DNA from: Pseudomonadota bacterium
GTDB taxonomy: Bacteria > Desulfobacterota > WTBG01 > JAPLJA01
Length of the DNA stretch: 64,000 nucleotides
Assembly: GCA_026388815.1 (NCBI GenBank)
Contig: JAPLJA010000080.1
Coordinates: forward strand, 1,838 to 65,837
Direction of reading: 5' to 3'
Numbering within the stretch: the first letter of the stretch is position 1; each line of letters opens with the position of its first letter. The notes under the pieces are model-generated. The model saw nothing but the letters and a program-made list of their open reading frames with translations. It had not been told where the DNA came from and did not search any database. The translations under genes and the position numbers were made by a program. This document shows positions 1 through 64,000 of the stretch, one piece after another.

Positions 1-461
1 CTTCCAATCAAGGGCCCCAGGATCATCCCCAGCCCCATGGCGACGGTGATAGAGCCAATCTCCAGCCCCTTCTTTTTGGAGGTGTCTATCTGCTGGGCGG
101 CAAGCGGCTGAGCCGCCACCCAGGAGGCAGCAGAGCCAATCCCCTGGAATGCCCTGGCCAGAGAAAAAGTAAGGATGGATTCTGAAAGGATCAAAACGAG
201 ACAGGCTGCTGCAAGGCTGAACATGCCGATGCCGATGACGAGATGGTTTTTGCCGATCCTGTCAACCACGAAGCCAAAGGGGATGATCGTGAGCAGGAAG
301 GCAACCGGATAGGCTGCAAAGGCGTAACTGATAACGGCATCTGATGCCCCGAAGAGCTTGGCAAAGAGAGGAATGCTCGGCGCTATGATACTGTATCCCA
401 CCATGTCGGTAAAAATCACCGCACAGCAGACAAAGAGGACGAAGAGTCTGTTCGTGCTCAT
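1..461 (-). CDS. MFS-type transporter, N-terminal part (gene continues past the left edge)
   Basis: Not in the ORF track. My minus-strand translation from ATG at 459-461 gives MSTNRLFVLFVCCAVIFTDMVGYSIIAPSIPLF...VVDRIGKNHLV... It has hydrophobic helices and a D-R-x-G-K loop like MFS motif A. Confidence 0.65.
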   Translation of the reverse strand, partial: MSTNRLFVLFVCCAVIFTDMVGYSIIAPSIPLFAKLFGASDAVISYAFAAYPVAFLLTIIPFGFVVDRIGKNHLVIGIGMFSLAAACLVLILSESILTFSLARAFQGIGSAASWVAAQPLAAQQIDTSKKKGLEIGSITVAMGLGMILGPLIG

Positions 462-757
462 CCGATCTGTTCCCAGAGTGTTATCTCCACCGGCTCAACC
501 AGCAGCTCGTTAGCCTTCTTCAAAAAGGCTTTCAGATAGGGCTTCTTCAGGTGTTCGTCCAGGTCGTGCTTGCTCGCCCAGCTTTCATGTACCATAAAGA
601 GAGCCTTATTATCACCGCCCTGGTGCAGGTTGTACATAACGCAGCCGGATTCTGAACGGGTCGGCGCTATGAGCGCCGCGAGCTCTTGCCTGACCATCTC
701 CTCTTTCCCTTCCTTTGCCCTGACCCGGGCAATGACCGTAACGCCCTTGTTTGCCAT
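458..757 (-). CDS. Antibiotic-biosynthesis-monooxygenase (ABM/Dabb) domain protein, about 99 aa
   Basis: Internal Met of ORF 458..1000. MANKGVTVIARVRAKEGKEEMVRQEL...HESWASKHDLDEHLKKPYLKAF matches the ABM ferredoxin-like fold pattern. The upstream 81 codons look non-coding. Confidence 0.65.
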   Translation of the reverse strand: MANKGVTVIARVRAKEGKEEMVRQELAALIAPTRSESGCVMYNLHQGGDNKALFMVHESWASKHDLDEHLKKPYLKAFLKKANELLVEPVEITLWEQIG

Positions 758-1174
758 CGTGCTTCTCCTTTTTTCGGGTTTCTCGCTCCCGGTTCTTTTA
801 TACCGGAGAAGGCAATCTGTCAACCGAAAGGGCAGCCAGTCTCTAAAAACAGGGTTCCTCGTTGCTCGGCAATCCGCCTGAGGCGGAACAATTCTAACTC
901 TCGCTTCACTGCAAATTCGAAACTCGCTTCCGCTCAAACAGCCGAGTTTGCGGCCGTTCCGCTCGACAAGAATTGTTACCGAAAAAATCTTCATTCGCAC
1001 TCCGAACCCTGGTTTATTGACTTTTTCAGAGATCTCGCAGCGTTTGCCTTGACACTCGCAGCGTTTGACATCGCAGCGTTTGCCCCTTGCCTTTTATCTG
1101 CGAAGGTATTATAGAGGATTTTAAGCGGGAAATCCCTTGGGAGAGAGCGAGCAACATAAATGAGAGGAGGATTT

Positions 1175-1624
1175 ATGATTACGAAGATTCTTGTGCCAAC
1201 AGATGGTTCAGAGACAGCCGGGAAGTCTGTTAAATATGCAATCGGGCTGGCGAAACAAATGGGCTCTACGATAACACTGCTTGCTGTAGTTGATGATCGT
1301 TTCTTTATGGCCCAGTCAATTCCCAATGAAGCAACCTCAACCCGCCTCATAGAGCCGGTTGGTGATTATCTGCGACAGGCTGCCGAGGCTTATCTTGAAA
1401 AAGCTTCAAAACAATGTGAGAAAGGTGGCATTCAGTCAAAAAAGGTTATCAGGCATGGTCATCCAGCAGAGGAAATCGTGAAAGAGGCGGAGAAGTCAAA
1501 AGCAGACCTCATTATCATGGGATCCCACGGCAGAACCGCTCTGCAGGCAGCATTGCTTGGCAGTGTTACCTTTGGCGTAATCCATAAAGACACGAAAATA
1601 CCTGTGCTCGTGGTGAGAAAGTAA
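1175..1624 (+). CDS. Universal stress protein (UspA family)
   Basis: MITKILVPTDGSETAGKSVKYAI...ADLIIMGSHGRTALQAALLGSVTFGVIHKDTKIPVLVV. GAGAGGAGG lies upstream of the ATG at 1175. Confidence 0.85.
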   Translation: MITKILVPTDGSETAGKSVKYAIGLAKQMGSTITLLAVVDDRFFMAQSIPNEATSTRLIEPVGDYLRQAAEAYLEKASKQCEKGGIQSKKVIRHGHPAEEIVKEAEKSKADLIIMGSHGRTALQAALLGSVTFGVIHKDTKIPVLVVRK

Positions 1625-1673
1625 GGGGGCATGCCCTTCGTTTGTGTATGAAGGGATTATGGAGGAACGCTAA

Positions 1674-1787
1674 GGGGAGATTAACCGCCGCGTTGAAGAG
1701 GCACGCTACCTACAGCAAAAGATGCAAAATGAGCCGAACAGAGTGATCCCATCCGTCCTCTCTAAAACCTTTCGAGGGGAGTTGTAA
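1674..1787 (+). pseudogene. 3' remnant of a type I restriction-modification specificity subunit (hsdS-like)
   Basis: My translation gives GEINRRVEEARYLQQKMQNEPNRVIPSVLSKTFRGEL*. The ending resembles the conserved HsdS C-terminus (..ILxKAFxGEL). There is no start codon, and a stop lies immediately upstream. Confidence 0.35.
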
Positions 1788-1797
1788 AAAAACAGAC

Positions 1798-2727
1798 ATG
1801 ATAGAACTGCCGACTGGAACTAACCCAGAAATCGAAGCTGAAAGGCTTGTATTGAATGGATGTTACGTTGCGTTTATTGGCGCTGGGATGTCCAATCCAC
1901 CTGGAAAGCAGTGGAGAGAAACCGTCCATGACATTGCGCGCCGATGTAACGTTAAAACCAACAATAAAACTTTATACGACTTAATCGATGAATGCCAAGA
2001 AGCTAATTCTATCGAATATGAGAGGGCATTTCGGGAGCTTGTCCCAAAGCACGTACCCACCTCCAGAACAGCCTTGAACTACCTTCTCCGACTTCCCTTT
2101 AAATCATACGTGACAACAAATTTCGACCCATGGTTACATAACCTGTCAACAAGTACTAACATAGAGCGGGTGCACGCATACCCCGATCTTCCTTTGCACA
2201 AAGGCTTATCAAAAGCAATTTACTATCTGCATGGCTATTATGATTCGGATGACAGCATGTGTGACCCAAAGAGACTTGTGTTTGGTACCAAGACTTTTGA
2301 GCAAGCATATGGCTATGAAAGCCTTTTGCCGGGCTTCTTGCTCAACCTCTTTACCTATGAACACATTTTATTCTTAGGCTTTAATCCATCAGAAAAAAAT
2401 ATTAGCGATCTTCTAAAAAAAGCTAACAGCATTCGGAAATCTTTCATTGACGTTAGAAATCTCAAAAAACCTAAACGGTACATCTTTTTCCCCTTATTCA
2501 ACGTATCTGATAAGGAAAAACAAGCTAAGTGGGATGCTGAAATCGAACAACTTACATCTCTGGAAATCATTCCGATTCTATACGAGGCTGAGGGCGAAGA
2601 TTACATCGGACTCGAAAAAATCCTTTATAATTGGGTGCAACATGGTGAACTCAAGAATAGACCCGCTCCCTTTAAGGCCGGTTTTGATTTATTTCAGCCT
2701 CAAGATAACATAGAGGACCAACAATGA
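1798..2727 (+). CDS. SIR2-like (SIR2_2 family) protein, predicted NAD+-consuming effector
   Basis: Ordered motifs FIGAGMS (Rossmann/NAD), VTTNFDPW (catalytic N/D), YYLHGYY (catalytic H) and LFLGFNPSE. The stop overlaps the next start (ATGA). Confidence 0.75.
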   Translation: MIELPTGTNPEIEAERLVLNGCYVAFIGAGMSNPPGKQWRETVHDIARRCNVKTNNKTLYDLIDECQEANSIEYERAFRELVPKHVPTSRTALNYLLRLPFKSYVTTNFDPWLHNLSTSTNIERVHAYPDLPLHKGLSKAIYYLHGYYDSDDSMCDPKRLVFGTKTFEQAYGYESLLPGFLLNLFTYEHILFLGFNPSEKNISDLLKKANSIRKSFIDVRNLKKPKRYIFFPLFNVSDKEKQAKWDAEIEQLTSLEIIPILYEAEGEDYIGLEKILYNWVQHGELKNRPAPFKAGFDLFQPQDNIEDQQ

Positions 2728-5675
2728 GTCAAATGAAATTTTTCGACCTAATAAATGAAATAGATTTGCTACTCTTGAGAAAGCCTACTGATGAAGATTG
2801 TTTGACACAACTTGTAAAACTCGTCACAGATGATGGGTTACGTCGATATTTCTTTGACCATTTGGAAAACCCAGAGTGGATTGGACCACTTAAATCAAAA
2901 GGTTTCTTCAGCAATCCGCCAAAACCAAATCGAGATGAGGATAGGGGTACAATTGGTTTTCCACCCTGGCCTGAATCTCGCTATCTCGCGAGAATGGCAT
3001 CACTTAGTCCCGAGACCGTGACAGAAGTTCTTCTTCAAATTCCTGATACTGATAATGTCAGTGTTCTTGAAGATCTGGTAGATGCTGCATTAAAAATGCC
3101 CCCAGATATCGTGGCCCGGTTAGTGGAAAAAGCTACAGAATGGGCTAGATCCCCATATCAACTTCTTCTACCACGAAAATTAGGTTCGCTTATCGCTCAC
3201 TTTGCAAAAGGTGGACAAGTTGCGGCATCGTTAGACCTCGCAGGTATACTTCTTGAAGTTTTGCCTGATCCCACACAGAAAGATAAATCTGAAACAGAAG
3301 GAGGCTATCGTCTCCCTCCACAGCCGAGAGCACGATTTGATATATGGGAATATCAAAAGATTCTCGAAAAGGATTTTCCCGAGCTTGTTAAATTGGCAGG
3401 ATTACCTGCATTTCAACTGCTCTGTGATCTTCTTGAAACAACTGTTCGTCTTTCACAAAGACGTACAGACAACAAGGGTCCAGAAGATTATTCTCATATC
3501 TGGCGCCCGGCCATTGAAGAGCATGAACAGAACCAACTCTATAGGCTTGAAGATATGTTGGTTTCTGGTGTCCGTGATACAGCCGTTTTTTTAGCAGAAA
3601 CTAAAAAGACCGAAGTTTCCGAACTCATTAAAATTCTTGAGGGTCGGCCTTGGAAGATTTTCTGGCGTATGGCCCTTCATATCATAAGGCTATTTTCAGA
3701 TGAAGTACCCAATATTGTTGCTTCCAAGCTTACTGATCAGGAATTATTTGACGATTACGTGATGCGCCATGAGTATGCACTTCTTTCAGATAAATGTTTT
3801 GGATCGCTTTCACCAGAGCAACAACAGGTTATTTTAAGTTGGATCAAAAAAGCACCTGATCTCCAGGATTTTATTGAATCCCGTGAACAGATGACTGGTA
3901 AGCGACCAACAGACGAAGATGCAGAAAAATACCGAAAGAGATGGCAACTCAGTCGTCTCTCTTGGTTCAAAAGGCATCTCTCTGGAGAATGGAAACAGTA
4001 CTATGATTCCTTGCTGTCAGAATTAGGAGAACCAGAACACCCCGATTTTTTAAGCTACAGTGGCGCAACATGGGTGGGTCCCGCCAGCCCTAAAAGCACG
4101 GAAGAACTTCAGAATATGTCAGTGACTGATATAGTCGTTTTTCTGCAAAACTGGCAACATTCTGGAGATACGAGGGCACCATCACCCGACGGGCTATCTC
4201 GGGAGTTATCAATCGTTGTAGCCCAAGAGCCCAGAAGGTTTTCAACAGAATCTCCGAGGTTTAGAGGACTCGATCCTACCTATGTACGTGGATTGATCAT
4301 AGGCTTTCGTGATGCCCTCAAGCAAAAGCGTACATTTGAGTGGCAACCTGTGTTTGATTTGTGCCAATGGGCGGTTAAACAGCCCTTAGATATTCAAGGT
4401 CAATCTAATAGAATGCAAGATTCTGACCCTGATTGGGGCTGGACACGCAGATCTATTGTCGATCTTCTTTCATCTGGGTTTGAGGAAGGTGAAGGATGTA
4501 TTCATTTTGATCACCGTGGGATAGTTTGGAGTATTTTAAAACCACTTACTGATGATCCTGACCCGACTCCCGAACATGAAGCGAGCTATGGAGGTTCCAA
4601 TATGGATCCAACTTCGCTTTCTATTAATACCACTCGGGGCGAGGCAATGCACACGGTCATACGATATGCCTTGTGGGTCAGCAGACACTTTGAAAAATTA
4701 CCAGATGGTAAAAAAAGGCTTTCCCGGGGATTCAATGAAATGCCAGAAGTAAGAACCATTTTAGAAAAACATCTCGATATATCACAAGACCCGTCACTTG
4801 CAATTCGTTCGGTTTATGGGCAATGGTTTCCCTGGATCGTTCTGCTTGATATGGATTGGGCGAGAAATCACACTAACCAAATTTTTCCTAGCACCGAATC
4901 TGAGAAAGCGTTTTGCGAGGCCGCATGGGATGCATATATCGTATTTTGTCCTCCGTATGACAACGTGTTTGGTATCCTCAGGAAGCAGTACATCGAAGCG
5001 ATTAAAAAGCTAAAAATAGACGCTGAAGAAAAGAGAGGATTGGCTGATCCTCAGGAGAGACTTGCTGAACATCTTATGGCATATTGCTGGCGTGGAATAA
5101 TCAATTTAAAAGACCCCATTCTCACGGAATTCTGGGAACGAGCATCTGACAAGGTAAGAGGGCATGCAATTGCGTATGTTGGAGAAAATCTTCATAGATG
5201 GAAAAAACCGGTGCCGCCTGAAATCTTAAAAAGGTTGCGGGTTCTCTGGGAAACCCGTGTTGCCATTGCAACATCTGCGCCCAACAACCATAAATCAGAA
5301 ATGGCAGCTTTTGGCTGGTGGTTTGCATCGAAGAAATTTGAGAATAAATGGGCCATTAATCAACTTATTGCTGCGCTTAGGCTTACAGGTAACATTGAAC
5401 CCGATCATCTTGTCGCAGAGTGTTTGGCCTCTATTTCTCAAGAGATGCCCAGGGAAACTCTGCAATGCTTTGAGTTAATGATTAAGGGTGACCAAGAGGG
5501 ATGGAGAATCTATGACTGGCGTGAACATTTGAGGATAGTCCTATCGAATACACTTCAAAGTTCCGATCCAGAAACTGTCTCCGCTGCTGAAGATTTCATC
5601 CATTATCTTGGTAGCAAAGGTTGCTTTGAATTCCGCGATCTCCTCCGGAGTAAAAGAGACTCTGATAATAAATGA
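2724..5675 (+). CDS. 983-aa Trp-rich, apparently all-alpha (ARM/HEAT-like) protein of unknown function
   Basis: Long uninterrupted ORF, 4-bp-coupled to the genes on both sides. I could not recognise a P-loop, nuclease, protease or HEPN motif. Confidence 0.8.
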   Translation: MSQMKFFDLINEIDLLLLRKPTDEDCLTQLVKLVTDDGLRRYFFDHLENPEWIGPLKSKGFFSNPPKPNRDEDRGTIGFPPWPESRYLARMASLSPETVTEVLLQIPDTDNVSVLEDLVDAALKMPPDIVARLVEKATEWARSPYQLLLPRKLGSLIAHFAKGGQVAASLDLAGILLEVLPDPTQKDKSETEGGYRLPPQPRARFDIWEYQKILEKDFPELVKLAGLPAFQLLCDLLETTVRLSQRRTDNKGPEDYSHIWRPAIEEHEQNQLYRLEDMLVSGVRDTAVFLAETKKTEVSELIKILEGRPWKIFWRMALHIIRLFSDEVPNIVASKLTDQELFDDYVMRHEYALLSDKCFGSLSPEQQQVILSWIKKAPDLQDFIESREQMTGKRPTDEDAEKYRKRWQLSRLSWFKRHLSGEWKQYYDSLLSELGEPEHPDFLSYSGATWVGPASPKSTEELQNMSVTDIVVFLQNWQHSGDTRAPSPDGLSRELSIVVAQEPRRFSTESPRFRGLDPTYVRGLIIGFRDALKQKRTFEWQPVFDLCQWAVKQPLDIQGQSNRMQDSDPDWGWTRRSIVDLLSSGFEEGEGCIHFDHRGIVWSILKPLTDDPDPTPEHEASYGGSNMDPTSLSINTTRGEAMHTVIRYALWVSRHFEKLPDGKKRLSRGFNEMPEVRTILEKHLDISQDPSLAIRSVYGQWFPWIVLLDMDWARNHTNQIFPSTESEKAFCEAAWDAYIVFCPPYDNVFGILRKQYIEAIKKLKIDAEEKRGLADPQERLAEHLMAYCWRGIINLKDPILTEFWERASDKVRGHAIAYVGENLHRWKKPVPPEILKRLRVLWETRVAIATSAPNNHKSEMAAFGWWFASKKFENKWAINQLIAALRLTGNIEPDHLVAECLASISQEMPRETLQCFELMIKGDQEGWRIYDWREHLRIVLSNTLQSSDPETVSAAEDFIHYLGSKGCFEFRDLLRSKRDSDNK

Positions 5676-6091
5676 AAAAATCTTCCCGTTACGATACCCC
5701 CACCCTCATTGAAGCCCAATTTGAACCTGGTTCCCGCGGCCGGGTACTGAAAAATTTGTTGGGTATTAAAAGCAAGGCAGAGATGGATCGGGTTGAGGCG
5801 GAAGCATTGAAAAGGACTGTGGATGCGTTCGTTCGGGCTTGTGAAAGATCATATCGGTTTACCGCCTCAGGCATCTGCAAAATACACAAGGTGTGGCTGG
5901 GGGGAATTTATGAGTGGGCCGGTAACTACAGAAAAATTAATCTCAGCAAAGGAAAGTTTACCCTTGCATCCGCTATGCAGATTCCTACCTTAATGGAGGA
6001 ATTTGAGAAAGGGCCGCTGTATAAACAGGGACCAGCATTGGGGGCGGGTTCATATTTCTCATATTTCTGTGTACCAGAATGGGCAGGATAG
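5672..6091 (+). pseudogene. Fic/DOC family protein, N-terminal fragment lacking the HxFx(D/E)GNGR motif
   Basis: CKIHKVWLGGIYEWAGNYRKINLSKGKF parallels the E. coli Fic segment IHRQLYQDIFDWAGQLREVDI. The ORF ends before the catalytic loop. Its ATGA overlaps the upstream stop. Confidence 0.55.
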
Positions 6092-6109
6092 TCAGGAAGA
6101 GGATGACGC

Positions 6110-7798
6110 ATGACCCGTGAGGAACTCCTCCAACTGATCACTGAAGTCCAGCGCCACCAGAGCGAGCTGGACGATATAGAAGTAAAATCAGCGCACGGCG
6201 GAACACCACAACGGCTGTATGAGTCCCTCTCTGCATTTGCCAACCGTCCAGGCGGCGGGGTAATGCTGTTTGGACTGGAGGAGGATCGGAATTTTGAAAT
6301 CGTTGGCGTCAGCAATGCACATGATCTACAAAAAATTATCAGTGATTTGGCATCATCTGAAATGGAGCCGCCTTTACGCCCTGACTTTACCGTCGAAGAC
6401 ATTGACGGAAACACGGTCGTAGCCGTTGAGATCTCTGAAATTCCTGCAGAGCAAAAACCGTGTTACTACAAACCGAAAGGTCTGCACAAGGGTTCCTACA
6501 TTCGGGTAGGAAACACGAACCGGCAGATGACGGATTATGAAATCTTTGGCTATGTGAGCGCCCGGACACAACCCACATTCGATGAAGAACCGGTGAAGGA
6601 TGTCACCCTTGAAGACCTGAATCGAGAGAAACTCGATGATTATTTAGTGCAGTTAAGACGAACCCGGCCCGATGCATCATATTTAAACCAGTCATTTGAA
6701 CAGGTGCTGTCACAACTGCGAATCACTCAAAAAGTTGAAGGAGTGCTCCGCCCGACACTGGCCGGCTTACTGGTGTTCGGTAACTACCCCCAGGCCTTCG
6801 AACCCCAACTGGTGATAACCTTCTTACAGTACTACGGCACAACTGAGACAGAAAAGACCCCGCGCGGTGAGCGGTTTTTAGACAACCGTAAATTTGAAGG
6901 AACGATTCCGGAAATGGTAGAAAATGCTGCCAGACATGTGCTGGCAAGTATCCGCAAAAGCAGTCTCATTGAAGGGTTATGGCGACGTGACATACCGGAA
7001 TATCCTGAGGAGGCTATACGCGAAGCAGTGGTAAACGCAGTAGCACACCGTGACTACAGCAGCTTTGTGCGCGGGAGTTACATCCAGATTCGTCTGTTTG
7101 CCGATCGGTTAGAAATCCAGAACCCAGGGGGTTTGTATGGAAACGTGACGGAAGAAACACTCGAAGAAGAGCAGTCCACCCGCAACCGTGTCTTGATGCG
7201 ACTTATGGAGGACTTGCACCTTGTTGAAAATCGCGGTAGCGGCATTCAAACAATGCTCTCAGCAATGCGCAAAGCCAACCTGGAGCCACCAAAATTTCAG
7301 GACAAAAGATCATCCTTCTGGGTAACGTTTTACAGCCATACATTGATGAGCCCGGATGCAATTACATGGCTGAACCAGTTTGCCGGCTTCCCACTCAATG
7401 ATACACAGCGACTTGCACTTGTATACCTTCGGCACAATAAAAATATGACAAATAGCGACTTCCAACGTTTGAATCACGTGGATTCAGTGACTGCCAATCG
7501 GGAGTTGCGGGGGCTTGTGCAATTGGGTTTAATTGAACAACACGGCACCAGGCGATGGGCATCTTATACCCTGAGGGTACCTGCTGAAGTGAAAATCCCT
7601 ACACCAGCACCACCTAAGACCGATGAAGAAAAGATTTTAGCCTACGTGCAAGAACATGGGTTCATCACTAATTCTGATTGTCGCAATTCGCTTCGTGTAG
7701 AAATTCAGCGTGCCTCTTATTTACTTAAGAAAATGGTCAGAAATAGTTTATTGGAGCGTGAAGGAAAGGGTCGTTGGGCGCGTTACCGTCTACCATAG
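6110..7798 (+). CDS. AlbA_2 (Schlafen-like) + HATPase_c_4 + C-terminal wHTH protein (COG2865-type)
   Basis: N-terminal ELDDIEVKSAHGG...LSAFANRPGGGVMLFGLEEDRNFEIVGV (AlbA_2). Central REAVVNAVAHRDYS...LEIQNPGGL (HATPase_c_4). Helix-turn-helix-like tail. Confidence 0.75.
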   Translation: MTREELLQLITEVQRHQSELDDIEVKSAHGGTPQRLYESLSAFANRPGGGVMLFGLEEDRNFEIVGVSNAHDLQKIISDLASSEMEPPLRPDFTVEDIDGNTVVAVEISEIPAEQKPCYYKPKGLHKGSYIRVGNTNRQMTDYEIFGYVSARTQPTFDEEPVKDVTLEDLNREKLDDYLVQLRRTRPDASYLNQSFEQVLSQLRITQKVEGVLRPTLAGLLVFGNYPQAFEPQLVITFLQYYGTTETEKTPRGERFLDNRKFEGTIPEMVENAARHVLASIRKSSLIEGLWRRDIPEYPEEAIREAVVNAVAHRDYSSFVRGSYIQIRLFADRLEIQNPGGLYGNVTEETLEEEQSTRNRVLMRLMEDLHLVENRGSGIQTMLSAMRKANLEPPKFQDKRSSFWVTFYSHTLMSPDAITWLNQFAGFPLNDTQRLALVYLRHNKNMTNSDFQRLNHVDSVTANRELRGLVQLGLIEQHGTRRWASYTLRVPAEVKIPTPAPPKTDEEKILAYVQEHGFITNSDCRNSLRVEIQRASYLLKKMVRNSLLEREGKGRWARYRLP

Positions 7799-7886
7799 CA
7801 GTCTATTAGCAGTCTATTAGCAATCAATTTATAATTCTTTCTAATAGAATTTGAAAAAAACAAATTCTTTTATAAAACAAAATGTT

Positions 7887-8492
7887 ATGAATACCTTTAT
7901 CGAAAAGGGTACCTCACTTTATCCCTCAAAACTTCAACATTTTTTGGGCAAACAAACCCCAAGAGTCATCTCAACGCTGGGCAATCTTGATATCCTTCAG
8001 CACAAACTGCTAGCGATTTTCTGTTCAGTGAAGTGTCCCGGTACCCTAATCATACAGACCTATGATTTTGCCCAGAGCTTGAAGGAAAAAGAGATAACAG
8101 TTATCGGGGGATTCCACTCCCCCATTGAACAGGAGTGTTTGAGAATTTTTCTGCGGGGGAACCAGCCTATCATTCTGTGTCCTGCCCGAAGCATCAATGG
8201 AATGAGGATAAGGGCAGAATACAAAAAGCCACTTGAGGAAGGCAGACTATTATTTCTATCACTGTTTACAGATAAGCAGCGCCGCGTCACGGCAGACACA
8301 GCCCTTTTACGGAATTACTTTGTTGCCGCCCTTGCCGATTCTGTGTTCATTGCCTACGCCGCACCCCATAGCAAAACTGAATGGTTCTGTCAGGAGATTG
8401 TCACATGGGGGAAATCACTTTATGCTTTTACAAATGAATGCAATGCTAATCTCATTAAATTGGGTGCACAATCACTTAATAGTCGTTTATGA
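7887..8492 (+). CDS. DprA/Smf-like (SLOG Rossmann) domain protein
   Basis: ISTLGNLDILQHKLLAIFCSVKCPG...ITVIGGFHSPIEQECLRIFL...ILCPARSI resembles the DprA Rossmann core. Start taken as ATG 7887 rather than the track's TTG 7851. Confidence 0.5.
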   Translation: MNTFIEKGTSLYPSKLQHFLGKQTPRVISTLGNLDILQHKLLAIFCSVKCPGTLIIQTYDFAQSLKEKEITVIGGFHSPIEQECLRIFLRGNQPIILCPARSINGMRIRAEYKKPLEEGRLLFLSLFTDKQRRVTADTALLRNYFVAALADSVFIAYAAPHSKTEWFCQEIVTWGKSLYAFTNECNANLIKLGAQSLNSRL

Positions 8493-8541
8493 AGACAAAC
8501 AGAAAGGCAAAATGACTTAATCACTGAAAGAGAGGTTAATT

Positions 8542-9267
8542 ATGGTCGCAAACGAGAACGAAATATTAAAATACTGCTACTGGCTGGATGATCAATCCCT
8601 GGCCATGCTCAAGAAGCAGATGGAAGGGAAGGGCGTTGAAATGGGCAGGGCTGAAAAGAATCCCTGTGAGGCCTTGAAGATTAATGTTGCCCATGCAGAG
8701 CCTCACACCTGGGATGTCATCTGCAAACACGATGCAGCACCCTGGTACCATGCCTCTGAACATGGAGGAAAAAATCTTGTAGCCTCGTCCTTTCCCTTGG
8801 AACAGGAATATGAACAGTTCCTTGAAACCACCATTGAACTTTCTCCATTTAAGCCTGAAAGGCTTCCTTCAGAGGAAGATCTGAAACAACTGGCATTAGA
8901 CGAGACATATCTTTCGAGGCAGCCGGAAGACTGGGGAAAATTCCCTGCAGAGATGGGAGAGGCTATTGTGGAGGGCTTAAGCAAAATGATTGGAAAGCCC
9001 TTTGGAAAGTTCGAGGACCTCCTGCGCACTTGGACTGCCGTCCATGCCAATTTTGTGAATCCACGCTACCGGGCGGGCCAGGAATGTATGGAAGCGCCCT
9101 ACTCTGTGGCTGACACGACCCGTATCAGCAGTTGCTGTGTGGAGATTTTTAATCTTGTTGATACAAAAGAAAAGGCTATGCTGGTGAGGCCCTGCATAGG
9201 TGCTGTCATTGTAAATGTCCTGAAGAGGGATCAGTATTATCTGGTTCGTGTAGTGAGCAAGAGGTAG
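8542..9267 (+). CDS. Hypothetical protein, 241 aa
   Basis: Clean ORF with AGAGAGG upstream of the ATG. No motif recognised. Confidence 0.55.
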   Translation: MVANENEILKYCYWLDDQSLAMLKKQMEGKGVEMGRAEKNPCEALKINVAHAEPHTWDVICKHDAAPWYHASEHGGKNLVASSFPLEQEYEQFLETTIELSPFKPERLPSEEDLKQLALDETYLSRQPEDWGKFPAEMGEAIVEGLSKMIGKPFGKFEDLLRTWTAVHANFVNPRYRAGQECMEAPYSVADTTRISSCCVEIFNLVDTKEKAMLVRPCIGAVIVNVLKRDQYYLVRVVSKR

Positions 9268-9291
9268 TGCCCGGTTCTTGCCGGCCCCTTT

Positions 9292-10461
9292 TTATTCCTG
9301 TTTATCCTCATGAATCAATTCGATAATGGTCACCTCCGGAGGAGAGAGAAGGCGAATCGGCGGCCCCCACGTTCCTGCACCCCTGTTCACATTAAGATAC
9401 GCATTATTCCCGAGATTTACAAAGCCAGAATCAACCGGGTAAATGTAGTGGGTGAAGATGTTAAAAGGGAAAAACTGCCCTTTGTGGGTGTGACCGGAAA
9501 GCTGGAGATCAAAAAGGTCGGTTGAGCCTTTCTCCACCCGCGGCTGGTGTTTGAGCAGGATCGTAAAGTGTTCCCGGGGAAGCCGTGAGAGGAGCCAGGG
9601 TTCTGAAACCTCTTTCATCAGGCCGAGGCGCTTTCCAGCCTGATCATCATCTACACCGGCGATGTTGATCGCCCCGGCAATGGTTATCCCTTCTCCTCTC
9701 AGGACAGAGAATCCGGCATCCTGGATAAATTGTAGTGCATGAGGAAGCCCCGCATAGAACTCATGATTCCCTGCTACCGCAAATTTTCCGTACCGGGGGC
9801 GGATTTCCCTGAAAAGCTCAGCACACCCTGCAAGGTGGTTGATCTGTTCGTCCACGAGGTCACCGGTTGACACCACGATATCTGGTTTTGCCTTTTTCAC
9901 TTCTTCCAGGATTCTTGTTAATCTGCTCTCCCTGATAATCAATCCAAGATGAAGATCTGAGATCTGGGCTATGGTGAGCTTTCTTGTCTCCCGGGGGATT
10001 TTCGAGGTCTTTATCGTTATTCTTTCTGCGCGAACAGACTTTGCTTCGAGGTAACCGTATGTTGCTGTGAAGAGAGAATAGAGGAGAGGCAGAAAGAACA
10101 GATACCGCGTCGAGGGGATGAGCTGAGAAAAATCCCGGCGCAGGATAAGGCCGGCTGCATATACGAGAAGGCGGTAGAGATCAATCAGGAGCGAGCAGGT
10201 GAAGAACAGGAGCACGAATCCCATCCACAGGTACCCGACAAAAGCCAACAGGCGCGCCGGAGATTCAAAACCATACCTTACAGCAAAGCGCGTCAGGACG
10301 GGCATGGAGATCATGATCGCCATGACGAGTGCCAGGGAAACGCCAGGCCAGACGCCAAAGGCAAAAGCAGCCCTTGCCTTCAGGAAGATGTAGTAATGTA
10401 CCCCGCCATAGAGCAGGAGGAAGATGGTCATAAAAAGAATCACAGCAGCCTCTCTGTTCAT
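9292..10461 (-). CDS. Membrane-anchored metallophosphoesterase
   Basis: N-terminal TM helices, then ISDLHLG, TGDLVD, GNHEF and GHTHKG calcineurin-like motifs. Confidence 0.85.
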   Translation of the reverse strand: MNREAAVILFMTIFLLLYGGVHYYIFLKARAAFAFGVWPGVSLALVMAIMISMPVLTRFAVRYGFESPARLLAFVGYLWMGFVLLFFTCSLLIDLYRLLVYAAGLILRRDFSQLIPSTRYLFFLPLLYSLFTATYGYLEAKSVRAERITIKTSKIPRETRKLTIAQISDLHLGLIIRESRLTRILEEVKKAKPDIVVSTGDLVDEQINHLAGCAELFREIRPRYGKFAVAGNHEFYAGLPHALQFIQDAGFSVLRGEGITIAGAINIAGVDDDQAGKRLGLMKEVSEPWLLSRLPREHFTILLKHQPRVEKGSTDLFDLQLSGHTHKGQFFPFNIFTHYIYPVDSGFVNLGNNAYLNVNRGAGTWGPPIRLLSPPEVTIIELIHEDKQE

Positions 10462-10548
10462 GGATAATAAAATGGGTAGTTAGCTAAGGAATGAAGAGAG
10501 ACCCGGCAATTGGTATGAAGGGCAGTGGTTAATAGTTTTTTCTGAGGT

Positions 10549-11478
10549 TTAACCATACTCTTCCATAATCTCTTTGAGCATCTCCCGGTTGAACTCCTGC
10601 TCCACCAGTGGGCCCCGGTTCAGGACGGAAAAGTGTTCGTCAAAGGAAGGCCGGTCATTTTTATAAATGAGACCAAGGGGAATCCTGTCACCCCACTCCT
10701 GCGCTGTTTTCATGGCCTCCTCCCATTTGGAGGGGTCATATTCCGGGGGTAGATCATAGCATCGCTTTTTATACCAGGCAAAGGTATTCACCTTGTTGAA
10801 AGAAACACAGGGTTGGAGGATGTCAATGAGTGAAAACCCCCGGTGGACAATAGCCTGCTGAATCAGGGCAGAAAGGTGATCAGCCATCCCGGCAAAGGAG
10901 CGGGCGACAAAGCCGGCGTGCATGGCTACAGCCACTGCTACGGGATTGAAAGGGGTTGAGGGGGAGCCCTCAGGCTGGGCTTTGGTGATGAATCCCTCGT
11001 CTGAGGTTGGGCTGGCCTGCCCCTTGGTGAGGCCGTAAATCTGGTTGTTGTGGACAAGGAGCGTTACATCGATGTTTCGGCGGATGGCTGCGAGAAAATG
11101 GTTTCCGCCCTCACCGTAGGCACACCCGTCGCCAGTCTCAACGATAACCGTTAATGCATGGTTGGCAAGCTTGGCGCCGGTTGCAACCGGCAGAGCCCTG
11201 CCATGGAGGCCGTCAAAGAGGTTCACGTTCAGGTAGTGGGGTGCCTTGGCAGCCTGGCCGATGCCGGAGACGAACAGGATCTCTCGGGGTTTTCGGCCGC
11301 TCGCTGCAAGCGCCTGCTGCAGGGCCGTTAAGATAGAGAAGTTTCCACAGCCAGGGCACCAGGCAGTTTCTATCAATCGGTTATCGTTCATCGTTATTCG
11401 GTAGCGCTGCTCGTAAAAGATTTCCGTTTCATCATAGCTCACGCAGAATTGATTCCGGGGTGTGGGGCAATCCATCAT
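10549..11478 (-). CDS. 2-oxoacid:ferredoxin oxidoreductase, beta (TPP-binding) subunit
   Basis: WCPGCGNFSIL, GDGCAYGEGGNH and related motifs. The start may instead be ATG 11391 (MNDNRL...); the 11478 start overlaps the alpha gene by 47 nt. Confidence 0.85.
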   Translation of the reverse strand: MMDCPTPRNQFCVSYDETEIFYEQRYRITMNDNRLIETAWCPGCGNFSILTALQQALAASGRKPREILFVSGIGQAAKAPHYLNVNLFDGLHGRALPVATGAKLANHALTVIVETGDGCAYGEGGNHFLAAIRRNIDVTLLVHNNQIYGLTKGQASPTSDEGFITKAQPEGSPSTPFNPVAVAVAMHAGFVARSFAGMADHLSALIQQAIVHRGFSLIDILQPCVSFNKVNTFAWYKKRCYDLPPEYDPSKWEEAMKTAQEWGDRIPLGLIYKNDRPSFDEHFSVLNRGPLVEQEFNREMLKEIMEEYG

Positions 11479-13111
11479 AACGGAGCACCCTCTTTTCGAT
11501 ATGAAATCCGGTTTCCCGGCGGATCAAGCCTGCAAACTGCCCGGTTGCATTTCCTTCCACACATACCACCTTCCCTGCCTCCTGAAGGGCCGGCAGAAAT
11601 AGTTCGGGCACCAGGGGCCAGACCTGGGGAAAAGAGAGCGTCTTTACTCGCTTCCCCTCTCTCCTCATGATGGAGGCCGCCTCAAGAACCGCACCCCTGA
11701 TCGATCCCCATGAGACAAGCAGGATTTCTGGTTTCTCGTCCCCACTGATTTCCGGAGGTATCACTTCGCTCTGCATCCCCCGGTATTTCCTGAGCCGTTT
11801 TTCCACCATCTCCTTGCGGACCGAGAGGTCCTCTGTCAGGTGTCCGTCTTCTGTGTGTTCATCGCTTCCCGCAACAACGAGACGTTCGGTCATTCCCGGG
11901 AGGAGACGGGGAGAGATACCGCTCTCTGTTATGGCATAGCGCTTATAGGGAAGCGAGACAGGAACTGGTTCTCTCCCCGGCTGGATTGGCGATATGTCCT
12001 CAAGATGAAAAGGGAACACGGCCCGGTACGAGTCGGCGAGAAACTGATCCGTAAGGAGGAACACCGGACTCTGGTATCGCTCTGCAAATGCATGCGCCCT
12101 GCGGGTGAGATGGAAACATTCTTCAACGGTTCCGGGGGCGAAGATCGCCCGGGGAAACTCGCCGTGACCGGCGTGGAGAACAAACAGCAGGTCAGCCTGC
12201 TCGGTGCGCGTGGGCAGGCCGGTTGCCGGAGCAGGGCGCTGAGCAACGACAATTACCATCGGGGTTTCGGTCATTCCTGCCAGGCTTACGCCTTCCACCA
12301 TCAAGGCAAACCCGCCGCCGGATGTAGCCACCATGCTCGGTGCTCCGGCAAAGGATGCCCCGATAGCCATGTTGATGGCGGCAATCTCGTCCTCAGCCTG
12401 CTCTACAACCACCCCCATCTTTTTTGCCCGGGCTGCCAGGCTGAGACCAATAGAGGTGGATGGCGTCATGGGATAGAAGGCGTAGAATTTGAGCCCTGCC
12501 GAGAGAGCGCCCAGGGCAATGGCATCATTGCCGTTCATCATCAGGAACCGGCGAGGACTGAGAATCGAGGGAAGGTGCCCGCGTGATAAATCCTTGCCGG
12601 CAGTCCATTGAAAGGCCGCTGTTATCGCCTGCTGGTTTTCCCCGGCAAGGTCGGCGTGTTTCCTGCCGAAGAAGTCATCCATGGTCTGACCGATAATCCC
12701 TTCGTTGAGACCGAGGAGGGCACCGGTGACGCCGAGCGCTACGATGTTTGCATATCGCTCCGGAGCCAGTTGCCTGAAGGGGACTTTCAGGCAGGCGTCG
12801 TCATCACAGGCAGAAGTCTCATCAGCGATGATAAATCCCTGAGGCAGCAACTTTTCCCTGTGAAGGACAACGGTTTCTGCATTGAGTGCTACGAGGAAGT
12901 CAATAGATTCCTGCGGTGCGAGGATTTCTTCAGTGCCCACCCGGATCGAGAACGTGTTGTGCCCGCCCCGGATCCTTGACTGATAGCTCTGGGTGACGAC
13001 GATGGAATAGCCACTCCTCACCAGGCTCCGGGCGAGTATCTCACCCACTGTTACCAGCCCCTGTCCCGCCTCTCCGCCGATGAGGATATTAAACGCACTA
13101 TTGCTGATCAC
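11432..13111 (-). CDS. 2-oxoacid:ferredoxin oxidoreductase, fused gamma-alpha subunit
   Basis: N-terminal ILIGGEAGQGLVTVGEILA (gamma domain), followed by MNGNDAIALGALSAGLKFYAFYPMTPST (alpha domain). Confidence 0.85.
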   Translation of the reverse strand: MISNSAFNILIGGEAGQGLVTVGEILARSLVRSGYSIVVTQSYQSRIRGGHNTFSIRVGTEEILAPQESIDFLVALNAETVVLHREKLLPQGFIIADETSACDDDACLKVPFRQLAPERYANIVALGVTGALLGLNEGIIGQTMDDFFGRKHADLAGENQQAITAAFQWTAGKDLSRGHLPSILSPRRFLMMNGNDAIALGALSAGLKFYAFYPMTPSTSIGLSLAARAKKMGVVVEQAEDEIAAINMAIGASFAGAPSMVATSGGGFALMVEGVSLAGMTETPMVIVVAQRPAPATGLPTRTEQADLLFVLHAGHGEFPRAIFAPGTVEECFHLTRRAHAFAERYQSPVFLLTDQFLADSYRAVFPFHLEDISPIQPGREPVPVSLPYKRYAITESGISPRLLPGMTERLVVAGSDEHTEDGHLTEDLSVRKEMVEKRLRKYRGMQSEVIPPEISGDEKPEILLVSWGSIRGAVLEAASIMRREGKRVKTLSFPQVWPLVPELFLPALQEAGKVVCVEGNATGQFAGLIRRETGFHIEKRVLRYDGLPHTPESILREL

Positions 13112-13151
13112 CGATTACCTGAAAATCTGCATAAAGCATGAGAACAAGGTT

Positions 13152-13176
13152 GTAGGGGCGGGGCATGCCCCGCCCT
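13152..13176. repeat. GTAG-REP hairpin (GTAGGGGCGGGGCATGCCCCGCCCT) downstream of dfx; possibly terminator-like
   Basis: GC-rich palindrome preceded by GTAG. It belongs to the same family as the elements at 31897 and 53791-53934. Confidence 0.5.
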
Positions 13177-13232
13177 CTTAGAATTGTCGAAAAAATGTTG
13201 TGAGCAGAGAAGAATCTTATTCAGAACTCTAC

Positions 13233-13613
13233 CTATACTTTCCACAGACCATGCAGATTGCAATACGCTCTTGGGCTAATGTTCGTTGCTGCAATATCAA
13301 AGGTCGCTTCAGGGACATCGCCTGGCTTTAAGAACTGGCGGTAGGCCTTCCCGTCGGCGATGATCTCGATCCATTCGATGTAGTGCTTCTCTTCCATGGG
13401 ATGGGCAACGCTGCCGACCTTTACCTTCACCCCCGCTGCAGTCTTTTCAATGACCGGGACATGCTTTTCCTTTGATGCATCAACCGTGTTCTCCACAAAA
13501 AGTTTCATGGGCTCTCCGCAGCACACCAGCTTTCCAGCCCCTGCATGGAGGACCTCAACGATATTTCCGCACACCTCACATTTGTAGATTTGCTGTCTTT
13601 CTGTCATGGGCAA
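13233..13613 (-). CDS. dfx: Desulfoferrodoxin (2Fe superoxide reductase)
   Basis: [24 protein letters not shown] (desulforedoxin-like centre I) plus [13 protein letters not shown]...CNLHGLW (centre II). Confidence 0.9.
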
Positions 13614-13663
13614 ACTCCTTTCTCTTTCTGTTTAATACCACCCCACCATTATGTATGGTCTGG

Positions 13664-15175
13664 TTATGGCCTTTTCTCTTTTTTTGTCCCCCGCAACTTA
13701 CATTCAAGCAGGTCAGACATCTCCTGGAGATTTTTGCTCAGATACCACCTGCCATTAGCGAAGGCACCGTAGTCAGCGCCGATCATCGCCGAGGCGAAGC
13801 GGGTGGAGTTGGCAAAAAAGAGCCACTGTTCTACCCACTTTTTTTCAATGGCCTCATTGAAAATACTGTCATTCTGAGCCAGCCCCCGGGCAACACCCTT
13901 TTCCCAGGCTGTACTCACGATCTTGGTGGCGCTCAGAGTCATCTCGTTTGTGGTCTTGATAGTGTTTTCAAAGCGATTAAACTGCTGCTCTACCCAGTCG
14001 GTGCTGTGGCAAGCGAGACAGGGCCGCTCCATGGTCTTCAGCCGCTTCTCTTGCTCCTTTGCATCGATCAGATACTCAGATGCCTGCTCGCCGGTGAGTT
14101 CGGTTGGCAAGGGCAGGCCGGCCTTGTTTTTTATGATCGTGGTATCGGGAGATACAGGGTGTGCATGGGCATAGATCAGGCCGAAGAGTCTCCAGGGCAG
14201 ACGGTCATTCATCGCGTGTGTCCGTTCTGAAACCACTGCACCGGCATGGGTTACCACCGAGCTTATGTGACACACTGCACAGGTTGGTGTTTTAAAGTCT
14301 TTTCCCAGAGTCCAGGGCACCGCCTTGAAATTCCATTCACCATTGAGGGCCGAATAAATGTTCCCGTGCTTGCTGACCATGTAGACATTATAAGCCGGCA
14401 CATCAGGGCCTTTATGGCATTCAGAACAGGTCTCCGGTTTTCGTGCCATCTCAATGGAGAAAGAATGCCGCGTGTGGCAGGGGGTGCAGGAACCCAGAGA
14501 GCTGTCCGGGTTGATCCTCCCCACTCCCTGGTTGGGCCAGCCGGACAGTACAGGGAAAGCCATCTCCCCCAGAGATGTTCCCCTCTTCTTCATGCCATTC
14601 ACCTTGATGGCAGTGCCGTGGCAGTACAGGCAGGAATCTGCATTCGTCTCGGCATCGGGGGTTTTGAGGGCCGTCTTCATGTTCTGAAAGGATTGTATGC
14701 CATTCACCGAATCAAGGAGCGAGTGATAGACCGGATTATTGTTCAGATTGCCATAGGCATGGGACATGAGGTTTCTGTCGTATTGATTGGTCTCAACCGG
14801 ATGACAGGCGGCACAGTCTTCTGGCGTTACAATAACGTGCACCCGATACCCGTTATGGTCAAACGTATCCTTGTGTTTTTCCGGGTTTGCCGTGTGGCAT
14901 TCTGCACAACCAACGGCTGTCTGAGCTGCACCCTTTGGTGCCTCGGTGATAGATACCCTCTTTTCTATGACAGGCTTTTGGAGCGCTTCCTCTACGGTGA
15001 CAGTAGCATGCCGGCTCTTAAACCAGTCCAGCACGATCCCAGGCGTGGCGGAATTGTGGCACCCCAGACACCCGCTGGAGACCGGGCTTACTTGAGGAAT
15101 GGCGAGTGCATTCCAGGGCCAGAAGAGACCGAGGCACAGACAGGTAACCGTCATCACCAATCCTTGTTTATTCAT
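13664..15175 (-). CDS. Secreted octahaem c-type cytochrome, hydroxylamine-oxidoreductase (HAO)-like
   Basis: Signal peptide plus eight CxxCH motifs: CLGCH, CAECH, CAACH, CLYCH, CTPCH, CSECH, CAVCH, CLACH. Confidence 0.8.
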   Translation of the reverse strand: MNKQGLVMTVTCLCLGLFWPWNALAIPQVSPVSSGCLGCHNSATPGIVLDWFKSRHATVTVEEALQKPVIEKRVSITEAPKGAAQTAVGCAECHTANPEKHKDTFDHNGYRVHVIVTPEDCAACHPVETNQYDRNLMSHAYGNLNNNPVYHSLLDSVNGIQSFQNMKTALKTPDAETNADSCLYCHGTAIKVNGMKKRGTSLGEMAFPVLSGWPNQGVGRINPDSSLGSCTPCHTRHSFSIEMARKPETCSECHKGPDVPAYNVYMVSKHGNIYSALNGEWNFKAVPWTLGKDFKTPTCAVCHISSVVTHAGAVVSERTHAMNDRLPWRLFGLIYAHAHPVSPDTTIIKNKAGLPLPTELTGEQASEYLIDAKEQEKRLKTMERPCLACHSTDWVEQQFNRFENTIKTTNEMTLSATKIVSTAWEKGVARGLAQNDSIFNEAIEKKWVEQWLFFANSTRFASAMIGADYGAFANGRWYLSKNLQEMSDLLECKLRGTKKEKRP

Positions 15176-15209
15176 CTCACGCCCCTTTCTTTGCCCCGCA
15201 GGACTTTTC

Positions 15210-16385
15210 TTAACTTCCTTTTATCTTCCGGGCAACCCTCTTTCCCAGTTCTTCGCAAGCGCTCAGGGCTTCGCGGTCCGGGACAAATTTAACCTGAAGC
15301 TCCTCTGCCATCTCCATGCCCGAAGCCTGCAACTCCGCCACCAGAGCCTTCACTGCCCCGCCACCCCAGCCGTAAGAGCCAAAGGCCGCGGATATCCTTC
15401 CCTTCGGACGAAGTCCTTTTATGTAGGTCGCAAACTCAGCGACCTTGGGGAAAAGGCCGTTGTTAATGGTAGGAGAGCCGAGTAAAAGCCCCCTGGTCTC
15501 AAGCACCTCTGTGACGATATCCGACTTGTCTGAGGTGCTCAGACGGTACATCCTGGCTGGTATCCCTTCCTCTGTTAAGCCCTGATAGATGGCTCTGGCC
15601 ATCTTTTCAGTGCTCCCCCACATGGTGTCATATACAATGAGCGCCTTTTTCTCCGCCTCTCCCTTTGCCCATTTTTCATAGGTTGCGGCGATGTCCGGGA
15701 TATGCTTTCTCCAGATGATGCCGTGACTCGGTCCAATGACATCAATCTCTATCCCCTTTAAGGCGTCGAGTGCCTTTAAGACCTGCGCCCCATAGGGCAT
15801 AACGATATTGGCATAGTACTTGGTTGCTTCAGGCAGGATACAATCGAAGCCCAGCTCGTCATCAAACCGCTCAGTGGAGGCGATGTGCTGACCAAAGGCG
15901 TCGTTGGGGAGGAGAACCTTGTCCTCCCTGACATAGGTTACCATCGAATCGGGCCAGTGGACCATCGGCGTTTCCACAAAGGTAAGTGACTTTCCTCCCA
16001 GATCGAGGACGTCCCCGGTCTTCAGAATGGAAAGGGCAAGATCTTTTCCGTAGTGAAGCCTGAGTTCTTCCTCTGCTCTTGGACTGCAAAATACCTTTAT
16101 GTGGGGGAGGGCCTGCTTGAGCAGAGGCAATGACCCGGAGTGATCCATTTCCACATGATTGACTATCAGATACTCTATCTTCGCCGGGTCGATGATCTCC
16201 CGGATCCTGGAGAGCATTTCCTCGAAAAAGGGCGCCTTGACCGTATCCACTAAGGCTACTTTTTCTCCCATAACCAAATAGGCATTATAGGTGGTGCCTC
16301 TCCTGGTGGTGTAGCCGTGGAAATCTCTGAGGTTCCAGTCTATGGCGCCAACCCAGTAAATCCCGTGTTTGAGTGCTACCTTCAT
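15210..16385 (-). CDS. Flavodiiron protein (rubredoxin:oxygen/NO oxidoreductase type)
   Basis: MBL-like diiron domain (VNHVEMDHSGSLP) plus a C-terminal flavodoxin domain (ALIVYDTMWGSTEKMA). Confidence 0.9.
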   Translation of the reverse strand: MKVALKHGIYWVGAIDWNLRDFHGYTTRRGTTYNAYLVMGEKVALVDTVKAPFFEEMLSRIREIIDPAKIEYLIVNHVEMDHSGSLPLLKQALPHIKVFCSPRAEEELRLHYGKDLALSILKTGDVLDLGGKSLTFVETPMVHWPDSMVTYVREDKVLLPNDAFGQHIASTERFDDELGFDCILPEATKYYANIVMPYGAQVLKALDALKGIEIDVIGPSHGIIWRKHIPDIAATYEKWAKGEAEKKALIVYDTMWGSTEKMARAIYQGLTEEGIPARMYRLSTSDKSDIVTEVLETRGLLLGSPTINNGLFPKVAEFATYIKGLRPKGRISAAFGSYGWGGGAVKALVAELQASGMEMAEELQVKFVPDREALSACEELGKRVARKIKGS

Positions 16386-16409
16386 ATTCTTCCCTTTCCT
16401 TCTCCGCGA

Positions 16410-17093
16410 TTATCCCTGTGCTTCGAACTGGTCTTTTCCTGCCCCACATACCGGGCAGACCCAGTCAGCAGGAAGTTTCTCAAAAGGGGTATTGGGAGCG
16501 ACCCCTGCTTCGGGATCCCCCTGAGACGGATCATATTCATAGCCACAGACTTTACAGGTGTATTTTTTCATTGCCCTCTCCTCCTTTTTTATTTCTACAT
16601 ACGTAGGTGCTGTTTTGGGGGTCGTTCCTCGTTTTGTCTGATGGTAGTAGGCATAGGTCATGGGCTCGCCTTCCCTCAAGACCTCAGCATCTGTAATTAC
16701 TGCCACAAAAATGGTGTGTGTTCCGACATCCACATCCTTGACGGTCTTCCCCTCTAAGTAACACAGGACATTCTCGGTAAGATAAGGGCAGCCGTTCCTG
16801 CCCACCCGGTAAGGAGTATCGGCGAATTTGTCTACATCCCTTCCGGACTTGAATCCAAACCCTCCAATGAGGTTTAACGGGGCATCCTGAGAAAGGATGG
16901 AAAGGGTAAACACCCCGCTGTCCTTAATAAACTCATGGGTGAGATTGTTCTTGTTAAGTGCCAGGGCAATTTGAGGAGGGTCTGAGGTTACCTGCATCAT
17001 GGCATTGGCTACCTGGCCGTTGAAACGCCCCCCTTTTTTGGAGCTTATAATGTAAACACCGTAGCTTATTTTGAAAAAACTTTTTGGGTCCAT
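16410..17093 (-). CDS. Flavin-reductase domain fused to C-terminal rubredoxin (high-molecular-weight rubredoxin type)
   Basis: N-terminal flavin reductase-like domain. The C-terminus [12 protein letters not shown]...[14 protein letters not shown] has two CxxC rubredoxin knuckles. Confidence 0.85.
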
Positions 17094-17144
17094 ATGGTTC
17101 TCCTCAGCGGGCTGATAAATGGCACGCCATTTAAGCTAAGCCCT

Positions 17145-17342
17145 TCAGGATGTTTTTTTGTTTTGCTTCGGGCTCTGGATCAGGCGAGGATCAATGTTGC
17201 CTGACTCCGGCCCGCCGCAGTCAGGGGTATAACAGGTGGCGTTAATGAAGGTGCACTTCTGCTTGCAGGATGGACAGGTGTTTGGCACCTCTTCGGCTGC
17301 AAAGACATAACCACAATTGTTGCAACTCCATTGGTTCTTCAT
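17145..17342 (-). CDS. Small Cys-rich zinc-ribbon / rubredoxin-like protein (65 aa)
   Basis: CNNCGY...CPSCKQKC...CYTPDCGG. It sits between the rbr and hrb-like genes on the same strand. Confidence 0.45.
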   Translation of the reverse strand: MKNQWSCNNCGYVFAAEEVPNTCPSCKQKCTFINATCYTPDCGGPESGNIDPRLIQSPKQNKKTS

Positions 17343-17379
17343 GGTTGCCTCCTTTCAGGGAATTTTTATTCTATAGTTC

Positions 17380-17952
17380 TTACCAATTCTCTGCCAGGAT
17401 TTCATAATAGTCCCGGGGATGATCGCACGCCGGGCATTTATCCGGCGCCTCTTTACCTTCGGAGACATATCCGCAGTTAAGACAACGCCACTTGACAACC
17501 TTATCCTTCTTGAATGCGGTCCCCGCCTCAACATTGGCAAGCAGGCCACGATACCTTCTCTCGTGCTGCTTTTCGGCGACGGAGATGGCATTGAATATCT
17601 TGGCAATATCGGTGAACCCTTCCTCCTGGGCAACTTTGGCAAAAGATGGGTACATCTCGTTCCATTCATAGTGTTCTCCCGCAGCAGCACCCTTAAGGTT
17701 TTCCGAGGTCGTGCCTATGAGACCGGCAGGAAAGGCTGCCCGAATCTCAACCTCACCACCTTTAAGCAGTTTAAATAGTCTTTTGGCATGCTCTTTCTCC
17801 TGATTGGCTGTTTCCTCAAAGATGAGAGCGATCTGCTGGAACCCATCCTTTCTTGCCTGGCTGGCAAAGAAGGTGTAACGATTCCGTGCCTGCGATTCTC
17901 CGGCAAAAGCCGTCAGAATGTTTATTTCAGTCCGTGACCCCTTTAATCCCAT
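17380..17952 (-). CDS. rbr: Rubrerythrin
   Basis: LKGSRTEINILTAFAGESQARNRY...EKEHAKRL (diiron four-helix bundle) plus C-terminal WRCLNCGY...CPACDHP rubredoxin-like site. Confidence 0.9.
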   Translation of the reverse strand: MGLKGSRTEINILTAFAGESQARNRYTFFASQARKDGFQQIALIFEETANQEKEHAKRLFKLLKGGEVEIRAAFPAGLIGTTSENLKGAAAGEHYEWNEMYPSFAKVAQEEGFTDIAKIFNAISVAEKQHERRYRGLLANVEAGTAFKKDKVVKWRCLNCGYVSEGKEAPDKCPACDHPRDYYEILAENW

Positions 17953-18406
17953 AAGAACCTCCTTTTTTCATTTTCTTCCGAGTGCCCGTTCTCTTGTCTT
18001 TGCACCGGGGGCAGACCCCGAGAAACTCCAGTCTGTGGCCGAGAATTTCGTACTCGCTCGTTTTGCACAGATCCTGTTCTATAGAAGTCAGGATGCTGCA
18101 CATTACATCGTCTACGCAGCCACAGGAAACACAGCGAATGTGGTAATGATTTTCTGCGTTTCCGTCAAAGCGTTTTTGGGCGCGGCCCAGTTCTAATTTT
18201 TGGATTAATCCTGACGCAGAGAGAATCTCCAGGTTGCGGTAAACCGTCCCCAGGCTTATCCGGGGCAGACGCCCCCTGGTCATTGCATAGACCTGGTCAG
18301 CGGTAGGATGGGTATGTACTTTTTTGAGTTCGTCGAGGATGACCTGTCGCTGACGGGTCATCCTGAATTTTTGGTGCAACGACAATGGCAAATCCTTAAT
18401 TAACAA
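17927..18406 (-). CDS. Fur-family regulator, PerR-like
   Basis: RMTRQRQVILDEL...HPTADQVY...GTVYRNLEIL...HYHIRCVSCG...CPRC. It heads the oxidative-stress operon. The track start is TTG; an alternative ATG lies at 18361. The 3' end overlaps rbr by 26 nt. Confidence 0.8.
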   Translation of the reverse strand: MLIKDLPLSLHQKFRMTRQRQVILDELKKVHTHPTADQVYAMTRGRLPRISLGTVYRNLEILSASGLIQKLELGRAQKRFDGNAENHYHIRCVSCGCVDDVMCSILTSIEQDLCKTSEYEILGHRLEFLGVCPRCKDKRTGTRKKMKKGGSYGIKGVTD

Positions 18407-18440
18407 TAGTAATTATTATTAATAACATATTGAGTTTGCT
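18407..18440. promoter_or_regulatory. AT-rich TAAT-repeat region upstream of the Fur/PerR-like gene; candidate Fur/PerR box
   Basis: TAACAATAGTAATTATTATTAATAACATATTGAG resembles the AT-rich TTATAATnATTATAA-type operators. The position fits autoregulation. Confidence 0.3.
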
Positions 18441-18444
18441 GTTG

Positions 18445-18865
18445 TCAAGCCTTCTCTTTCTCCCACCGCCACATGCGCATACCGCCTTCGAGATTTATTG
18501 CCTCGCCCAGTCCTAATTCTTTCAGAATGCGAGAGGCCTGATAACTTCTCAGGCTCTGACCGCAGTAGACCACCAAGGCCCCGGTAGTCTTTCCTTTTAA
18601 CTCCGAAGAGCGTTCACGAAGCTTATCAAGAGGAATGTGCAGGGCGCCGGGGATGTGTCCAGCCTGATACTCTGCATCAGTTCTCACATCAAGAAGGAGA
18701 AAAAGCTCCTCCCGGTCTATTCTCTGTTTCAGTTCATCAGCAGAGATGGCAGTATAGATTCCAGAGAACTTATTGAGGAGCACATTTGCTCCGGTAATCA
18801 GTGCATCCATGGCAGGAGAATAGGGCGGTGAGTAGGCTACATCCAGTTGCGAGAGATCCTCACAG
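18445..18865 (-). pseudogene. Rhodanese domain plus the detached C-terminal end of the CoA-disulfide reductase dimerisation domain
   Basis: The track ORF 18445..18810 is rhodanese (VVYCGQSLRS). The same frame is open upstream and reads ..TCEDLSQLDVAYSPPYSPAMDALITGAN.., the canonical CoADR C-terminal motif. Confidence 0.6.
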
Positions 18866-20077
18866 GTCCACGCCCGCCTCTCCCAGGATCTCGCCTCCCA
18901 GAATACGTCGGGTCATACGATCAGCGATCATTTTAAGGAGCAGAGGTTTTGCACCAGGATAATAGTGTGCCTTGTCAAAAGGGAGCACGATGGATCGCTC
19001 TACAGCAAAACCAGCTTTGATTGCCTCCTGTTCATTCAGTCCGGTTTTTGCTATGGTCAGATCAAAGACCTTGGTGATGATGCTGGGCAGAACCCCTCTA
19101 AAGGTGGCACTGCCGCCAGCTGCATTTTCTCCGGCGACCCTGCCTTGTTTGTTGGCAATTGAACCCAGGGGCACCCACACCGGTTTCCCTGTAAGGAGGC
19201 TCTTTGTTTCAGCACAATCGCCTGCAGCAAAGATGCTAGACATGCTTGTTTCCATCCGTTCATTGACCTGGATAGCGCCTGTTGGACCGAGGAGAATGTT
19301 TGCTGCCTTTGCCAATTCTATATTTGGCCTTACCCCGATGGAGAGAATCACGAGGTCAGCTTTCAGTTCCCTCTGTTCCGTTACCACCTTTTTAACGCCC
19401 TGTTTCTCGTCCCCTTCGAACCCTTTGACCCGTTCACCGAGGAATACCCCAACGCCTTTTTCTCTGAGATGTTTTTCCACGGAAAAGGCAATCTCAGGGC
19501 TGAACGGTGGAAGGACCTGGGGGAGCAGTTCGACCACGCTCACCTTGAGCCCTGCGCGGTGGAGGTTCTCAGCCATCTCCAGGCCGATGAGCCCTGCTCC
19601 CACAATCACAGCTTCTTTACACTTCTCTCCCCGTATGCATTGGCGGATTGTCTCTCCATCTTCCAGGGTTTTCACGGTAAAAATGCGAGGGAGATTAATA
19701 TTGGGAAGTGGGGGTATTACGGGAGTAACGCCGGTAGTCAGAATGAGATTGTCAAAGGATACGGTTTGCTCTTTTTCTGTCTGAAGGTTTTTAACCGTAA
19801 TGGTCCGATCTGAAGGATTGAGCCGGATGACCTTATGGCCGGTATGCACATCGATATTGTCCACGTTCTTAAAATACTGGGGGGATCGTACGACAAGATC
19901 CCGCCTTTCTTTTACTACCCCGGAGGTAAAATAGGGGAGACCGCAGGCACCATAGGAGACGTATGCCTTCTGTTCGAAGACCATGATCCGGCAGTCTGGA
20001 TTGAGCCTCCTGGCTCGGCTGGCTGCCTTCATGCCGGCGGCATTGCCGCCTACAATGACAAGAGTTAAGGGAGCCAT
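18860..20077 (-). pseudogene. CoA-disulfide reductase / NADH-oxidase family flavoprotein, truncated at ..GEAGVDL*
   Basis: VIVGGNAAGMKAA, redox Cys in SYGACGLPY, and a second Rossmann IVGAGLIGLEMAE. It ends about 15 residues into the dimerisation domain; the remainder continues in another frame. Confidence 0.7.
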
Positions 20078-20095
20078 AGCGTTGTCCTTTCTTCT

Positions 20096-21187
20096 TTAGG
20101 AGGATTGTTTTTTGCTGACAGGGAGTTTCAGCTTATTCCACTCTGTCATCCCGCCCTGCATGGAGTAAATCCGGGAAAAACCAGCCTGCTTGAGGATGGA
20201 TGCAGCAGTCTGGGAACGGAACCCCGCCTTGCACACGGTAATGACCTCTTGGTCTTGGTATGCTTCTAATTCTTGGAGGCGGGCAGGCAGTTGTCCGAGA
20301 GGAATCAACCTGCTTCCCTCAATGTGTCCCAGGGGTCCAGCATATTCATCAAGTTCCCGCACATCAACGATTAGGGAAGAGGCAGCCCTGTTTTTCACCT
20401 CTTGCGGGGTGAGCGTAGGGGCGACCTGGGCGTTGACACCACCCCCGGTCATGCCCCCGCCAACTTCACAGGAGGGAGCGTCCACCGGGATCCAGGCAGC
20501 CCGGGGATCCTGAGCGCAGCTATAGTTTGCCTTTATGACGTCCTTCATCCAGTCTGCCGGAGGCAGGGCAAGGGAGGAAAGCCAGCGAACATATTCCTCC
20601 CTTGAACGGAGCTTGAAGCGCTCGTTCTTCCCCTTCTCTTCTTTAAGGGTGGAATGGGTGTGGTTGTGATAGTCGTGGGCAGGATAGATGAGCAGACGGT
20701 CGTCGAGAGGATAGTATTTTTTAAACAGCGTGTCGTAGTGTTCTCCCGGATCACCACCTGGCAGGTCGGTGCGCCCTGCTCCTCCTTCTCCGATAAAGAG
20801 GGCATCCCCGGTGAACATCCGATCTGAACAGATGAGCGATATGCTGTCTTTGGTATGCCCTGGCGTAGAGAGCACTCTAAAGATCAGTTCGCCAATCTTG
20901 AGTTCATCACCTTCTTTGATCCGGATAGATGGGCAGCGGGCAGGTGCGTTGGGGTGCATCACATAGGGCACACCGGTTACATCCGTCAAGGCTGATCCGC
21001 CTGAAATGTGGTCTGCGTGGGTATGGGTATCAATGATATATTTCAGCGTGAGCCGTTCATTTTTTATTTTTTCAAGATACTCTTTTACCTGCTCCAGGAC
21101 AGGATCGATGAGAACAGCTTCCCTGGTCTTTTCTGACCCAACCAGGTATGTCCTGCAGGCGCTTGGATTGAGTTGTTCGAATATCAT
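20096..21187 (-). CDS. MBL-fold hydrolase (persulfide-dioxygenase-like) fused to a rhodanese domain
   Basis: IIDTHTHADHISGG metal site plus C-terminal VITVCKAGFRS rhodanese active-site loop. Confidence 0.8.
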   Translation of the reverse strand: MIFEQLNPSACRTYLVGSEKTREAVLIDPVLEQVKEYLEKIKNERLTLKYIIDTHTHADHISGGSALTDVTGVPYVMHPNAPARCPSIRIKEGDELKIGELIFRVLSTPGHTKDSISLICSDRMFTGDALFIGEGGAGRTDLPGGDPGEHYDTLFKKYYPLDDRLLIYPAHDYHNHTHSTLKEEKGKNERFKLRSREEYVRWLSSLALPPADWMKDVIKANYSCAQDPRAAWIPVDAPSCEVGGGMTGGGVNAQVAPTLTPQEVKNRAASSLIVDVRELDEYAGPLGHIEGSRLIPLGQLPARLQELEAYQDQEVITVCKAGFRSQTAASILKQAGFSRIYSMQGGMTEWNKLKLPVSKKQSS

Positions 21188-21232
21188 TTACCCTCCTTTA
21201 AGCAAAACAAGAGCCTGTTTTTCAACAGGATC

Positions 21233-21796
21233 TTAAGGATTGACCACAGAAATCGATGGATCATCTTTGGCTATCGAGGTTAAAGTTTTTTGATAGGCCC
21301 TGTACGCACTTTCGCCAAAGAGAACGAATCGCACCTTCTCTACGCTGGTAATCCCCTTCAAATGTTCAATACTCATGGCAAGGGCTATCTGAGCAGCATC
21401 AGCAATCGGATATCCATAGGCACCGGTGCTGATCGAGGGGAAGGAGATGCTTTTAATCCCCTTTTCCTTGGCAGCCCGGAGGGAGTTTTTATAGGCGCTG
21501 GCAAGCAGTCTGGCTTCGCCCGCATTTCCTCCCCTCCAGACCGGACCGACCGTGTGGATTACAAACCGAGCTTTGAGGTTGCCGCCGCCGGTGATTACCG
21601 CCTCTCCCGTGGGACAGCCGCCAATCTTTTTGCACTCCTCAAGGATTGCTGGCCCTCCTGCACGATGGATAGCGCCATCAACTCCGCCTCCCCCGAGAAG
21701 GGTTGAGTTTGCTGCATTCACAATAGCATCCACATCTTCCCGGGTGATATCACCATCGACAAGCTCCAGGGTGGATTTGTTAATTTTTGCCTTCAT
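21233..21796 (-). CDS. Macro-domain protein (O-acetyl-ADP-ribose deacetylase-like)
   Basis: GDITREDVDAIVNAANSTLLGGGGVDGAIHRAGG...SISFPSISTGAYGYP. Start taken at the internal ATG with AAGGAAG upstream. Confidence 0.85.
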   Translation of the reverse strand: MKAKINKSTLELVDGDITREDVDAIVNAANSTLLGGGGVDGAIHRAGGPAILEECKKIGGCPTGEAVITGGGNLKARFVIHTVGPVWRGGNAGEARLLASAYKNSLRAAKEKGIKSISFPSISTGAYGYPIADAAQIALAMSIEHLKGITSVEKVRFVLFGESAYRAYQKTLTSIAKDDPSISVVNP

Positions 21797-21927
21797 AGGC
21801 TTCCTTATCCCACCACCTTCTTGCTCATTATTAACGGTGACAACGGTTTTATAAATTTTTACCATACTATCCCCGCTTCTTCAAATGAAAAAATTTTGTC
21901 CTCTCGCCCCTTTCACCCGAAAAATAT

Positions 21928-21955
21928 TTGACAGATTTAGGCCTTGTCATATACA
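21928..21955 (+). promoter_or_regulatory. Putative sigma70-type promoter of the rfb operon
   Basis: TTGACA (21928-21933), 16-nt spacer, TATACA (21950-21955), about 35 nt upstream of the ATG at 21989. Confidence 0.4.
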
Positions 21956-21988
21956 ATTCTGATAAATTTTCTTCTTAAAGGAGCCGGA

Positions 21989-22720
21989 ATGAAAGGCATC
22001 GTCTTAGCAGGCGGCTTGGGGACCAGACTCTATCCTTTGACCAAAGTAACCAATAAACACCTGTTGCCGGTGTATGATAAACCGATGATTTATTATCCCA
22101 TCATTGCCCTGGTCAATGCAGGCATCAAGGATATCATGGTCGTTACGGGCGGTAACAACGCCGGTGATTTCTTGAAGTTACTGGGGAATGGCAAGGAGTT
22201 TGGCCTTCAGCACATTAACTACACCTATCAGGCAGGTGAGGGGGGCATTGCCGAAGCCCTGAACCTGGCAGCATTCTTTGCGGATAATGAAAAGATCTGT
22301 GTAATCTTAGGAGATAATATTATAGAGAAGAACATCGTCAATGCAGTGCAGGCATTTGAACAGCAGGAAAAAGGGGCAAAGATCATACTCAAAGAGGTTC
22401 TTGATCCTGACCGGTTTGGAGTGCCGGTTTTTGAAGATGGCAAGATTGTCAAAATCGAGGAAAAGCCCAAGCTGCCCAAATCTCCTTATGCAGTAATAGG
22501 AATTTATTTCTATGATGCAAAGATCTTCGATATCATCAAAACCCTCAGACCATCAGACAGGGGAGAAATGGAGATTTCTGACGTGAACAATGCCTACATT
22601 GACATGGGTGAAATGACCTATGAGGTCCTGGAAGGCTGGTGGAGCGATGCGGGGACGTTTGATTCCCTGGTCCACGCCACGAATCTGGTAGCCATGACCG
22701 GGGCAAATAACCTCTCATGA
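21989..22720 (+). CDS. Sugar-phosphate nucleotidyltransferase (short glucose-1-phosphate thymidylyltransferase type)
   Basis: MKGIVLAGGLGTRLYPLTKVTNKHLLPVYDKPMIYYPI. First gene of the dTDP-sugar block. Confidence 0.8.
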   Translation: MKGIVLAGGLGTRLYPLTKVTNKHLLPVYDKPMIYYPIIALVNAGIKDIMVVTGGNNAGDFLKLLGNGKEFGLQHINYTYQAGEGGIAEALNLAAFFADNEKICVILGDNIIEKNIVNAVQAFEQQEKGAKIILKEVLDPDRFGVPVFEDGKIVKIEEKPKLPKSPYAVIGIYFYDAKIFDIIKTLRPSDRGEMEISDVNNAYIDMGEMTYEVLEGWWSDAGTFDSLVHATNLVAMTGANNLS

Positions 22721-22729
22721 GGTGAAGAG

Positions 22730-23185
22730 ATGATTGACGGGGTAAAGACCAAACAGCTGAAGGTTATTCCTGATGAGCGGGGAAGATTGATGGAGATGCT
22801 CCGCTCAGATGATGAATTGTTTATAAAGTTTGGACAGGTGTACCTCACGACGGCCTATCCCGGCGTGGTCAAAGGCTGGCACTACCATAGAAAGCAGTAC
22901 GATAATATGGTGGTGGTGAAGGGGATGATGAAGATCGTCCTGTACGACAACCGCCAGGGTTCAAAGACGTACGGTGAAATCAATGAGTTTTTTGTCGGCG
23001 AACATAAGCCGATGCTTATCCACATCCCGCCTCTCATCCTTCACGGATTCAAGTGCATAAGCGAGCACGAGGCGATGGTTATCAACTGTCCTACCGAGGT
23101 TTATCACTATCATGACCCCGATGAGTTCCGGGTAGATCCTCATCAGAATGATATCCCTTATGACTGGACGAGGAGGGATGGGTAG
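22730..23185 (+). CDS. dTDP-4-dehydrorhamnose 3,5-epimerase-like cupin
   Basis: DERGRLMEM...VKGWHYH...IPPLILHGF cupin pattern, in rfb context. Confidence 0.7.
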   Translation: MIDGVKTKQLKVIPDERGRLMEMLRSDDELFIKFGQVYLTTAYPGVVKGWHYHRKQYDNMVVVKGMMKIVLYDNRQGSKTYGEINEFFVGEHKPMLIHIPPLILHGFKCISEHEAMVINCPTEVYHYHDPDEFRVDPHQNDIPYDWTRRDG

Positions 23186-23188
23186 AGG

Positions 23189-24196
23189 GTGAAAATCTTA
23201 GTCACCGGTGGAGCGGGTTTCATCGGTTCCAACTTCATCCGATACCTCCTCAATCACCATCCGGCCCATACGATTATTAATATTGACAAGCTTACCTATG
23301 CCGGGAACCTTGACAACCTGAAGGATGTTGAGGGCAACCACCGGTACTTCTTTGTTCGGGGAGACATTGCTGATAGTGAATGCGTGACTAAGATCATAGA
23401 TGATGGCGTTGATGCAATCGTCAACTTTGCCGCTGAGAGCCATGTAGACCGGAGCATCGAAGATGCCGGCATCTTTCTCAAGACCAATGTACTCGGCACG
23501 CAGGTACTCCTCGAAGCCGGGAGGAGAAAGGGGATAAAAAGATTCATTCAGGTCTCTACGGACGAGGTGTACGGGAGCCTCGGCCCTGAAGGATCATTTA
23601 CCGAAGACTCACCGCTCAAGCCCAACAGCCCTTATGCGGCAAGCAAAACGGCTGCCGACCTTCTGGTGAGGGCTTATTATAAGACCTTTGGATTTCCCGG
23701 TATCATCACCCGCTGCTCTAACAACTATGGTCCTTACCAGTTTCCCGAAAAACTCATCCCCCTCTTCATCACCAATGCCCTCGCTCAGGAACCCCTCCCG
23801 CTCTATGGTGACGGACTGAATATCCGGGACTGGATCCAGGTGGAAGATCACTGCCGGGCAATTGACCTGATCCTCCATCAGGGAGCAATCGGGGAGATTT
23901 ACAATATCGGGGGAGGAGCAGAGAAAACAAACCTGGAACTTACCCGCATCATCCTGAAGAAGCTCAACCGGCCTGAAACTCTGATCAGGTACGTGAAAGA
24001 CCGGCCGGGCCATGACCGGAGGTATGCAATAGATCCGGGCAAATTAAAGCGGGAGCTTGGCTGGAAACCTCTTTACACCTTTGAGCGGGGAATTGAAGAA
24101 ACTATCCGCTGGTATGGAGAAAATAGGTGGTGGTGGGAGAAGATCAAGAGCGGGGAATACCGGGAGTATTATCAGCGGATGTACGGGAAGCGCTGA
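23189..24196 (+). CDS. rfbB: dTDP-glucose 4,6-dehydratase
   Basis: [16 protein letters not shown]...STDEVYG...YAASKTAADLLV. GTG start. Confidence 0.9.
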   Translation: MKILVTGGAGFIGSNFIRYLLNHHPAHTIINIDKLTYAGNLDNLKDVEGNHRYFFVRGDIADSECVTKIIDDGVDAIVNFAAESHVDRSIEDAGIFLKTNVLGTQVLLEAGRRKGIKRFIQVSTDEVYGSLGPEGSFTEDSPLKPNSPYAASKTAADLLVRAYYKTFGFPGIITRCSNNYGPYQFPEKLIPLFITNALAQEPLPLYGDGLNIRDWIQVEDHCRAIDLILHQGAIGEIYNIGGGAEKTNLELTRIILKKLNRPETLIRYVKDRPGHDRRYAIDPGKLKRELGWKPLYTFERGIEETIRWYGENRWWWEKIKSGEYREYYQRMYGKR

Positions 24197-24210
24197 ATAG
24201 CTCCCAGCTA

Positions 24211-24373
24211 TTAATACGAACGCATTAAAAGCGTCATTGCGAGGAGTGAAACGACGAAGCAATCTCTTGTTTATGAGGTGAGATTGCCACGCTCCCGTTG
24301 GCCTGCCTGTGCGTGGCACGCAGACAGGTCGCTCGCAATGACAATGTAATAGCATTTAATGCGTTTGTATTAG
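24211..24373. repeat. MITE-like element, family A, copy 1 (terminal inverted repeats TTAATACGAACGCATTAAA / TTTAATGCGTTTGTATTAG)
   Basis: The interior (CATTGCGAGGAG..GACGAAGCAATC..GAGATTGCCACGC) matches the reverse complement of 28288-28433 almost base for base. It splits rfbB from rfbD. Confidence 0.65.
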
Positions 24374-24450
24374 CTTTCAGCAATCAGCAAGAGATAAAAA
24401 ATAAAAGAATTTATAGCTGATCGCTGTTAGCTGAACGCAGAGGGACTGGC

Positions 24451-25293
24451 TTGAAGATTTTAGTGGTTGGAGCTCAAGGAATGCTGGGCACGGACCTGAC
24501 CAGAGTCTTGGGCCTGACGAAAGAGGTTGTTGGAACTGACATTGGAGATTTCAATATAACAGAAAAAGAGGCGACGGTAGAGGCGGTATCAAGCATCAGA
24601 CCCGATCTCCTGGTCAACGCCGCAGCCTTTACTCAGGTTGATCAGTGTGAAAAGGAAGAGGAAAAGGCAGTTGCCGTGAATGGGGAAGGAGTAAGGAATC
24701 TCGCGCTTGCCTGCCTGAAAAACAAGGTAAAGATGGTGCAGATAAGTACTGACTATGTCTTCGACGGAGAAAAGAGAACACCATACCGGGAGGAAGACCT
24801 CCCTCATCCTCTCTCGGTTTATGGCCGCTCCAAGCTTTTTGGCGAGCGCCACCTTCAAGAACTCTTGGATCGATACCTTATTGTTAGGGCAGCTTGGCTC
24901 TATGGCGCGCATGGCCCAAATTTTGTGAAGACCATTATGCGATTGGCCCGGGAGAAGGAAGAACTGAAAGTGGTAGATGACCAGTGGGGGACACCCACCT
25001 ACACGCTTCATCTTGCCCGGGCTATCGATGCCCTCATCGAGACAGGGGAAGACGGGGTTTTCAACGTTACCAATCGCGGCTCTTGCAACTGGTATCAATT
25101 TGCCTGCGAAATCCTCAGGCTTAAGGGGATTACGATAAACGTTGTGCCTGCAACTACGGAAGAGATCGGGAGACCAGCCAGGAGGCCCTCTTTTTCTGTG
25201 CTGGATTGCAGCAAATTTGAGAACACAACCAATCTTATCCTTCCTCATTGGAAAGAAGCGGTAAAAGAGTTTATCGAGCACGAAGGGGTATGA
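24451..25293 (+). CDS. rfbD: dTDP-4-dehydrorhamnose reductase
   Basis: MKILVVGAQGMLGTDL...STDYVFDG...YGRSKLFGE. TTG start. Confidence 0.85.
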   Translation: MKILVVGAQGMLGTDLTRVLGLTKEVVGTDIGDFNITEKEATVEAVSSIRPDLLVNAAAFTQVDQCEKEEEKAVAVNGEGVRNLALACLKNKVKMVQISTDYVFDGEKRTPYREEDLPHPLSVYGRSKLFGERHLQELLDRYLIVRAAWLYGAHGPNFVKTIMRLAREKEELKVVDDQWGTPTYTLHLARAIDALIETGEDGVFNVTNRGSCNWYQFACEILRLKGITINVVPATTEEIGRPARRPSFSVLDCSKFENTTNLILPHWKEAVKEFIEHEGV

Positions 25294-25294
25294 G

Positions 25295-26617
25295 ATGAAA
25301 ATCTGCATGGTTGGAACAGGATATGTTGGACTCGTTACCGGAGCGTGTTTCGCTGAGAACGGCAATGAGGCTATCTGTGTTGATAACGACAAGCAAAAGG
25401 TAGCACAGATACTGAAAGGGAAACTTCCCATTTATGAGCCGGGCCTTGATGAGATGGTCAGGCGCAACCGGAGAGAAGGCAGGTTAAAGTTTACCGCCAG
25501 CCTCAAGGATGCAATTAAAGAATCCCTCATCATCTTTATCACCGTCGGCACTCCCCCTCATGAGGACGGCTCTGCCGACTTGACCCATGTGCTCGGCGTA
25601 GCCAGAGAAATAGGACAGGCAATGAACGGCTACCGGATCGTGGTTACCAAGAGCACCGTTCCTGTCGGTACGACGGAAAAGGTGAAGGAAATCATCAGCA
25701 ATGAGACAGACGAACCTTTTGATGTAGCCTCCAATCCGGAGTTTCTCAAGGAAGGAGCTGCGATTGACGATTTCATGAGGCCCGATCGGGTGGTGGTTGG
25801 GGTGGACAACCCTGCAGTGGGCGAACTGATGAAAGAGCTCTACGCACCCTTCGTCCGCACCGGGAAACCTATCCTGACCATGGATATCCGCAGCTCGGAA
25901 CTTACCAAATATGCTGCCAATGCCATGCTGGCAACCCGCATCTCCTTCATGAATGAGATGGCTAACCTCTGCGAAAAGCTGGGGGCGGACATTAACCTGG
26001 TGCGGCGAGGAATGGGGAGCGACCCGCGGATCGGCCCTTCTTTTCTCTTCCCCGGGGCAGGGTATGGCGGGTCCTGTTTCCCTAAGGATGTGAAGGCGAT
26101 CATCGAGACAGCTCAAGAAGCAGGATACGAGCTGAAGGTCCTCAAAGAGGTGGAATGGGTGAACCAGCGGCAGAAAGAAATACTGGCCGACAAGGTGATT
26201 GCACGCTTCGGCAAATCGCTCAGGGGAAAGACATTTGCCCTGTGGGGCCTGTCGTTCAAACCGAATACTGATGATATGAGAGAGGCCCCGTCAGTAATAA
26301 CCATCCAACGCCTCATGAAGCAGGGGGCCAGGATAAGGGCATATGATCCGGTAGCTATCCCTGAGGCCAGGAAGGTGTTCGGCGAAAAGGTGGTGTATGG
26401 GAAAAGGAGTTATGATATTGTAAAGGGGGCAGATGCCCTGATCATCGTAACTGAGTGGAATGAATTCCGGGAACCGGATTTTGAGAGGATAAAGAAGTTG
26501 CTCAAGACCCCGGTTGTTTTTGACGGGAGGAATATTTACAACCCTTCGAAGCTCAGGGAAATGGGATTCGAATACTACGGAATTGGTTATGGAGAGAACA
26601 GAGGGGGGAAAAGATGA
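25295..26617 (+). CDS. ugd: UDP-glucose 6-dehydrogenase
   Basis: [20 protein letters not shown]...GGSCFPKDV catalytic Cys motif. Confidence 0.9.
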
Positions 26618-27576
26618 GAACGCTGGTGACCGGGGGGGCAGGATTTCTGGGGAGCCACTTGTGTGAGAGGCTCATACAGGAGGGACATCATGTCATCTGC
26701 ATGGATAATCTCATCACCGGCGACCTCAATAATGTTGCCCACCTCTTCGGTCACGAGCGGTTCAGGTTCATCAAACACGATGTTACCGAATACATCTTTG
26801 TGGAGGGGAAACTGGATACTATCCTCCATTTTGCCTCGCCAGCCTCCCCTATAGATTATTTAGAACTGCCCATTCAGACGCTGAAGGTGGGCTCTCTGGG
26901 CACCCACAAGGCCTTAGGGCTGGCTAAGGAGAAGAAGGCCAGATTCCTTCTCGCCTCAACTTCAGAGGTCTATGGAGACCCTCTCGTTCACCCTCAGCCT
27001 GAAGAGTATTTTGGGAATGTGAGTCCCATCGGGCCACGGGGGGTGTATGACGAAGCAAAGAGGTTTGCTGAAGCGATGGTTATGGCCTATCGCCGTTACC
27101 ATGGAGTGGATACCCGCATTGCCAGGATCTTTAATACCTATGGCCCGCGGATGCGTTTACATGATGGAAGGGTAGTCCCTGGCTTTCTCGGTCAAGCCTT
27201 AAGGGGAGAGGATCTGACCGTATTCGGCGATGGATCTCAGACCCGGAGCTTCTGCTACGTATCTGACCTGATTGACGGGATTTACCGGCTCCTTCTCTCC
27301 CAGGAAACTGATCCGGTCAATATTGGCAACCCGGCTGAAATGACCGTATTAGAGTTCGCCCAAGTGATCATGCGGATTACCGGGAGCAAGAGCAGGATTG
27401 TCTATCGGTCACTTCCCCAGGACGATCCCAAGGTGAGACAGCCTGATATCAGCAAGGCAAAGCGGATATTGGGATGGGAACCAAAGGTGCCTTTAGAAGA
27501 AGGCATCAGAGAAACCATGAAATTTTTTAAGCAGCAATTAAATATCAATGATCGGGGAGTAGCGCAGCCTGGTTAG
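26614..27576 (+). CDS. UDP-glucuronate decarboxylase (UDP-xylose synthase)-type SDR
   Basis: [16 protein letters not shown]...STSEVYGDP...YDEAKRFAE. The last 24 nt overlap tRNA-Pro. Confidence 0.85.
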
Positions 27577-27630
27577 CGCGCTTGCTTCGGGAGCAAGAGG
27601 CCGGGAGTTCAAATCTCCTCTCCCCGACCA
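27553..27630 (+). tRNA. tRNA-Pro (anticodon CGG), CCA encoded
   Basis: Hand-folded cloverleaf: acceptor CGGGGAG/CTCCCCG, D-arm GCGC/GCGC, anticodon stem CTTGC/GCAAG with loop TTCGGGA, and T-arm GGGAG-TTCAAAT-CTCCT. Confidence 0.85.
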
Positions 27631-27662
27631 GATTTTTCCCTAAATCAATTTTTTACACGTAA

Positions 27663-27880
27663 GGGCGGGTTAAAAACCCACCCCTACATAAAACGTTTGG
27701 TCGTTCTTACGATAATTCTTTCTTTCCGGGCGAGGGAACCTCGCCCCTACATAAAACCTTGGGCCGCTCTGCGGTAGATTTTTCCCGAAGACGGGCCAAA
27801 CGTTTTATAGACCGAAGGCCCGCAGCAGGCGGGTAGGTTTTTTCTTTCTCAGGGCAGGCCCAGGGGGCCTGACCCCACCA
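27663..27880. repeat. Cluster of REP-type hairpins and 'CCCCTACATAAAAC / ACGTTTGGTCGTTCTTACGATA' repeat units
   Basis: GGGCGGGTTAAAAACCCACCCCTAC, GGGCGAGGGAACCTCGCCCCTAC and GGGCAGGCCCAGGGGGCCTGACCCC. The 22-mer ACGTTTGGTCGTTC(T/C)TACGATA recurs at about 34259 and 45753. Confidence 0.6.
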
Positions 27881-27888
27881 TACATTTC

Positions 27889-28230
27889 TTATCCTGTAGC
27901 AGCAATCTTTCTGGTTTCCCTCTTCAGCCTCTTAATTCTCTCCCTGAGCTTTTTCAGGAGGGCTTTATCTTTTGCCTCTAACGCCTTATCTTTTTCCGTT
28001 TTCAATGCCCGGAGTTCCTGCTTTATCTTTTTTATACCCCTTTTTTCCCCTTTCTTCTTTTTCTTTCCCCCTTTCATCACAGGGATTGGTTCGCCCCGGG
28101 CGTTGCAGATTGCCGCTATCAATTCTTCCTTCTTCATGGCGTGAGCACCCTGGATGTCAGAATACTCCATGGCGATTTCCCGCAGCTTGGTGGCAGTAAG
28201 CCTGGTTAAATCCTTTTGTTCTGTCGTCAT
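27889..28230 (-). CDS. Lys-rich protein with Rho-N/SAP-like N-terminal domain
   Basis: LTATKLREIAMEYSDIQGAHAMKKEELIAAI resembles the Rho termination factor N-terminal motif. The rest is a KKKKKGEKR-type basic coiled coil. Confidence 0.55.
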   Translation of the reverse strand: MTTEQKDLTRLTATKLREIAMEYSDIQGAHAMKKEELIAAICNARGEPIPVMKGGKKKKKGEKRGIKKIKQELRALKTEKDKALEAKDKALLKKLRERIKRLKRETRKIAATG

Positions 28231-28287
28231 CCCTTTCCTCCTTCAATTGTTATTCAATGAGAAACTCGAAACCCGCAACCCGAAACA

Positions 28288-28433
28288 AATACGAACGCAT
28301 TTAGTATCTTAACACCACTCGCTGTCTTTGCGAGCCCGAAGGGCGTGGCAATCTCGTATTTCATAAGATTGCTTCGTCGTCCGCCACGGCGGACTCCTCG
28401 CAATGACAGCTTGTTTAATGCGTTCGTATTAAT
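28288..28433. repeat. MITE-like element, family A, copy 2 (inverted relative to copy 1)
   Basis: Perfect 14-bp terminal inverted repeats AATACGAACGCATT / AATGCGTTCGTATT. It abuts the priA stop codon. Confidence 0.65.
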
Positions 28434-28436
28434 TTT

Positions 28437-30719
28437 TTACATCATCTGCAGAGGATCCACGTCCACGCTCCATCTGATCCGCTTGCCAGTCGGTTGTAAG
28501 GCTTTCTCCTGGAGTAGTCTGCCCACCAGAGCATGGAGCGGTTTGAGCTTCTTGCCCTTGAGGAGCATCTGGTAACGATACCTGCCCTTCAGTTTTGCCC
28601 ATGGAGCCGGGGCCGGACCGAGGACCTCCACCTCCTGCTGATACCCCTCTTTTTCCAAGACCTCCCGAACGATCGTGCCGAAATGAGAGGCATAGTTTCT
28701 GAGGGCTTCTTCCTCTCTCCCTTCCAGGCGAAAGGCGACAAGCCGGGAAAAGGGCGGATAGTTCAGTTCCTGGCGGAACAGCAGTTCCTGCCTGTAAAAG
28801 CCCAGATAGTCATGGCTGCAGGCAGAGGCGATGCTGTAATGCTCCGGGTTGAAGGTCTGAATAATTACTTCGCCTTTTTTGTCCCCTCGCCCTGCCCTGC
28901 CGGCAACCTGGGTCAAGACCTGGAAGGCCCGTTCACTTGCCCGAAAGTCAGGAAGGGAGAGAGCGGTGTCTGCCAGGATGATGCCAACCAGGGTAATTTG
29001 AGGGAGATCATATCCCTTGGTGATCATCTGGGTTCCGACCAGGATGTCCTGTTTTCCCAGGGCAAAATCGTTCAGGATGTGATGATACGATAACTTCCCC
29101 TTTGTCGTGTCCCGGTCCATCCTGGCCACCTTCGCCCCGGGGAAAATCCGCTTCACCTCTTTTTCCACCCTCTCAGTTCCCCAACCGAGACTTTTCAGCC
29201 TCAGGCTGTTACACTGTGGACAGGTATCAGGGAGAGCGACCTGATGATTGCAGTAATGGCAGAAAAGCCCCCCCTTCTTCAGGTGCTGTACCAGAGCAAC
29301 GCTGCAGTGGGGACAGGCAAAGAGATAACCGCATTCAGGGCAGAGTACAGATGTGGCAAACCCCCTTCGATTCAAGAAAAGCACCACCTGTTCACCCTTC
29401 TTTAGCCTCTCTTCTATCCCTTCTTTGATCTCTGATGAGAACGGATCATCCCTCTCTACGGTCTTTTTTCTCAGGTCTACCACCTTCACGTGCGGGAGAG
29501 GCCGCTTCTGGACACGCTCGGGCAGGCTCAGGCCGGTGAGTTTTCCCGTCTGAGCATTGTAATAGGATTCCAGCGAAGGGGTGGCTGATCCCAGGATCAC
29601 CACTGCGTTGAAGATTCTTCCCTTGACCAGGGCTAAATCCCTCGCATGGTACCGGATGCCCTCTTCCTGTTTGTAAGAAGGATCATGTTCCTCATCAACG
29701 ATAATGATACCAAGATCCTTGATGGGGACAAAGAGTGCGGAACGGGCTCCCAGGACGATCCGGGCCTCTCCTTCCCGTATCCTCCGCAACTCATCATGCC
29801 TTTCCCCCTCGCTCAACCTGCTGTGGATGAGGGCAATCTTCCTGCCGAAGCGTGCACGGAAACGCTCCAGGGCGAACGAGGTGAGAGAGATTTCCGGAAC
29901 TAAAACAATGGCGCCCTTGTGGAGCTGTAATACTTCTTCGATTCCCTTGAGATAGATCTCTGTTTTGCCGCTTCCGGTAACCCCATGGAGGAGGTAGGGA
30001 TGAAATCCCCCCTTTCTGATCCCCTCCCGAATTTTTTTCCATGCCCTGGTCTGATCCAGGGTAAGAGAAGGTGGAAGGTCAAAAGAGGGATCATGATACG
30101 GGAGGTGCTCTCGATACCGTTCGAGGTAATAACTGCTGATGAGGCCTTTTTTCGTAAGACCCTTCAGGGCGCTCTCAATATCTTTACCCTGTTTTTTCAG
30201 AGCCCTGCAGGCAATGGCACCTTTTTCTTTGAGCAGGTTAAGGATCTCTGCCTGACGGGGCGCCCTCGTGAGAGTCTTTTCGTCAAACATGGCAAGACCT
30301 GCCCCATCAATCCTTATATACCGTTCCTTTTTAATGCGGGGCAATGAGCGTTGAGGGCCGTGCTCCTTTCTCCCTTGCCCTTCAAAGAGGGCAAGCCGTA
30401 AGGCGTTGCCAGGTTTAGCAAAATAATAGGTTGATATGAACTGCAGAAATTTAAGATCCTCCAGAGAGAAAAGGGGAGCTTCATCAACGATCTCGATGAT
30501 CTCTTTTAATCCCTCAACCGGACTTTCCGTGAGGAGATTTAAGACATAGCCGGTAACCCTGCGGTTGCCTATCGGGACTAAAACTCTCTTCCCTAAAGTT
30601 GCTTTCTGCTGGAGGGCTGGAGGAATTTGATAATGGAGGGTCTTGGGAAGAGGAAGATCAACCGCTACCTCTGCAATCCTTTTGTCTTGAGGAGTTTCAA
30701 AACAACTTCTCCCCTTCAA
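28437..30719 (-). CDS. priA: Primosomal protein N' (replication restart helicase)
   Basis: LLHGVTGSGKTEIY Walker A, DEEHD, and a Cys-rich zinc insert CPECGYLFACPHCS...CHYCNH...CPQCNS. Confidence 0.9.
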   Translation of the reverse strand: MKGRSCFETPQDKRIAEVAVDLPLPKTLHYQIPPALQQKATLGKRVLVPIGNRRVTGYVLNLLTESPVEGLKEIIEIVDEAPLFSLEDLKFLQFISTYYFAKPGNALRLALFEGQGRKEHGPQRSLPRIKKERYIRIDGAGLAMFDEKTLTRAPRQAEILNLLKEKGAIACRALKKQGKDIESALKGLTKKGLISSYYLERYREHLPYHDPSFDLPPSLTLDQTRAWKKIREGIRKGGFHPYLLHGVTGSGKTEIYLKGIEEVLQLHKGAIVLVPEISLTSFALERFRARFGRKIALIHSRLSEGERHDELRRIREGEARIVLGARSALFVPIKDLGIIIVDEEHDPSYKQEEGIRYHARDLALVKGRIFNAVVILGSATPSLESYYNAQTGKLTGLSLPERVQKRPLPHVKVVDLRKKTVERDDPFSSEIKEGIEERLKKGEQVVLFLNRRGFATSVLCPECGYLFACPHCSVALVQHLKKGGLFCHYCNHQVALPDTCPQCNSLRLKSLGWGTERVEKEVKRIFPGAKVARMDRDTTKGKLSYHHILNDFALGKQDILVGTQMITKGYDLPQITLVGIILADTALSLPDFRASERAFQVLTQVAGRAGRGDKKGEVIIQTFNPEHYSIASACSHDYLGFYRQELLFRQELNYPPFSRLVAFRLEGREEEALRNYASHFGTIVREVLEKEGYQQEVEVLGPAPAPWAKLKGRYRYQMLLKGKKLKPLHALVGRLLQEKALQPTGKRIRWSVDVDPLQMM

Positions 30720-31573
30720 CTGATCTCCTTCAAAAGCCTCCTCAGTCGGGGAGCCAGATCGGGATCTTTTAGGGCATACATAATGTTGGCCTGGAGAAAA
30801 CCAAATTTATCACCCGCATCATAGCGGTATCCCGGAAATTCAAAGGCGTATACCGGTGCCCGCTTGGCCAACTCTACGAGCCCGTCGGTGATCTGAATCT
30901 CTCCCCCCCGTCCCGGAGGAAGTTTTTCCAGGATAGGAAAGATCTCAGGAGGGAGGATATAGCGCCCGATGATGGCCAGATTGGAAGGGGCAGTTCCAGG
31001 AGGAGGTTTTTCCACCATGTTCTTAATCCGATACACCCGCTCTCCCACTTCCTTTGCATCAATTATCCCATAAAGGTGGGTATTTTCTTTCGCGACCTTC
31101 GTTACTGCAATCATCGCCCCCTGATGCTTTTCAAAGAGGTCTATCATTTGTTTGGTACAGGGGATTTCCTGGTCAATGAGGTCATCTGGAAGCAGCACTG
31201 CAAAGGGTTCATTACCAATCACTGGTCTGCCGCAGAGGATGGCGTGTCCCAGCCCCCGTGGTGCTTTTTGCCTCACGGAGATGATGTTGGCCATATGAGA
31301 AATCTTCCTTACCGTTTCCAGAACATCCTTTTTCCCCTGTTTGTCCAAGAGATCTTCCAATTCATAGGAGGTATCAAAATGATCTTTAATCGCACTCTTG
31401 CCTCTGCCGGTGATCAGGATGATGTCCCGGATGCCGGAGGCTACGATCTCTTCTACGATGTACTGGATGCTTGGCTTGTCCACGATGGGGAAGAGTTCTT
31501 TGGGGATCGCCTTGGAGGCAGGAAGGAACCTGGTTCCGAGTCCGGCAGCAGGTATGAGGGCTTTTGTTACCAT
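30716..31573 (-). CDS. galU: UTP--glucose-1-phosphate uridylyltransferase
   Basis: MVTKALIPAAGLGTRFLPASKAIPKELFPIVDKPSIQYIVEE. Start at the internal ATG with AAAGGAG upstream. Confidence 0.9.
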   Translation of the reverse strand: MVTKALIPAAGLGTRFLPASKAIPKELFPIVDKPSIQYIVEEIVASGIRDIILITGRGKSAIKDHFDTSYELEDLLDKQGKKDVLETVRKISHMANIISVRQKAPRGLGHAILCGRPVIGNEPFAVLLPDDLIDQEIPCTKQMIDLFEKHQGAMIAVTKVAKENTHLYGIIDAKEVGERVYRIKNMVEKPPPGTAPSNLAIIGRYILPPEIFPILEKLPPGRGGEIQITDGLVELAKRAPVYAFEFPGYRYDAGDKFGFLQANIMYALKDPDLAPRLRRLLKEIS

Positions 31574-31672
31574 GCGTAAGTCTCCTTTCACAAATTGCCA
31601 AAATCAAAATAACAAAAGGGCCCTTTTTGTTCAATACTAATTATTTGATTTGGCAAACCCGTTGATGGTTCA

Positions 31673-31900
31673 TTGCCAACAATTATCTGTTCGTTTAAAT
31701 CTGCCGTAACAAAAAATATAAATCAAATTCGCAATACCCCTGGTTTTCCGGTTTGGCAACGCAATTATTACGAACACATCATCCGCAGCGAAAAAGAATT
31801 GCAACAGATCAGGGAATACAGTATAAACAAACCAACCCAATGGGTGTTAGATGAAGAAAATCCGGAACGGGTAGAGGCAACGGTATCGGATATTGCGTAG
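31673..31900 (+). pseudogene. C-terminal remnant of a REP-associated tyrosine transposase (RayT / IS200-like)
   Basis: IICSFKSAVTKNINQIRNTPGFPVWQRNYYEHIIRSEKELQQIREYSINKPTQW matches the C-terminal third of RayT-type proteins. The N-terminal HUH and catalytic part is absent. Confidence 0.65.
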
Positions 31901-31920
31901 GGGCAGGGCTTGCCCTGCCC
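31897..31920. repeat. GTAG-REP hairpin (GTAGGGGCAGGGCTTGCCCTGCCC)
   Basis: GC-rich palindrome with a 5' GTAG, directly abutting the RayT remnant. Confidence 0.55.
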
Positions 31921-32025
31921 AGGATTAATGCGAAAACAATGAACGATGATCAGGGCGCAGCAAGCAGCGCCCATACCGGGGAATGGCAAGGCAATTCAAA
32001 AACATCACATAATAGGGGGTGGAAG

Positions 32026-33417
32026 ATGAAAAAGATTCTCTGTTTGACCGTGACTTTGATGGTTCTTATGACAGGCCTTGCCCACGCCGGCACCGTCAAT
32101 CTGCCTCGAACAGGCCAGACGAAATGCTATGACACATCCGGTAATAAGATTACCTGTGCAGGCACAGGCCAGGACGGAGACATTCAGGCTGGGGTGGCTT
32201 GGCCAGAGCCGAGGTTTACAGATAATGGCGATGGAAGAATGACAGATAACCTGACAGGACTTATGTGGACAAAAGATGCTAACTTGCCTGGAGGCACAAA
32301 GATATGGCAAGAGACTCTCGATTACTGTAACAATTTAACTTTAGGTGGGTACTCAGACTGGCGTCTCCCTAACATAAATGAACTGGAAAGCCTGGTCAAT
32401 GGCGCCGAATCCAATACCACCACCTGGCTGAATACCCAGGGCTTCACCAATGTGCAGGCCGACGGCTACTGGTCCTCTACGAGCTGCGCCGGCCTCCCGG
32501 ACCTCGCGTGGGTCGTCCATATGTGGTATGGCCTCGTGGTCACCAATGTGTGTTATTCCGGCGTGTGCTACGGCAGTAAGTCCGACGACTACTACGTTTG
32601 GCCGGTGCGTAGCGGACAGGTTGGGTCATTGGAGAATTCGGTAATTTCACTTCCCCAGACCGGCCAGACAAAGTGTTTTGGCACATATGGCAATGAGATT
32701 CCCTGTTCAGGCACAGGACAGGATGGTGAAATCCAGGCCGGAGTTGGCTGGCCCAACCCGAGGTTTACCGACCATGGAGATACCGTAACTGACAATCTAA
32801 CAGGGCTCATGTGGACAAAGAATGCCGGTCTGCCCGGTGTCCAAGAAACATGGCAACAGGCACTCAACTATGTGAAAGGAATGAATTCAGGCACCTATCA
32901 AAGCTATGGCTATACCGACTGGCGCCTGCCTAACCGGAAAGAACTGCACAGCTTAACTGACTACTCACAGCATGGTCCAGCACTGCCCTCATATCACCCT
33001 TTCCCCAATGCCAACAGAGACTGGTCTTCTACTACCTTCGCCTACGACCCGGGCTACGCGTGGATCGTCGATATGTGGGATGGCATCGTGTGCGATAGCA
33101 CTAAGTCCGTCAGCTTCTACTACGTTTGGCCTGTTCGTGGTGGACAGTCTGGGCCATTAGATCATTGGGTCATTTCCGGCGCCATCATGCATAGGGGGTC
33201 TGGCTTGCAGAATGTTACTATGACCTTAAGTGGGGATGCCTCAATGACCACATCAACAAGGGCAGATGGTACCTACTCCTTTACGGATCTCTCCAATGGC
33301 ACCTATGTCATAACCCCCAGCAAGAGTGGCTATAAGTTCTGGCCCAAAAGCAGATCTATTACAATAAACGATTCAGACGTGTCCGAACAAAACTTTAGGG
33401 GGATAAAAATGCGGTAA
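32026..33417 (+). CDS. Secreted protein with two DUF1566 (Lcl C-terminal-like) domains and a CarboxypepD_reg-like beta-sandwich
   Basis: Signal peptide MKKILCLTVTLMVLMTGLAHA. The block LPxTGQTKC..GTGQDG.IQAGV.WP.PRFTD...DNLTGLMWTK...DWRLPN..EL.SL...YWSSTS...YVWPVR.GQ occurs twice. Tail GTYSFTDLSNGTYVITPSKSGYKF. Confidence 0.8.
   Translation: MKKILCLTVTLMVLMTGLAHAGTVNLPRTGQTKCYDTSGNKITCAGTGQDGDIQAGVAWPEPRFTDNGDGRMTDNLTGLMWTKDANLPGGTKIWQETLDYCNNLTLGGYSDWRLPNINELESLVNGAESNTTTWLNTQGFTNVQADGYWSSTSCAGLPDLAWVVHMWYGLVVTNVCYSGVCYGSKSDDYYVWPVRSGQVGSLENSVISLPQTGQTKCFGTYGNEIPCSGTGQDGEIQAGVGWPNPRFTDHGDTVTDNLTGLMWTKNAGLPGVQETWQQALNYVKGMNSGTYQSYGYTDWRLPNRKELHSLTDYSQHGPALPSYHPFPNANRDWSSTTFAYDPGYAWIVDMWDGIVCDSTKSVSFYYVWPVRGGQSGPLDHWVISGAIMHRGSGLQNVTMTLSGDASMTTSTRADGTYSFTDLSNGTYVITPSKSGYKFWPKSRSITINDSDVSEQNFRGIKMR
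32448..32616 (+). other. DGR variable-region-like segment VR3 (remote, with a 24-nt insertion relative to the TR)
   Basis: Aligns to the TR coding strand, with most differences at TR adenines (AACAAT->GACGGC, AGCAACGCCAACAAC->AGCTGCGCCGGCCTC). There are also several non-A changes and a diverged 3' end. Confidence 0.55.
33007..33144 (+). other. DGR variable-region-like segment VR4 (remote)
   Basis: TGGTCTTCTAC..GCGTGGATCGTCGATATGTGGGATGGCATCGTG..TACGTTTGGCCTGTTCG aligns to the TR. Differences are mainly at TR adenines. The 3' end GTTCGTGGTGGA differs from the TR's GTTCGCGCGGGA. Confidence 0.55.
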
Positions 33418-33502
33418 TTCTGAGGTCCCCGTTATTTATGTTCAACGAACTGCCCTGATGATAAGATTCCGAGAGGCAGAGAAGGTTTTCTTCTCTGCCT
33501 TT

Positions 33503-33796
33503 TTACTTGAATTTCTTCAAATATTTTTCGCTATCCTTCTTATGAGTGATGGCCAGAATTACAATCTCTTTCCCAGCGATTCTGTAGTAAACCCTGAAAT
33601 CCCCGCTGCGCAACCGATAGAGAGGGGGAATGAAGCCGGTAAGTTTCTTTATTCGGGTCTTGCCCAAAGGGAAGGGTGACTGCTCTAAATAGGTCTTAAT
33701 ATCTCGAGCGAGCTGAAGGCTTTCATCAACTTCAAAGCGTTCTATCTCATGCTGGGCAGCAGGGGTGAAAATAATCTTAAATCTTTTTTCTCCCAC
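33503..33796 (-). CDS. RelE/ParE-family type II toxin
   Basis: ..LYRLRSGDFRVYYRIAGKEIVILAITHKKDSEK.. is the typical RelE/ParE C-terminal pattern. It overlaps the upstream antitoxin by 20 nt. Confidence 0.75.
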   Translation of the reverse strand: MGEKRFKIIFTPAAQHEIERFEVDESLQLARDIKTYLEQSPFPLGKTRIKKLTGFIPPLYRLRSGDFRVYYRIAGKEIVILAITHKKDSEKYLKKFK

Positions 33797-34052
33797 GGCG
33801 CTTTTCCAGTTTCCTGATCATATCATCGACATTGATACCACCACCGGCCTTATATTCCGCAAATGCCTCCGCGATTCTGGTCTTGAATGCGGGGTCATTC
33901 TCCATGAGGTAATCCGCAAGATCGTCCTCTGTGATATGGTGGAGTATTGCCGTGGGCTTGCCGTAGGCGGTTATGATGATATCCTCCTTTTCAGAATCTT
34001 TAAGGATATCCATGGTACTGTGTTTCAGTTCCTTGACACCTGCAAAGCGCAT
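33777..34052 (-). CDS. Type II antitoxin (Phd/YefM-like)
   Basis: MRFAGVKELKHSTMDILKDSEKEDIIITAYGKPTAIL.. Small size and position upstream of the toxin. Confidence 0.6.
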   Translation of the reverse strand: MRFAGVKELKHSTMDILKDSEKEDIIITAYGKPTAILHHITEDDLADYLMENDPAFKTRIAEAFAEYKAGGGINVDDMIRKLEKRRGRKKI

Positions 34053-34159
34053 CTGAGCCCCCTTAAAAGTTATACTATAGTGTAACTTTTGGGAGAGGAG
34101 CCGTCAAGGAAGAAATTTAAACGCCCATGTACAGTTACACTAAGACGTTGACCAACTAA

Positions 34160-34372
34160 CAGGCTGCTGAAAAACACCCATCTGCGTCGTTCCCCTCGTC
34201 CTTCGTCGCCTGCGCGCTGAAGCGCTTCGTCGCGCAAGCGTCGTTGCAGAGGTACAAAAAACGTTTGGTCGTTCTTACGATAGAATTTACCGCAGGAGCG
34301 GCCCAAGGTTTTATACTCCTCAGAATCTCGGGTGCCTTGTCCGCCACAGGCGGAGACATTTTTGATCAGCCT
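34160..34372. repeat. MITE-like element, family B, copy with a nested REP-unit insertion
   Basis: Starts CAGGCTGCTGAAAAACACCCATCTGCGTCG (compare 58424) and ends GACATTTTTGATCAGCCT. The interior carries AAACGTTTGGTCGTTCTTACGATA. Confidence 0.5.
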
Positions 34373-34463
34373 TACAAACAGTTGTTTTTTCAGCAAACTG
34401 CTAAACTTTTATGGAATTGTTCAGCCATAGGGGCTATGGTATAGTGGAAAACCAGAGGGTGAA

Positions 34464-35405
34464 ATGAAAAATTCCTTGAAGATCGTCTTCATGGGTACGT
34501 CGGCATTTGCTGTTCCATCGCTGAAGGCACTGATCGAGAGCGGTGAGCAAGTTGTGTGTGTGGTTACCCAGCCGGACAGGCCCAAAGGGAGAGGCAGAGA
34601 GATTCAACAGTCACCGGTAAAAGAGGTTGCGCTTGCTCGTCATCTTCCGCTCTTACAGCCGCAGTCTGTAAAGGATGCAGAGAGCATCGCATATCTCAGA
34701 AATTTTTCACCTGACCTCTTCGTGGTGGTTGCCTTCGGCCAGATCCTCTCCAGGCAGGTCTTGGATATTCCGCCCCATGGTGCAATCAATGTCCATGCCT
34801 CCCTCCTTCCCAGATACCGCGGCGCAGCGCCCATCAACTGGGCACTGATCAACGGAGAGGAGATGACAGGCGTTACTACCATGCTGCTCGATGAAGGCAT
34901 GGACACAGGACCGATCCTCTTTCAGAGACCGTTAGACATTGAGGCGGAGGAAAATGCCTCTTCTTTGCATGATAGACTTTCTGCTCTCGGTGCTGAACTC
35001 CTCATGGAGACAATAGACCGGCTGAAAAAAGAAGGGTTAAAACCCATTCCACAGGATAATACAAAGGCAAGCTATGCACCGCGATTGAAGAAAGAGGATG
35101 GCCTGATTGACTGGAAAAAAAGTGCTCAGGAGATACGCAATCTCATTCGAGGGTTGATCCCCTGGCCCTCTGCCTATACCCGCCTCGAAGGAAAAGCCTT
35201 GAAGATATTTGATTCTATGGTAATAGAGGAGGGGGTTAACGGAGAGGCAGGTGAGATCTCCGGGGTGAGCAAAGAAGGAATCGGGGTGATAACAGGCAAA
35301 GGGAGCCTGCTCATCCGCGATGTACAGCTCCAGGACAGAAAGAGGATGAAGGTTCCTGAGTTTATTCAGGGCTATCGGGTACAGACAGGAACTGTTTTAC
35401 AATGA
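34464..35405 (+). CDS. fmt: Methionyl-tRNA formyltransferase
   Basis: IVFMGTSAFAVPSLKAL...VVTQPDRPKGRGRE...INVHASLLPRYRGAAPI. Confidence 0.9.
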   Translation: MKNSLKIVFMGTSAFAVPSLKALIESGEQVVCVVTQPDRPKGRGREIQQSPVKEVALARHLPLLQPQSVKDAESIAYLRNFSPDLFVVVAFGQILSRQVLDIPPHGAINVHASLLPRYRGAAPINWALINGEEMTGVTTMLLDEGMDTGPILFQRPLDIEAEENASSLHDRLSALGAELLMETIDRLKKEGLKPIPQDNTKASYAPRLKKEDGLIDWKKSAQEIRNLIRGLIPWPSAYTRLEGKALKIFDSMVIEEGVNGEAGEISGVSKEGIGVITGKGSLLIRDVQLQDRKRMKVPEFIQGYRVQTGTVLQ

Positions 35406-35413
35406 GGTGAATC

Positions 35414-36073
35414 ATGAAGAGAATTGCGCCGTCTATTCTATCTGCGGATTTCAGCAAGCTGGGTGAAGAGGTGCGGGAAGTAGAGGCCTGCGGAGCTGAT
35501 CTCATCCACTGTGATGTGATGGATGGCCACTTCGTGCCTAACATCACCATAGGCCCGATGGTAATAAAGGCTTTAAGCAAGGTGACAAAACTTCCCCTTG
35601 ATGTCCACCTGATGATAGAAAAACCTGAGCGGTATATAAAAGAGTTCATCGAGGCAGGGAGCAATATGCTCACCATCCACGTTGAGGCAACCACCCATCT
35701 CCAGAGACACATTCAGCATATAAAAGAACGGGGGGTGAAAGCCGGTGTCTCCCTCAATCCCTCGACCCCTCTCGAGGCGCTGAACTATATCCTGGGCGAG
35801 GCAGATTTTGTTCTGATCATGACCGTAAACCCCGGATTCGGGGGACAGAAGTTCCTGAGATCCATGCTCCCCAAGATCAAACAGTTGAGGAAGATGATTA
35901 ACGAGAAAGGCCTGTCAGCAGAAATTGAGGTAGACGGCGGGATCGGGGTGGAGAATATCAAAGATGCTTCTCAGGCAGGCGCTGATATTTTCGTAGCAGG
36001 CAATGCGATTTTCGGGAGCGGTGATTACCGAAAGACGATAAAGGAGATGAGGAAAAAGATCGAAGATAGTTAA
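35414..36073 (+). CDS. rpe: Ribulose-phosphate 3-epimerase
   Basis: IAPSILSADFSKLGEEV...HCDVMDGHFVPNIT...MTVNPGFGGQKF. Confidence 0.9.
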   Translation: MKRIAPSILSADFSKLGEEVREVEACGADLIHCDVMDGHFVPNITIGPMVIKALSKVTKLPLDVHLMIEKPERYIKEFIEAGSNMLTIHVEATTHLQRHIQHIKERGVKAGVSLNPSTPLEALNYILGEADFVLIMTVNPGFGGQKFLRSMLPKIKQLRKMINEKGLSAEIEVDGGIGVENIKDASQAGADIFVAGNAIFGSGDYRKTIKEMRKKIEDS

Positions 36074-36153
36074 GAATACAGGAGCCAGAATCCAGAATTC
36101 AGAAGATCCGCCTCTGGCGGACTGACTCCTGTCTCCTGACTTCTGAATTCCTG
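36074..36153. repeat. Hairpin repeat family E ('GAATTCAGAAG...CTTCTGAATTC'), copy 1
   Basis: GAATACAGGAGCCAGAATCCAGAATTCAGAAG-ATCCGCCTCTGGCGGAC-..CTCCTGACTTCTGAATTCCTG. Lies between convergent rpe and mltG. Confidence 0.6.
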
Positions 36154-36163
36154 CTTAACTTAA

Positions 36164-37228
36164 CTATTTACTCTCCACCGTTTTAACACTTGACCCTTCG
36201 ACCCCGCCACCCACATTATTCGTTCCTGCCATCTTCAGCCGTTTCTGGTACTTCCCTACGGCCCGGTTGTGTTCCTGTAACGTAGTGGAGAAGCAGTGTG
36301 TTCCATCGTTGCGGGAGACAAAGTAGAGATAGCTCACCTGAGCAGGATACAAGACTGCCACAAGAGCTTCATTTCCTGGATTGGCAATGGGCGCAGGTGG
36401 AAGGCCTATAAAGCGGTAGGTATTGAAAAGCGTGTCCGAGTTCAAATGTTCTCTCGTCAAGTCACCATTGAAGTTGGTAAGGCCATAGATCACGGTTGGG
36501 TCACACTGCAACCTCATTTTTTTCTTCAGACGATTTTTAAAGACTGCGGCGATGAGCGGTTTCTCCCAGGATACCCCTGTTTCCTTTTCTACCATGGAGG
36601 CTAAGATTATTACCTCCTCTCTGGTAAACCCCAGCTCCTGCGCCCTCTTTTCATATTCTTCTCTATAGACCTGTTTGAAACGTTCAATCATAGCCTTCAG
36701 GATCTCCTCTGCACCTGCGCTCTTTCGAAACCGGTAGGTGTCAGGGAACAGGTATCCTTCAACGCTGGTGCCTTTAATCCCTGCGAACGAGAGAAAGGAA
36801 TTATCCCTTGCTTTATCCAGCAACATTTTTTCTTTAACCAGGCCTGCTTCTTGAACGAGTTTTGCTATCTGGAAGAGATTGTATCCTTCCGGTATCGTGA
36901 AGGTGTGAAACAGTTCATCTCCCTTAGCCAGTTTTGATAAAATCTCGTCAGGAAACATGGAATTTTTGAAGAGGTACTCTCCTGCCCGCATTTGTTTCGC
37001 CTTTCCCTGCACAATTGCCAGGAGAGAAAAACTCACCCGGTCCCGTATCACTCCCTCTCTCGTCAGGAGGTCAACAATCCCTAAGAAACCAGTACCCTTG
37101 GGAATATCCAGAACCTTTTCCGGCACTTGGAGGGGAGACGGCAGGGTTAACGTGAGCGCAGCAGAAATGGCGAAGAGGGTCAGGAATAGAATGAGTAAAG
37201 AAAGGAGTGCGCAAATGCTCTGTTTCAT
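36164..37228 (-). CDS. mltG: Endolytic murein transglycosylase MltG (YceG-like)
   Basis: N-terminal TM helix. IPEG.., ..ILASMVEKE.. and ..CDPTVIYG.. match the YceG pattern. Confidence 0.85.
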   Translation of the reverse strand: MKQSICALLSLLILFLTLFAISAALTLTLPSPLQVPEKVLDIPKGTGFLGIVDLLTREGVIRDRVSFSLLAIVQGKAKQMRAGEYLFKNSMFPDEILSKLAKGDELFHTFTIPEGYNLFQIAKLVQEAGLVKEKMLLDKARDNSFLSFAGIKGTSVEGYLFPDTYRFRKSAGAEEILKAMIERFKQVYREEYEKRAQELGFTREEVIILASMVEKETGVSWEKPLIAAVFKNRLKKKMRLQCDPTVIYGLTNFNGDLTREHLNSDTLFNTYRFIGLPPAPIANPGNEALVAVLYPAQVSYLYFVSRNDGTHCFSTTLQEHNRAVGKYQKRLKMAGTNNVGGGVEGSSVKTVESK

Positions 37229-37647
37229 TTCCTTTCCCTGCTCCTCCAGTCCAGATATCCCTGGAGGATGAGCACGGCAGCGACCTTGTCTATAACCTTC
37301 TTTCTCTTTTTCCGTGAAAGGTCAGCTTCAATCAGGGAGCGGGTGGCAGCGACTGTTGTGAAGCGTTCATCCCAGGTAGTTATGGGGATAGCAAACGTTT
37401 TTTTGCAGAGATCGACGAACGATAGAACCTCCTGGGCAGCAGCACCGATTTCTCCATATTGATCCCGGGGCAGGCCAACGACGAGTTCCTCAGCCTGGTA
37501 CGTGTTAATCAGACGAGCAAGATAATCGAGGTCTCTGCCGATATCCTGCCTCTCCAGGGTTTCCAGCCCCTGGGCAGTCCATCCCAGTTCATCGCTGATG
37601 GCGATCCCAATCCTCTTTTCCCCAAGATCAAGCCCCAGGATTCTCAT
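37225..37647 (-). CDS. ruvX: Holliday-junction-resolvase-like nuclease RuvX (YqgF)
   Basis: MRILGLDLGEKRIGIAISD...WDERFTT. Confidence 0.85.
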   Translation of the reverse strand: MRILGLDLGEKRIGIAISDELGWTAQGLETLERQDIGRDLDYLARLINTYQAEELVVGLPRDQYGEIGAAAQEVLSFVDLCKKTFAIPITTWDERFTTVAATRSLIEADLSRKKRKKVIDKVAAVLILQGYLDWRSRERK

Positions 37648-37728
37648 GAGAAACTCTCTAAAATGGATAGACCCAGTTGCGATTTCTTATCGAACTGGGC
37701 CTACCGTTTTTCTTTGATATGCTAATCG

Positions 37729-38658
37729 TTATATAAGGGCTTTTTCCCTCGTAGCAGGATCATACCCCAGGAACTCGTCGTAGATATCCGTCCTCCGGTC
37801 GGTGTGGGGGTTATTCAGCTCAGACCAGTGCCGGTACCTGGCCGCCACTACATTAATCTCAGCCGCTACCACTTCTGCCTTATCAGGACTTGCCGGCCCT
37901 GCTACGAAGTTGCCGCCAGGATCAATGATACAACTGTTTCCAATGAACTGGCACTCTCTCTCCATCCCGGTCCTGTCACAGCAGACGGTAAAACAGGCAT
38001 TCATCAGGGAAAGTGCCTGCGCTGTGTAAGCGGCTGTGGGTTTTTTCAGAGTCTGCAGCTCTCCTACCACCACCCAGTTAGTACAGTCACAGATGATGTC
38101 AGCACCCTGTGCTACATAGATCCTGGTTACCTCGGGGAACCAGCCGTCGTAACAGATCCGGCAACCGATCTTCCCGAAGGGGAGGCTAAATACCGGGTAG
38201 CCGAGATTTCCTGGTTCAAACCAGAGCTTCTCCTCATTCCAGAGGTGGGTCTTCCGATAGGTCCCGACATGCCCTTCCGGGCCAACTACCACCACACTGT
38301 TATAGAGGTGCGGCCCTTCTCTTTCGGTGATACCGGCACAGATATAGGCATTGTTGGCCTTGGCAGCCTTGATCCATTCCCGGGTAGTTGGACCGTCCGG
38401 TACCGGTTCAGAAAGGGCAAAGGCTTCTGCCCGGGAGTTAAAGATATAACCGGTGTTGCAGAGTTCAGGGAGCACCATCAGTTTGGCTTTCTCCTTGCCG
38501 GCCTTGGCAATCAGGCGGAGCGTCTCTTTCACGTTCCTGTCTTTGTTTCCGATATGGGGTTCCATCTGAAGGGCAGCGACCTTAACGAGGCTTTCCTTCC
38601 CTTTGTCTCTTTTCCCCGGGTAGGACGGTACTGGTATGTTCTGAAAACGACTTGGCAT
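37729..38658 (-). CDS. Carbon-nitrogen hydrolase (nitrilase superfamily)
   Basis: VKVAALQMEP.., ..VLPELCNTGY (catalytic E) and ..GCRICYDGWFPE (catalytic C). Confidence 0.8.
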   Translation of the reverse strand: MPSRFQNIPVPSYPGKRDKGKESLVKVAALQMEPHIGNKDRNVKETLRLIAKAGKEKAKLMVLPELCNTGYIFNSRAEAFALSEPVPDGPTTREWIKAAKANNAYICAGITEREGPHLYNSVVVVGPEGHVGTYRKTHLWNEEKLWFEPGNLGYPVFSLPFGKIGCRICYDGWFPEVTRIYVAQGADIICDCTNWVVVGELQTLKKPTAAYTAQALSLMNACFTVCCDRTGMERECQFIGNSCIIDPGGNFVAGPASPDKAEVVAAEINVVAARYRHWSELNNPHTDRRTDIYDEFLGYDPATREKALI

Positions 38659-38687
38659 CTCCTTCTCCTCCCTTAAATGTTATTAAT

Positions 38688-38760
38688 AGAATTCAGGAGT
38701 CAGAAGCCAGGAGTCAGAATATTTCTTCTTCTGAATTCTGGCTTCTGTATTCTGGATTCC
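38688..38760. repeat. Hairpin repeat family E, copy 2
   Basis: AGAATTCAGGAGTCAGAAGCCAGGAGTCAGAATATTTCTTCTTCTGAATTCTGGCTTCTGTATTCTGGATTCC. Confidence 0.65.
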
Positions 38761-38813
38761 AACTGACTATTCACCAACAACTATTCACTGAATATTCCCT
38801 TGACCCCTGTTTT

Positions 38814-39794
38814 TTACGCCTTTCCGCAAACCTCCTTGATTGCCTTGAGGATATCCGCTTCCTGAGGAACGTAGGCCTGCTCCAGCGCAGGGGTAAAAGG
38901 CACATGGGCATAAGGAGCAGCTACCCTTACCACAGGAGCGTCAAGGTAATCGAAGGCTTCTTCCATGACTGACGTGGCAATCTCTGCCCCGACCCCGAAC
39001 TTCTTGACGGCTTCGTGGGCAATCACGAGTCTGCCAGTTTTCTTTACTGACTCCACAATGGCAGGAAGGTCTAAGGGGCTTACCGTGAGCGGATCAATCA
39101 CCTCTACGCTGATCCCTTCCTGTTCAAGCTTGTTGGCAACGTTTAATGCCTTGAGTGACATCTGCTGAATGGCTACTACGGTAACGTCCTTCCCTTCCTT
39201 CCTCACCACTGCCTTACCGAGGGGGACAATATAATCCTCTTCAGGCAAATCCCCTTTCATGCGGAGCAGGCCTTTGTGGATACCGAAGACAACCGGATTG
39301 TCATCCCGGATCGATGCCTTGAGCAGGCCTTTGGTCTCGTAAGGGGTAGTAGGCAATACAACCTTGATGCCCGGAATGTGGCAGCACCAGGCCTCCAGAC
39401 TGGAGGAGTGCTGGGGACCCGCGTTCAATCCGGCGCCGGTTAAGGTGGTGATAACCATCGGGATCTTTACCTTCCCGGCGAACATCCACCTGGTTTTGCC
39501 TGCCTGGTTGTAGAGGCCGTCCATGATCAGGCCGAAGAAATCCATGAACATAATATCAACGATCGGTCTCAGGCCGGTAATGGCAGCTCCTACTGCCATC
39601 GAAACCATGCTGGTTTCGCTGATTGGGGTATCCCGCAGTCTCCACTCACCGAATTCGTCGTATAATCCGCGCGTTAAAACGAAAGGTCCGCCGGGACGTC
39701 CTACGTCCTCTCCCATGACCACAACACTCTCGTCTCTCTGCAATTCCTCTCGTAGGGCTTCGTTGATCGCCCTGGCATTGTTGATCTGCTTCAT
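38814..39794 (-). CDS. 2-oxoacid (pyruvate/acetoin-type) dehydrogenase E1 component, beta subunit
   Basis: VVVMGEDVGRPGG.F..T.GL...FG..R..DTPISE pattern plus the C-terminal transketolase-C domain. Confidence 0.85.
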   Translation of the reverse strand: MKQINNARAINEALREELQRDESVVVMGEDVGRPGGPFVLTRGLYDEFGEWRLRDTPISETSMVSMAVGAAITGLRPIVDIMFMDFFGLIMDGLYNQAGKTRWMFAGKVKIPMVITTLTGAGLNAGPQHSSSLEAWCCHIPGIKVVLPTTPYETKGLLKASIRDDNPVVFGIHKGLLRMKGDLPEEDYIVPLGKAVVRKEGKDVTVVAIQQMSLKALNVANKLEQEGISVEVIDPLTVSPLDLPAIVESVKKTGRLVIAHEAVKKFGVGAEIATSVMEEAFDYLDAPVVRVAAPYAHVPFTPALEQAYVPQEADILKAIKEVCGKA

Positions 39795-39816
39795 ATCTGC
39801 TATTCCTCCCTTCTCT

Positions 39817-40776
39817 TTAAGCGTATAGGTCTTCCAAGATGACTTCAGGTCCGGGCGATGGACTCTCCTCGGAAAACTTCACTGCCGCGTCCACCATAGC
39901 CTGAGCCTCTTGAGTGATCTGTTCCAGATCAGCGTCTTTTGCATAACCGAGCTTTTTCAATTTTTCTCCGTACACCTTTATCGGTTCTTTCTTCATCCAC
40001 TCTTCCAGCTCGCCTTCTTTACGGTATTTCGCCGGATCGCCTTCGTAGTGTCCGTGCCAGCGGAAGGTCTTGCACTCGATAAAGGTCGGACCTTCACCCT
40101 TGCGCGCCCTTTTGACTGCCTCGTCCACTGCCTGATACACTGCCTCAGGGTCGTTCCCATCGACGATTGCACTCGGGATATTATACCCCTTGGCACGATC
40201 CGCCACGTTCTCAAATGGCATGTGTACGGAGGCATGGGTCATCTCCGCATAGAGATTGTTCTCGCAGCAATAGATGACAGGCAGTTTCCAGATAGCTGCC
40301 ATGTTGAGAGACTCATGGAAAACGCCGTTCCCCGTAGAACCCTCGCCGTGGAAGACCACAACCACCTGGTCGGTCTTTCTCACCTTGATCGAATAGGCCG
40401 CACCGGTCCCGATGGGCAAGCCTGCGCCTACAATGGCATTTGCGCCCAGCATCCCGTGCTCCATATCTGAGAGATGCATGGAGCCGCTTTTTCCTTTACA
40501 CAGACCGGTTGTTTTGCCATAGAGCTCTGCCATCATGGGCTTCATATTAACTCCCTTGGCGAGACAATGCCCGTGTCCACGATGGTTGGTCATGATGTAG
40601 TCATCCTTTCTCAGGGGACCACAGGCACCAGCAGCTACTGCCTCTTGCCCGAGAGATAAATGGACAAAGCCGGGCAGACACCCTGCAGCAAATTTGGTAC
40701 TCACCATCTCTTCAAAGGCACGAATTTGAACCATCACCCGATACAGATTGATACACTGCTCCTTCGTAAACTTCAT
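39817..40776 (-). CDS. 2-oxoacid dehydrogenase E1 component, alpha (TPP-binding) subunit
   Basis: ..HRGHGHCLAKG.., ..GANAIVGAGLPIGTGAA.. and ..FHGEGSTGNGVFHESLNMA.. Start at ATG 40776 (GGAGG upstream); an alternative ATG at 40794 overlaps the upstream stop. Confidence 0.85.
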   Translation of the reverse strand: MKFTKEQCINLYRVMVQIRAFEEMVSTKFAAGCLPGFVHLSLGQEAVAAGACGPLRKDDYIMTNHRGHGHCLAKGVNMKPMMAELYGKTTGLCKGKSGSMHLSDMEHGMLGANAIVGAGLPIGTGAAYSIKVRKTDQVVVVFHGEGSTGNGVFHESLNMAAIWKLPVIYCCENNLYAEMTHASVHMPFENVADRAKGYNIPSAIVDGNDPEAVYQAVDEAVKRARKGEGPTFIECKTFRWHGHYEGDPAKYRKEGELEEWMKKEPIKVYGEKLKKLGYAKDADLEQITQEAQAMVDAAVKFSEESPSPGPEVILEDLYA

Positions 40777-40790
40777 CTTTCTACCTCCAC

Positions 40791-42380
40791 TCATCCTTTC
40801 TTCCTTTTCTCTTCCTCTTCCTTCTTGAGCAAGTTCTTCTGGATTTTCCCGATGGATGTCTTGGGAAAACTGTCCCGGAACTCCACAAAGCTCGGCACTT
40901 TAAACTTGGCCACCCGTTCGGCACAGAAGTCTATAATTTCCTTTTCCGCAGCCTTTACCCCCGGTTTCAGGATAACGAAGGCCTTGATCGCTTCATCAAG
41001 GACAGGGTCAGGCACGCCGATCACCGCACACTCCTGCACTTTTGGGTGGAGGCTGATCACATACTCCACTTCAATTGCGGCAACGTTCTCCCCTCCCCGC
41101 TTGATCATATCCTTCTTGCGGTCCATAAAGTGGATATACCCGTCTTCATCCATGTAGCCGTTATCACCGGTATATAGCCACCCATCTCTGATGGTCTGAG
41201 CAGTTGCCTCAGGATTTTTGTAATACCCCTTCATGAGGGTTCGACCGGGTACACCCTTCACCACGATCTCACCAACAGTCCCTTGTGGGACATCGTTTCC
41301 ATTTTCGTCAACTATCTTAACCTCGTTGCCCATGCGGGACATCCCGATACAATTCCTCTTGAGCTCGCCGTCAATGGGGTTCATCGTAGTTGCGCCCAGT
41401 GTTTCGGTCAGACCCCAGAGGTCGCAGAGCTTCACCTTGAAACGGGTTTCGAACTCTATCCACTTTTCTTCGGGAATCGCGATGGCATAGCACATGATTC
41501 TCAGATCGTTCTTCCCATCCAGCTCATGCCTGGGTTGATTCATGATCATGGTAGCGGTTGCCGCAACGAGACTCCCGATGGTGACCCGGTGACGTCTCAC
41601 CTGCTCCATGTACCGTGAAGCGCTGAACTGTTCGGTCATGATCAGCGTCCCGCCCGCAGTGAGTGTGGGCATGGTAGTTATAAACTGGCCATTCACGTGA
41701 AAGAGGGGTAAGACCAGCATGTTCCGGTCTTTGTCGGTAATCTTCCACCACTGAGCACCGAAGAGCCCGGCAAAGATGGCATTGGCATGGGTAAGCTGAA
41801 CCGCCTTGGGCCGGGCAGTTGTGCCAGAGGTGAAGAGCATCATGAGATCGTCTTCGGAATCGATCTTAACCTCAGGCACCTCGGTTGCCGCCTCCTTGGT
41901 CAGGTCTGACATAATCAGCGTATTCGGAAAGAGCTGAGCATTGGGATACGCGGGTGAAGTGCGGCAGAGCAGGATATTTTTTACCGTCGGGCACTTGCTT
42001 AAAAGACTGTTGAACATCTGTACATAGATTGGTTCCGTAATAATGACGGTGCTCTCGGAGAAGTTTAAGAAGTACTCCATTTCGAATGCAGCACAGAGAA
42101 CGTTCGTCGGAATCATCACCGCCCCGATCTTGGCAATGGCAAACCAGGAGAAGAGATATTCAGGAGAATTCAAGAGGTGGACAGTAACCTTATCCCCTTT
42201 TTTCACTCCTAAGCCCAGGAGCACATTGGCATAACGATTCACCTGGTCATTGAACTCCCGATAGGTATAGGTCCTTACGTTCCCGAGCCGGTCCTCGAAG
42301 ACGATAAAATCCTTACCCGCATATTTTTTAGATACAAATTCCACAAGCCAGCGTACGGTTCTGTTCCCTATTGCATCCAT
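40791..42380 (-). CDS. AMP-forming acyl-CoA synthetase/ligase
   Basis: LMMLFTSGTTARPKAV (AMP-binding motif), ..YTGDNGYMDEDGYIHFMDRKKDMIKRGGENV.. and ..PKTSIGKIQK. Confidence 0.85.
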   Translation of the reverse strand: MDAIGNRTVRWLVEFVSKKYAGKDFIVFEDRLGNVRTYTYREFNDQVNRYANVLLGLGVKKGDKVTVHLLNSPEYLFSWFAIAKIGAVMIPTNVLCAAFEMEYFLNFSESTVIITEPIYVQMFNSLLSKCPTVKNILLCRTSPAYPNAQLFPNTLIMSDLTKEAATEVPEVKIDSEDDLMMLFTSGTTARPKAVQLTHANAIFAGLFGAQWWKITDKDRNMLVLPLFHVNGQFITTMPTLTAGGTLIMTEQFSASRYMEQVRRHRVTIGSLVAATATMIMNQPRHELDGKNDLRIMCYAIAIPEEKWIEFETRFKVKLCDLWGLTETLGATTMNPIDGELKRNCIGMSRMGNEVKIVDENGNDVPQGTVGEIVVKGVPGRTLMKGYYKNPEATAQTIRDGWLYTGDNGYMDEDGYIHFMDRKKDMIKRGGENVAAIEVEYVISLHPKVQECAVIGVPDPVLDEAIKAFVILKPGVKAAEKEIIDFCAERVAKFKVPSFVEFRDSFPKTSIGKIQKNLLKKEEEEKRKKG

Positions 42381-42474
42381 TGCATCTTCCTCCCCCTGTT
42401 ATAAAAACCGAAGTATTGCAAATATCTATTTAATCGATTTTTGTCAAGACTTTTTATAATCTAAGTAATTTTGT

Positions 42475-42547
42475 AGAATTCAGGAGTCAGGAGACAGAAT
42501 CCAGAATATTTCTTCTTCTGAATTCTGACTTCTGTATTCTGGATTCG
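42475..42547. repeat. Hairpin repeat family E, copy 3
   Basis: AGAATTCAGGAGTCAGGAGACAGAATCCAGAATATTTCTTCTTCTGAATTCTGACTTCTGTATTCTGGATTC. Confidence 0.65.
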
Positions 42548-42580
42548 CTTTAATTCATCTTTGCCTTTCGAATCTTTTTC

Positions 42581-43690
42581 TCAGAAGATGATTTTAAGTT
42601 TCTCCTCTGAAAAAAGCCTGTCCTCAGGTTTGAGGTCATTCAGGTCAGCAATTTCCCTCCACCGTTTTGGGTCTCCCAGGATTTTTTCAGCCACTGACTT
42701 AACGGTATCGCCTTCCTGTGCAGTGTAGATCTTTATATGCTGGAGTTGCTCTTTTGGACCGTATGCTATCCCATCTATATGGGTCAGGTATTCATCAGCA
42801 AAGATCCCCTCCTTCTGATACCTTGACCTCCCCTCTGGATGCTCGGCGATGTCATCTTTTGCCTTGTCCATGGCGAGGGTGACTTTTGCCCGGGCCGCAG
42901 TCCTCCCCATCCTGTCAAAGATATCCGGATGAGTCATGTTATACTGCTGATAGCCAAGGGGTGTCTGACCCTTCTTGGAGAGCCTTGCCTGGAAAACGGT
43001 CATCTGCAGGGGATCATATCCAGCCTTGAACATATAATCCACGCCCTGGGCATCTGCCAAGAACTCCTTTTCCCTCCCATACCCCAGCATGATAGAGTTA
43101 AAGAGCATGTTTGTGGCCTGCATCATCTCCCGGCCGGTGGGACCGGCAGCAATACTGCCCAGGGTAAGAAGCTGGAGCGCCAATCCTTCAGAGATGAGAT
43201 TGGCGCTGTCTCTGCCTACCACATGGCCGATTTCATGTCCCAGCACCCCTGCCAGCTCCGATTCGCTATCCAAAAGGGCGAGCAATCCCCTGGTGATGTA
43301 GATATATCCGCCGGGAACGGCAAAGGCATTCTCAATCGGCGAGTCAAGGATCTTGAAATGGTACTGGATATTCCGCCGGGCACAGACCTGGACCAGTTTT
43401 TGACCGATCTCATTCACATAGGCCTGGAGCCCCGGATCATTATAGTAGCCAAGTTCCTTGACGATCTCAGGGTCAACCTTCCTTCCGATACTCAGTTCTT
43501 TGTCTTCACTGATGACCATAAAGTCCTGCTTCAAGGTGACAGGGTTGACCGCTGTGACCGCTGAGCAGCCAGAGAGGAACAGCAGGAGCACGATTGTGAA
43601 AATAAAGAATTCAGGAGTCAGGAGACAGAATTCAGTAGATTTTTTATGCTGACTTCTGACTTCTGAATTCTGGATTCTTTTGCCTCTCAC
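42581..43690 (-). CDS. M48-family zinc metalloprotease lipoprotein with C-terminal LysM domain
   Basis: HEIGHVV zinc site, lipobox LLFLSGC, and C-terminal YTAQEGDTVKSVAEKILGD..W..IADLN (LysM). The GTG start overlaps the hemW stop (GTGA). Codons about 5-28 are formed by repeat family E copy 4. Confidence 0.75.
   Translation of the reverse strand: MRGKRIQNSEVRSQHKKSTEFCLLTPEFFIFTIVLLLFLSGCSAVTAVNPVTLKQDFMVISEDKELSIGRKVDPEIVKELGYYNDPGLQAYVNEIGQKLVQVCARRNIQYHFKILDSPIENAFAVPGGYIYITRGLLALLDSESELAGVLGHEIGHVVGRDSANLISEGLALQLLTLGSIAAGPTGREMMQATNMLFNSIMLGYGREKEFLADAQGVDYMFKAGYDPLQMTVFQARLSKKGQTPLGYQQYNMTHPDIFDRMGRTAARAKVTLAMDKAKDDIAEHPEGRSRYQKEGIFADEYLTHIDGIAYGPKEQLQHIKIYTAQEGDTVKSVAEKILGDPKRWREIADLNDLKPEDRLFSEEKLKIIF
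43607..43677. repeat. Hairpin repeat family E, copy 4 (inside the 5' end of the M48 ORF)
   Basis: AGAATTCAGGAGTCAGGAGACAGAATTCAGTAGATTTTTTATGCTGACTTCTGACTTCTGAATTCTGGATTC. Confidence 0.65.
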
Positions 43691-44799
43691 GTCATCAACC
43701 TCACAAACACCTCATTGGAGAGGAGAAGACCCCGGGGTGTGAGTGTAACGCGCCCCATTTCTTCTCGTACAAGGCCCTCTAAAGAAGGGAAATGTGTATC
43801 GAGCGGTAATCCAAATCTCTCTTCAAACCTCTTCACGTCTATCCCTTCGCTCTGTCTTAATCCAAGAAAGATCGCTTCCTCTATCGCTTCTTCTTTTTTC
43901 AGCGATTCCTCAAACTCTGTCTTTTCAGCGCGTTCCATGTAGAGCAAGGGGTCGCTGATGTTCGCCTGCCTCAGGCCCCAGCCCTTCCGCAGGAAAGAAT
44001 GGGCACCCGCGCCAATGCCGAGATACTCTTTCCCTTCCCAGTATCTCTGGTTGTGACGGGAACGATAACCAGGACGGGCATAGTTTGAAATCTCGTAGTG
44101 CTCATAGCCGGCTTCGGTAAGTTTTTTCCGGGTTGTCTCCAGCATCTCTGTCTGGATTTCCTCCGGAGGTAAGGCAAGTTCTCCCCGCTCCATGCTCTGG
44201 TAGAACGGCGTGCCCTGCTCCACGTGAAGCTGATAGGCAGAGATGTGTTCGGGATTAAGGGCTATGACCTTATCCAGATCATCTTCCCAGTTGGCAAGGG
44301 TTTGAAAGGGGATTCCGGAGATCAGGTCAATCCCGACATTCTCAAAACCCGTCTCTCTTCCCTTCTCAAAGGCTGAGACTGCTTCTTTCGCAGAATGAAT
44401 CCTTCCCAGGGTCTTGAGACAATCATCCCTAAAAGATTGAATGCCCAGGCTCAGGCGGTTTATGCCGAGGGAATGAAGGGCAGAAAGTTTTTCATGGTTG
44501 ACGCTACAGGGATTGGCTTCAATGGTGATCTCAGCTTCTTTAGCTACCGTAAAGTTCCTGATAGTTTCATTGAGGATGGCACCAATGGTTTGAGGAGAAA
44601 AGAGGGAAGGAGTTCCCCCTCCCAGATAGACGGTTTCAATCGTATGTTCCCTGAATTCTTCAGACCGGTCTCTGATTTCATCTAAGAGAGCTTTAACGTA
44701 TTTCTCCTCAGGAAATGGCTTTACTGCAAGAGAGTTAAAATCACAGTAAGGACATTTACGGAGACAGAAGGGTATATGAATATAAATTCCAAGATCCAT
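43687..44799 (-). CDS. hemW: Radical SAM haem chaperone HemW (coproporphyrinogen-III-oxidase-like)
   Basis: LGIYIHIPFCLRKCPYCDFNS and ..YLGGGTPS. Confidence 0.85.
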   Translation of the reverse strand: MDLGIYIHIPFCLRKCPYCDFNSLAVKPFPEEKYVKALLDEIRDRSEEFREHTIETVYLGGGTPSLFSPQTIGAILNETIRNFTVAKEAEITIEANPCSVNHEKLSALHSLGINRLSLGIQSFRDDCLKTLGRIHSAKEAVSAFEKGRETGFENVGIDLISGIPFQTLANWEDDLDKVIALNPEHISAYQLHVEQGTPFYQSMERGELALPPEEIQTEMLETTRKKLTEAGYEHYEISNYARPGYRSRHNQRYWEGKEYLGIGAGAHSFLRKGWGLRQANISDPLLYMERAEKTEFEESLKKEEAIEEAIFLGLRQSEGIDVKRFEERFGLPLDTHFPSLEGLVREEMGRVTLTPRGLLLSNEVFVRLMT

Positions 44800-44907
44800 G
44801 AAGGTTAGCGCTCGTCATAGGAGGAGGAAGAAAATGAATATTCATTCATTATGTTATTCTTTTAACATATCAGGGGGGTTTTAGCAAGGCGCATAAAGAG
44901 TTGCTCT

Positions 44908-44936
44908 TTGACACTCAATGACCAATATGGTAAATT
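44908..44936 (+). promoter_or_regulatory. Putative sigma70-type promoter of the DUF104-PIN toxin-antitoxin operon
   Basis: TTGACA (44908-44913), 17-nt spacer, TAAATT (44931-44936), about 55 nt upstream of the ATG at 44990. Confidence 0.4.
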
Positions 44937-44989
44937 TAGATTAGTTCAAAGCCTTAAAAATGTATGAATCGAAAGGAGGTGACAAGGGG

Positions 44990-45229
44990 ATGTCTAAAGT
45001 GATCGATGCTGTCTTTGAGAATGGGGTCTTTAGACCTGTGAAGAAGATACGCCTTAAGGAAAGAAAAAAAGTTCAGATACAGATACTTTCTGATGATGAC
45101 TGGCAGAAAAGGTTTGAGAGAGCACTCAAATCTATCCGCAGCAAAACCGCCGGCTTCCCGCCAGAAGAAATCGAGGCAGATATAAGAGAAGCAATAAAAG
45201 AGGTTCGCGAAAGGAAGCGTGCACGTTAA
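44990..45229 (+). CDS. DUF104-type antitoxin
   Basis: MSKVIDAVFENGVFRPV.. is the signature N-terminus of the DUF104/AF2212-like antitoxin family. AAAGGAGG lies upstream. Confidence 0.6.
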   Translation: MSKVIDAVFENGVFRPVKKIRLKERKKVQIQILSDDDWQKRFERALKSIRSKTAGFPPEEIEADIREAIKEVRERKRAR

Positions 45230-45662
45230 GGTTGTTATTGATACCAATATCTGGATTTCTGCTTTGGTTTCTCCGGGTGGCTTGGCTGCCGAACTTGTCG
45301 AGCAATGGAGGAAAGGCAGCTTCACGCTTATCGCCTGTGAACAACAAATTACCGAATTGTGTGACGTTCTATCCCGGTCAAAGTTTTCATACAAATATCA
45401 CATAAGCAATAAACAGGTGGAAGATATAGTTGCCCCGATCATTGAAAAAGCAGAGCGTGTAACCATAAGAGGGAACATCACATGTTGTCGGGATTTGGAC
45501 GATAATATGCTTATTGAAGCCGCCGTCCGTGGAAAAGCCAAATATCTGATCACCGGAGATAAGGATATCAGAGATGATAAAGAAGTTTCGTCTTTTTTAG
45601 CACGGAATGGCGTAATTGTTATTTCCGTCGCCAAGTTCTTAGACCTCATACGCAAGGCCTAA
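45219..45662 (+). CDS. PIN-domain toxin
   Basis: VVIDTNIWISAL.. (first catalytic Asp) and ..DLDDNMLIEAAVRGKAKYLITGDKD. GTG start overlaps the antitoxin by 11 nt. Confidence 0.7.
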   Translation: MHVKVVIDTNIWISALVSPGGLAAELVEQWRKGSFTLIACEQQITELCDVLSRSKFSYKYHISNKQVEDIVAPIIEKAERVTIRGNITCCRDLDDNMLIEAAVRGKAKYLITGDKDIRDDKEVSSFLARNGVIVISVAKFLDLIRKA

Positions 45663-45704
45663 TCTGAAATCTCCAAATAACAATTTTTAGATATTGAAAA
45701 CAAA

Positions 45705-45775
45705 AAAGGGGCGAAGCGCCGCCTCGCCCCTACATAAAACCGCAGTAAAACGTTTGGTCGTTCCTACGATAGGTT
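45705..45775. repeat. REP hairpin plus 'CCCCTACATAAAAC..ACGTTTGGTCGTTCCTACGATA' unit
   Basis: GGGGCGAAGCGCCGCCTCGCCCCTACATAAAACCGCAGTAAAACGTTTGGTCGTTCCTACGATAGG. Same words as at 27663-27717 and 34259. Confidence 0.6.
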
Positions 45776-45868
45776 TTTCTTTCCGCACTCCGCACTTTTT
45801 TCCTTACCGCTCACTGTTCCATACCCATCACTCTCATCTTTTTGCCCGTTACTCTTAATTCTTCATTT

Positions 45869-45955
45869 TTAATTCTTAATTGTTTCTTTCGGCACCAGAC
45901 TTACCGGCCCGTGCATGGTGCTGTTGTCGTAGATGTCGATGTCCTCACGGAAAAT
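45869..45955 (-). pseudogene. Orphan 3'-terminal fragment of a paralogue of the 1351-aa DGR target gene
   Basis: My translation gives ..IFREDIDIYDNSTMHGPVSLVPKETIKN*. Compare the large protein's C-terminus YKLEDIDLNGTSTLHGPVSAAPRV. Confidence 0.5.
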
Positions 45956-45972
45956 AGAACCCCATGAACGAT

Positions 45973-46383
45973 TCAACTCTCGATTAAGAATCCCTCTCTC
46001 GCAAGATATTCTTTTGGCTTTATTATTTCGATTCCTTCGTATATATGCAAATTTAGTAAATGTCTGTCTCCTGAAATAATGTAGTCTGCCTTACCGTCGA
46101 TAGCGCACTCAAGAAAAATATTATCGGTTGGATCTACCGTAATTAACGAAATCTTGCTCTTGGTTTCTAACAGCTCAGCACAGTTTCTTAAGTTTGTTAC
46201 AAATGGGATGACCTCTTGAGGTGAGAGTCCAAATTTTGAATAACCCAATACGCGCATAAACTCTCTTTCCATTTCTTTGCTGAGAAGCATAGTCAGCTTC
46301 CCATCACGTATCAGATTATAAACCCTTCGTGGATAGCCATCCCGGAAAAATGCAGCAATCGTAACATTCGTATCCAGGACAAT
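45973..46383 (-). CDS. PIN-domain toxin; the conserved N-terminus has no canonical start codon
   Basis: The track ORF starts at Met 46290, but the same frame is open upstream and encodes KRIVLDTNVTIAAFF.. (the PIN catalytic Asp box). Only ATT, ATC or CTG are available as starts. C-terminal ..DNIFLECAIDGKADYIISGDRHLL. Confidence 0.55.
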   Translation of the reverse strand: MVLDTNVTIAAFFRDGYPRRVYNLIRDGKLTMLLSKEMEREFMRVLGYSKFGLSPQEVIPFVTNLRNCAELLETKSKISLITVDPTDNIFLECAIDGKADYIISGDRHLLNLHIYEGIEIIKPKEYLAREGFLIES

Positions 46384-46388
46384 CCTTT

Positions 46389-46622
46389 TTAATGAATACC
46401 CCGTGATTCATGGATTATCTTTTCAATATCCTCCTCAGTCAGTTTATTGAACCCTTTTCCCTCTGCAAGGGATTCTGCATAGCTGTATATCTCCGATTCT
46501 TCGACTGGTATCAACATCACATCAAAAACCTTTCCGACTTCTTTTGCCGCATCATCTGGCAATGAAAGATGCCCATCTGGCAAAACCCGACCTATGAATC
46601 TGCGTGTTATTGTTGTTTTCAT
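46389..46622 (-). CDS. Putative antitoxin (small, AbrB/SpoVT-like N-terminus)
   Basis: 77 aa, immediately upstream of the PIN gene. GRVLPDGHLSLPDDAAKEVGKVFDVMLIP resembles a swapped-hairpin DNA-binding fold. Confidence 0.4.
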   Translation of the reverse strand: MKTTITRRFIGRVLPDGHLSLPDDAAKEVGKVFDVMLIPVEESEIYSYAESLAEGKGFNKLTEEDIEKIIHESRGIH

Positions 46623-46775
46623 GGGAAATCACCCCTTCCTTTCAGTGCTGTATTTTTCTACCCCAAAATATCTATTCTTTCTATAACTGAAAATGGTCGG
46701 TCTCCTGTTATACCTGCCTTGTTCCTTGTCTTCTGTTTTTAGCTAAAACCTCTTTGCTTTTTACTCTTCACCCAT

Positions 46776-46908
46776 CATTCCACATTCCACATTCCAAAAT
46801 CCGCATTCTCCTAACCCCCAATCCCTAATCCCTAATCCCGAGCCTTTTCGGCATCGCACTCACCAGCCCGCATATTCGTGAATGGTGAATGGTAAATCGT
46901 CAATGGTC
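46776..46908. repeat. Three short heptamer tandem arrays: (CATTCCA)x3, (AATCCCT)x2.8, (GTGAATG-like)x4
   Basis: Arrays at 46776-46796, 46820-46839 and 46878-46908. The first and last are imperfect reverse complements of each other. They lie directly 3' of the large target gene. Confidence 0.6.
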
Positions 46909-46909
46909 A

Positions 46910-49900
46910 TTACCTCAAACTGTGAAATACACGTGGAGCAGCTGATACCGGGCCATGTAATGTTGAAGTACCATTGAGGTCGATGTCTTCAAGTTTGTAG
47001 TAATAGGTCTTACGGTTCTGAACATTCTCATCAACAAACTGATATGTCGCTCCCTGCGTGGCAGATCCCTGGGCTGGAATCAATGAGGAATTGATCTTTA
47101 CGTATTCACCATTTTCTGATTCAGCGCGGTAGAGGTTAAAACCTGCATTGTCGATTTCAGAGGCGGTAGTCCATTTGAGAATGATTGCTCGGTCAGAGGG
47201 GGTGGTGGTGAAGGAGGAAAGGGTGATTAACGTCGGTTCACACGCATCACCTATCCCATCGCCATCTGAATCCTGTTGACCGGGGTTAGAAATGTTGGGG
47301 CAGTTGTCAACTATATCTGCTATCCCATCGCCATCGGAATCCATTAAGGCAATAAAATCCATACCGGTTACATCTGCATCAATAACATCAATTGTCTGGC
47401 TCAGCGGATCAAAGGCATAACCGGAAAGGGATGGTGTAATGGTGTATGAACCGTTGAACACTCCGGGGAAAATGTAATTCCCGGCAGAATCGGTTGTGGT
47501 GGTCATTGAGAAGGTACCGGATAGAGCCAGGGTAATACCTTCCAGTACATCCCCCGTTACCGTGCCAGATAGTGAGTAGGTAGGAACAGAATCAGGATCA
47601 AGAGGGTCAGAGCCTCTCTGAATCTCAATATAATCGCTGTAACTGTCTTCGTCGGTATCGTTCAGTAATGGGCTCGTCCCTCGAATATACTCTTCACCGT
47701 CGTTGAGACCATCACTATCTGTATCCGGGTTGCTCAAGTCAGTCCCTAAAGATGTTTCCTGGACATCAGTGAGCCCGTCATGATCACGGTCGTCGTTGGT
47801 TGCAAAGTTAGAGAGGAAGCTTTCTGTCCCGTCTGACATCACTGCTGAAACAGCATATACCCTGGTTGTAACTGATGAATTTTCTACCCAAGGGTGGTTG
47901 GTATAAAAGGAACTGACGGTTGAGGTTCCCAGTTGGGAGGGGTATGGCTCATCTATTTGTTTTGAGTAGATTATGTATCCTGTTGCCTCAGGATATGCGC
48001 TTGCATCCCAGGTGAGCTTTGTTATTAGGCCGCCTGAATCCAGGGGATCTGCCTGAAGTCCAGTGGGGGGAGAGGGTACATTTACCGTAATCCTGTCATC
48101 CGATGTTGAGTCTACGGTGAAAGAAATGTTGGTAGTAGTAGCGTGGTTAAAGCCCCAGTATTCCCTGTTCACAGCCTTTTCTGAGTCAGAATAGCTCAAG
48201 GCCAAGCGATAATCTTCTTGATAGGCGTCTTTAAGATAGAGGGTGTACAGACCATCAGCCGTATTTTTGATGCTTATTGTTCCACCGTCCTTATCTATTG
48301 AGATTATACTATCGGGGATTTCATCTTCCCGTATATCAGTTGCTGGATTAATGCCACTTTTTCTACCGAGAGGATCTATGAGGTAGGGCTGGACCCGTCC
48401 TCGCACCGAGATTGTCATCCTAGGCGTGTCAGGAGCACCGCCAGACAAGAGATAATTACTCGAACCTGTCATAAGCGGAGAAGATGCTGGTGTTTTACCT
48501 GTAATAAACTCTACAATCTCATTACTGTATGTAGTGATTAATTCGCTGTGCTTACCCTCCTTCTCATCAACAGAGTCCATCCCTGAGATGATGGCGCTGT
48601 TTTTAAGGACAGTCCCATCACCTTCCCCTGTTTTTGTTGGATCACCTTTTGGTACGCCATCCTTATATAGGTTATTTGGCTTCCCAACATCAATTACCTC
48701 AATAGTATTTTTATTTATCCCTGCAAATATTTTAACTTCCTTGACTGAGAGGGCAAGATTCCTATTCAATGTAATGAGACTCTTATTGTAACTTTCAAGG
48801 TCACCAATGCTTAATAATGGCGTGCATTCTGAACCGAGCGGAGAGAAAAAGCATTGCCTTAAAAACGGATAGGTTGGCAAAAGCTCTCTTACCGATTTTA
48901 CGTGTTCATGCACGAAATCTCTTATCAGAATATTATTTGGTTTTATAACTACGGCGGGGGTGCTCTGGGCATGTGTTTCAAAGTTTGAAAACGCCCTTTT
49001 ATTCATTTCCTTATAGATATTCTCCAAAACATTCGTATATAAATTAATGAAAAAATCACTCAATCCATCATTCAAGTTGTCAGCCAGTTTTGGGTCCCCG
49101 CCTTCCCAGATGTAGTAGGCATTGGCAGCCCCCTGGTTTGGTGTGCCCACCATGGCAAACCTGTCAATGTCTTTCTGGTAGTCACTGCTCTGAATGTAGG
49201 ATCTCACCACAAGCCCGCCCATGCTGTGGGCAATGATGTGTACCTTGTCAGTACCAGCGATATCTTGGGCTCTGTCAATCCATCGCTTGAGGTAATTTTT
49301 AGCACAATCGTCTATTTCTAATCTCCAGTCATAGGGCACAGGGAAAATGTTGCACCCAACCTCATAATTGGGGTCTACGGATTTAATCTTTTCCGCCAGC
49401 AGTTTCCAGCCTGGCTTGCTGTCAGGTTGGCCGGAGTTATAGTCAAACAATCCGTTAAATACTTTATCTCCAGATTTTCTCCATCTTATGTCATACCATG
49501 GAGGTGAATCGGCAGGCAGAGTGGGATAGTTTTGGTCTGCTGTGGTGGAACCCATAATACCCGGTACAAGCAATATAGGGGTTAAGCCTGTAGGATTACA
49601 TGCGCTTCCCAGTATAACCAAATCCTGGCCGACACACTGATTGCTTGGGAGACATAGTGGAAATGTTTCGCTTACTCTGCTCTCTTTTACTGCCCAGAGA
49701 GAATAGTATCCGGATGAAACAGGTGGAAACTGGTAGTTGCCATTGCTGTTTGTGGTTGTCGAAAGTTGATTGGTCCCCCCATCATCCAACCATACGGTGG
49801 CACCTTCTATTCTATTTCCGCTGCCATCTCTCACGGTTCCGCCCAGAGAGGAAAGATTTGAAATTCCTCCTGTTATGCTAAAGGAGTTACTCTCCCCTGA

Positions 49901-50965
49901 TTTACCACCACCATTTGTTCTGATGTTTATACTGTTTCCGGGACTATCGAGCTTTACAGAAAGCGTAGCAGTGCCATTAGTAAAGTAAGCTTTCATCGGG
50001 CTTACCATACCGATTGTGGCACTCAAAATAGCTTCCCCGTTAAATTGTGTTGCTGTATCGCCATTCCTATCCTTTGCATTAATGGTGATCACAAAGGGTA
50101 CGTTAACAGTCTGGGGGGATGTGATGGAAGAAAAAGAAAAATGATCAAGCAAACCATAGGCCGTAAAATCCTGCCCAGTTACATTGCTTCCTGAGATGTT
50201 TACAATTCTTGATGGAGGATTAAAGGTATATCCCGTTAGACTGGGCGTTATAGTGTATGTGCCGTCGGCAAGGTCAGTGAAAGAGTACGTTCCATCAGAG
50301 ACCGTTGTAGTGGTTTTTGAGACCGTTCCAGACAAGGTCACAGTGACACCGGCCAGGCCGGAGCCGTTGTAGGTAACGCTGCCGGAAATAACCAAATTAC
50401 CAAATGACCCAGACTGTCCCGCGCGAACAGGCCAGACGTAGTAGTAGTAGCCGGACTTATTGCTGTTGTGCACGTAGCCAAAACACATACTGACGATCCA
50501 CGCGTAGCCCGGGTTGCTGGCGTAGCTCGTAGAAGACCAGTAATAGCCGGCCTGCACATTGGTAAAGGGATGCCCGGCGGGTAAGGCTGGCGAGTATTGT
50601 GAAAAGTCAGTCAGGCTGTGTATTTCCTTCAGGTTGGGAAGACGCCAGTCATGATAGCCGTAATTGGGATAGGTTCCGGCATTCATCCCTGCCACATAAT
50701 TCAGCGCTTGCTGCCAGTTCATGTATCCATTAGGAAGATTTGCATTCTTTGTCCACATCAGGCCGGTGAGATTATCGGTTGCCGTGCCATTTCCATGATC
50801 GGCAAACCGTGGCACAGGCCAGGCAACACCTCTTTCCAGGTCGCCGTCATCGCCGCTGTAATAACTCGCTTTCTGCCCTGTTTCCCATATCGGCGCCGGT
50901 TGGCAAAATGCCGCGCTCGCCAAAGCCGTAACCAAAATCACAACAAAACATATTATCTTTTTCAT
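46910..50965 (-). CDS. 1351-aa secreted multidomain protein (DGR target 2): N-terminal DUF1566 domain carrying VR2, beta-sandwich/Ig-like domains, alpha/beta-hydrolase (lipase-like), thrombospondin-type-3-like Ca-binding repeats, FN3-like C-terminus
   Basis: Start at internal MKKIICFVVILVTALASAAF (ATG 50965, GGAGGG upstream, 2 nt after the RT stop). GxSxG nucleophile elbow in HIIAHSMGGLVV (Ser codon 49223-49225). DTDSDGLNDGEE and DSDGDGIADIVDNCPNISNPGQQDSDGDGIGDAC repeats. Confidence 0.85.
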   Translation of the reverse strand: MKKIICFVVILVTALASAAFCQPAPIWETGQKASYYSGDDGDLERGVAWPVPRFADHGNGTATDNLTGLMWTKNANLPNGYMNWQQALNYVAGMNAGTYPNYGYHDWRLPNLKEIHSLTDFSQYSPALPAGHPFTNVQAGYYWSSTSYASNPGYAWIVSMCFGYVHNSNKSGYYYYVWPVRAGQSGSFGNLVISGSVTYNGSGLAGVTVTLSGTVSKTTTTVSDGTYSFTDLADGTYTITPSLTGYTFNPPSRIVNISGSNVTGQDFTAYGLLDHFSFSSITSPQTVNVPFVITINAKDRNGDTATQFNGEAILSATIGMVSPMKAYFTNGTATLSVKLDSPGNSINIRTNGGGKSGESNSFSITGGISNLSSLGGTVRDGSGNRIEGATVWLDDGGTNQLSTTTNSNGNYQFPPVSSGYYSLWAVKESRVSETFPLCLPSNQCVGQDLVILGSACNPTGLTPILLVPGIMGSTTADQNYPTLPADSPPWYDIRWRKSGDKVFNGLFDYNSGQPDSKPGWKLLAEKIKSVDPNYEVGCNIFPVPYDWRLEIDDCAKNYLKRWIDRAQDIAGTDKVHIIAHSMGGLVVRSYIQSSDYQKDIDRFAMVGTPNQGAANAYYIWEGGDPKLADNLNDGLSDFFINLYTNVLENIYKEMNKRAFSNFETHAQSTPAVVIKPNNILIRDFVHEHVKSVRELLPTYPFLRQCFFSPLGSECTPLLSIGDLESYNKSLITLNRNLALSVKEVKIFAGINKNTIEVIDVGKPNNLYKDGVPKGDPTKTGEGDGTVLKNSAIISGMDSVDEKEGKHSELITTYSNEIVEFITGKTPASSPLMTGSSNYLLSGGAPDTPRMTISVRGRVQPYLIDPLGRKSGINPATDIREDEIPDSIISIDKDGGTISIKNTADGLYTLYLKDAYQEDYRLALSYSDSEKAVNREYWGFNHATTTNISFTVDSTSDDRITVNVPSPPTGLQADPLDSGGLITKLTWDASAYPEATGYIIYSKQIDEPYPSQLGTSTVSSFYTNHPWVENSSVTTRVYAVSAVMSDGTESFLSNFATNDDRDHDGLTDVQETSLGTDLSNPDTDSDGLNDGEEYIRGTSPLLNDTDEDSYSDYIEIQRGSDPLDPDSVPTYSLSGTVTGDVLEGITLALSGTFSMTTTTDSAGNYIFPGVFNGSYTITPSLSGYAFDPLSQTIDVIDADVTGMDFIALMDSDGDGIADIVDNCPNISNPGQQDSDGDGIGDACEPTLITLSSFTTTPSDRAIILKWTTASEIDNAGFNLYRAESENGEYVKINSSLIPAQGSATQGATYQFVDENVQNRKTYYYKLEDIDLNGTSTLHGPVSAAPRVFHSLR
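50417..50562 (-). other. DGR variable region VR2
   Basis: Hand alignment to the TR over 146 nt gives 19 differences at TR adenines and 1 non-adenine difference. The 3' end GTTCGCGCGGGA is identical to the TR. Confidence 0.85.
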
Positions 50966-50967
50966 CG

Positions 50968-52602
50968 TTAGCCCTCCTGGGGTATCAGTTTCGCTACCGG
51001 CAGGCGTTCCTTTATCCTGCCCAGGTATCTTCCTGTCTCCTTGATGATTACAACCGGTAGACCTTTTCTCAGCAGTCTTCCCGCATACTCCTTTTCGAGC
51101 CTTACCGGAAAACCGTATGTGACCGGTCTCGTTCTCGCGGTAATGCTCCGAAGTCCGAGGATGTTTTGCACCTCCGCTTTTATTTCGGAGTAGCATTCAA
51201 AAAAACACCCCACCTGGAAGAACATGAACATGCCCTTGAACATGTTTGCATAATGTAAATACTGGCTTTTTACAGAAGAAAAGAGGTGTGTTGGTTTTAT
51301 GGCATAATTGCGGGGAATCACTTTATCGTTGTCAAAATGGAAATATTCTCTTAAAAATGAATATCTTTGTATGATGGTCTGTTTAAGCCGGTATGCATCC
51401 GCCCACTTGAGATGGCCGAAATACGAGGCGATGACAGAACGGAGCCGGTTGATAAGTTCGTAGTCATACCTGATAATGCGTAACCCGTCATGCTCCGAGA
51501 TCAACCGCTGTTGAAACCATTCTAATTTTTCCCTCAGGTTATTCACCACCCTCCTCCGTACCAGCAGGTAATCTTCCCGGATGATATAGCCTAAAAAATC
51601 TATGCCGTTTGACACCGGCAGGATTCTTCCGTGCTTTTCGTTGAGTGATAGGTTGAGCTGGCGTGACACAAACCCGCTGATTTTTTCCTTTGCTTCTGTT
51701 AGAAATTCCGGTGATTCATGGAGGATGACAAAATCGTCACAGTACCGTACATAGTACCGGCATTTCAAGGTATGCTTTACAAACTGATCAAGTGCGTTGA
51801 GATAGACGTTGGCGAAGAACTGACTGGTGAGGTTGCCGATAGGCAGACCTCTGTTCTCCGGCGCGCTGAACAAGCTCTTCTGAACGGGAATCCGTTCACG
51901 CAAGTGCTTCTTTCCTTTGATGATGCAATGATCCGTGGGACGATGGAATATGATGGTGTGGGCAAACGAGCGCATCTGTTCATCCCCTACCTTCTTTTCA
52001 ACGATCCGATAAAGGATCTCTTTGTCAATTGACATGAAAAAATTCTTAATATCCAGATGCATGAAATAGAGCCTTTTTCTGCCGTTCCGGCTGCCTTGCC
52101 GTATGAAGCCGCGCAAACGTTCCACTGCCTTGTGTAACCCTTTATCCTTCCGGCATGCATAGGAGTCGTAGATAAAAACAGGTTCAAAGATGGATTCCAG
52201 TCTTTCGACCAGGATGTGGTGAACGACCCTGTCCCTGAAATCGGCGGCTATAATCTCTCTCATCTTCGGTCGTTCAACCATGAAGCAGACAGAACGGGTG
52301 GGCTGATAGGTTCCCTGTTGGAGCTCTTCTGAAAGGTTTAAGAGATTCTCTTCGGCGTTTATCTCAAATTTCAGGCAATTGATGGTGTTCCGTTTATGTT
52401 TCCTGCATGTGAGATAATTCCGGTACAGATTTTCAAAAGAGAAGAGGGGAGGCAGCCACTCTCCCGCGCGAACAGGCCAGACGTAGTTGTTGTTGTTGGA
52501 CTTATTGTTGTTGTTCACGTTGCCATTCCACATATTGACGATCCACGCGTTGTCCGGGTTGTTGGCGTTGCTCGTAGAAGACCAGTAATTGTTGGCCTGC
52601 AC
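50968..52602 (-). CDS. DGR reverse transcriptase with C-terminal MutS-domain-I-like extension (the ORF as drawn includes the TR at its 5' end)
   Basis: LPIGNLTSQFFANVYL (DGR-specific I/LGxxxSQ), RYCDDFVIL (YxDD), N-terminal LFSFENLYRNYLTCRKHKRN. The last ~100 aa, ..FFQVGCFFECY..GLR...R......GFP......Y...LL.KG..V, resemble MutS domain I. Confidence 0.9.
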   Translation of the reverse strand: MQANNYWSSTSNANNPDNAWIVNMWNGNVNNNNKSNNNNYVWPVRAGEWLPPLFSFENLYRNYLTCRKHKRNTINCLKFEINAEENLLNLSEELQQGTYQPTRSVCFMVERPKMREIIAADFRDRVVHHILVERLESIFEPVFIYDSYACRKDKGLHKAVERLRGFIRQGSRNGRKRLYFMHLDIKNFFMSIDKEILYRIVEKKVGDEQMRSFAHTIIFHRPTDHCIIKGKKHLRERIPVQKSLFSAPENRGLPIGNLTSQFFANVYLNALDQFVKHTLKCRYYVRYCDDFVILHESPEFLTEAKEKISGFVSRQLNLSLNEKHGRILPVSNGIDFLGYIIREDYLLVRRRVVNNLREKLEWFQQRLISEHDGLRIIRYDYELINRLRSVIASYFGHLKWADAYRLKQTIIQRYSFLREYFHFDNDKVIPRNYAIKPTHLFSSVKSQYLHYANMFKGMFMFFQVGCFFECYSEIKAEVQNILGLRSITARTRPVTYGFPVRLEKEYAGRLLRKGLPVVIIKETGRYLGRIKERLPVAKLIPQEG

Positions 52603-52607
52603 ATTTG
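52462..52607 (-). other. DGR template region (TR)
   Basis: The coding strand encodes NVQANNYWSSTSNANNPDNAWIVNMWNGNVNNNNKSNNNNYVWPVRAG with 17 AAY (Asn) codons. It is about 86% identical to VR1 and VR2, with mismatches confined to its adenines. Confidence 0.9.
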
Positions 52608-52755
52608 CCCACCCACTTTGAGTTCTTCACCAGGCAATTCCTTGAAGGATATGCCTGATTGCCAGCTAATGCCCGCCTTCGGCGGGCGGGATGGGCGCAC
52701 AGTGGTTTGTCTCTGCACACCTGCCAGTCTCGATATGATAAAGGCAGTTCTGGCA

Positions 52756-53148
52756 TCATCCACCCTCCTGGTTGTTTCTTATCCAGCCTTCGTTCTGTCT
52801 GCTCATGGAGATTGTTTCTTCGATGGCATGTTGAAAGGAATCAAAGTTTTTAAATGCCTTCACCTCCTTGCATATCCTGAGGGTAACCTTGAGATCTTCT
52901 ATGGTATCCCTGAGTATGGCCAGGGTTGTCTGTTTATCCCGTTCAGAGTTTGCCCTGATAACAAGCCTGACCACCTCACGGGACAGACTCCTCACGTCTG
53001 TTCCCAGTGTATATTTATGATACCGTGAGAATCCTCTCACAATATTTTCAAGGTAGATGGTTAAATCCATAGCCTTCTTGTAGAGGGGAAGATGTTCGTA
53101 CTGTGCCATAAAATCATAAAAAATATTTTCAAATAACCGAATAATCAA
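52756..53148 (-). CDS. avd: DGR accessory variability determinant (Avd, four-helix-bundle family)
   Basis: HLPLYKKAMDLTIYLENIVRGFSRYHKYTLGTDVR...VIRAN... has the Avd-like pattern, and the gene sits between target 1 and the TR. The track start is TTG; an alternative ATG lies at 53109. Confidence 0.75.
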   Translation of the reverse strand: MIIRLFENIFYDFMAQYEHLPLYKKAMDLTIYLENIVRGFSRYHKYTLGTDVRSLSREVVRLVIRANSERDKQTTLAILRDTIEDLKVTLRICKEVKAFKNFDSFQHAIEETISMSRQNEGWIRNNQEGG

Positions 53149-53157
53149 ATAACCTAA

Positions 53158-53730
53158 TCACTGTCCCGCGCGAACAGGCCAGACGTAGTAGCTGCCGTAG
53201 GACTTATAGTTGTAGCCCACGCGGCCATTCCACATACCGACGATCCACGCGTCGTCCGGGTAGAAGGCGTAGCTCGTAGAAGACCAGTAATTGTCGGCCT
53301 GCACATTGGTAAAACCCTGAGAGCTAAGCCAGGTGGCTGAATTAGCTTCTTCTCTATTGATGAGGCTTTCCAGCTCATTCACACTGGGTAAGCGCCAGTC
53401 GGTGTAGCCGCACAGGTTTAGATTGTTACAGTCATCAACGGCCTGATACCAGGTCCTGATGCCATTTGGAAGATTGGCATTCTTAGCCCACATCAGGCCG
53501 GTAAGGGTATCGGTGACGCAGTCACCATTTACCTGAAACCTTGGGCTCGGCGGGGCTACACCAGCCTGAATGGCGCCGTCCTGCCCGGTGCCCGGACAGG
53601 GGATTTGATTTCCGGCTGTGTCATAGCATTTCTTCTGGCCGGTTTTTGGAAGGTTGACGGTGCCGGCAAGGGCAAGACCGGATACGAAGAACAGTAATAT
53701 TACGGTTAAAGAAAGGATTCGGTTTTTCAT
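53158..53730 (-). CDS. DGR target 1: secreted single-domain DUF1566 protein with C-terminal VR1
   Basis: Signal peptide MKNRILSLTVILLFFVSGLALA, then LPKTGQKKCYD..GTGQDGAIQAGV...DTLTGLMWAK..DWRLPSVNELESL...YWSSTSYAFYPDDAWIVGMWNGRVGYNYKSYGSYYVWPVRAGQ*. Confidence 0.85.
   Translation of the reverse strand: MKNRILSLTVILLFFVSGLALAGTVNLPKTGQKKCYDTAGNQIPCPGTGQDGAIQAGVAPPSPRFQVNGDCVTDTLTGLMWAKNANLPNGIRTWYQAVDDCNNLNLCGYTDWRLPSVNELESLINREEANSATWLSSQGFTNVQADNYWSSTSYAFYPDDAWIVGMWNGRVGYNYKSYGSYYVWPVRAGQ
53164..53309 (-). other. DGR variable region VR1
   Basis: Hand alignment to the TR over 146 nt gives 20 differences, every one at a TR adenine (T on the printed strand). Confidence 0.9.
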
Positions 53731-53790
53731 TTTACCCCCATTTTTATCACCCAAAGAAATTATCCGCCTCCGGCGGACCAAACGTTTTGT

Positions 53791-53977
53791 GTAGGGGCAA
53801 CCCCCTGTGGTTGCCCTTTGTTAAAATTCCCACAACAGGGCAGACACGCGGGTCTGCCCCTACGGGCGTATTGCCATACGCCTCGTCAATCAATATTCAT
53901 CCCCGGTAGGGGCGAGCCGCCGGTTCGCCCCTACGTCATGCATATCAACCAGAATAGGGTAACCATGCTGGTTACCC
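53791..53977. repeat. Array of five GC-rich REP-type hairpins, several flanked by GTAG/CTAC
   Basis: GTAGGGGCAACCCCCTGTGGTTGCCC; GGGCAGACACGCGGGTCTGCCCCTAC; GGCGTATTGCCATACGCC; GTAGGGGCGAGCCGCCGGTTCGCCCCTAC; GGGTAACCATGCTGGTTACCC. Confidence 0.65.
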
Positions 53978-54022
53978 CACCAGAAAAGAATTATTAAATT
54001 GTAATAAGGAATAATTATTGCG

Positions 54023-54070
<48 letters not shown>

Positions 54071-54349
54071 TTTAAGAGGCTTACTGATTATTTCAGGAAT
54101 GGTAAGAATACTGCTGGCCAAAACTGATCTCCTCTCGTGAAGATAGCTAACGAATTTTTACCTGGCCAAGCTGATACTTATCCTTAGATGCAGAGACAAT
54201 TATTAACGAATAATATATAATGTCAAGAAAATTCTTTTAAAAGCATGGCAAATTCAAGAGGATATGACCAGCCTGTTTTTTTGCAGGAGACGCTGTCCGT
54301 AAGTCAAAGTTCCCTTTACTTACATACCATTTTGCATTACCCTTTTTAC

Positions 54350-56857
54350 ATGGAAGGCATTAATCTCTCCACTGTGGAGCACCCCAGCAGGTATCTTGGA
54401 GGGGAACTCAACTCGGTTAAAAAGGATTTGTCAAAGGTGAAGCTGAAGGTTGCCCTTGCCTTCCCGGATACCTACGAGGTGGGGATGTCCCACATCGGCC
54501 TCCAGATTCTCTACCACCTCCTGAACCAGCGGGAAGACATCGCCGCAGAGAGGGTCTACGCACCCTGGCTGGACATGGAGCAGCAAATGAGGGAAAGGGA
54601 GCTACTGTTATGTTCCCTTGAATCTTCGATTCCCTTGAGAGAGTTCGATATCGTCGGCTTTTCCCTCCAGTACGAGCTCTCCTACACCAACGTGGTGAAC
54701 ATGCTCGACCTGGCGAAGATCCCATTTTACGCCCGCGAGAGGGATGAGCGCTATCCGCTCATCATCGCAGGTGGCATCTGCTGTTTTAATCCAGAACCAA
54801 TTGCCGACCTCTTTGATGCCATGGTCATCGGCGACGGGGAAGAAGTAATATTGGAAATTTGCGATTGCTATCTCAGGTGGAAGAAAACAAAAGGAAAAAA
54901 GAAAGATCTCTTAGATGAGCTCTCGAGGATTGAAGGAGTGTACGTTCCATCCGCTTTTCAGCCTCTCTACAACCCTGACCATACGATGAAAGAAATAGTG
55001 GCTCTGGACGGACATCCTCAGCAGATCAAGAAGAGACTGATTGCCAACCTGGATCAGGCCCCCTATATCACGAGCCCCATTGTCCCCTTTATGCGGATCA
55101 TCCATGACCGGATCAATGTGGAGATAGCGAGAGGGTGCACCCGGGGATGCAGGTTCTGCCTTGCGGGCATGGTCTGCCGTCCGGGCAGGGAGAGGAGCCT
55201 GAAGACGATCAATGATCTGGTGGACCAATCGTTAAAGGCAACAGGATATGAGGAGATCTCCCTCACTTCCTTGAGCAGCGGTGATTACAGCAATATTGAG
55301 GTCCTGGTAAAAGGGCTCATGGAGAGGCTGAACGAGGAAAGGGTTGCTTTATCACTCCCGTCACTCCGGGTTGAAACCCTCACCGCCGACCTCATAGAAG
55401 AGATCAGGAAAGTAAGGAAGACCGGCTTTACCATTGCACCGGAGGCAGGGACTCAGCGCCTGCGGGATGTAATTAATAAGGGGATTACTGAGGAGCAGAT
55501 TTTTTCTACCATTGAGGCAGTATTCAAGGGCGGCTGGAGAGGGATCAAGCTCTATTTCATGGTGGGACTGCCTACCGAAACAGAGGAGGACAGGCTGGGG
55601 ATCCTCGAACTGTGCAGGAGGATTAAGGGGGTAGCAAAAAAGATCTCTCCTGCCCTGGGGATCAATGTAAACATCTCGTCGTTTGTTCCCAAACCCCATA
55701 CTCCTTTTCAATGGGAGGTTCAGCTCTCACTTCAGGATATGAGAACAATAACCCATTTTCTCTCGAAAGAGTTGAGGAGGATGGGACTGAATCCCAAATG
55801 GCAGGAGCCGGAGATGAGCCTGCTTGAAGGGGTGTTTGCCCGGGGCGACCGTAAGCTCTCAAAGGTAGTCATTGATGCCTGGAAGATGGGATGCCGCTTT
55901 GATGGATGGAAAGAGGCTTTTCGTTTCGACCTCTGGCAGAGGGCATTTGAGGAAAACGGGATTGATGTGCATTTTTATACCAGCAGGCATCGCTCTCTAA
56001 AAGAAGTTCTGCCCTGGAGCCATATTGATCCTCTGGTTGAGAGAGAATTTCTGGAGAAGGAAAGAGAAAAGGCTTTTACCGCTGTACTCACTCCGGATTG
56101 CAGGACTGGTGAATGCGGGGGATGCGGGGCCTGTACTGACAGGGCGCCTGGGAAAATGTCAAATGTCATCCGCCGAGGCGGACAAATGACAAAGTTCGGA
56201 GTATGCCCGGAATTACATGCATCGAAAAGGCCTTCACCCTTGAAAGAAAAGAGGTTCCGTTGCCGGTTCTTTAAACTGAACGAGGCCCGTCTCTTCAGTC
56301 ACCTGGAGATGATAATGGTTTTCTCCCGGGCAATCAGGAGGGAGGGAATACCCATAAAATATTCTGAAGGGTTTCATCCCCTGCCCCGGATAATCTCCGG
56401 TCCTGCTTTGCCTGTTGGCATGGAGAGCATCTGCGAGGGCATAGATTTCGTCGTATCAGGAGACATGAGCCCGTCCACCTTTCTCAAGAAAATGAACAGG
56501 GAACTGCCCTCTGGCCTAAAATTCCTGGAGGCCGAAGAAGTTCCATTGAAATTCTCGCCAGTATCTGATACAATACATAATGTTAACTATTTAATTTCCC
56601 TTGCCTCTTCTGACTCCTCTTCTGTGCGCTTGCTGGAGCAGCTCAAAGGCGCTCCTGAATTGAAGGGGAAGGGTGTTGGGGAGGGTGAAAAGCCGTTATC
56701 CGCTCTCGAGATTGGGGTTCTGGATAGCACATTTCTCTCGGTAAGAATGGAGGAAAAGATGGGGTTATCAAAGGCTCTTCAGGGATTTTTTCACATCGAC
56801 CCGAACGGACTGAGAGGGATGAGGGTCCTCAAGACTCAGTTCATAAAAGGGAATTAG
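54350..56857 (+). CDS. Fused B12-binding-like radical SAM protein plus DUF2344-type domain (the family usually found next to RNase E/G)
   Basis: VEHPSRYLGGELNSVKKD.. N-terminus, RGCTRGCRFCLAG (CxxxCxxC), and a C-terminal ..FSHLEMIMVFSRAIRREGIPIKYSEGFHPLPRI.. domain. Start at the internal ATG 54350. Confidence 0.8.
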   Translation: MEGINLSTVEHPSRYLGGELNSVKKDLSKVKLKVALAFPDTYEVGMSHIGLQILYHLLNQREDIAAERVYAPWLDMEQQMRERELLLCSLESSIPLREFDIVGFSLQYELSYTNVVNMLDLAKIPFYARERDERYPLIIAGGICCFNPEPIADLFDAMVIGDGEEVILEICDCYLRWKKTKGKKKDLLDELSRIEGVYVPSAFQPLYNPDHTMKEIVALDGHPQQIKKRLIANLDQAPYITSPIVPFMRIIHDRINVEIARGCTRGCRFCLAGMVCRPGRERSLKTINDLVDQSLKATGYEEISLTSLSSGDYSNIEVLVKGLMERLNEERVALSLPSLRVETLTADLIEEIRKVRKTGFTIAPEAGTQRLRDVINKGITEEQIFSTIEAVFKGGWRGIKLYFMVGLPTETEEDRLGILELCRRIKGVAKKISPALGINVNISSFVPKPHTPFQWEVQLSLQDMRTITHFLSKELRRMGLNPKWQEPEMSLLEGVFARGDRKLSKVVIDAWKMGCRFDGWKEAFRFDLWQRAFEENGIDVHFYTSRHRSLKEVLPWSHIDPLVEREFLEKEREKAFTAVLTPDCRTGECGGCGACTDRAPGKMSNVIRRGGQMTKFGVCPELHASKRPSPLKEKRFRCRFFKLNEARLFSHLEMIMVFSRAIRREGIPIKYSEGFHPLPRIISGPALPVGMESICEGIDFVVSGDMSPSTFLKKMNRELPSGLKFLEAEEVPLKFSPVSDTIHNVNYLISLASSDSSSVRLLEQLKGAPELKGKGVGEGEKPLSALEIGVLDSTFLSVRMEEKMGLSKALQGFFHIDPNGLRGMRVLKTQFIKGN

Positions 56858-56863
56858 CAGATC

Positions 56864-58393
56864 ATGCCTTCGGAATTAATTATCAATGTGACGTATCAGG
56901 AGACCCGGGTTGCACTCATGGAGAACGGGGTGCTGGCTGAGATCTACATCGAGCGACACTCTGACCGGGGCATCGCCGGAAATATCTATAAAGGGAAAGT
57001 GGTACGGGTCCTTCCGGGGATGCAAGCTGCCTTCGTTGATGTCGGGCTTGACCGCTCTGCCTTCCTCCATGTAGCTGATATATATGATGAATTTGAAGAA
57101 TTAGAATCTCTGATGAACGGGGAGGCTGATCTGGGAGGGATTCCTTTTGGGGGAAAAGGGGAACAGGTCGGAAACCAGAATTGCGTCCCCCAGATCGAAG
57201 ATCTGCTCCATGAAGGACAGGAGATCCTGGTGCAGGTGTCCAAGGAGCCGATCGGGTCGAAAGGTGCCCGGATAACCTCGCACATATCGCTCCCGGGCCG
57301 CCATCTGGTGCTGATGCCCACCGTAGACCATGTTGGGGTTTCCCGGCGAATCGAAAACGAGTCTGAAAGAAAGAGGCTGAAGGATCTGGTGGAACGGATG
57401 AAACCGAACGGCATGGGCTTTATTGTCCGGACCGCAAGCGAAGGGAAGAGCGAAGAGGAGCTTCGCATGGATCTCGAGTTCCTCCTGAAGCTCTGGACCA
57501 CCATTCAGAAGAAGAAGGCAACAGCCCCGGTTCCCGGCCTCATCCACAATGAATTGACCATGAGTTTGCGGGCAATTCGTGACCTCTACACGAGAGAGGT
57601 GGAACGGGTAGTCATAGACTCCCGGGAGGAGTTTGAGAATATCCATGAGTTCATTGAAACCTTTATTCCGCAGCTCCGCCACTTCATCGTCCTCTATGAC
57701 CGGGAGGAGCCGATATTTGATGCCTACGGGATTGAGGAGGAGATTAACCGCGCCCTGGGGAAGAGGGTGTGGCTCAAGTCAGGCGGGTATATTGTGATTG
57801 AGGAAAATGAAGCCCTGGTGGCTGTCGATGTCAATACCGGCAGATACGTCGGGAAGAGAAACTACGAAGAGACCATCATCCGCACCAACCTCGAGGCAGC
57901 CAAAGAGATAGCGTACCAGCTCCGCTTACGGAATGTCGGTGGAATCATCATCATCGACTTCATTGATATGGAGAAGGAGTGGGCGAGGGAACGGCTGATC
58001 CAGGCATTGCAAGAGGCTTTGAAAAAAGACAGGACAAAGACAAACATCTTACTGATGTCAGAGCTGGGCCTGATCGAGATGACCCGGAAGCGGACGCGGG
58101 AGAGCCTGGCTGGAACCCTGTGCGAACCCTGTCCGTACTGTGAAGGCAGGGGGTTCATCAAATCCAAGGCTACCATGTGTTACGAGGTCTTCCAGGAGAT
58201 AAAGAGAGAGGCATTGAACAATGCCAGCGGGAAGATCATCGCCCACGTTCATCCTGATATTGCCGAACTCCTCTATGATGAAGAGAGGGAAGGGATCGAG
58301 GAGCTGGAACTGAAACTGAAGAAGAAAGTGGTGGTGAGAGCCATGCCTGCATTCCATCACGAAGAGTATGAGGTGAGCGTGGCAGAGAGGTGA
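56864..58393 (+). CDS. rng: Ribonuclease G (Rne/Rng family)
   Basis: S1 domain GNIYKGKVVRVLPGMQAAFVDVGLDRSAFLH, plus ..VAVDVNTG.. and ..GGIIIIDFIDM.. catalytic motifs. Confidence 0.85.
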   Translation: MPSELIINVTYQETRVALMENGVLAEIYIERHSDRGIAGNIYKGKVVRVLPGMQAAFVDVGLDRSAFLHVADIYDEFEELESLMNGEADLGGIPFGGKGEQVGNQNCVPQIEDLLHEGQEILVQVSKEPIGSKGARITSHISLPGRHLVLMPTVDHVGVSRRIENESERKRLKDLVERMKPNGMGFIVRTASEGKSEEELRMDLEFLLKLWTTIQKKKATAPVPGLIHNELTMSLRAIRDLYTREVERVVIDSREEFENIHEFIETFIPQLRHFIVLYDREEPIFDAYGIEEEINRALGKRVWLKSGGYIVIEENEALVAVDVNTGRYVGKRNYEETIIRTNLEAAKEIAYQLRLRNVGGIIIIDFIDMEKEWARERLIQALQEALKKDRTKTNILLMSELGLIEMTRKRTRESLAGTLCEPCPYCEGRGFIKSKATMCYEVFQEIKREALNNASGKIIAHVHPDIAELLYDEEREGIEELELKLKKKVVVRAMPAFHHEEYEVSVAER

Positions 58394-58423
58394 TAAGGTG
58401 AGGAAGTGGGGATTAACCATTAC

Positions 58424-58548
58424 CAGGCTGTTGAAAAACGCCCATCTACTGCGTTACACTCATCCTTCGTCATTGCAGCGTACTGCTATGTACGCCTCAT
58501 TCCTCAGGACTTCGTAAGCCTTGTATCTTGACATTTTTCCACAACCTG
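58424..58548. repeat. MITE-like element, family B (TIRs CAGGCTGTTGAAAAA / TTTTTCCACAACCTG)
   Basis: 125-bp element between convergent genes. The first ~30 nt are nearly identical to 34160-34190. Confidence 0.55.
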
Positions 58549-58657
58549 AAGCAGAGTCTGTTTTTCACCAGGCTCTTACAGTGTGTCTCATGATTGTCCT
58601 CTTTATCTGGTTGCGCAACCCCCCCAGGTTTTGCTGGAATATGATAAACAGCACCAC

Positions 58658-60433
58658 CTATCCAATGAGCAAATCCTTGATAATATTGAAATATTTTATC
58701 CTTTTTGCTCCCACGGGCCATTTGATCTCACCCTTTTCGCAGAGGGTTGAAACGCCATCTTTTTCCACGGTAATTTTGAGCCTCAGAAGCTGTTCTTCTC
58801 TGTCTTCTCCCTGAAATGTATTTATGATCCGATCGATCTCCTTAAGCAGGTGCAAGGCCGCCTGTATCCTTGATTCCATCCTGTGAAACACCTCCTCAGA
58901 GATAACCCCATGAGCCCGTTTGACCCGGTTGAGCCGGAGCGCAGCCTGATAGGTGCTGTCCACGATCTCTTCCCTGGTCATCCATTCTGTTTCATAACCC
59001 AGGGTGTATTTCCAGCTCGGGGCTAATAATGCCTGAGAGTAATCTTTTAGGCTGCGATACAAGATCCGGTAGCCGAGAAGACGGGCATTCTCATAGGCGA
59101 TGCTGCCAGGGTCGATAAAAGGAGCAAGGGGTGAGATAAAGGGAGAAAGCCTCGCATCAAAAGACCCGAGCAGGTAGTCACAGTACCCAACATTCTCCAT
59201 AACTGACTGATAGGTCTGCCTGGGCATACCAATCATAAAAAAGAGATCAAACTTCTTACAGCCGCTCTCCAGGGCTATCCGGATACATTCCTCCATCTCC
59301 TGGTTGGTGTAGAATTTTCCGGAAGCCTCCCGTACCTCCGGATCATGTGACTCGGGGGAGAATTCAAAGTTGAGGCTGGGTATGGACCTGGCAGCCTCAC
59401 GCAAATAGTCAGAGGAAGCAGGCTCAAAGAGCTCCAGGACGATCTGGTTCTCAGGCTTGAGATCCCTGATGCCCTTGAAGATCTGGTGCGCATACCCTTC
59501 ACCCCCCTGTCGTAAGTCGCCGACAACAAAGATGGGGGCATCAGTATAACGGTTGATCTTCTCGATGTCTTTCACGATCAGACGAGGATCTCTGAAAGCA
59601 GGTCTCTCCCGTCCACAATAAAGCCGCAGGGCCTGCCTCGAGCCCCCGCAGATCACGCAACTCTGGGTACAGCCCCGGCAGGTCATCACCGCGGTAATTG
59701 GATATTCCCACCAGTCGTGGATAGCGGTAAACCCTTGCACATCAAGGAATCTGAGTGCTGACCTGAAGAGCCCCAGATAGTCATTGGAGGCTTCATTCAG
59801 GTCCTGGGATACGATGGTTAACGGGTTTATTCTCACCCCCCCCCTTCCCCGGTACGTGAGGTTGGGGATGTTTGAAAGGGGTATCCTCCCCTCGAAAGAG
59901 AGGAAGAGCTGGTAGAGGGACTCTTCTGCTGAATCCCCCCGGATGACGAAATCAACCTGGGGATAGCGCACCAACTCCTCATGAAAATATGATGCAGAAT
60001 AACCACCGAAGATTACAGGTATTTCCGGATGGAGCTCTTTACAGATGCGTGCCACCTCCAGACTTCCCTGGACATGGGGCAGCCAGTGAAGGTCTATCCC
60101 GAAGGCTTTCGGTTTAAGCTTCCGTACGCGTTCCTCCACATTAAATGCTTTATCTTTAAGCATGAGGTATGCCAGGTTGACGATCCGCACGGAATACCCT
60201 CTTTTTCGCAGGTATTCAGAGATGGATGAAAACCCTACCGGATACATTTCAAAGATCGGGGTGGAAGGGATAACATCGCTGATCGGGCCAGGCATAAGAG
60301 CCCGTTTGCGGAAATCATAGACGCTGGGAGCATGCAGAAGAACAAGGTCTGCCTGCAACAAAGACACCCGGGAAATCCTCCTTTTGTGGTTACCGTGACC
60401 TGCAATCCTATCTGGTTGACTCTTTACTGTCAA
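58658..60433 (-). CDS. B12-binding-domain radical SAM protein
   Basis: N-terminal Rossmann-like B12-binding-type domain (..FGIDLHWLPH..VIFGGYSASY..) plus the CTQSCVIC cluster motif. Confidence 0.75.
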   Translation of the reverse strand: MTVKSQPDRIAGHGNHKRRISRVSLLQADLVLLHAPSVYDFRKRALMPGPISDVIPSTPIFEMYPVGFSSISEYLRKRGYSVRIVNLAYLMLKDKAFNVEERVRKLKPKAFGIDLHWLPHVQGSLEVARICKELHPEIPVIFGGYSASYFHEELVRYPQVDFVIRGDSAEESLYQLFLSFEGRIPLSNIPNLTYRGRGGVRINPLTIVSQDLNEASNDYLGLFRSALRFLDVQGFTAIHDWWEYPITAVMTCRGCTQSCVICGGSRQALRLYCGRERPAFRDPRLIVKDIEKINRYTDAPIFVVGDLRQGGEGYAHQIFKGIRDLKPENQIVLELFEPASSDYLREAARSIPSLNFEFSPESHDPEVREASGKFYTNQEMEECIRIALESGCKKFDLFFMIGMPRQTYQSVMENVGYCDYLLGSFDARLSPFISPLAPFIDPGSIAYENARLLGYRILYRSLKDYSQALLAPSWKYTLGYETEWMTREEIVDSTYQAALRLNRVKRAHGVISEEVFHRMESRIQAALHLLKEIDRIINTFQGEDREEQLLRLKITVEKDGVSTLCEKGEIKWPVGAKRIKYFNIIKDLLIG

Positions 60434-60576
60434 TAAATTTGGGACGGTCAGGCTCCTCTGCCTGCCCTGAGACAGATTCCGGTATCAACGCTACAAATGG
60501 GCAACCACAAAGGGTTACCCCTGTGCCAGCTTCGTTTCTTCTTGACATCCCTGTGGTTTATTGAATAAATAGAGTC

Positions 60577-61044
60577 ATGATGAAGAGACCTTATGCTATC
60601 ATTTTTATCTTGCTCCTTTTTCTTGTATCAGCCTGTGCCGCAGGAAGAGAAAATACGGCCCCTGCGCCCAATCGAGCGTTCCTGGAGAGAGGATACGATG
60701 AGGTGTGGAATTCACTCAATGCCATGCTCTCCGGTGATCTTGAATATCCCATTGAAAAGGCGGAGAAAGGGACTATCGAAACAAAGTGGATATCCATCAT
60801 CAACAGCGAAGGTACCGTGCGGTGGAAATTGATCGCAAACGTAAAGAAGAAAAAAGACGGTACCGAGGTAGAGGTGACCAAAAAAGTCCAGGTGTTAGAA
60901 AAGACTTCTGCTTCTTCCAAGAAGAAGCGGGCAGAGAAAGAACCAGAGCCGGGGATGAATTTAGGCGGCTGGAGGACGGGACAGTCAGATATGGTAGATG
61001 AGGGGCAGATTCTTTCCAGCCTGAAGAAGAAAATGGGACTTTAG
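60577..61044 (+). CDS. Small lipoprotein, unknown function
   Basis: MMKRPYAIIFILLLFLVSAC lipobox. TTGACA-17-ATAAAT lies upstream at about 60543-60571. Confidence 0.55.
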   Translation: MMKRPYAIIFILLLFLVSACAAGRENTAPAPNRAFLERGYDEVWNSLNAMLSGDLEYPIEKAEKGTIETKWISIINSEGTVRWKLIANVKKKKDGTEVEVTKKVQVLEKTSASSKKKRAEKEPEPGMNLGGWRTGQSDMVDEGQILSSLKKKMGL

Positions 61045-61048
61045 CTCA

Positions 61049-61693
61049 TTGGAGAAGCTGCACCAGGAGTTCCTCGCCCGGGAGGCGGAACGACTGGGTG
61101 TTGTGCTCAGACCGGTTCAGCTTGAGCAGTTTTCCAAGTACTTACAGGAACTTAAGGCCTGGAATAAGAAAGTCAACCTCACCTCACTTCGGGATGATCT
61201 TGATATCCTGATCAAACATTTCCTTGATTCCCTCCTGCCCGTGAGCTATATCCCCCGCCACTCATCTCTCCTCGACATCGGGTCCGGGGCGGGATTCCCC
61301 GGGATCCCGCTAAAAATTGCTGAGCCAACCCTGTTCGTTACCCTCCTGGACTCGACCCGCAAAAAGGTGTTCTTTGAGCGGCACCTCATCAGAACGTTAG
61401 GCCTGGACGGGATTGAGGCTCTGCACGGCCGGGCAGAAGACCTGGGGAAGAAGGAGGCTCCCCCGGTTTTCGATGTGATTATCTCCCGGGCGCTCTACAG
61501 CATCGAGAAATTTCAGCAGGTAAGCGAAGGGTGTATCAGGAGAGGGGGGAGATTGATTATTTTAACAACGCCGCACCCGGGAGATGGGCAGAAGGAACAG
61601 GTGAGAGAAGGCTTCAGATGGAAAGAGTGTACAGACAGTATACTTCCCTTAGACCGGGGGAGAAGGAGGATCATCCTCCTGGAAAAGATCTGA
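61049..61693 (+). CDS. rsmG: 16S rRNA (guanine527-N7)-methyltransferase
   Basis: ..WNKKVNLTS.., ..LLDIGSGAGFPGIPLKI.. and ..SRA.. TTG start. Confidence 0.85.
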   Translation: MEKLHQEFLAREAERLGVVLRPVQLEQFSKYLQELKAWNKKVNLTSLRDDLDILIKHFLDSLLPVSYIPRHSSLLDIGSGAGFPGIPLKIAEPTLFVTLLDSTRKKVFFERHLIRTLGLDGIEALHGRAEDLGKKEAPPVFDVIISRALYSIEKFQQVSEGCIRRGGRLIILTTPHPGDGQKEQVREGFRWKECTDSILPLDRGRRRIILLEKI

Positions 61694-61695
61694 AT

Positions 61696-61711
61696 TGTTT
61701 CACGTGAAACA
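61696..61711. promoter_or_regulatory. parS centromere site (perfect 16-bp palindrome TGTTTCACGTGAAACA)
   Basis: Matches the ParB-binding parS consensus tGTTnCACGTGAAACa. Located between rsmG and parA. Confidence 0.85.
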
Positions 61712-61736
61712 TTTTATGATTTTATGAAAATTATTA

Positions 61737-61766
61737 TTGCCGATCTTTTTTCTTCTACGGTATAAT
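61737..61766 (+). promoter_or_regulatory. Putative promoter of parAB
   Basis: TTGCCG, 18-nt spacer, TATAAT (61761-61766), about 45 nt upstream of the parA ATG. Confidence 0.4.
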
Positions 61767-61812
61767 GAATGATGAAACAGGGCCCTGCAAAAACGAGAAA
61801 GGGTAGAGCCTC

Positions 61813-62453
61813 ATGAGGGCTAAGAGTATCTGCATCGCAAATCAAAAAGGAGGAGTGGGCAAGACCACAACGGCGGTGAATCTCGCTGCATCGCTCTCCA
61901 CGCTGAACAAAAAGACGCTCCTCATCGATATTGACCCTCAGGGGAATGCGGGCAGCGGAGTGCCAGCCGGGAGTACCGGCTGCGGGAGGGGCTGAAAAAG
62001 ATTGAGGAGGGGTATGATTATATCATTATCGACTGCCCCCCTTCCCTCGGCCTTCTCACCATTAATTCCTTAACGGCTGCCGATACTGTGCTCATCCCCA
62101 TCCAGTGCGAATACTATGCCCTGGAAGGGTTAAGCCAGCTCCTCGCTACCATCAGACTGGTGAAGAAGAATCTCAACCCGGACCTCAGGATTGAAGGGAT
62201 CCTCCTCACCATGTTTGACCGGAGGAACAATCTTTCTCACCAGGTGGCAGCCGACATCAAGAATAATTTAGCGGGCAAGGTGAATGTCTACGGGGTGATC
62301 ATACCGAGAAGCGTTCGCCTGGCTGAATGTCCGAGCTTTGGCAAGCCCATCTTGCTCTACGACGAAAACTCTCCAGGTGCCAGATGTTATCTGGAACTTG
62401 CCCATATCATCAACAAAGGGGACGGCTTCAATGAAAAGGACAGTGTTAGGTAG
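61813..62453 (+). pseudogene. parA: Chromosome-partitioning ATPase ParA/Soj with an internal deletion and frameshift
   Basis: Frame 1 reads ..[21 protein letters not shown]...[13 protein letters not shown], then nonsense and a stop at 61995. Another frame reads [27 protein letters not shown]... to 62453. About 50 residues expected between the two pieces are absent. Confidence 0.8.
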
Positions 62454-63291
62454 GGGGCTGGAAGCGCTCATCCCGAATAAGGGGGGAAAAGGAGAATCAG
62501 AGGGAGCCCAGGTTCTCACGGTGCCGGTTGACGAGATCCACCCTAACCCGTTTCAACCCCGGACTATCTTTGACCGTGAAAAGATTGAGGAACTGGTCTC
62601 CTCGATCAAGGAGAAAGGGATTATCCAGCCCCTGCTGGTCCGGAAAAAAGGGGAGAGCTACGAACTGGTTGCCGGGGAGCGACGGTGGAGGGCAGCCCAG
62701 CAGGCGGGCCTTGCAGAAGTTCCCGTGATTATTCGTGAAATCTCAGACACGGAGAGCCTTGAGTTCTCGCTGATTGAGAACATTCAGAGGGAAGACTTAA
62801 ACCCGCTCGAGGAGGCAGAGGCATACAAAAAGCTGATTGAAAAGTTTGACCATACTCAGGAAGAGCTGGCTGTACGGCTGGGGAAGAATCGCTCGACCAT
62901 CGCCAACTCTCTGCGGCTCTTGCGGTTGCCGGAAGTTATTAAGCACTCCCTGCAGAATAATCTGATAAGCATGGGCCATGCCCGGGCCATCTTGAGCCTG
63001 GAAGGGCATGGTAAGCAGACAGAGGTGCATACCCTGATCCTGAAAAAAGGCTTCTCGGTGAGACAGACCGAGAACCTCATCCAGAAGATTAAGCAGACCG
63101 GGAAGGTATCCCCCAGGAGGACTCCCCGGAAAGAGAGCATCTTTTATGCTGATGTGGAAAATGACCTCACGCGGCAGCTTGCCACCCGCGTAAAGGTTAT
63201 GAAGAGGGGGAAGGGCGGGAAGATTGTAATCGAATATTATTCCCTCGAGGAGTTAGAGAGAATCATAGAAAGGATTAAAGGAGGACGGTAG
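62431..63291 (+). CDS. parB: Chromosome-partitioning protein ParB/Spo0J
   Basis: [15 protein letters not shown]...IHPNPFQPR...IQPLLVR...[12 protein letters not shown]...HARA. Confidence 0.9.
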
Positions 63292-63295
63292 AAGC

Positions 63296-64000
63296 GTGGA
63301 AAAGCCAGCACAGGTTAACGACTACGGTGCGGATAAGATAAAGGTTCTGGATGGTTTTGCCGCCGTAAGAAAGCGCCCGGCCATGTACATCGGCTCTACC
63401 AGCAGCAGCGGGCTGCACCACCTGGTCTATGAAGTGGTGGACAACAGCATTGACGAGGCGCTCGCCGGATTCTGCAACCGGGTGGATGTAACGATTCATA
63501 TTGATAATTCTGTCACCGTGGTGGACAACGGCCGCGGGATTCCCGTGGATATGCATCAGGTGGAGAAAAGGCCGGCAGCGGAGGTGGTGATGACCACCCT
63601 CCATTCTGGCGGAAAATTTGACAACCAGACCTATCGGGTGGCAGCAGGCCTCCACGGTGTAGGTGTTTCGGTGGTCAATGCGCTGTCAGAGCACCTCGAG
63701 ATGGAGATCTACCGGGATGGGAAGGTGTACCGTCAGATTTACGCCCGGGGGAAGCCGACTACGCAACTCGAGGTCATGGGCAAGACCACCCGGAGAGGCA
63801 CAAAAATTACCTTCAAGGCAGACCAGGAAATCTTTGAAACACTGGATTTTAGTTTTGACATCCTCTCCCAGCGGTTAAGGGAGCTCGCCTTTCTCAATAA
63901 GGGGGTAACCATTACCATCGAGGATGAGAGGAACGATAAACGGCATGAGTTTAATTATCAGGGGGGCATCAGCTCTTTTGTAGAATATCTGAATAAGAAC
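63296..64000 (+). CDS. gyrB: DNA gyrase subunit B, N-terminal part (continues past the right edge)
   Basis: Not in the track. My translation from GTG 63296 gives ..[49 protein letters not shown]...[11 protein letters not shown]...[13 protein letters not shown]. Confidence 0.9.

Follow-up and report, generated by a model that had tools for sequence, protein, structure and literature searches.

A SIR2 protein and a separately encoded solenoid sensor as a conserved two-gene variant of DSR1-type systems with a probable role in phage defence

Within a window of 64 kb, the whole stretch of DNA that was analysed, a stand-alone SIR2 gene and a translationally coupled gene for a sensor of approximately 980 aa probably constitute a two-gene DSR1 anti-phage system, in which a phage protein would activate the docked SIR2 enzyme with depletion of NAD+ as the consequence. 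DSR1 (defence-associated sirtuin 1), reportedly introduced by Gao et al. in 2020, is among the less understood NAD+-depleting defence proteins. According to Garb et al. (10.1101/2021.12.14.472415), both DSR1 and DSR2 deplete NAD+ upon infection. The trigger of Dsr1 has been reported only in a preprint of January 2026 (PMC12803255), in which the Dsr1/Avs7 sensor superfamily is described as a bilobed TPR-like solenoid binding the HK97-fold major capsid protein. There, the phage major capsid protein was found to trigger the EcDsr1 and Avs7 sensors, and effector mutations abolished defence. As the same work describes the sensor in combination with effectors of NADase, nuclease and kinase type, and mentions split proteins in its methods, the view of a preliminary description of this DNA, namely that the architecture corresponds to no named system, holds for the name only: the two-gene architecture is unnamed, but not conceptually new. 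Its interest lies rather in the natural separation of effector and sensor, each of which can be purified, mutated and titrated alone. Hence, it becomes testable how SIR2 is kept off, whether activation occurs in trans and which surface transmits the signal, all of which is hard to address in a chain of 1,300 aa.

Gene organization

The SIR2 effector gene (1798..2727, forward strand) encodes a protein of 309 aa and is followed on the same strand by the sensor gene (2724..5675), encoding 983 aa. Both reading frames share the start/stop overlap ATGA at 2724..2727 (context caaca-ATGA-gtc), which, judged from the nucleotide sequence, is a signature of translational coupling of the two genes. The Shine-Dalgarno sequence of the sensor gene, GAGGA at 2713..2717 on the forward strand, lies within the last codons of the SIR2 gene at a distance of 6 nt from the sensor ATG. 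A second ATGA overlap (5672-5675, context aataa-ATGA-aaa) joins the sensor gene to a Fic fragment, and both overlaps had been correctly recognized in the preliminary description. A promoter scan returned sites no more numerous than in shuffled sequence. With a GC content of 0.429 against a mean of 0.494 (sd 0.027), the pair is the 3.9-kb segment of lowest GC in the entire 64 kb. The earlier impression of a low-GC block is hence confirmed, while the GC content of the flanks amounts to approximately 0.50-0.60 and not to the 55-70 % assumed before.

The SIR2 effector and its sensor partner

The 309-aa protein matches Pfam family SIR2_2 (PF13289) with E=1.1e-12, and the four motifs FIGAGMS, VTTNFD, YYLHG and LFLGFNPSE, from which catalytic integrity had been deduced initially, are located at residues 26, 105, 142 and 191. 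The predicted catalytic residues are Asn108 (codon 2119-2121, forward strand) and His145 (codon 2230-2232, forward strand). In an alignment of 23 SIR2 relatives, GAGxS, TTN108FDP and H145G are invariant or near-invariant, with N108 and H145 themselves invariant throughout. By its sequence, the protein is thus a stand-alone SIR2-family enzyme with intact catalytic Asn/His pair and a predicted NADase. A PADLOC comparison, carried out as a scan of the HMM library, gave matches to the SIR2 regions of the ThsA, Dsr1 and LmuA models at E values of 1e-9 to 1e-11, the Dsr1 models being matched via their N-terminal part. As the SIR2 models of ThsA, LmuA and Dsr1 score equally, specific descent from the Dsr1 SIR2 domain is not established by this comparison.

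The 983-aa protein is rich in tryptophan (3.26 %) and contains neither a Walker A motif nor, in a Pfam scan, any Pfam domain. The latter includes DUF4020, which had been suggested as a possible relationship and was not borne out. Its AlphaFold2 model is an all-alpha solenoid (pLDDT 85.5) in agreement with the helical repeats expected from the sequence, the lobe arrangement being uncertain at a pTM of 0.54. Foldseek searches of this model against the PDB returned only generic HEAT/ARM solenoids (karyopherin/CAND1) with TM scores of 0.2-0.3, which are uninformative for family assignment; Dsr1 or Avs7 structures were not among these fold matches, and a PDB sequence search gave nothing at E<=1. 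In contrast to these generic fold matches, PADLOC model PDLC04166 (Dsr1) matches the protein with E=1.2e-53, covering residues 205-797 on profile positions 504-1049 (545 positions), and PDLC04167 with E=7e-11. The NCBIfam Dsr1 model gives a partial match at E=3.6e-8. The sensor of this locus furthermore retains 91/91 invariant columns of its family.

Relation to single-chain Dsr1

Like DSR1, the pair comprises a SIR2_2 effector with catalytic Asn/His followed by a helical sensor of approximately 900 aa, both halves being homologous and collinear, and it is likewise found in a defence-island context. In profile-profile alignments with hhalign, the SIR2 family aligned with residues 13-311 of fused Dsr1 (probability 97.5 %, E=6.6e-12) and the sensor family with residues 346-1129+ of the fused Bt Dsr1 (probability 97.1 %), which places the gene boundary in the SIR2-sensor linker of Dsr1. 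Together with the PADLOC matches and the synteny described below, this collinearity supports the two-polypeptide, DSR-like system originally proposed, including the anticipated correspondence of the 983-aa protein to the Dsr1 C-terminal region. In contrast to DSR1, which is a single chain, the pair consists of two polypeptides encoded by overlapping genes, and both halves are very divergent, with approximately 20 % identity to fused plasmid Dsr1 (20-25 % for the sensor versus fused Dsr1 proteins). While the fused plasmid Bt Dsr1 (1,320 aa) reaches 470 bits on the PADLOC Dsr1 model that also matches the sensor, the NCBIfam Dsr1 equivalog NF041818, with a cutoff of 1400 bits, matches both halves in the right order with only 32.1 bits (SIR2) and 31.6 bits (sensor). 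Far below the equivalog cutoff and lacking the single-chain architecture, the pair is, by these sequence comparisons, not an ordinary Dsr1 member, an outcome named at the outset as one that would refute the proposal. Since single-gene Dsr1 models under-score it in this way (32 of 1400 bits), annotation pipelines probably miss such two-gene systems or label them as 'SIR2 family protein' and 'hypothetical protein'.

Conservation of the two-gene form

All 52 of 52 SIR2 relatives are stand-alone proteins of 240-337 aa. In a metagenome scan using an alignment of 14 sequences as query, the sensor gene was located directly downstream of SIR2 in 23 of 24 informative loci, the sole exception being a truncated SIR2 remnant, and six further SIR2/sensor pairs were found in genome loci of several phyla. 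Among the junctions of 27 SIR2-type loci, a 4-nt overlap occurs in 16 and a 1-nt overlap in two, the remainder being gaps of 2-33 nt. Because the same tight junction recurs in approximately 30 independent loci, the recurrence of the gene pair exceeds chance.

These data bear directly on the possibility that a single-chain Dsr1 gene coding for approximately 1,290 aa was merely broken by a frameshift, a nonsense mutation or an assembly error, leaving a pseudogene or artefact. The combined length of 309+983 aa is indeed close to that of Dsr1 (1227-1320 aa) with collinear halves, other genes of the island are decayed (hsdS and Fic remnants), and decayed copies of the system exist elsewhere (L105, L110/L111). 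However, the split is present in approximately 30 independent loci that span SIR2 identities of 27-60 %, differ in their junctions (ATGA, TAATG, gaps up to 33 nt) and have an own start codon for each gene; a Shine-Dalgarno sequence precedes the sensor ATG here, and no fused relative was found among the 52 SIR2 homologues or the 270 closest sensor homologues listed. Conservation of the split effectively refutes this explanation, to which hardly any likelihood is left, and the split is a genuine, conserved variant of DSR1-type systems.

The wider sensor family

At E<=1e-3, the sensor family comprises 8,050 representatives; MDA2933697.1 and MBX6764609.1 are among its members. The conserved pairing with SIR2 genes for which the 983-aa homologues were to be surveyed holds from the SIR2 side, but not from the sensor side, where SIR2 is a minority partner found at six of 80 genome loci. 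Partners in these 80 loci include SIR2, a HEPN-like module X (fused or split), AAA_35, DUF4062 and thioredoxin-DsbH-like modules, the commonest one in the wider family being the helical, weakly HEPN-like module X in fused or split form. This module of approximately 170-250 aa carries invariant AHxxRE...H motifs, and its scores stayed below threshold for every Pfam and PADLOC family. As its matches to PF18165/Aga_Nuclease are weak and its HEPN-toxin fold neighbours weak and non-significant, the label 'HEPN-like' is to be taken as a suggestion.

One large sensor clade, which covers a broad phylogenetic range of bacteria and archaea, has this two-gene form in approximately 15 % of cases. In a neighbour-joining tree of the sensors, which is star-like, carries no support values and was read for the interleaving of partner types only, with exchange events left uncounted, partner types are interleaved, and close relatives include fused as well as split forms. 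The family is thus built in modular fashion around the sensor, SIR2 being one among several outputs that can replace each other. The closest sensor relatives (47-61 % identity) are in fact proteins combining a HEPN-like effector with a Dsr1/Avs7-type sensor, such as a Streptomyces protein shown in Fig. 2a of PMC12803255. Since these carry a helical, non-SIR2 module, SIR2 was probably acquired in this clade by effector exchange.

An adaptor helix at the effector-sensor boundary

Residues 3-18 of the sensor (codons 2730..2777, forward strand; KFFDLINEIDLLLL) form a helix in the AlphaFold2 model and represent a candidate effector-docking element. Every SIR2-paired sensor carries its conserved motif, FFxxLxxIDxxI, at the N-terminus, and fused Bt Dsr1 has it in the linker (RFIDDVMKCDDAV). 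The HEPN-like-effector proteins share this adaptor helix, their module being either fused or supplied by an overlapping upstream gene. In split module-X relatives, however, the motif is found C-terminally in the effector, so that the chain is split after the adaptor helix instead of before it as observed here. From this distribution, we infer that the N-terminal helix may dock the effector.

A more far-reaching and rather tentative reading, somewhat more doubtful than not, would regard the FFxxLxxIDxxI helix as a universal plug, by which one phage-protein-sensing solenoid activates unrelated effectors (SIR2 NADase, HEPN-like RNase, others) in trans, evolution having cut the chain repeatedly, before or after the helix, and having swapped effectors. 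If true, naturally split pairs would be working two-component receptors, Dsr1-type activation would not need a continuous polypeptide, and split pairs would afford a ready-made chassis for the re-wiring of sensors and effectors.

Proposed mechanism

By analogy with the single-chain relatives, SIR2 and sensor would be produced at a ratio close to one to one and would associate non-covalently, probably via the adaptor helix, into a complex in which SIR2 stays inactive as long as the cell is uninfected. Upon infection, the bilobed solenoid may clamp a structural protein of the phage, which in the case of E. coli Dsr1 is the HK97-fold major capsid protein, and a conformational or oligomeric change would then switch on the SIR2 NADase, resulting in NAD+ depletion and a block of phage replication. 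NADase activity, complex and trigger are thus transferred to this clade from experiments on single-chain relatives; given the sensor identity of 20-25 % to fused Dsr1, the trigger may differ from the capsid protein.

Alternatively, a toxin-antitoxin-like logic could apply, with the sensor acting as stoichiometric inhibitor of a constitutively active SIR2, which the phage would set free through protein binding or through shut-off or degradation of the sensor, and hence without allosteric activation of a stable complex. A split permits physical release, which is impossible for fused Dsr1; the tight translational coupling resembles toxin-antitoxin operons, and members of the family have undergone fission repeatedly, before as well as after the adaptor helix. 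We nevertheless regard this alternative as unlikely: the interleaving of fused and split forms among close relatives suggests the same mechanism with or without a continuous chain, in fused EcDsr1 and Avs7 it is the binding of the trigger within a single chain or an oligomer that brings about activation (PMC12803255), and the effector gene comes first with the larger partner second. Activation of a docked SIR2 enzyme is therefore the mechanism preferred here.

Comparison with other defence systems

Avs7, a STAND NTPase, possesses a sensor domain homologous to that of Dsr1 according to PMC12803255. Moreover, haloarchaeal 'ATP-binding' proteins of approximately 1,500 aa match the sensor, their C-terminal ~850 aa matching that part of the PADLOC model which covers the Dsr1 sensor. 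While Avs7 carries an NTPase/NOD module, the pair described here has neither this module nor a Walker A motif or ATPase family match, and its effector is encoded separately. In DSR2, a SIR2 NADase that depletes NAD+ is fused to a large alpha-solenoid, which binds a phage structural protein, the tail tube. However, DSR2 is a single chain instead of two, no PADLOC DSR2 model matches either protein, and DSR2 entries are absent from the top 50 fold matches. In case of Thoeris ThsA (SIR2 plus SLOG/STALD, with a TIR protein, ThsB, as partner), the models match the SIR2 part only (profile positions 20-240 of 478), and Pfam and PADLOC scans found no TIR gene in the neighbourhood of the pair. A precedent for the split is provided by SPARSA/SPARTA (SIR2- or TIR-APAZ with pAgo), in which the NADase part is either fused or a separate, co-translated operon partner (PMC10952713), but the sensor of these systems is an unrelated, nucleic-acid-guided Argonaute, and APAZ/pAgo are absent here (PADLOC).

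Distribution and genomic neighbourhood

The neighbours in the window are of defence type, as originally stated: an hsdS-like C-terminal remnant (1626-1785), the Fic remnant, which is PDC-S04-like, and an AlbA_2/HATPase_c_4 protein. A PsyrA-like protein is present in the window as well. Because the surrounding island is partly decayed, expression of the pair in this organism is not assured. Beside the pair at other loci, type I REase and AbiU genes, a type I S subunit, an AbiLi/AriA-like ATPase and type IIG RM genes were found.

A non-immune function in housekeeping or regulation, with SIR2 as a protein deacylase or ADP-ribosyltransferase acting together with a helical scaffold, could be invoked given that deacylases exist within the SIR2 family, that a scan of viral contigs yielded no relatives and that the fusion partners of some members of the sensor family are thioredoxin/YyaL-like domains, atypical as defence effectors. 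Yet the effector is of the SIR2_2 type, and among relatives that have been solved or modelled, the defence NADases KomC, ThsA, Dsr1 and LmuA are the nearest. Moreover, the sensor is homologous to a phage sensor that has been validated by experiment, the distribution of the family over bacterial and archaeal phyla is patchy, and RM and Abi neighbours coincide with atypical GC content, all of which renders such a function very improbable compared with phage defence.

The Fic fragment, which contains no Fic motif, was considered as a third component and rejected, since its position beside the pair is not conserved at other loci. Across the pair loci, only the SIR2 and sensor genes are conserved.

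Architecture of the gene pair

The pair consists of a 309-aa SIR2_2 ORF (1798-2727, + strand; Pfam SIR2_2, E=1.1e-12), coding for the putative effector, and a 983-aa sensor ORF (2724-5675, + strand), which is matched by a PADLOC Dsr1 model. Both ORFs have an ATGA start/stop overlap in common, and a second ATGA overlap leads from the 983-aa ORF into a 139-aa ORF at 5672-6091; the coordinates and the junction sequence confirm this arrangement as given in the preliminary description. A Shine-Dalgarno sequence GAGGA (2713-2717) is located 6 nt upstream of the sensor-gene ATG. Within the 309-aa protein, the ordered SIR2_2 motifs named earlier were found at residues 26, 105, 142 and 191, and the catalytic motif set is, as far as the sequence can tell, intact. 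The long protein contains 3.26 % tryptophan, and neither a Pfam domain nor a Walker A motif was found in it. Its AlphaFold2 model, built from an alignment of 27 sequences, is an all-helical solenoid (mean pLDDT 85.5, pTM 0.54), in line with the earlier view of a helical protein. With a GC content of 0.429, the pair is the lowest 3.9-kb stretch of the window (mean 0.494, sd 0.027). Hence, the low GC content first described for this block holds, but its flanks, at ~0.50-0.60, lie below the 55-70 % originally estimated.

Relationship to Dsr1

The PADLOC Dsr1 model PDLC04166 matches the 983-aa protein with E=1.2e-53 (protein residues 205-797 on profile positions 504-1049 of 1227), another PADLOC Dsr1 model matches it at 7e-11, and both models also match the SIR2 protein via their N-terminal positions 120-290. 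Likewise, the NCBIfam Dsr1 equivalog model matches SIR2 and sensor in the right order, though each scores only 32 bits where the cutoff is 1400. Plasmid-borne relatives of the long protein found by tblastn are distant (20-27 % identity) and annotated as 'SIR2 family protein' in Bacillus or as 'ATP-binding protein/AAA ATPase' in haloarchaea. Among these, the Bacillus thuringiensis pBMB267 protein (1,320 aa, N-terminal SIR2_2) scores 470 bits on PDLC04166, and in a haloarchaeal protein of 1,510 aa it is the C-terminal ~850 aa that match the sensor region of Dsr1. In profile-profile comparisons, the SIR2 family aligns to residues 13-311 of the fused Bacillus Dsr1 (prob 97.5 %) and the long-protein family to residues 346-1129+ (prob 97.1 %). 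By these alignments, the 309 and 983 aa are collinear with single-chain Dsr1 and, hence, the gene boundary falls into the linker between SIR2 and sensor. As a PDB fold search with the sensor model returned generic HEAT/ARM solenoids only (TM 0.2-0.3) and a PDB sequence search with the long protein gave no match, the assignment to Dsr1 is based on sequence profiles, according to which the sensor is homologous to that of Dsr1.

A conserved split

More than 560 close relatives of the 983-aa protein (47-61 % identity) fall into two size classes of ~950-990 aa or ~1,110-1,180 aa, and a SIR2 domain was found on none of them. The sensor family as a whole, explored by exhaustive profile search, comprises 8,050 representatives (counted at 50 % identity) at E<=1e-3 and 4,046 at E<=1e-30. 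On the other side, each of the 52 relatives of the SIR2 protein stands alone, with a length of 240-337 aa. GAGxS, TTN108FDP and H145G are invariant or nearly so in 23 relatives, and the C-terminal tail of SIR2, RPAPFKxGFD, is conserved as well. The survey from the sensor side covered 80 genome loci in many bacterial phyla and two archaeal lineages; in six of them the sensor is immediately preceded, on the same strand, by a SIR2 of this clade. A survey from the SIR2 side covered 37 metagenome loci, 24 of which carry a clade SIR2 together with enough downstream DNA; here, the sensor gene follows immediately 3' in 23, the lone exception (L105, 3-668) being a 3'-truncated SIR2 remnant with no sensor downstream. 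Junctions between the two genes (n=27) show a 4-nt overlap in 16 cases, a 1-nt overlap in two and a gap of 2-33 nt in nine. Across 22 SIR2-sensor loci, SIR2 and sensor are the only conserved genes; a Fic gene, considered as a further partner, was dropped as it is not conserved in these loci.

A frameshift, a pseudogene or an assembly artefact would equally place a SIR2 and a sensor ORF side by side, but is excluded by the stand-alone relatives, the recurrent pairing, the tight yet varied junctions and the retention of the two-gene content. Judged by this gene context, SIR2 and sensor form a conserved two-gene operon, and the two-polypeptide, DSR-like interpretation proposed at the outset is supported by the Dsr1 homology of both halves together with their conserved pairing.

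Two peculiarities were observed among the paired loci. Like L105, L110 (1870-2770) and L111 (4941-5842) hold the system in decay, their SIR2 being split into two ORFs each, with an apparently intact sensor behind. Moreover, in L091 (5927-10687) and L092 (2255-7015) the SIR2-paired sensor ORF has an additional C-terminal part, which continues for at least 620 aa past the ~970-aa core and runs off the contig end.

Other effectors on the same sensor

The commonest sensor partner in the 80 genome loci is not SIR2 but a helical module of ~170-250 aa without existing annotation, here termed module X, which makes up 50 of the 70 partner modules. Either it is fused to the sensor N-terminus, which gives the 1,110-1,180-aa class, or it has a gene of its own upstream that overlaps the start of the sensor gene (e.g., L007:5325-6017, L010:5247-6017, L032:5334-6071, L001:5518-6000 and about 45 others). 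Its invariant motifs are AHxxRE and a later His. Three members give sub-threshold matches to PF18165 (predicted pPIWI-associated nuclease), and HEPN toxins are the highest-probability structural neighbors of its AlphaFold2 model (pLDDT 83.7), with E-values that are not significant. A HEPN-like nature of module X is therefore no more than suggested. The module probably corresponds to the 'HEPN-like RNase' class of the January 2026 preprint PMC12803255. Further N-terminal modules in these loci are AAA_35, DUF4062 and a thioredoxin-DsbH/YyaL-like region. The latter is an unusual companion of a defence sensor; it is found in Actinomycetota as part of a fused N-terminal region of 330-660 aa with a thioredoxin-DsbH (DUF255/YyaL-like) domain (L043:3976-6000, L056:449-2410, L041, L059, P0307). 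A 1,615-aa protein (L031:4126-8973) carries an AAA_35 ATPase domain along with module X and the sensor, and may represent an intermediate between STAND-type (Avs7-like) and non-STAND architectures.

The boundary between effector and sensor is marked by a conserved amphipathic helix, FFxxLxxIDxxI. This helix comprises residues 3-18 of the sensor in the window, lies within the linker of fused Bacillus Dsr1, and closes the effector protein at its C-terminus in relatives with split module X. Hence, SIR2-type and X-type splits cut on opposite sides of it. In a neighbor-joining tree, which is star-like, without support values and indicative only, SIR2-paired, X-fused and X-split sensors are interleaved, which suggests recurrent effector exchange as well as recurrent fission and fusion in the sensor family. 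The same interleaving of fused and split forms among close relatives disfavors an alternative in which the sensor inhibits SIR2 in the manner of an antitoxin and then releases it.

Proposed mechanism and comparison with known systems

The two genes are tightly and conservedly coupled, and effectors on this sensor are modular. DSR proteins deplete NAD+ upon infection (Garb et al., 10.1101/2021.12.14.472415). According to PMC12803255, Dsr1 has a sensor homologous to the TPR sensor of Avs7, NADase, nuclease and kinase effectors all occur with Dsr1-type sensors, the sensor's trigger in E. coli Dsr1 and Salmonella Avs7 is the phage major capsid protein, and defence is lost when the effector is mutated. 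By analogy, the pair would work like DSR1: SIR2 and sensor would stay in a non-covalent complex, probably held through the adaptor helix; once the solenoid binds a phage protein, which may be the capsid protein, the NADase would be switched on, and loss of NAD+ would stop phage replication.

Homologous to DSR1 in both halves, the pair differs from it in consisting of two polypeptides instead of one, in scoring far below the NCBIfam equivalog cutoff and in belonging to a sensor clade that usually carries another effector than SIR2. A shared sensor with swappable effectors is already established by PMC12803255, so that the conceptual surprise is low; split forms, too, had been seen by its authors, as split proteins are mentioned in its methods. 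The present analysis adds the SIR2-split form as a distinct and conserved two-gene clade with translational coupling, the recurrence of fission on either side of the adaptor helix, and the under-scoring of split systems by current Dsr1 models. The finding is of use in annotation and offers an experimental way into Dsr1 activation.

Genomic neighborhood

The island carrying the pair is partly decayed. A type I specificity gene, hsdS-like and reduced to its 3' part (...VLSKTFRGEL*; 1626-1785, + strand), ends 12 nt upstream of the SIR2 start. Downstream, a Fic-family remnant (5672-6091, + strand) covers the first half only of the PADLOC PDC-S04 and Pfam Fic profiles, and the HxFx(D/E)GN motif is absent from all frames up to position 6500. 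It is followed by a 562-aa protein with AlbA_2 (Schlafen-like), HATPase_c_4 and MarR-type wHTH domains (6110-7798, + strand), matched by PADLOC pAgo and pAgo-associated models with 85 and 66 bits. A DprA/SLOG-like protein of 213 aa (7851-8492, + strand; PADLOC PsyrA, 63 bits) and a 241-aa protein (8542-9267, + strand) without a match in Pfam, PADLOC or NCBIfam come next, and may constitute another small defence or toxin-antitoxin-like pair.

Elsewhere, an intact type I S-subunit gene (L111:3727-4941; PADLOC Specificity_I, 264 bits) lies directly upstream of SIR2, and a homologue of it takes the same position in L081 (2-391). Together with the remnant in the window, this makes hsdS seem a recurrent companion, ahead of the pair, as it moves between several genomes. 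Further neighbors are a type I REase and AbiU (L054), an AbiLi/AriA-like ATPase (L015) and type IIG RM genes (L082, L099); relatives on viral contigs were not found.

Genes for an M48 peptidase and a radical-SAM HemN-like protein lie in a second low-GC patch (~0.435; 43500-51200 of the window); neither these nor a neighboring protein of 1,428 aa are defence-related. The latter (46910-51196, - strand) carries Lcl_C, CarboxypepD_reg, SdrD_B and LCAT-like domains.

Follow-up and report, generated by a model that had tools for sequence, protein, structure and literature searches.

A remote two-headed Lcl_C gene carries two DGR-type VRs that misfit the local TR

Trans-targets have been recorded in 45 of 372 DGRs (PMC5758913), and the published criterion for recognising one is a perfect or near-perfect match to the TR (PMC5758913, PMC10907252). 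In the trans DGRs of Treponema denticola, the Legionella clade and Thiohalocapsa PB-PSB1, the VR lies kilobases from avd-TR-RT, at the end of a C-type-lectin-type domain (PMC5758913, PMC10907252). The gene described here shares that arrangement and, as a trans-target of a DGR of the Legionella type, is nothing out of the ordinary. It lies 19 kb from a DGR cassette that also has adjacent targets, and, as in the systems above, a shared TR would have written its VRs. Unlike in those systems, its two remote VRs (VR3 and VR4) misfit the local TR at non-adenine sites and match sister or older alleles.

The locus also resembles the CLec2, or category 'd', DGRs (DUF1566/Lcl_C, Legionella LdtA type), with which it shares a VR at the C-terminal end of Lcl_C, an AAC-rich TR, a secreted protein, an Avd and an RT with a MutS_I-like tail (PMC5758913); internal VRs and MutS_I tails on three RTs are documented in the same source (PMC5758913). 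It differs from this class in having two heads and in lacking a GC-rich inverted repeat after the VR, where an AT-rich tandem-octamer element is found.

Multi-VR targets are likewise on record: in 31 DGRs (PMC6642488), in a three-VR CLec1 gene (PMC5758913) and in the DGR 4 target of PB-PSB1 (PMC10907252). These cases, and the hundreds of two-Lcl_C proteins present in metagenomes, give no support to the statement in our first-pass annotation that two VRs in one polypeptide are uncommon; in this family, genes with two VRs are common. The remote gene is like the multi-VR targets in having more than one VR per ORF, with an internal VR whose IMH-like region also encodes protein; it is unlike them in that its two VRs carry different 3′ blocks, neither of which fits the local TR. 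A further parallel is found in DGR ANKO01000117.1 (PMC5758913) and the non-diversified DGR1 target of PB-PSB1, where one target has several non-adenine differences and an in-frame indel and the remaining targets have none. Misfits in those cases were left unexplained or put down to non-canonical mutagenesis, whereas those reported here are mostly tied to another TR allele.

The DGR cassette and the remote gene

We analysed a 64-kb stretch of DNA (the window) from an uncultivated sediment bacterium. Among named matches, its RNase G is closest to those of Deltaproteobacteria and Thermodesulfobacteriota (61-68% identity). The window carries a complete DGR on its minus strand at 46910-53781, in the order target-avd-TR-RT-target.

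53158..53781, minus strand: target 1, a single Lcl_C protein carrying VR1 (53164-53307)
52756..53148, minus strand: avd, accessory variability determinant, bAvd-like (Pfam bAvd, E = 1.8e-10), likely ATG at 53109
52462..52605, minus strand: TR, 144 nt up to GGA, with 47 adenines, mainly in AAC codons
50968..~52401, minus strand: DGR reverse transcriptase (Pfam RVT_1, E = 1.9e-19)
46910..50965, minus strand: target 2, 1351 aa, with an N-terminal Lcl_C domain carrying VR2 (50417-50560)

The cassette thus combines an RT of the DGR type, an Avd, an adenine-rich TR and VRs that differ from it at adenines, with 19 TR adenines changed in VR1 and 18 in VR2. After the GGA boundary, the TR reads GAG and the VRs read CAG. 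The first-pass annotation had placed the TR at 52462-52607; the location holds, but the end up to GGA is at 52605. Pfam assigned a C-terminal MutS_I-like extension to the RT (residues 378-456, E = 1.1e-5). Past its Lcl_C domain, target 2 contains beta-sandwich domains, an LCAT/PGAP1-like (lipase-like) hydrolase domain and TSP3 repeats. In a scan of a genome collection whose representatives do not include the window's species, the nearest full-length RT match was 61% identical and came from a Nitrospirae MAG, and two partial matches of 68% and 78% covered only part of the RT. No Rfam families were found in 31000-54500.

With the TR as BLASTN query, five TR-like segments of the window, and no others, stood out above noise: the TR itself, VR1 (53307..53159), VR2 (50560..50413) and two segments at 32449-32609 and 33010-33148. 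The last two lie in the remote gene.

32026..33417, plus strand: remote target gene, 463 aa (ORF and translation)
~residues 1-21 of its product: signal peptide, followed in order by Lcl_C head 1, a linker, Lcl_C head 2 and a CarboxypepD_reg-like beta-sandwich
32449..32616, plus strand: VR3, the end of head 1, homologous to TR positions 1-144 (TR alignment)
33010..33144, plus strand: VR4, the end of head 2, homologous to TR positions 10-144 (TR alignment)

Pfam identified two stretches of Lcl_C (PF07603, formerly DUF1566; E = 6.6e-59) in the remote protein, and the match of 197.8 bits against a curated cutoff of 34.9 places it in this family; the CarboxypepD_reg match spans residues 390-457. 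The AlphaFold2 model had a mean pLDDT of 87.6, with low confidence in the signal peptide, the two linkers and the loop formed by an insertion in VR3. That loop, residues 177-182, is the sole low-confidence loop inside the lectin heads. With Foldseek, the model matched the C-terminal domain of Legionella Lcl (8q4e; TM (target) 0.62, rmsd 2.8). Head 1 is paralogous to target 1 (67% amino-acid identity) and head 2 to the N-terminal part of target 2 (63%). The remote gene lies on the plus strand, opposite to VR1 and VR2; target orientation matters in PMC12875486, and GC skew gave no informative replication direction for the window.

VR3 and VR4 against the local TR

Over TR positions 1-149, VR3 is changed at 23 of 46 TR adenines and at 12 of 100 other positions (Fisher p = 1.7e-6), and VR4 at 21 of 47 adenines and 10 of 95 other positions (Fisher p = 8.4e-6). 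If the count stops at GGA (TR position 144), VR1 mismatches the local TR at 0/97 non-adenine positions, VR2 at 1/97, VR3 at 9/96 and VR4 at 9/92. Differences in VR3 and VR4 are therefore not confined to TR adenines, as they would be in an active local VR. Their 3′ ends (IMH region) also depart from the near-identity to the TR IMH* expected of such a VR: in the 21-nt block before GGA[C/G]AG, VR1 and VR2 match the local TR at 21/21 positions, compared with 14/21 for VR3 and 17/21 for VR4. The 3′ boundaries read GTGCGTAGCGGA and GTTCGTGGTGGA in VR3 and VR4, against GTTCGCGCGGGA in the TR, VR1 and VR2, and both retain the VR-specific C of GGACAG. Several first-pass observations thereby stand: the ends of both DUF1566 domains align with the TR (BLASTN, Pfam), most differences fall on TR adenines (Fisher p about 1e-6), VR3 and VR4 carry non-adenine changes unlike VR1 and VR2 (9 and 9 versus 0 and 1), and the quoted strings and altered 3′ boundaries are all present.

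The two remote VRs deviate in different ways, and they disagree with each other at many non-adenine positions. VR3 is not co-linear with the TR, having gained 27 nt and lost 3 nt.

~32543..32573, plus strand: VR3 27-nt insertion (gapped alignments; exact placement ambiguous within this span), encoding ..TNVCYSGVC..

The NVCYSGVC peptide had been noted before, with an insertion of 24 nt; this figure is the net gain from the 27-nt insertion and a 3-nt deletion in an AAC run. By eye, the insertion looks like extra imperfect, already diverged copies of a GTG-NNC-NNC-NNC-NNT unit. VR4 is co-linear over TR positions 10-144, with a 6-nt deletion at its 5′ edge. Its nine non-adenine mismatches cluster at both ends, with only one in the central ~90 nt, and its centre fits the local TR no worse than VR2 does.

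Lcl_C proteins keep the C-terminal motifs WPVR(G/A/S)GQ and YWSST across the family, so the resemblance to the TR could in principle reflect protein-level conservation in which retrohoming was never involved. This reading, named earlier as one that would undo the DGR interpretation, is contradicted by the adenine bias above and by third codon positions. Between head 1 and target 1, 36 of 48 third positions are identical inside VR3 (0.75) and 65 of 139 outside it (0.47; p = 7.5e-4); between head 2 and target 2, the counts are 38/45 inside VR4 (0.84) and 75/183 outside (0.41; p = 1.1e-7). Synonymous third positions are thus far more alike inside the VRs, while the amino-acid identity of the heads to their paralogs is no higher inside than outside. 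In addition, VR3 matches a sister TR block at 21/21 nucleotides, four synonymous sites included. We rejected pure protein-level conservation on the third-position test and consider it extremely improbable. Third-position identity outside the VRs is near saturation for both paralog pairs, and its high value inside them indicates that the VR nucleotides are much younger than the domains that carry them. Young VR nucleotides in old domains are what overwriting by TR-derived cDNA would be expected to produce. Both segments have the synonymous-site excess and adenine-biased differences of a relic VR.

A 24-nt element of three tandem GGTNATTY octamers begins a few bases past GGACAG behind all four VRs, with 4 matches to the motif in the window against 0.02 expected.

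32624..32647, plus strand: octamer element after VR3, GGTCATTGGAGAATTCGGTAATTT, 2 mismatches to the motif
33152..33175, plus strand: octamer element after VR4, GGCCATTAGATCATTGGGTCATTT, 3 mismatches to the motif
53131-53154, minus strand: octamer element after VR1, beyond the target 1 stop codon
50386-50409, minus strand: octamer element after VR2 (motif scan)

The elements scored 20/21 (VR1), 21/21 (VR2), 18/21 (VR3) and 17/21 (VR4). Scores as low as those of VR3 and VR4 lie within the range seen behind many other VRs, so the element does not decide competence. In other cassettes, including those of Nitrospirota and Desulfobacteraceae MAGs with RTs 46-78% identical over the matched span, the element follows the target 1 stop codon in the non-coding spacer before avd. 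Behind internal VRs, it is translated as a variable linker (FGNL, LDHS, FVDS and others). This distribution points to a putative DNA-level signal. The 76 nt behind each of the four VRs yielded no stable hairpin (z-scores -0.25 to +1.35), and the GC-rich inverted repeat or cruciform that lies just downstream of the IMH in BPP-1-type systems is absent.

Sister-strain TRs and the same locus in relatives

Metagenome contigs were scanned once with an exact pattern from the VR centre, which gave 69 loci, and a catalogue of 10 TRs was drawn from this single pattern scan and a genome scan. Two pairs of loci, L011 with L051 and L015 with L022, are orthologous sister-strain cassettes with the gene order and flanking genes of the window. 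Nucleotide identity to the window is 84% for the L011 cassette, 93% for the L015 RT and 80% for L022; L011 is syntenic with the window cassette, and its flank is 91% identical. The first 125 nt of the sister and window TRs are identical except for one base, but they diverge at 7 of the final 21 nt ahead of GGAGAG (GTTTGGCCGGTGCGTAGCGGA in the sister TR versus GTCTGGCCTGTTCGCGCGGGA in the window TR).

32596..32616, plus strand: VR3 3′ block GTTTGGCCGGTGCGTAGCGGA, identical to the TR 3′ end of L011 and L015 and 7/21 off the local TR

Seven of the nine non-adenine changes in VR3 sit in this block and match the L011/L015 TR. With the L011 TR as template, the non-adenine mismatches of VR3 fall from 9 to 2; with the partial L015 TR, they are 0/62. 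The odd 3′ boundary of VR3 is evidently not random decay, because it equals the exact 21-nt TR 3′ end of sister orthologous cassettes. Across the window and all loci fetched, the sister block appeared 19 times, two TRs included, while the local block occurs only in the window TR, VR1 and VR2 and the VR4 block is unique. In each cassette examined, a single 3′ block is common to the TR and the VRs next to it, and blocks differ between cassettes; actively homed VRs therefore track their TR.

VR4 is a mosaic. It shares ACTACC (TR positions 33 and 35), GTT and CGT with TRs or VRs of sister cassettes, has CCT and GTT in the local state, and carries a GGT peculiar to it. Four of its nine non-adenine differences are shared with sister-cassette TRs or VRs, with no full match, and no improvement on the local TR was found for VR4 among the 10 TRs recovered. 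Another TR allele thus accounts for most of the non-adenine differences of VR3, and sister-cassette states for part of those of VR4. The first-pass annotation had suggested a search of the genome for a better-matching TR; the scans made here gave one for VR3, in sister strains, but not for VR4.

The remote gene has syntenic counterparts. In L059 and L077, whose flanks are ~90% identical, the head-1 VR differs from the L011 TR at non-adenine positions only by G33T and G35C. In Ga0315279, L022 (VR1 ortholog), L015 (VR2 ortholog) and the L059 remote head-1 VR, placed in one genome on the strength of a shared sample and similar identity to the window, have both changes from the L011 TR in common, so that strain's TR almost certainly carries both. 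Measured against this predicted TR, the L059 remote head-1 VR would have 0 non-adenine mismatches; it also has a 3-nt insertion in an AAC run. Head 2 of L059/L077 has 5-6 mismatches and a 6-nt insertion. L078 and L079 represent a third syntenic ortholog, with flanks 91-92% identical, a C-terminal domain ~93% identical to the window and a 36-nt stretch of the inter-head linker 100% identical. Both of its heads have 19-23/97 non-adenine mismatches; since both heads of L078 have decayed, decay at the remote locus recurs. In these relatives, synonymous sites of the head scaffolds have reached saturation, against ~92% identity in the remainder of the gene and in the flanks, and the heads appear to have been exchanged by recombination with paralogs. 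As read from these orthologs, the remote locus has a history as a trans-target and of going out of date.

Several fetched loci have VR-like ends in both Lcl_C domains. In both the window and L059, the 3′ type of head 1 differs from that of head 2. We gave low weight to a fixed 'address code' pairing 3′ types with head 1 or head 2, as the pairings vary among other two-headed proteins.

Origin and fate of the remote VRs

The homology of VR3 and VR4 to the TR, their adenine bias and synonymous-site signature, and the allele match lead us to infer past trans-homing and a present loss of homing. VR3 and VR4 were probably true trans-targets in the past and have since ceased to follow the local TR, stranded by either a change of TR allele or an exchange of heads. 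In this scenario, mutagenic retrohoming in trans would have written the ligand-binding end of each secreted Lcl_C head in the past, with the avd-TR-RT cassette 19 kb away, or else an ancestor or allele of it, as the source. VR3 would last have been written by a TR with the 3′ end GTTTGGCCGGTGCGTAGCGGA, still present in sister-strain orthologous cassettes, and would later have gained the 27-nt insertion, the 3-nt deletion and two point changes. For VR4, the last template would have been a TR version distinct from both the local and the sister one. The TR 3′ block may have changed in this lineage, with VR1 and VR2 following by homing and the remote heads not; alternatively, the heads may have been imported by recombination from a strain with another TR allele. 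By either route, the remote heads would be frozen, and they are now most likely fixed-specificity binding heads.

The VR3 boundary, which equals a sister TR end, together with the perfect fit of the L059 head-1 VR, favours targets left behind when the template changed. The first-pass annotation had offered former targets that lost homing or targets of another TR, which was the right pair of alternatives, and the sister TR block and L059 tip the evidence towards template change. The persistence of the VR3 insertion counts against recent homing, since any homing event would erase it. At the same time, the competence of VR3 and VR4 is not obviously destroyed, because the ORF is intact and GGACAG and a recognisable octamer element are kept.

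These retained signals would also suit VR3, and perhaps VR4, being live targets of one or more additional TRs elsewhere in the genome, such as a second DGR with a GTTTGGCCGGTGCGTAGCGGA-type TR. The 3′ block of VR3 matches an existing TR type, common in these sediments, at every position; TRs that act in trans and genomes with several DGR loci are known (PMC10907252, PMC5758913); and different 3′ types on the two heads recur in the window and L059. We nevertheless regard a second TR as unlikely. The GTTTGGCCGGTGCGTAGCGGA-type TR sits at the sister orthologous cassette, which makes a second locus unnecessary, and even against that TR VR3 retains its insertion, its deletion and two non-adenine changes. 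A single additional TR could not supply both heads, which differ from each other at so many non-adenine sites, and the TR catalogue offers nothing better for VR4. The search for a second TR in this genome covered the 64-kb window and was complemented by sequencing runs holding the sequence, as assembled Logan contigs at 3-10x. Run X2 holds the strain, with the VR3 3′ block joined to its unique downstream flank, and its only TR-type contig is the window's own, unbranched, 754 nt long and at 8.3x. This counts against a second TR, because one sharing the TR centre would be expected to break the contig, although the sensitivity of X2 is limited, as it contains a short VR2 contig of the sister type whose TR is missing from the run. 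Run X1 contains a further TR contig of the sister type (5.1x), which a sister strain present alongside could explain.

The misfits might instead be the product of the local TR still editing VR3 and VR4 inefficiently, with non-canonical mutagenesis or patchy cDNA integration, not age, as their source. There is precedent for each ingredient: non-A-to-N differences occur in 23% of DGRs, with up to 11 per target, in-frame indels arise opposite AAC runs, often in one of several targets, and the 5′ transfer boundary is known to be variable (PMC5758913). The single non-adenine mismatch in the centre of VR4 would fit as well. However, 7/9 of the non-adenine changes in VR3 and 4/9 of those in VR4 (ACTACC, GTT, CGT) reproduce other TR alleles exactly instead of being random errors, active VRs share the whole 3′ block with their TR in every cassette examined, and the VR3 insertion survives. 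Continued editing by the local TR therefore seems improbable to us.

If VR3 and VR4 are stale targets, most of the VR3 misfit is the signature of another TR allele, a kind of misfit that is set aside or read as sloppy reverse transcription. Targets could then be dated relative to template changes, and part of what is called 'non-canonical mutagenesis' might in fact be stale VRs. The case would illustrate how a DGR sheds some targets and retains others when the 3′ end of its TR changes. More speculatively, two short DNA signals at the VR 3′ end might set target choice in this DGR clade: a fast-evolving 21-nt block that matches the TR, and a conserved GGTNATTY triplet that replaces the hairpin of the Bordetella phage. 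We hold this to be quite unlikely as it stands. If true, a switch of the 21-nt block in the TR would re-address the element, dropping some heads, such as VR3, and keeping others, and different TR alleles could own the two heads of one protein over time. VR1 and VR2 versus VR3 and VR4, with the 21-nt block and the octamer element, form a natural test set for the requirements of the VR 3′ end.

Metagenome contigs can be strain chimeras. Exact-protein look-ups of window genes, made in search of other assemblies of the strain, returned nothing on record. In runs X8-X11, the housekeeping flank is present and the remote gene absent. In the X1 contigs at 3-10x, a single unbroken, identical contig spans VR1 and another spans VR4, with VR2 and VR3 broken into pieces.

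A tandem-octamer element beside the variable regions

In every variable region (VR), we found that the VR-specific boundary sequence GGACAG is followed, after 2-6 nt, by the start of a 24-nt element consisting of three tandem copies of the octamer GGTNATTY. The window carries four copies:

53131-53154, minus strand, tandem-octamer element
50386-50409, minus strand, tandem-octamer element
32624-32647, plus strand, tandem-octamer element
33152-33175, plus strand, tandem-octamer element

The element also occurs at metagenomic loci L002, L004, L008, L011, L016, L021, L022, L037, L056, L058, and L071. It is retained in non-coding spacers between target and avd, past the stop codon, and likewise in coding linkers whose amino acids vary. 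We consider the element a candidate target-recognition signal, one that would substitute for the hairpin used by the Bordetella phage DGR. The papers we consulted contained no earlier description of it.

Template, reverse transcriptase, and targets of the cassette

Comparison with the orthologous cassettes of two sister strains (L011 and L015) revealed 7 differences, mostly synonymous, in the last 21 nt of the template repeat (TR) before GGAGAG (52462-52482, minus strand), and a single base difference in the first 125 nt. Rather than stepwise mutation, the 21-nt block looks like a swap between two old families, one of the VRSG type and the other of the VRAG/VRGG type.

Two further features of the cassette lie on the same strand:

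~50968-51270, minus strand, MutS domain I-like C-terminal extension of the reverse transcriptase (residues 378-456; Pfam E = 1.1e-5)
46910-50965, minus strand, target 2 (1351 aa), with its VR in the N-terminal domain

Only three related reverse transcriptases have been reported with a MutS domain I-like extension (PMC5758913). Past its VR domain, target 2 contains an alpha/beta-hydrolase domain resembling LCAT/PGAP1, multiple CarboxypepD_reg domains, and TSP3 repeats; its L011 ortholog is ~2 kb shorter. At another metagenomic locus (L039:13-1972), target-1-like and target-2-like genes are ~860 nt apart, a gap that cannot fit the 2.3-kb avd-TR-RT segment parting both targets in the window.

The remote gene and its surroundings

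When 32026-33000 was compared with the syntenic sister loci L059 and L078, the flanks and C-terminal domain were ~90-93% identical, whereas both lectin heads were saturated at synonymous sites. This disparity in sequence divergence suggests that the heads were exchanged through recombination with paralogs. Gene content between the remote gene and fmt differs from strain to strain; sister loci carry other small genes there (a HicB-like gene in L078), and the window has:

33503-34052, minus strand, two small overlapping ORFs (97 and 91 aa)

The intergenic stretch 34128-34300, in which searches for tRNA and Rfam matches returned none, is probably an interspersed repeat common to many community members. 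Its contig depths reached 1500-3600x in four sediment runs, against 0-140x for adjoining DNA.

Follow-up and report, generated by a model that had tools for sequence, protein, structure and literature searches.

Can a mutagenic retroelement re-aim a secreted enzyme? The question is raised by a DGR located in a 64,000-nt stretch of DNA, hereafter the window (assembly GCA_026388815.1, contig JAPLJA010000080.1, positions 1,838-65,837 of the forward strand), from a Pseudomonadota bacterium (GTDB Desulfobacterota; WTBG01; JAPLJA01). The host is described as an uncultured sediment bacterium. The DGR is complete and comprises five parts in the order small target with the variable region VR1, bAvd, TR, RT and large target with VR2. 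The genes around the cassette in the window are housekeeping genes, and a search of viral contigs for close relatives of the cassette RT found none. The explanation that we favour, with a confidence slightly above even, is that of a chromosomal, cellular DGR with two targets in one operon, in which an exported lipase-type hydrolase is re-aimed by its variable head. If true, a mutagenic retroelement rewrites the N-terminal targeting head of a secreted enzyme, and not the usual C-terminal end.

The whole cassette lies on the reverse strand. Target 1 (53158..53781) is a small secreted DUF1566/Lcl_C protein with a 207-aa ORF (Pfam Lcl_C, E 1e-31) and a canonical C-terminal VR1, which ends at the stop codon. 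It is followed by bAvd, the accessory variability determinant (52756..53148; Pfam bAvd PF22296, E 1.8e-10, above the cut-off), and by the DGR RT (50968..52455), identified by its IGNLTSQ motif, the RVT_1 match (E 2.5e-19) and RT alignment. Residues 445-523 of the RT ORF (51034-51270) make up a MutS_I-like C-terminal extension (MutS_I, E 1.3e-5; NCBIfam MutS N-terminus). A candidate operon promoter 5' of the cassette (54199..54226), assigned by consensus match, has the near-consensus sigma-70-like form TTGACA-16-AATAAT. The number of sigma-70-like consensus sites in the promoter region is not above chance.

Target 2 (46910..50965), recognised by its continuous ORF and domain matches, is a secreted multidomain lipase-like protein of 1351 aa. 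The RT stop codon TAA at 50968-50970 is followed by CG and then by the ATG of target 2, and an AGGAGG RBS lies 8 nt 5' of this start, within the RT 3' end; the gene coupling across a 2-nt gap, proposed in the initial annotation, is thus borne out. The start at 50965 (MKKIICFVV...) agrees with the signal-peptide-like N-terminus, the AGGAGG and homologues whose sequence likewise starts with MKKI(I/L)C. The frame 46910-51196 is open throughout and contains neither an internal stop nor N, so that target 2 is a single gene, as first annotated, and not several.

The TR (52458..52608), delimited by repeat comparison, is located, in frame, at the 5' end of the RT ORF and carries 18 AAY codons. VR1 (53160..53310) has 20 mismatches to the TR, 19 of them at TR adenines. 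VR2 had been described as internal, at 50417-50562 (about residues 135-183); the comparison with the TR places its core at 50413..50563 (aa 135-184), where it encodes the closing ~50 residues of the N-terminal DUF1566 domain, and it does end the first domain. Eighteen of its 20 differences from the TR are at TR adenines. The remaining two are a G>T change (TGG>TGT), which counts against our main explanation, and a lone C/G difference at the repeat 3' end, which is the IMH versus IMH* distinction. Relative to the TR, 14 AAY codons are changed in VR2. A 24-mer from the repeat 3' end has three exact copies in the window, with none expected. In a comparison between lineages, VR2 and the VR of an 86%-identical orthologue differ at 24 of 48 TR-adenine sites and at 8 of 99 other sites (p 3e-8). 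The same five-part cassette was found in Geobacteraceae GWC2_58_44 and in a Thermodesulfobacteriota MAG; in both, the internal VR2 is adenine-biased and the target is just 35-43% identical to target 2.

A possible remote or former third target (31939..33417, forward strand), recognised by its VR-like segments, contains two tandem DUF1566 domains and CarboxypepD_reg. An internal VR-like segment closes each DUF1566 domain (32449-32546 and 33010-33148). Adenines account for 19 of 21 mismatches to the TR in the first segment and for 21 of 31 in the second, and each segment is followed by the phased repeat described below (motif matches at 32636 and 33164). The decayed look of this relative, with its 10 non-adenine mismatches, could suggest that VR2 is a bystander, the small upstream protein being the real target and the large gene carrying a second copy of the DUF1566 domain, which still resembles the TR although its mutagenesis has ceased or is accidental. 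The N-terminal domain of target 2 is indeed paralogous to target 1 (48% identity; a 74-nt repeat at 80%), and VR2 holds one non-adenine mismatch. Such a role of VR2 is nevertheless very improbable: VR2 retains the exact 3' end of VR1 as well as the flanking repeat, its adenine bias equals that of VR1, the layout is kept in three lineages in spite of the divergence of the targets, and the differences between orthologous VRs fall mainly at adenine sites.

The 3' flank of VR1 (53126..53159), which is untranslated and falls beyond the stop codon, consists of a T-tract repeat phased at 8 nt, GATTAGGTTATTTGATTATTCGGTTATTTGAAAA. Flank comparison revealed the same phased repeat after VR2 (50384..50412; CTGGGTCATTTGGTAATTTGGTTATTTCC), where it is translated. 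The internal placement of VR2 looks possible because this VR-specific repeat is read there as the inter-domain linker SGSFGNLVIS. With the motif defined after the flanks had been viewed, chains of at least three units were found in 39-47% of VR 3' flanks, 0% of TR flanks and 1% of random windows. The position of the repeat suggests that it has a part in homing.

Approximately 1170 residues of target 2 lie downstream of VR2. The protein begins with a putative signal peptide (50900..50965; MKKIICFVVILVTALASAAFCQ), read from the sequence, in an N-terminus common to homologues. [quoted passage not shown] Beyond the hydrolase there is a beta-rich region with an FN3-like segment (aa ~850-1056; 47798..48418), delimited by homologue alignment and by the beta strands that close the model; it is matched after the hydrolase, at 31-92% identity, in 26 of 27 LCAT-type homologues, the 27th being a truncated sequence. 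TSP3 block 1 (aa 1057-1125), a further CarboxypepD_reg (aa 1127-1207), which brings these sandwiches to three (Pfam, three stretches), and TSP3 block 2 (aa 1208-1244) occupy 47234..47797 (Pfam TSP3_bac, TSP_3). The DxDxD calcium repeats are at aa 1059, 1081 and 1103 and at aa 1209 and 1232, and the region matches COMP and thrombospondin-2 in the PDB (E 1e-17 to 1e-15). The FN3-like C-terminal domain (aa 1245-1351; 46913..47233; AF2 pLDDT 88; Foldseek Fn3-like 3mpc, E 5e-4) recurs, at 58-87% identity, at the very C-terminal ends of 11 other multidomain proteins with DUF1566. The sandwiches, TSP3 blocks and FN3-like tail named in the initial annotation are all present by Pfam, PDB and Foldseek comparison. 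Its contrast with textbook targets of modest size and C-terminal VR was too simple, since large multidomain DGR targets are common; the oddity of target 2 is the order of domains, with the variable one first, and this part of the contrast stands.

The central domain (aa ~463-845; 48431..49579) is a predicted LCAT/LPLA2-like serine hydrolase. The alpha/beta hydrolase with an AHSMGG elbow, noticed earlier, was recovered both by Pfam LCAT (PF02450; score 53 bits, cut-off 21) and by the AF2 model (pLDDT 82), in which Ser is at a strand-helix elbow and Asp and His come after later strands. Foldseek matches of the model are LCAT 4x96 (E 1e-9), LPLA2, family I lipases and Tle4, with weak matches to the PHA depolymerase PhaZ7. 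The residues of a catalytic triad, Ser581 (AHSMGG), Asp783 (GDGTV) and His806 (KHSEL), are present and invariant across 22 homologues (33-88% identity), alongside ~40 other columns. The Pfam match is partial, spanning only profile positions 80-176, as might be the case if the domain were an inactive scaffold and the protein as a whole merely a long variable adhesin. We regard this as most improbable, because a dead enzyme is not expected to keep these residues and columns invariant; the motifs AHSMGG, GDGTV and H-x-x-L hold in homologues down to 33% identity, and the predicted fold matches active lipases. The substrate may be membrane phospholipid, another lipid or a polyester, and the purpose may be attack or feeding.

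The related RT loci contain 40 VRs located 5' of the RT, 39 of them C-terminal, and 13 VRs located 3' of it, of which 9-10 are internal, in N-terminal domains ahead of payloads. These payloads include Abhydrolase_6/Lipase_2-like domains, a DUF900 hydrolase, He_PIG Ig repeats and DUF6531 with 24 RHS repeats, so that the survey for internal VRs ahead of hydrolases, suggested initially, returned several alpha/beta-hydrolase payloads. In the sister DGR L095 (RT 57% identical), an adenine-diversified DUF1566 head is placed on a protein with DUF6531 and RHS repeats, and the protein P0103 has the same build. The recurrence of this variable head, again N-terminal, in other alpha/beta hydrolases and in a protein with Rhs repeats lends comparative support to the proposed enzyme delivery; as related DGRs diversify the heads of other lipases and of an Rhs toxin-like protein, they may re-aim exported enzymes at changing targets.

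Two DUF1566-hydrolase fusions have no DGR nearby (L004, within 10 kb; L170, in the 2 kb of contig upstream and 6 kb downstream that were examined), and therefore this architecture works without diversification. The novelty initially attached to an internal VR is tempered by these fusions and by Wu et al. 2018 (PMC5758913), who list internal VRs in the Ig1 and Ig2 classes, one CLec2 (DUF1566) case and three N-terminal cases, state that the IMH of an internal VR must be constrained by the coding sequence, and mention a MutS_I-like extension in three RTs. DUF1566 is also present in an rhs toxin of Paul et al. 2017, cited by Yan et al. 2019 (PMC6642488). The literature thus already contains mentions of internal VRs, of a MutS_I tail on an RT and of a DUF1566-Rhs target, each separately.

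The Rhs-toxin architecture of the L095 target, shared by P0103, the literature record of such a toxin and the structural match to Tle4, a type VI phospholipase effector, point to a more specific form of our main explanation: a retargetable interbacterial or anti-eukaryotic toxin, bacteriocin- or polymorphic-toxin-like, with the variable head as the receptor-binding domain and the lipase as a lethal membrane-attacking payload. This form is rather doubtful. No conserved immunity-like gene stands beside the target in the window or in the Geobacteraceae and Thermodesulfobacteriota cassettes, where the neighbours are PIN/antitoxin pairs or unrelated genes; the Pfam search of the target found no PAAR, VgrG, TPS or other delivery domain; and the C-terminal toxin region of the L095 protein is lost at the contig end.

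About as tentative is a cell-attached adhesin or nutrient scavenger, perhaps anchored by the FN3-like C-terminal domain, whose head, like that of the small target, adheres to partner cells or particles and acts as a carbohydrate-binding module that can be diversified, while the hydrolase harvests lipids or polyesters locally. It agrees with the conclusion of Roux et al. 2021 (PMC8144416) that the targets of cellular DGRs are mostly anchored in the membrane and bind extracellular substrates, with the sharing of the C-terminal tail by the 11 other secreted multidomain proteins, as with sorting or anchoring domains, with the weak PhaZ7 matches, and with TSP3 and CarboxypepD_reg modules, which are typical of surface proteins (S-layer, MtsC and CglD matches). 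However, a search of the target for anchor signals found no PEP-CTERM, LPXTG, lipobox or T9SS C-terminal domain, and the Rhs payload of the sister element is left unexplained.

In the preferred reading of an enzyme re-aimed by its head, RT and Avd would copy the TR RNA with random bases opposite adenines, and the mutagenised cDNA would replace VR1 and VR2. Both VRs would be recognised by their shared 3' end, ...GTCTGGCCTGTTCGCGCGGGACAGT, one base off the TR, together with the phased repeat, which comes after each VR and never after the TR. The 18 AAY codons of the TR would permit ~10^20 head variants. Exported target 2 would then bind changing ligands on other cells or particles through the variable head, and the beta-sandwich and calcium-repeat spacers would keep the lipase or acyl-hydrolase in contact with the surface so bound; with the head binding and the spacers positioning the hydrolase, the DGR would re-aim an enzyme and not merely an adhesin. 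It is plausible that the variable head delivers the enzyme to changing ligands.

[quoted passage not shown] The Legionella pneumophila DGR and its target LdtA (CLec2/DUF1566, 'category d' of Wu et al. 2018) have the same VR class ending in ...YVWPVR-x-G, an exported target with a variable DUF1566 domain, Avd and RT, and adenine-specific mutagenesis. Target 1 is a direct counterpart. In LdtA, a short lipoprotein, the VR is placed at the extreme C-terminus, in contrast to target 2, where an enzyme lies downstream of the VR; the VR flank of LdtA is a GC-rich inverted repeat, and the flank here is an AT-rich phased repeat and not a GC hairpin. For the internal-VR DGRs, compared by description, the text of Wu et al. 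describes no payload, rule relating VR position to gene order, or flanking repeat.

The hydrolase shares with LCAT, LPLA2 (PF02450), family I lipases and Tle4 the alpha/beta-hydrolase fold, a G-x-S-x-G-type elbow (AHSMGG), Asp in GDGTV, a downstream His and helical insertions between core strands; its identity to them is 12-18%, and it forms one part of a modular exported protein of 1351 aa whose head is hypervariable. A targeting module is likewise joined to a destructive payload in modular bacteriocins and Rhs polymorphic toxins, and the sister DGR target has DUF6531 and RHS repeats. Those toxins vary by recombination of C-terminal toxin tips and have a paired immunity gene; here no such gene is evident, and variation would arise in the targeting head, by reverse transcription. 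Cyanobacterial kinase targets (PMC7517822) and the STAND-NTPase/peptidase/TIR 'antigen sensor' targets of Thiohalocapsa (PMC10907252) also fuse a diversified lectin-fold sensor to catalytic or effector domains, with domain shuffling around a constant VR module. In these proteins, most of which are thought to act in intracellular signalling or defence, the effector is N-terminal and the variable domain C-terminal, whereas target 2 has the reversed order, a putative signal peptide and a lipase-type partner.

The minus strand of the window carries a complete diversity-generating retroelement (DGR) extending from 54.2 to 46.9 kb. It opens with target 1, a 207-aa DUF1566/Lcl_C protein (53158-53781, minus strand) whose last codons are formed by the variable region VR1 (53160-53310, minus strand), followed by a bAvd gene (52756-53148, minus strand; PF22296, 41.7 bits against a cut-off of 40), the template repeat TR (52458-52608, minus strand), a reverse transcriptase (RT) gene (50968 to about 52455, minus strand; RVT_1, E-value 2.5e-19) and target 2, a 1351-codon ORF (46910-50965, minus strand). 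The bAvd gene adjoins TR and RT, the place of a DGR accessory gene (Avd or HRDC). DGR RTs are marked by [I/L/V]GxxxSQ in motif 4, and the sequence LPIGNLTSQFFANVYLN, unchanged across all three aligned RTs, fits this pattern.

The junction between the RT gene and target 2 reads ...CAGGAGGGC TAA CG ATG AAA, which places the ribosome-binding site AGGAGG within the RT 3' end and the target 2 start 2 bases past the RT stop codon, as the initial annotation had proposed. The frame of target 2 is open upstream as far as 51196, but position 50965 is the credible start, since the signal-peptide-like sequence MKKIICFVVILVTALASAAFCQ begins there, as do the homologues. The ORF is continuous, in agreement with the initial annotation, and contains neither stops nor Ns, which rules out a split or mis-assembled gene.

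Residues 445-523 of the RT (51034-51270, minus strand) resemble MutS domain I, the mismatch-binding domain (Pfam E-value 1e-5; NCBIfam MutS N-terminus). About 29 of the 80 metagenomic loci related to the RT, most of the closest among them, encode a similar tail, which is missing from the viral RT relatives. Such a tail was noted earlier for three RTs by Wu et al. 2018 (PMC5758913). It was also observed that TR (52458-52602, minus strand) lies in frame within the 5' end of a long RT ORF that would begin MQANNYWSSTSNANN... Given that the gene calls in the corresponding Geobacteraceae locus GWC2_58_44 (L003) start inside TR, part of TR may be translated and extend the RT at its N-terminus.

VR2 (50413-50563, minus strand) occupies residues 135-184 of target 2 and differs from TR at 20 positions, 18 of which are TR adenines; the remaining two are one G>T change and a single C/G difference at the 3' end, which separates IMH from IMH*. 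In VR1, 19 of the 20 differences fall at TR adenines. TR contains 18 AAY codons, 14 of them altered in VR2. Both variable regions end with GGGACAGT and TR ends with GGGAGAGT, where the homology stops, and the 24-nt 3' end of the repeat is present in exactly three copies in the window against none expected by chance. VR2 lies inside the Lcl_C/DUF1566 domain (Pfam E-value 7e-32), for which the literature gives a CLec fold (PMC11661182, PMC6642488). VR1 has the usual C-terminal position and VR2 does not, being followed by 1166 codons. A GC-rich inverted repeat 3' of IMH, a feature of 34% of DGRs and thus not universal, is absent after VR1 and VR2, and an AT-rich phased repeat is found there instead. 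By its RT motif, adenine-biased TR/VR pairs, Avd, IMH/IMH* and lectin-class variable domain, that is, by every defining test run, the element is a DGR. It looks functional and has a genuine second VR in an N-terminal lectin-type domain. The initial annotation, which had placed the variable region of target 2 in its N-terminal domain, described a real feature correctly and needed only trivial corrections of the VR2 coordinates.

The VR of an orthologue 86% identical to target 2 (P0002) differs from VR2 at 24 of 48 TR-adenine sites and at 8 of 99 other sites (Fisher p 3e-8), a comparison between lineages that says nothing of diversity within a population. This divergence is the signature to be expected if both lineages keep rewriting the VR. 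It is very unlikely that VR2 is a relic, considering the adenine bias, the identical 3' elements and the conservation across lineages.

A third DUF1566 gene is located 17 kb away (31939-33417, plus strand) and encodes two tandem DUF1566 domains and a CarboxypepD_reg domain. Both DUF1566 domains end in internal VR-like segments resembling TR, with 19 of 21 and 21 of 31 mismatches to TR at adenines, and the phased repeat follows each of them. This gene is possibly a remote or decaying target.

The Pfam search of target 2 revealed Lcl_C at residues 60-181, three CarboxypepD_reg sandwiches, the third of them downstream of the hydrolase, LCAT at residues 533-624 and TSP3 repeats. The LCAT match (PF02450) scored 53.0 bits against a curated cut-off of 21 and covers only profile positions 80-176 of 392. 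The central hydrolase with its nucleophile elbow, anticipated from the sequence by the initial annotation, was found as expected, and its catalytic set is conserved: His580-Ser581 (AHSMGG), Asp783 (GDGTV) and His806 (KHSEL) are invariant in the aligned hydrolase regions of 21-22 homologues with 33-88% identity. In the AlphaFold model of residues 441-900 (pLDDT 82), the serine is located between strand 135-140 and helix 142-151 (model numbering), and the aspartate and histidine come after later strands; the modelled order and strand placement of Ser, Asp and His correspond to the alpha/beta-hydrolase arrangement, with the serine in the nucleophile elbow. The Foldseek comparison with the PDB matched the model with LCAT (4x96, E-value 1e-9) and LPLA2 (4x92, E-value 4e-9), with a TM-score of about 0.5 on target length, as well as with bacterial family I lipases, the type VI effector Tle4 and PhaZ7. 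A PDB sequence search with the whole protein recognised the TSP3 repeats alone, so that a structure model was needed for the hydrolase. Judging by its sequence, target 2 possesses an intact lipase-type catalytic set and a signal peptide. That the hydrolase is dead is hardly credible in view of the invariant catalytic residues.

These features suggest how the element might work. RT and Avd would copy the TR RNA with adenine mutagenesis, and the mutagenised cDNA would replace VR1 and VR2. The exported protein would then bind new ligands via its rewritten head, and the bound head would bring the hydrolase to the ligand surface. Taken jointly, TR copying, VR replacement, head binding and hydrolase delivery are somewhat more probable than not. 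The steering of the enzyme by the head is a reasonable supposition with comparative support.

A beta-rich region 3' of the hydrolase is present in 26 of 27 homologues with the LCAT-type hydrolase. DxDxD calcium repeats are found at residues 1059, 1081 and 1103, and then at 1209 and 1232. The 107-aa C-terminal tail (46913-47233, minus strand) was modelled as an FN3-like sandwich (pLDDT 88; Foldseek) and shares 58-87% identity with the extreme C-termini of 11 further multidomain proteins with DUF1566 (P0025, P0029, P0032, P0036, P0048-P0050, P0058, P0067, P0077 and P0118). Counting target 2, at least 12 secreted DUF1566 proteins that otherwise differ thus end in this domain. Searches of the tail with NCBIfam and lenient Pfam thresholds found no known sorting signal above threshold, and a PDB profile search was also empty. 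Its conserved C-terminal position hints at an undescribed sorting or anchoring domain of this lineage. Target 2 might be a cell-attached adhesin or scavenger, a reading in line with the shared C-terminal domain and with the way cellular DGR targets are generally seen, but it appears rather improbable. A 20-aa fragment of the tail was also detected at 45887-45946 (minus strand).

As was found by the protein search, dozens of proteins pair Lcl_C with the same hydrolase, and the arrangement of the cassette is conserved. The L003 locus (MGZL01000144) has the same order as the window, namely small Lcl_C protein, Avd, TR, RT and a 1199-aa Lcl_C-LCAT protein, and the cassette order of a Thermodesulfobacteriota MAG (L012, CAYZIS010000004) is identical to both. 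Mismatches at adenines account for 20 of 23 in VR1 and 20 of 29 in VR2 of L003, and for 18 of 19 in each VR of L012. The contigs with the P0002 gene (L006-L009) show it immediately behind an Avd gene and break at that point. The P0005 gene sits at a contig start, so that its upstream sequence is missing, and the P0103 Rhs gene likewise starts at a contig end. Some homologues have no DGR beside them: no RT was found within 10 kb of the Lcl_C-hydrolase homologue in L004, and the version with a PF00151 lipase (L170) has no DGR in its 2 kb of upstream contig and 6 kb of fetched downstream sequence. A GTDB scan with the hydrolase alignment returned, among the matches listed, mostly distant hydrolases lacking DUF1566, from CPR (candidate phyla radiation) and other phyla; the informative loci among these matches were L011 and L012. 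In another locus (L172:4216-10410, Ga0373630_0001003), a small Lcl_C gene, bAvd and a TR-like ORF precede a 1469-aa target starting with Lcl_C, and the RT gene is absent between the TR-like ORF and the target; either the RT has been deleted or the cassette is served in trans.

In the 80 metagenomic loci related to the RT, each adenine-biased TR/VR pair was located. In targets upstream of the RT, 39 of 40 VRs run up to the stop codon; in targets downstream of it, 9-10 of 13 are internal, with 142 to 1166 residues after them. All downstream targets begin with a signal peptide and a DUF1566 head, and their payloads differ. The LCAT-like hydrolase is found in the window, L003 and L012, and an Abhydrolase_6/Lipase_2/PGAP1-like hydrolase in L091 and L092, with RTs sharing 93% and 82% identity with that of the window. 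Other payloads are a DUF900 hydrolase (L117), He_PIG Ig repeats (L106), a second DUF1566 (L096) and, in a locus with a 57% identical RT (L095:2345-5833, Ga0172371_10032929), DUF6531 with 24 RHS repeats. In the latter, 21 of 25 mismatches of the N-terminal VR fall at adenines, and the C-terminal tip of the target is lost at the contig end. By its sequence, this protein has the architecture of an Rhs toxin with an adenine-diversified DUF1566 head.

The Rhs sister target and the resemblance of the hydrolase to Tle4 favour an antagonistic, toxin-like use of the delivered enzyme. This use is weakened by the absence of immunity and delivery genes and seems fairly unlikely. Neither an immunity gene nor secretion-system genes were found beside target 2 in the window neighbourhood, and Pfam detected no delivery or trafficking domain (PAAR, VgrG-binding, two-partner-secretion (TPS) or Rhs cage) in the window protein; the L095 sister target does have one in its DUF6531 and RHS repeats. 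No neighbours of the L003 target are shared with the window target, and no adjacent cognate immunity gene emerged; L012 was screened with the five cassette queries only. Two pairs of an antitoxin-like ORF and a PIN gene lie just downstream of target 2 (44960-45662, plus strand, and 45973-46622, minus strand), one of the two PIN proteins appearing truncated (105 aa). Pairs with PIN, HEPN or nucleotidyltransferase also flank related targets in L004 and L172.

The neighbours of the element are housekeeping genes encoding MltG/YceG, pyruvate dehydrogenase E1, HemN-like and other radical SAM enzymes and RNase G. The RNase G shares 61-67% identity with proteins from Deltaproteobacteria/Thermodesulfobacteriota MAGs and from Geobacter, which indicates that the host is an uncultured member of the Deltaproteobacteria/Thermodesulfobacteriota group. 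The viral collection yielded RTs of at most 54% identity, none of which has the MutS_I tail. The housekeeping surroundings and the lack of a close RT in this collection indicate that the element is cellular and chromosomal, and a prophage or mobile-element origin was ruled out on these grounds.

The TR/VR homology ends at GGAC(A/C)GT in all loci, and VRs, never TRs, then continue with 2-4 units of an 8-nt repeat ending ATTT or CTTT. The flanks compared were those of the window (50384-50412 and 53126-53159, both minus strand), L003, L012, L090-L169 and L173-L252. The flank after VR1 is GATTAGGTTATTTGATTATTCGGTTATTTG and that after VR2 is CTGGGTCATTTGGTAATTTGGTTATTTCC; the repeat unit is GGTNATTT in the window and AACNATTT or TGACAATTT in viral loci. 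With the motif defined after the data were seen and measured as phased [ACG]TT[TC] units, which also covers viral units lacking TTTG, 47% of 53 cellular and 39% of 69 viral VR flanks have chains of three or more units, compared with 1% of random windows and 0% of TR flanks. The 12-mer ATTTGRTNATTT, with one mismatch allowed, has 13 matches in the window against 3.9 expected, 7 of which are located directly after VR1, VR2 and the two VR-like segments of the third gene. Where the VR is C-terminal, the repeat comes after the stop codon and is succeeded in some related loci by a GC hairpin; where the VR is internal, the repeat is translated as the linker SGSFGNLVIS or a close variant, and a peptide of this type recurs after many internal DUF1566 domains. 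The position of the phased repeat makes it a candidate VR-recognition element. Roux et al. 2021 (PMC8144416) and Wu et al. 2018 (PMC5758913) raised the point that VRs should be confined to gene ends by cis elements; a repeat that can be translated gives this objection to internal VRs a concrete answer. No description of the phased repeat was found in the DGR literature searched, and it offers a concrete candidate for the poorly understood target recognition in the approximately two-thirds of DGRs without a GC hairpin.

A more comprehensive reading, which can be put forward tentatively, is that a lineage of DGRs with MutS_I-tailed RTs runs a two-target programme with shuffled payloads and a translated recognition repeat. 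The first target would be a canonical small lectin with a C-terminal VR, and the second a large exported effector that is encoded after the RT and has its N-terminal receptor-binding head rewritten. Domain shuffling would exchange the payloads, which comprise Rhs toxin cages and at least two or three families of alpha/beta hydrolases. The inverted architecture would be possible because the recognition element of a broad DGR clade is the phased repeat and not a GC hairpin, the 8-nt-phased T-tract repeat being compact enough for translation as a linker (consensus GSFGNxVI). If true, this would be the first case of secreted enzymes or toxins that a retroelement can retarget.

The usual summary of a DGR target is a variable lectin at the C-terminus that serves as a binder or sensor. 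The downstream targets form a reproducible exception with a rule of its own: the target after the RT has the variable domain first and the enzyme or toxin payload after it, and the flank element is translated. If the head steers the payload, DGRs would re-aim secreted lipases and Rhs-type toxins at changing cell surfaces, a role beyond adhesion and sensing that would be relevant to microbial warfare in sediments and to the engineering of retargetable enzymes.

Parts of this picture have precedents, namely internal VRs, the MutS_I tail and a DUF1566-rhs toxin; none was found for lipase targets, the position rule or the flank repeat. Internal VRs, one CLec2 case among them, are on record in Wu et al. 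2018 (PMC5758913), and Yan et al. 2019 (PMC6642488) mention a DUF1566-bearing rhs toxin with reference to Paul et al. 2017. The L003 locus has been public since 2016. The literature searched contained no paper on lipase, esterase or toxin DGR targets and no description of a rule tying the position of a VR to the order of the genes. Target 1 belongs to the standard CLec2/DUF1566 targets, as does LdtA of Legionella. Target 2 departs from the C-terminal VR position, which is "near-universal" in DGR targets and has been explained by the need for non-coding cis elements at the gene end (PMC8144416), and its domain order is the reverse of that in the sensor-effector targets of cyanobacteria and Thiohalocapsa (PMC7517822, PMC10907252).
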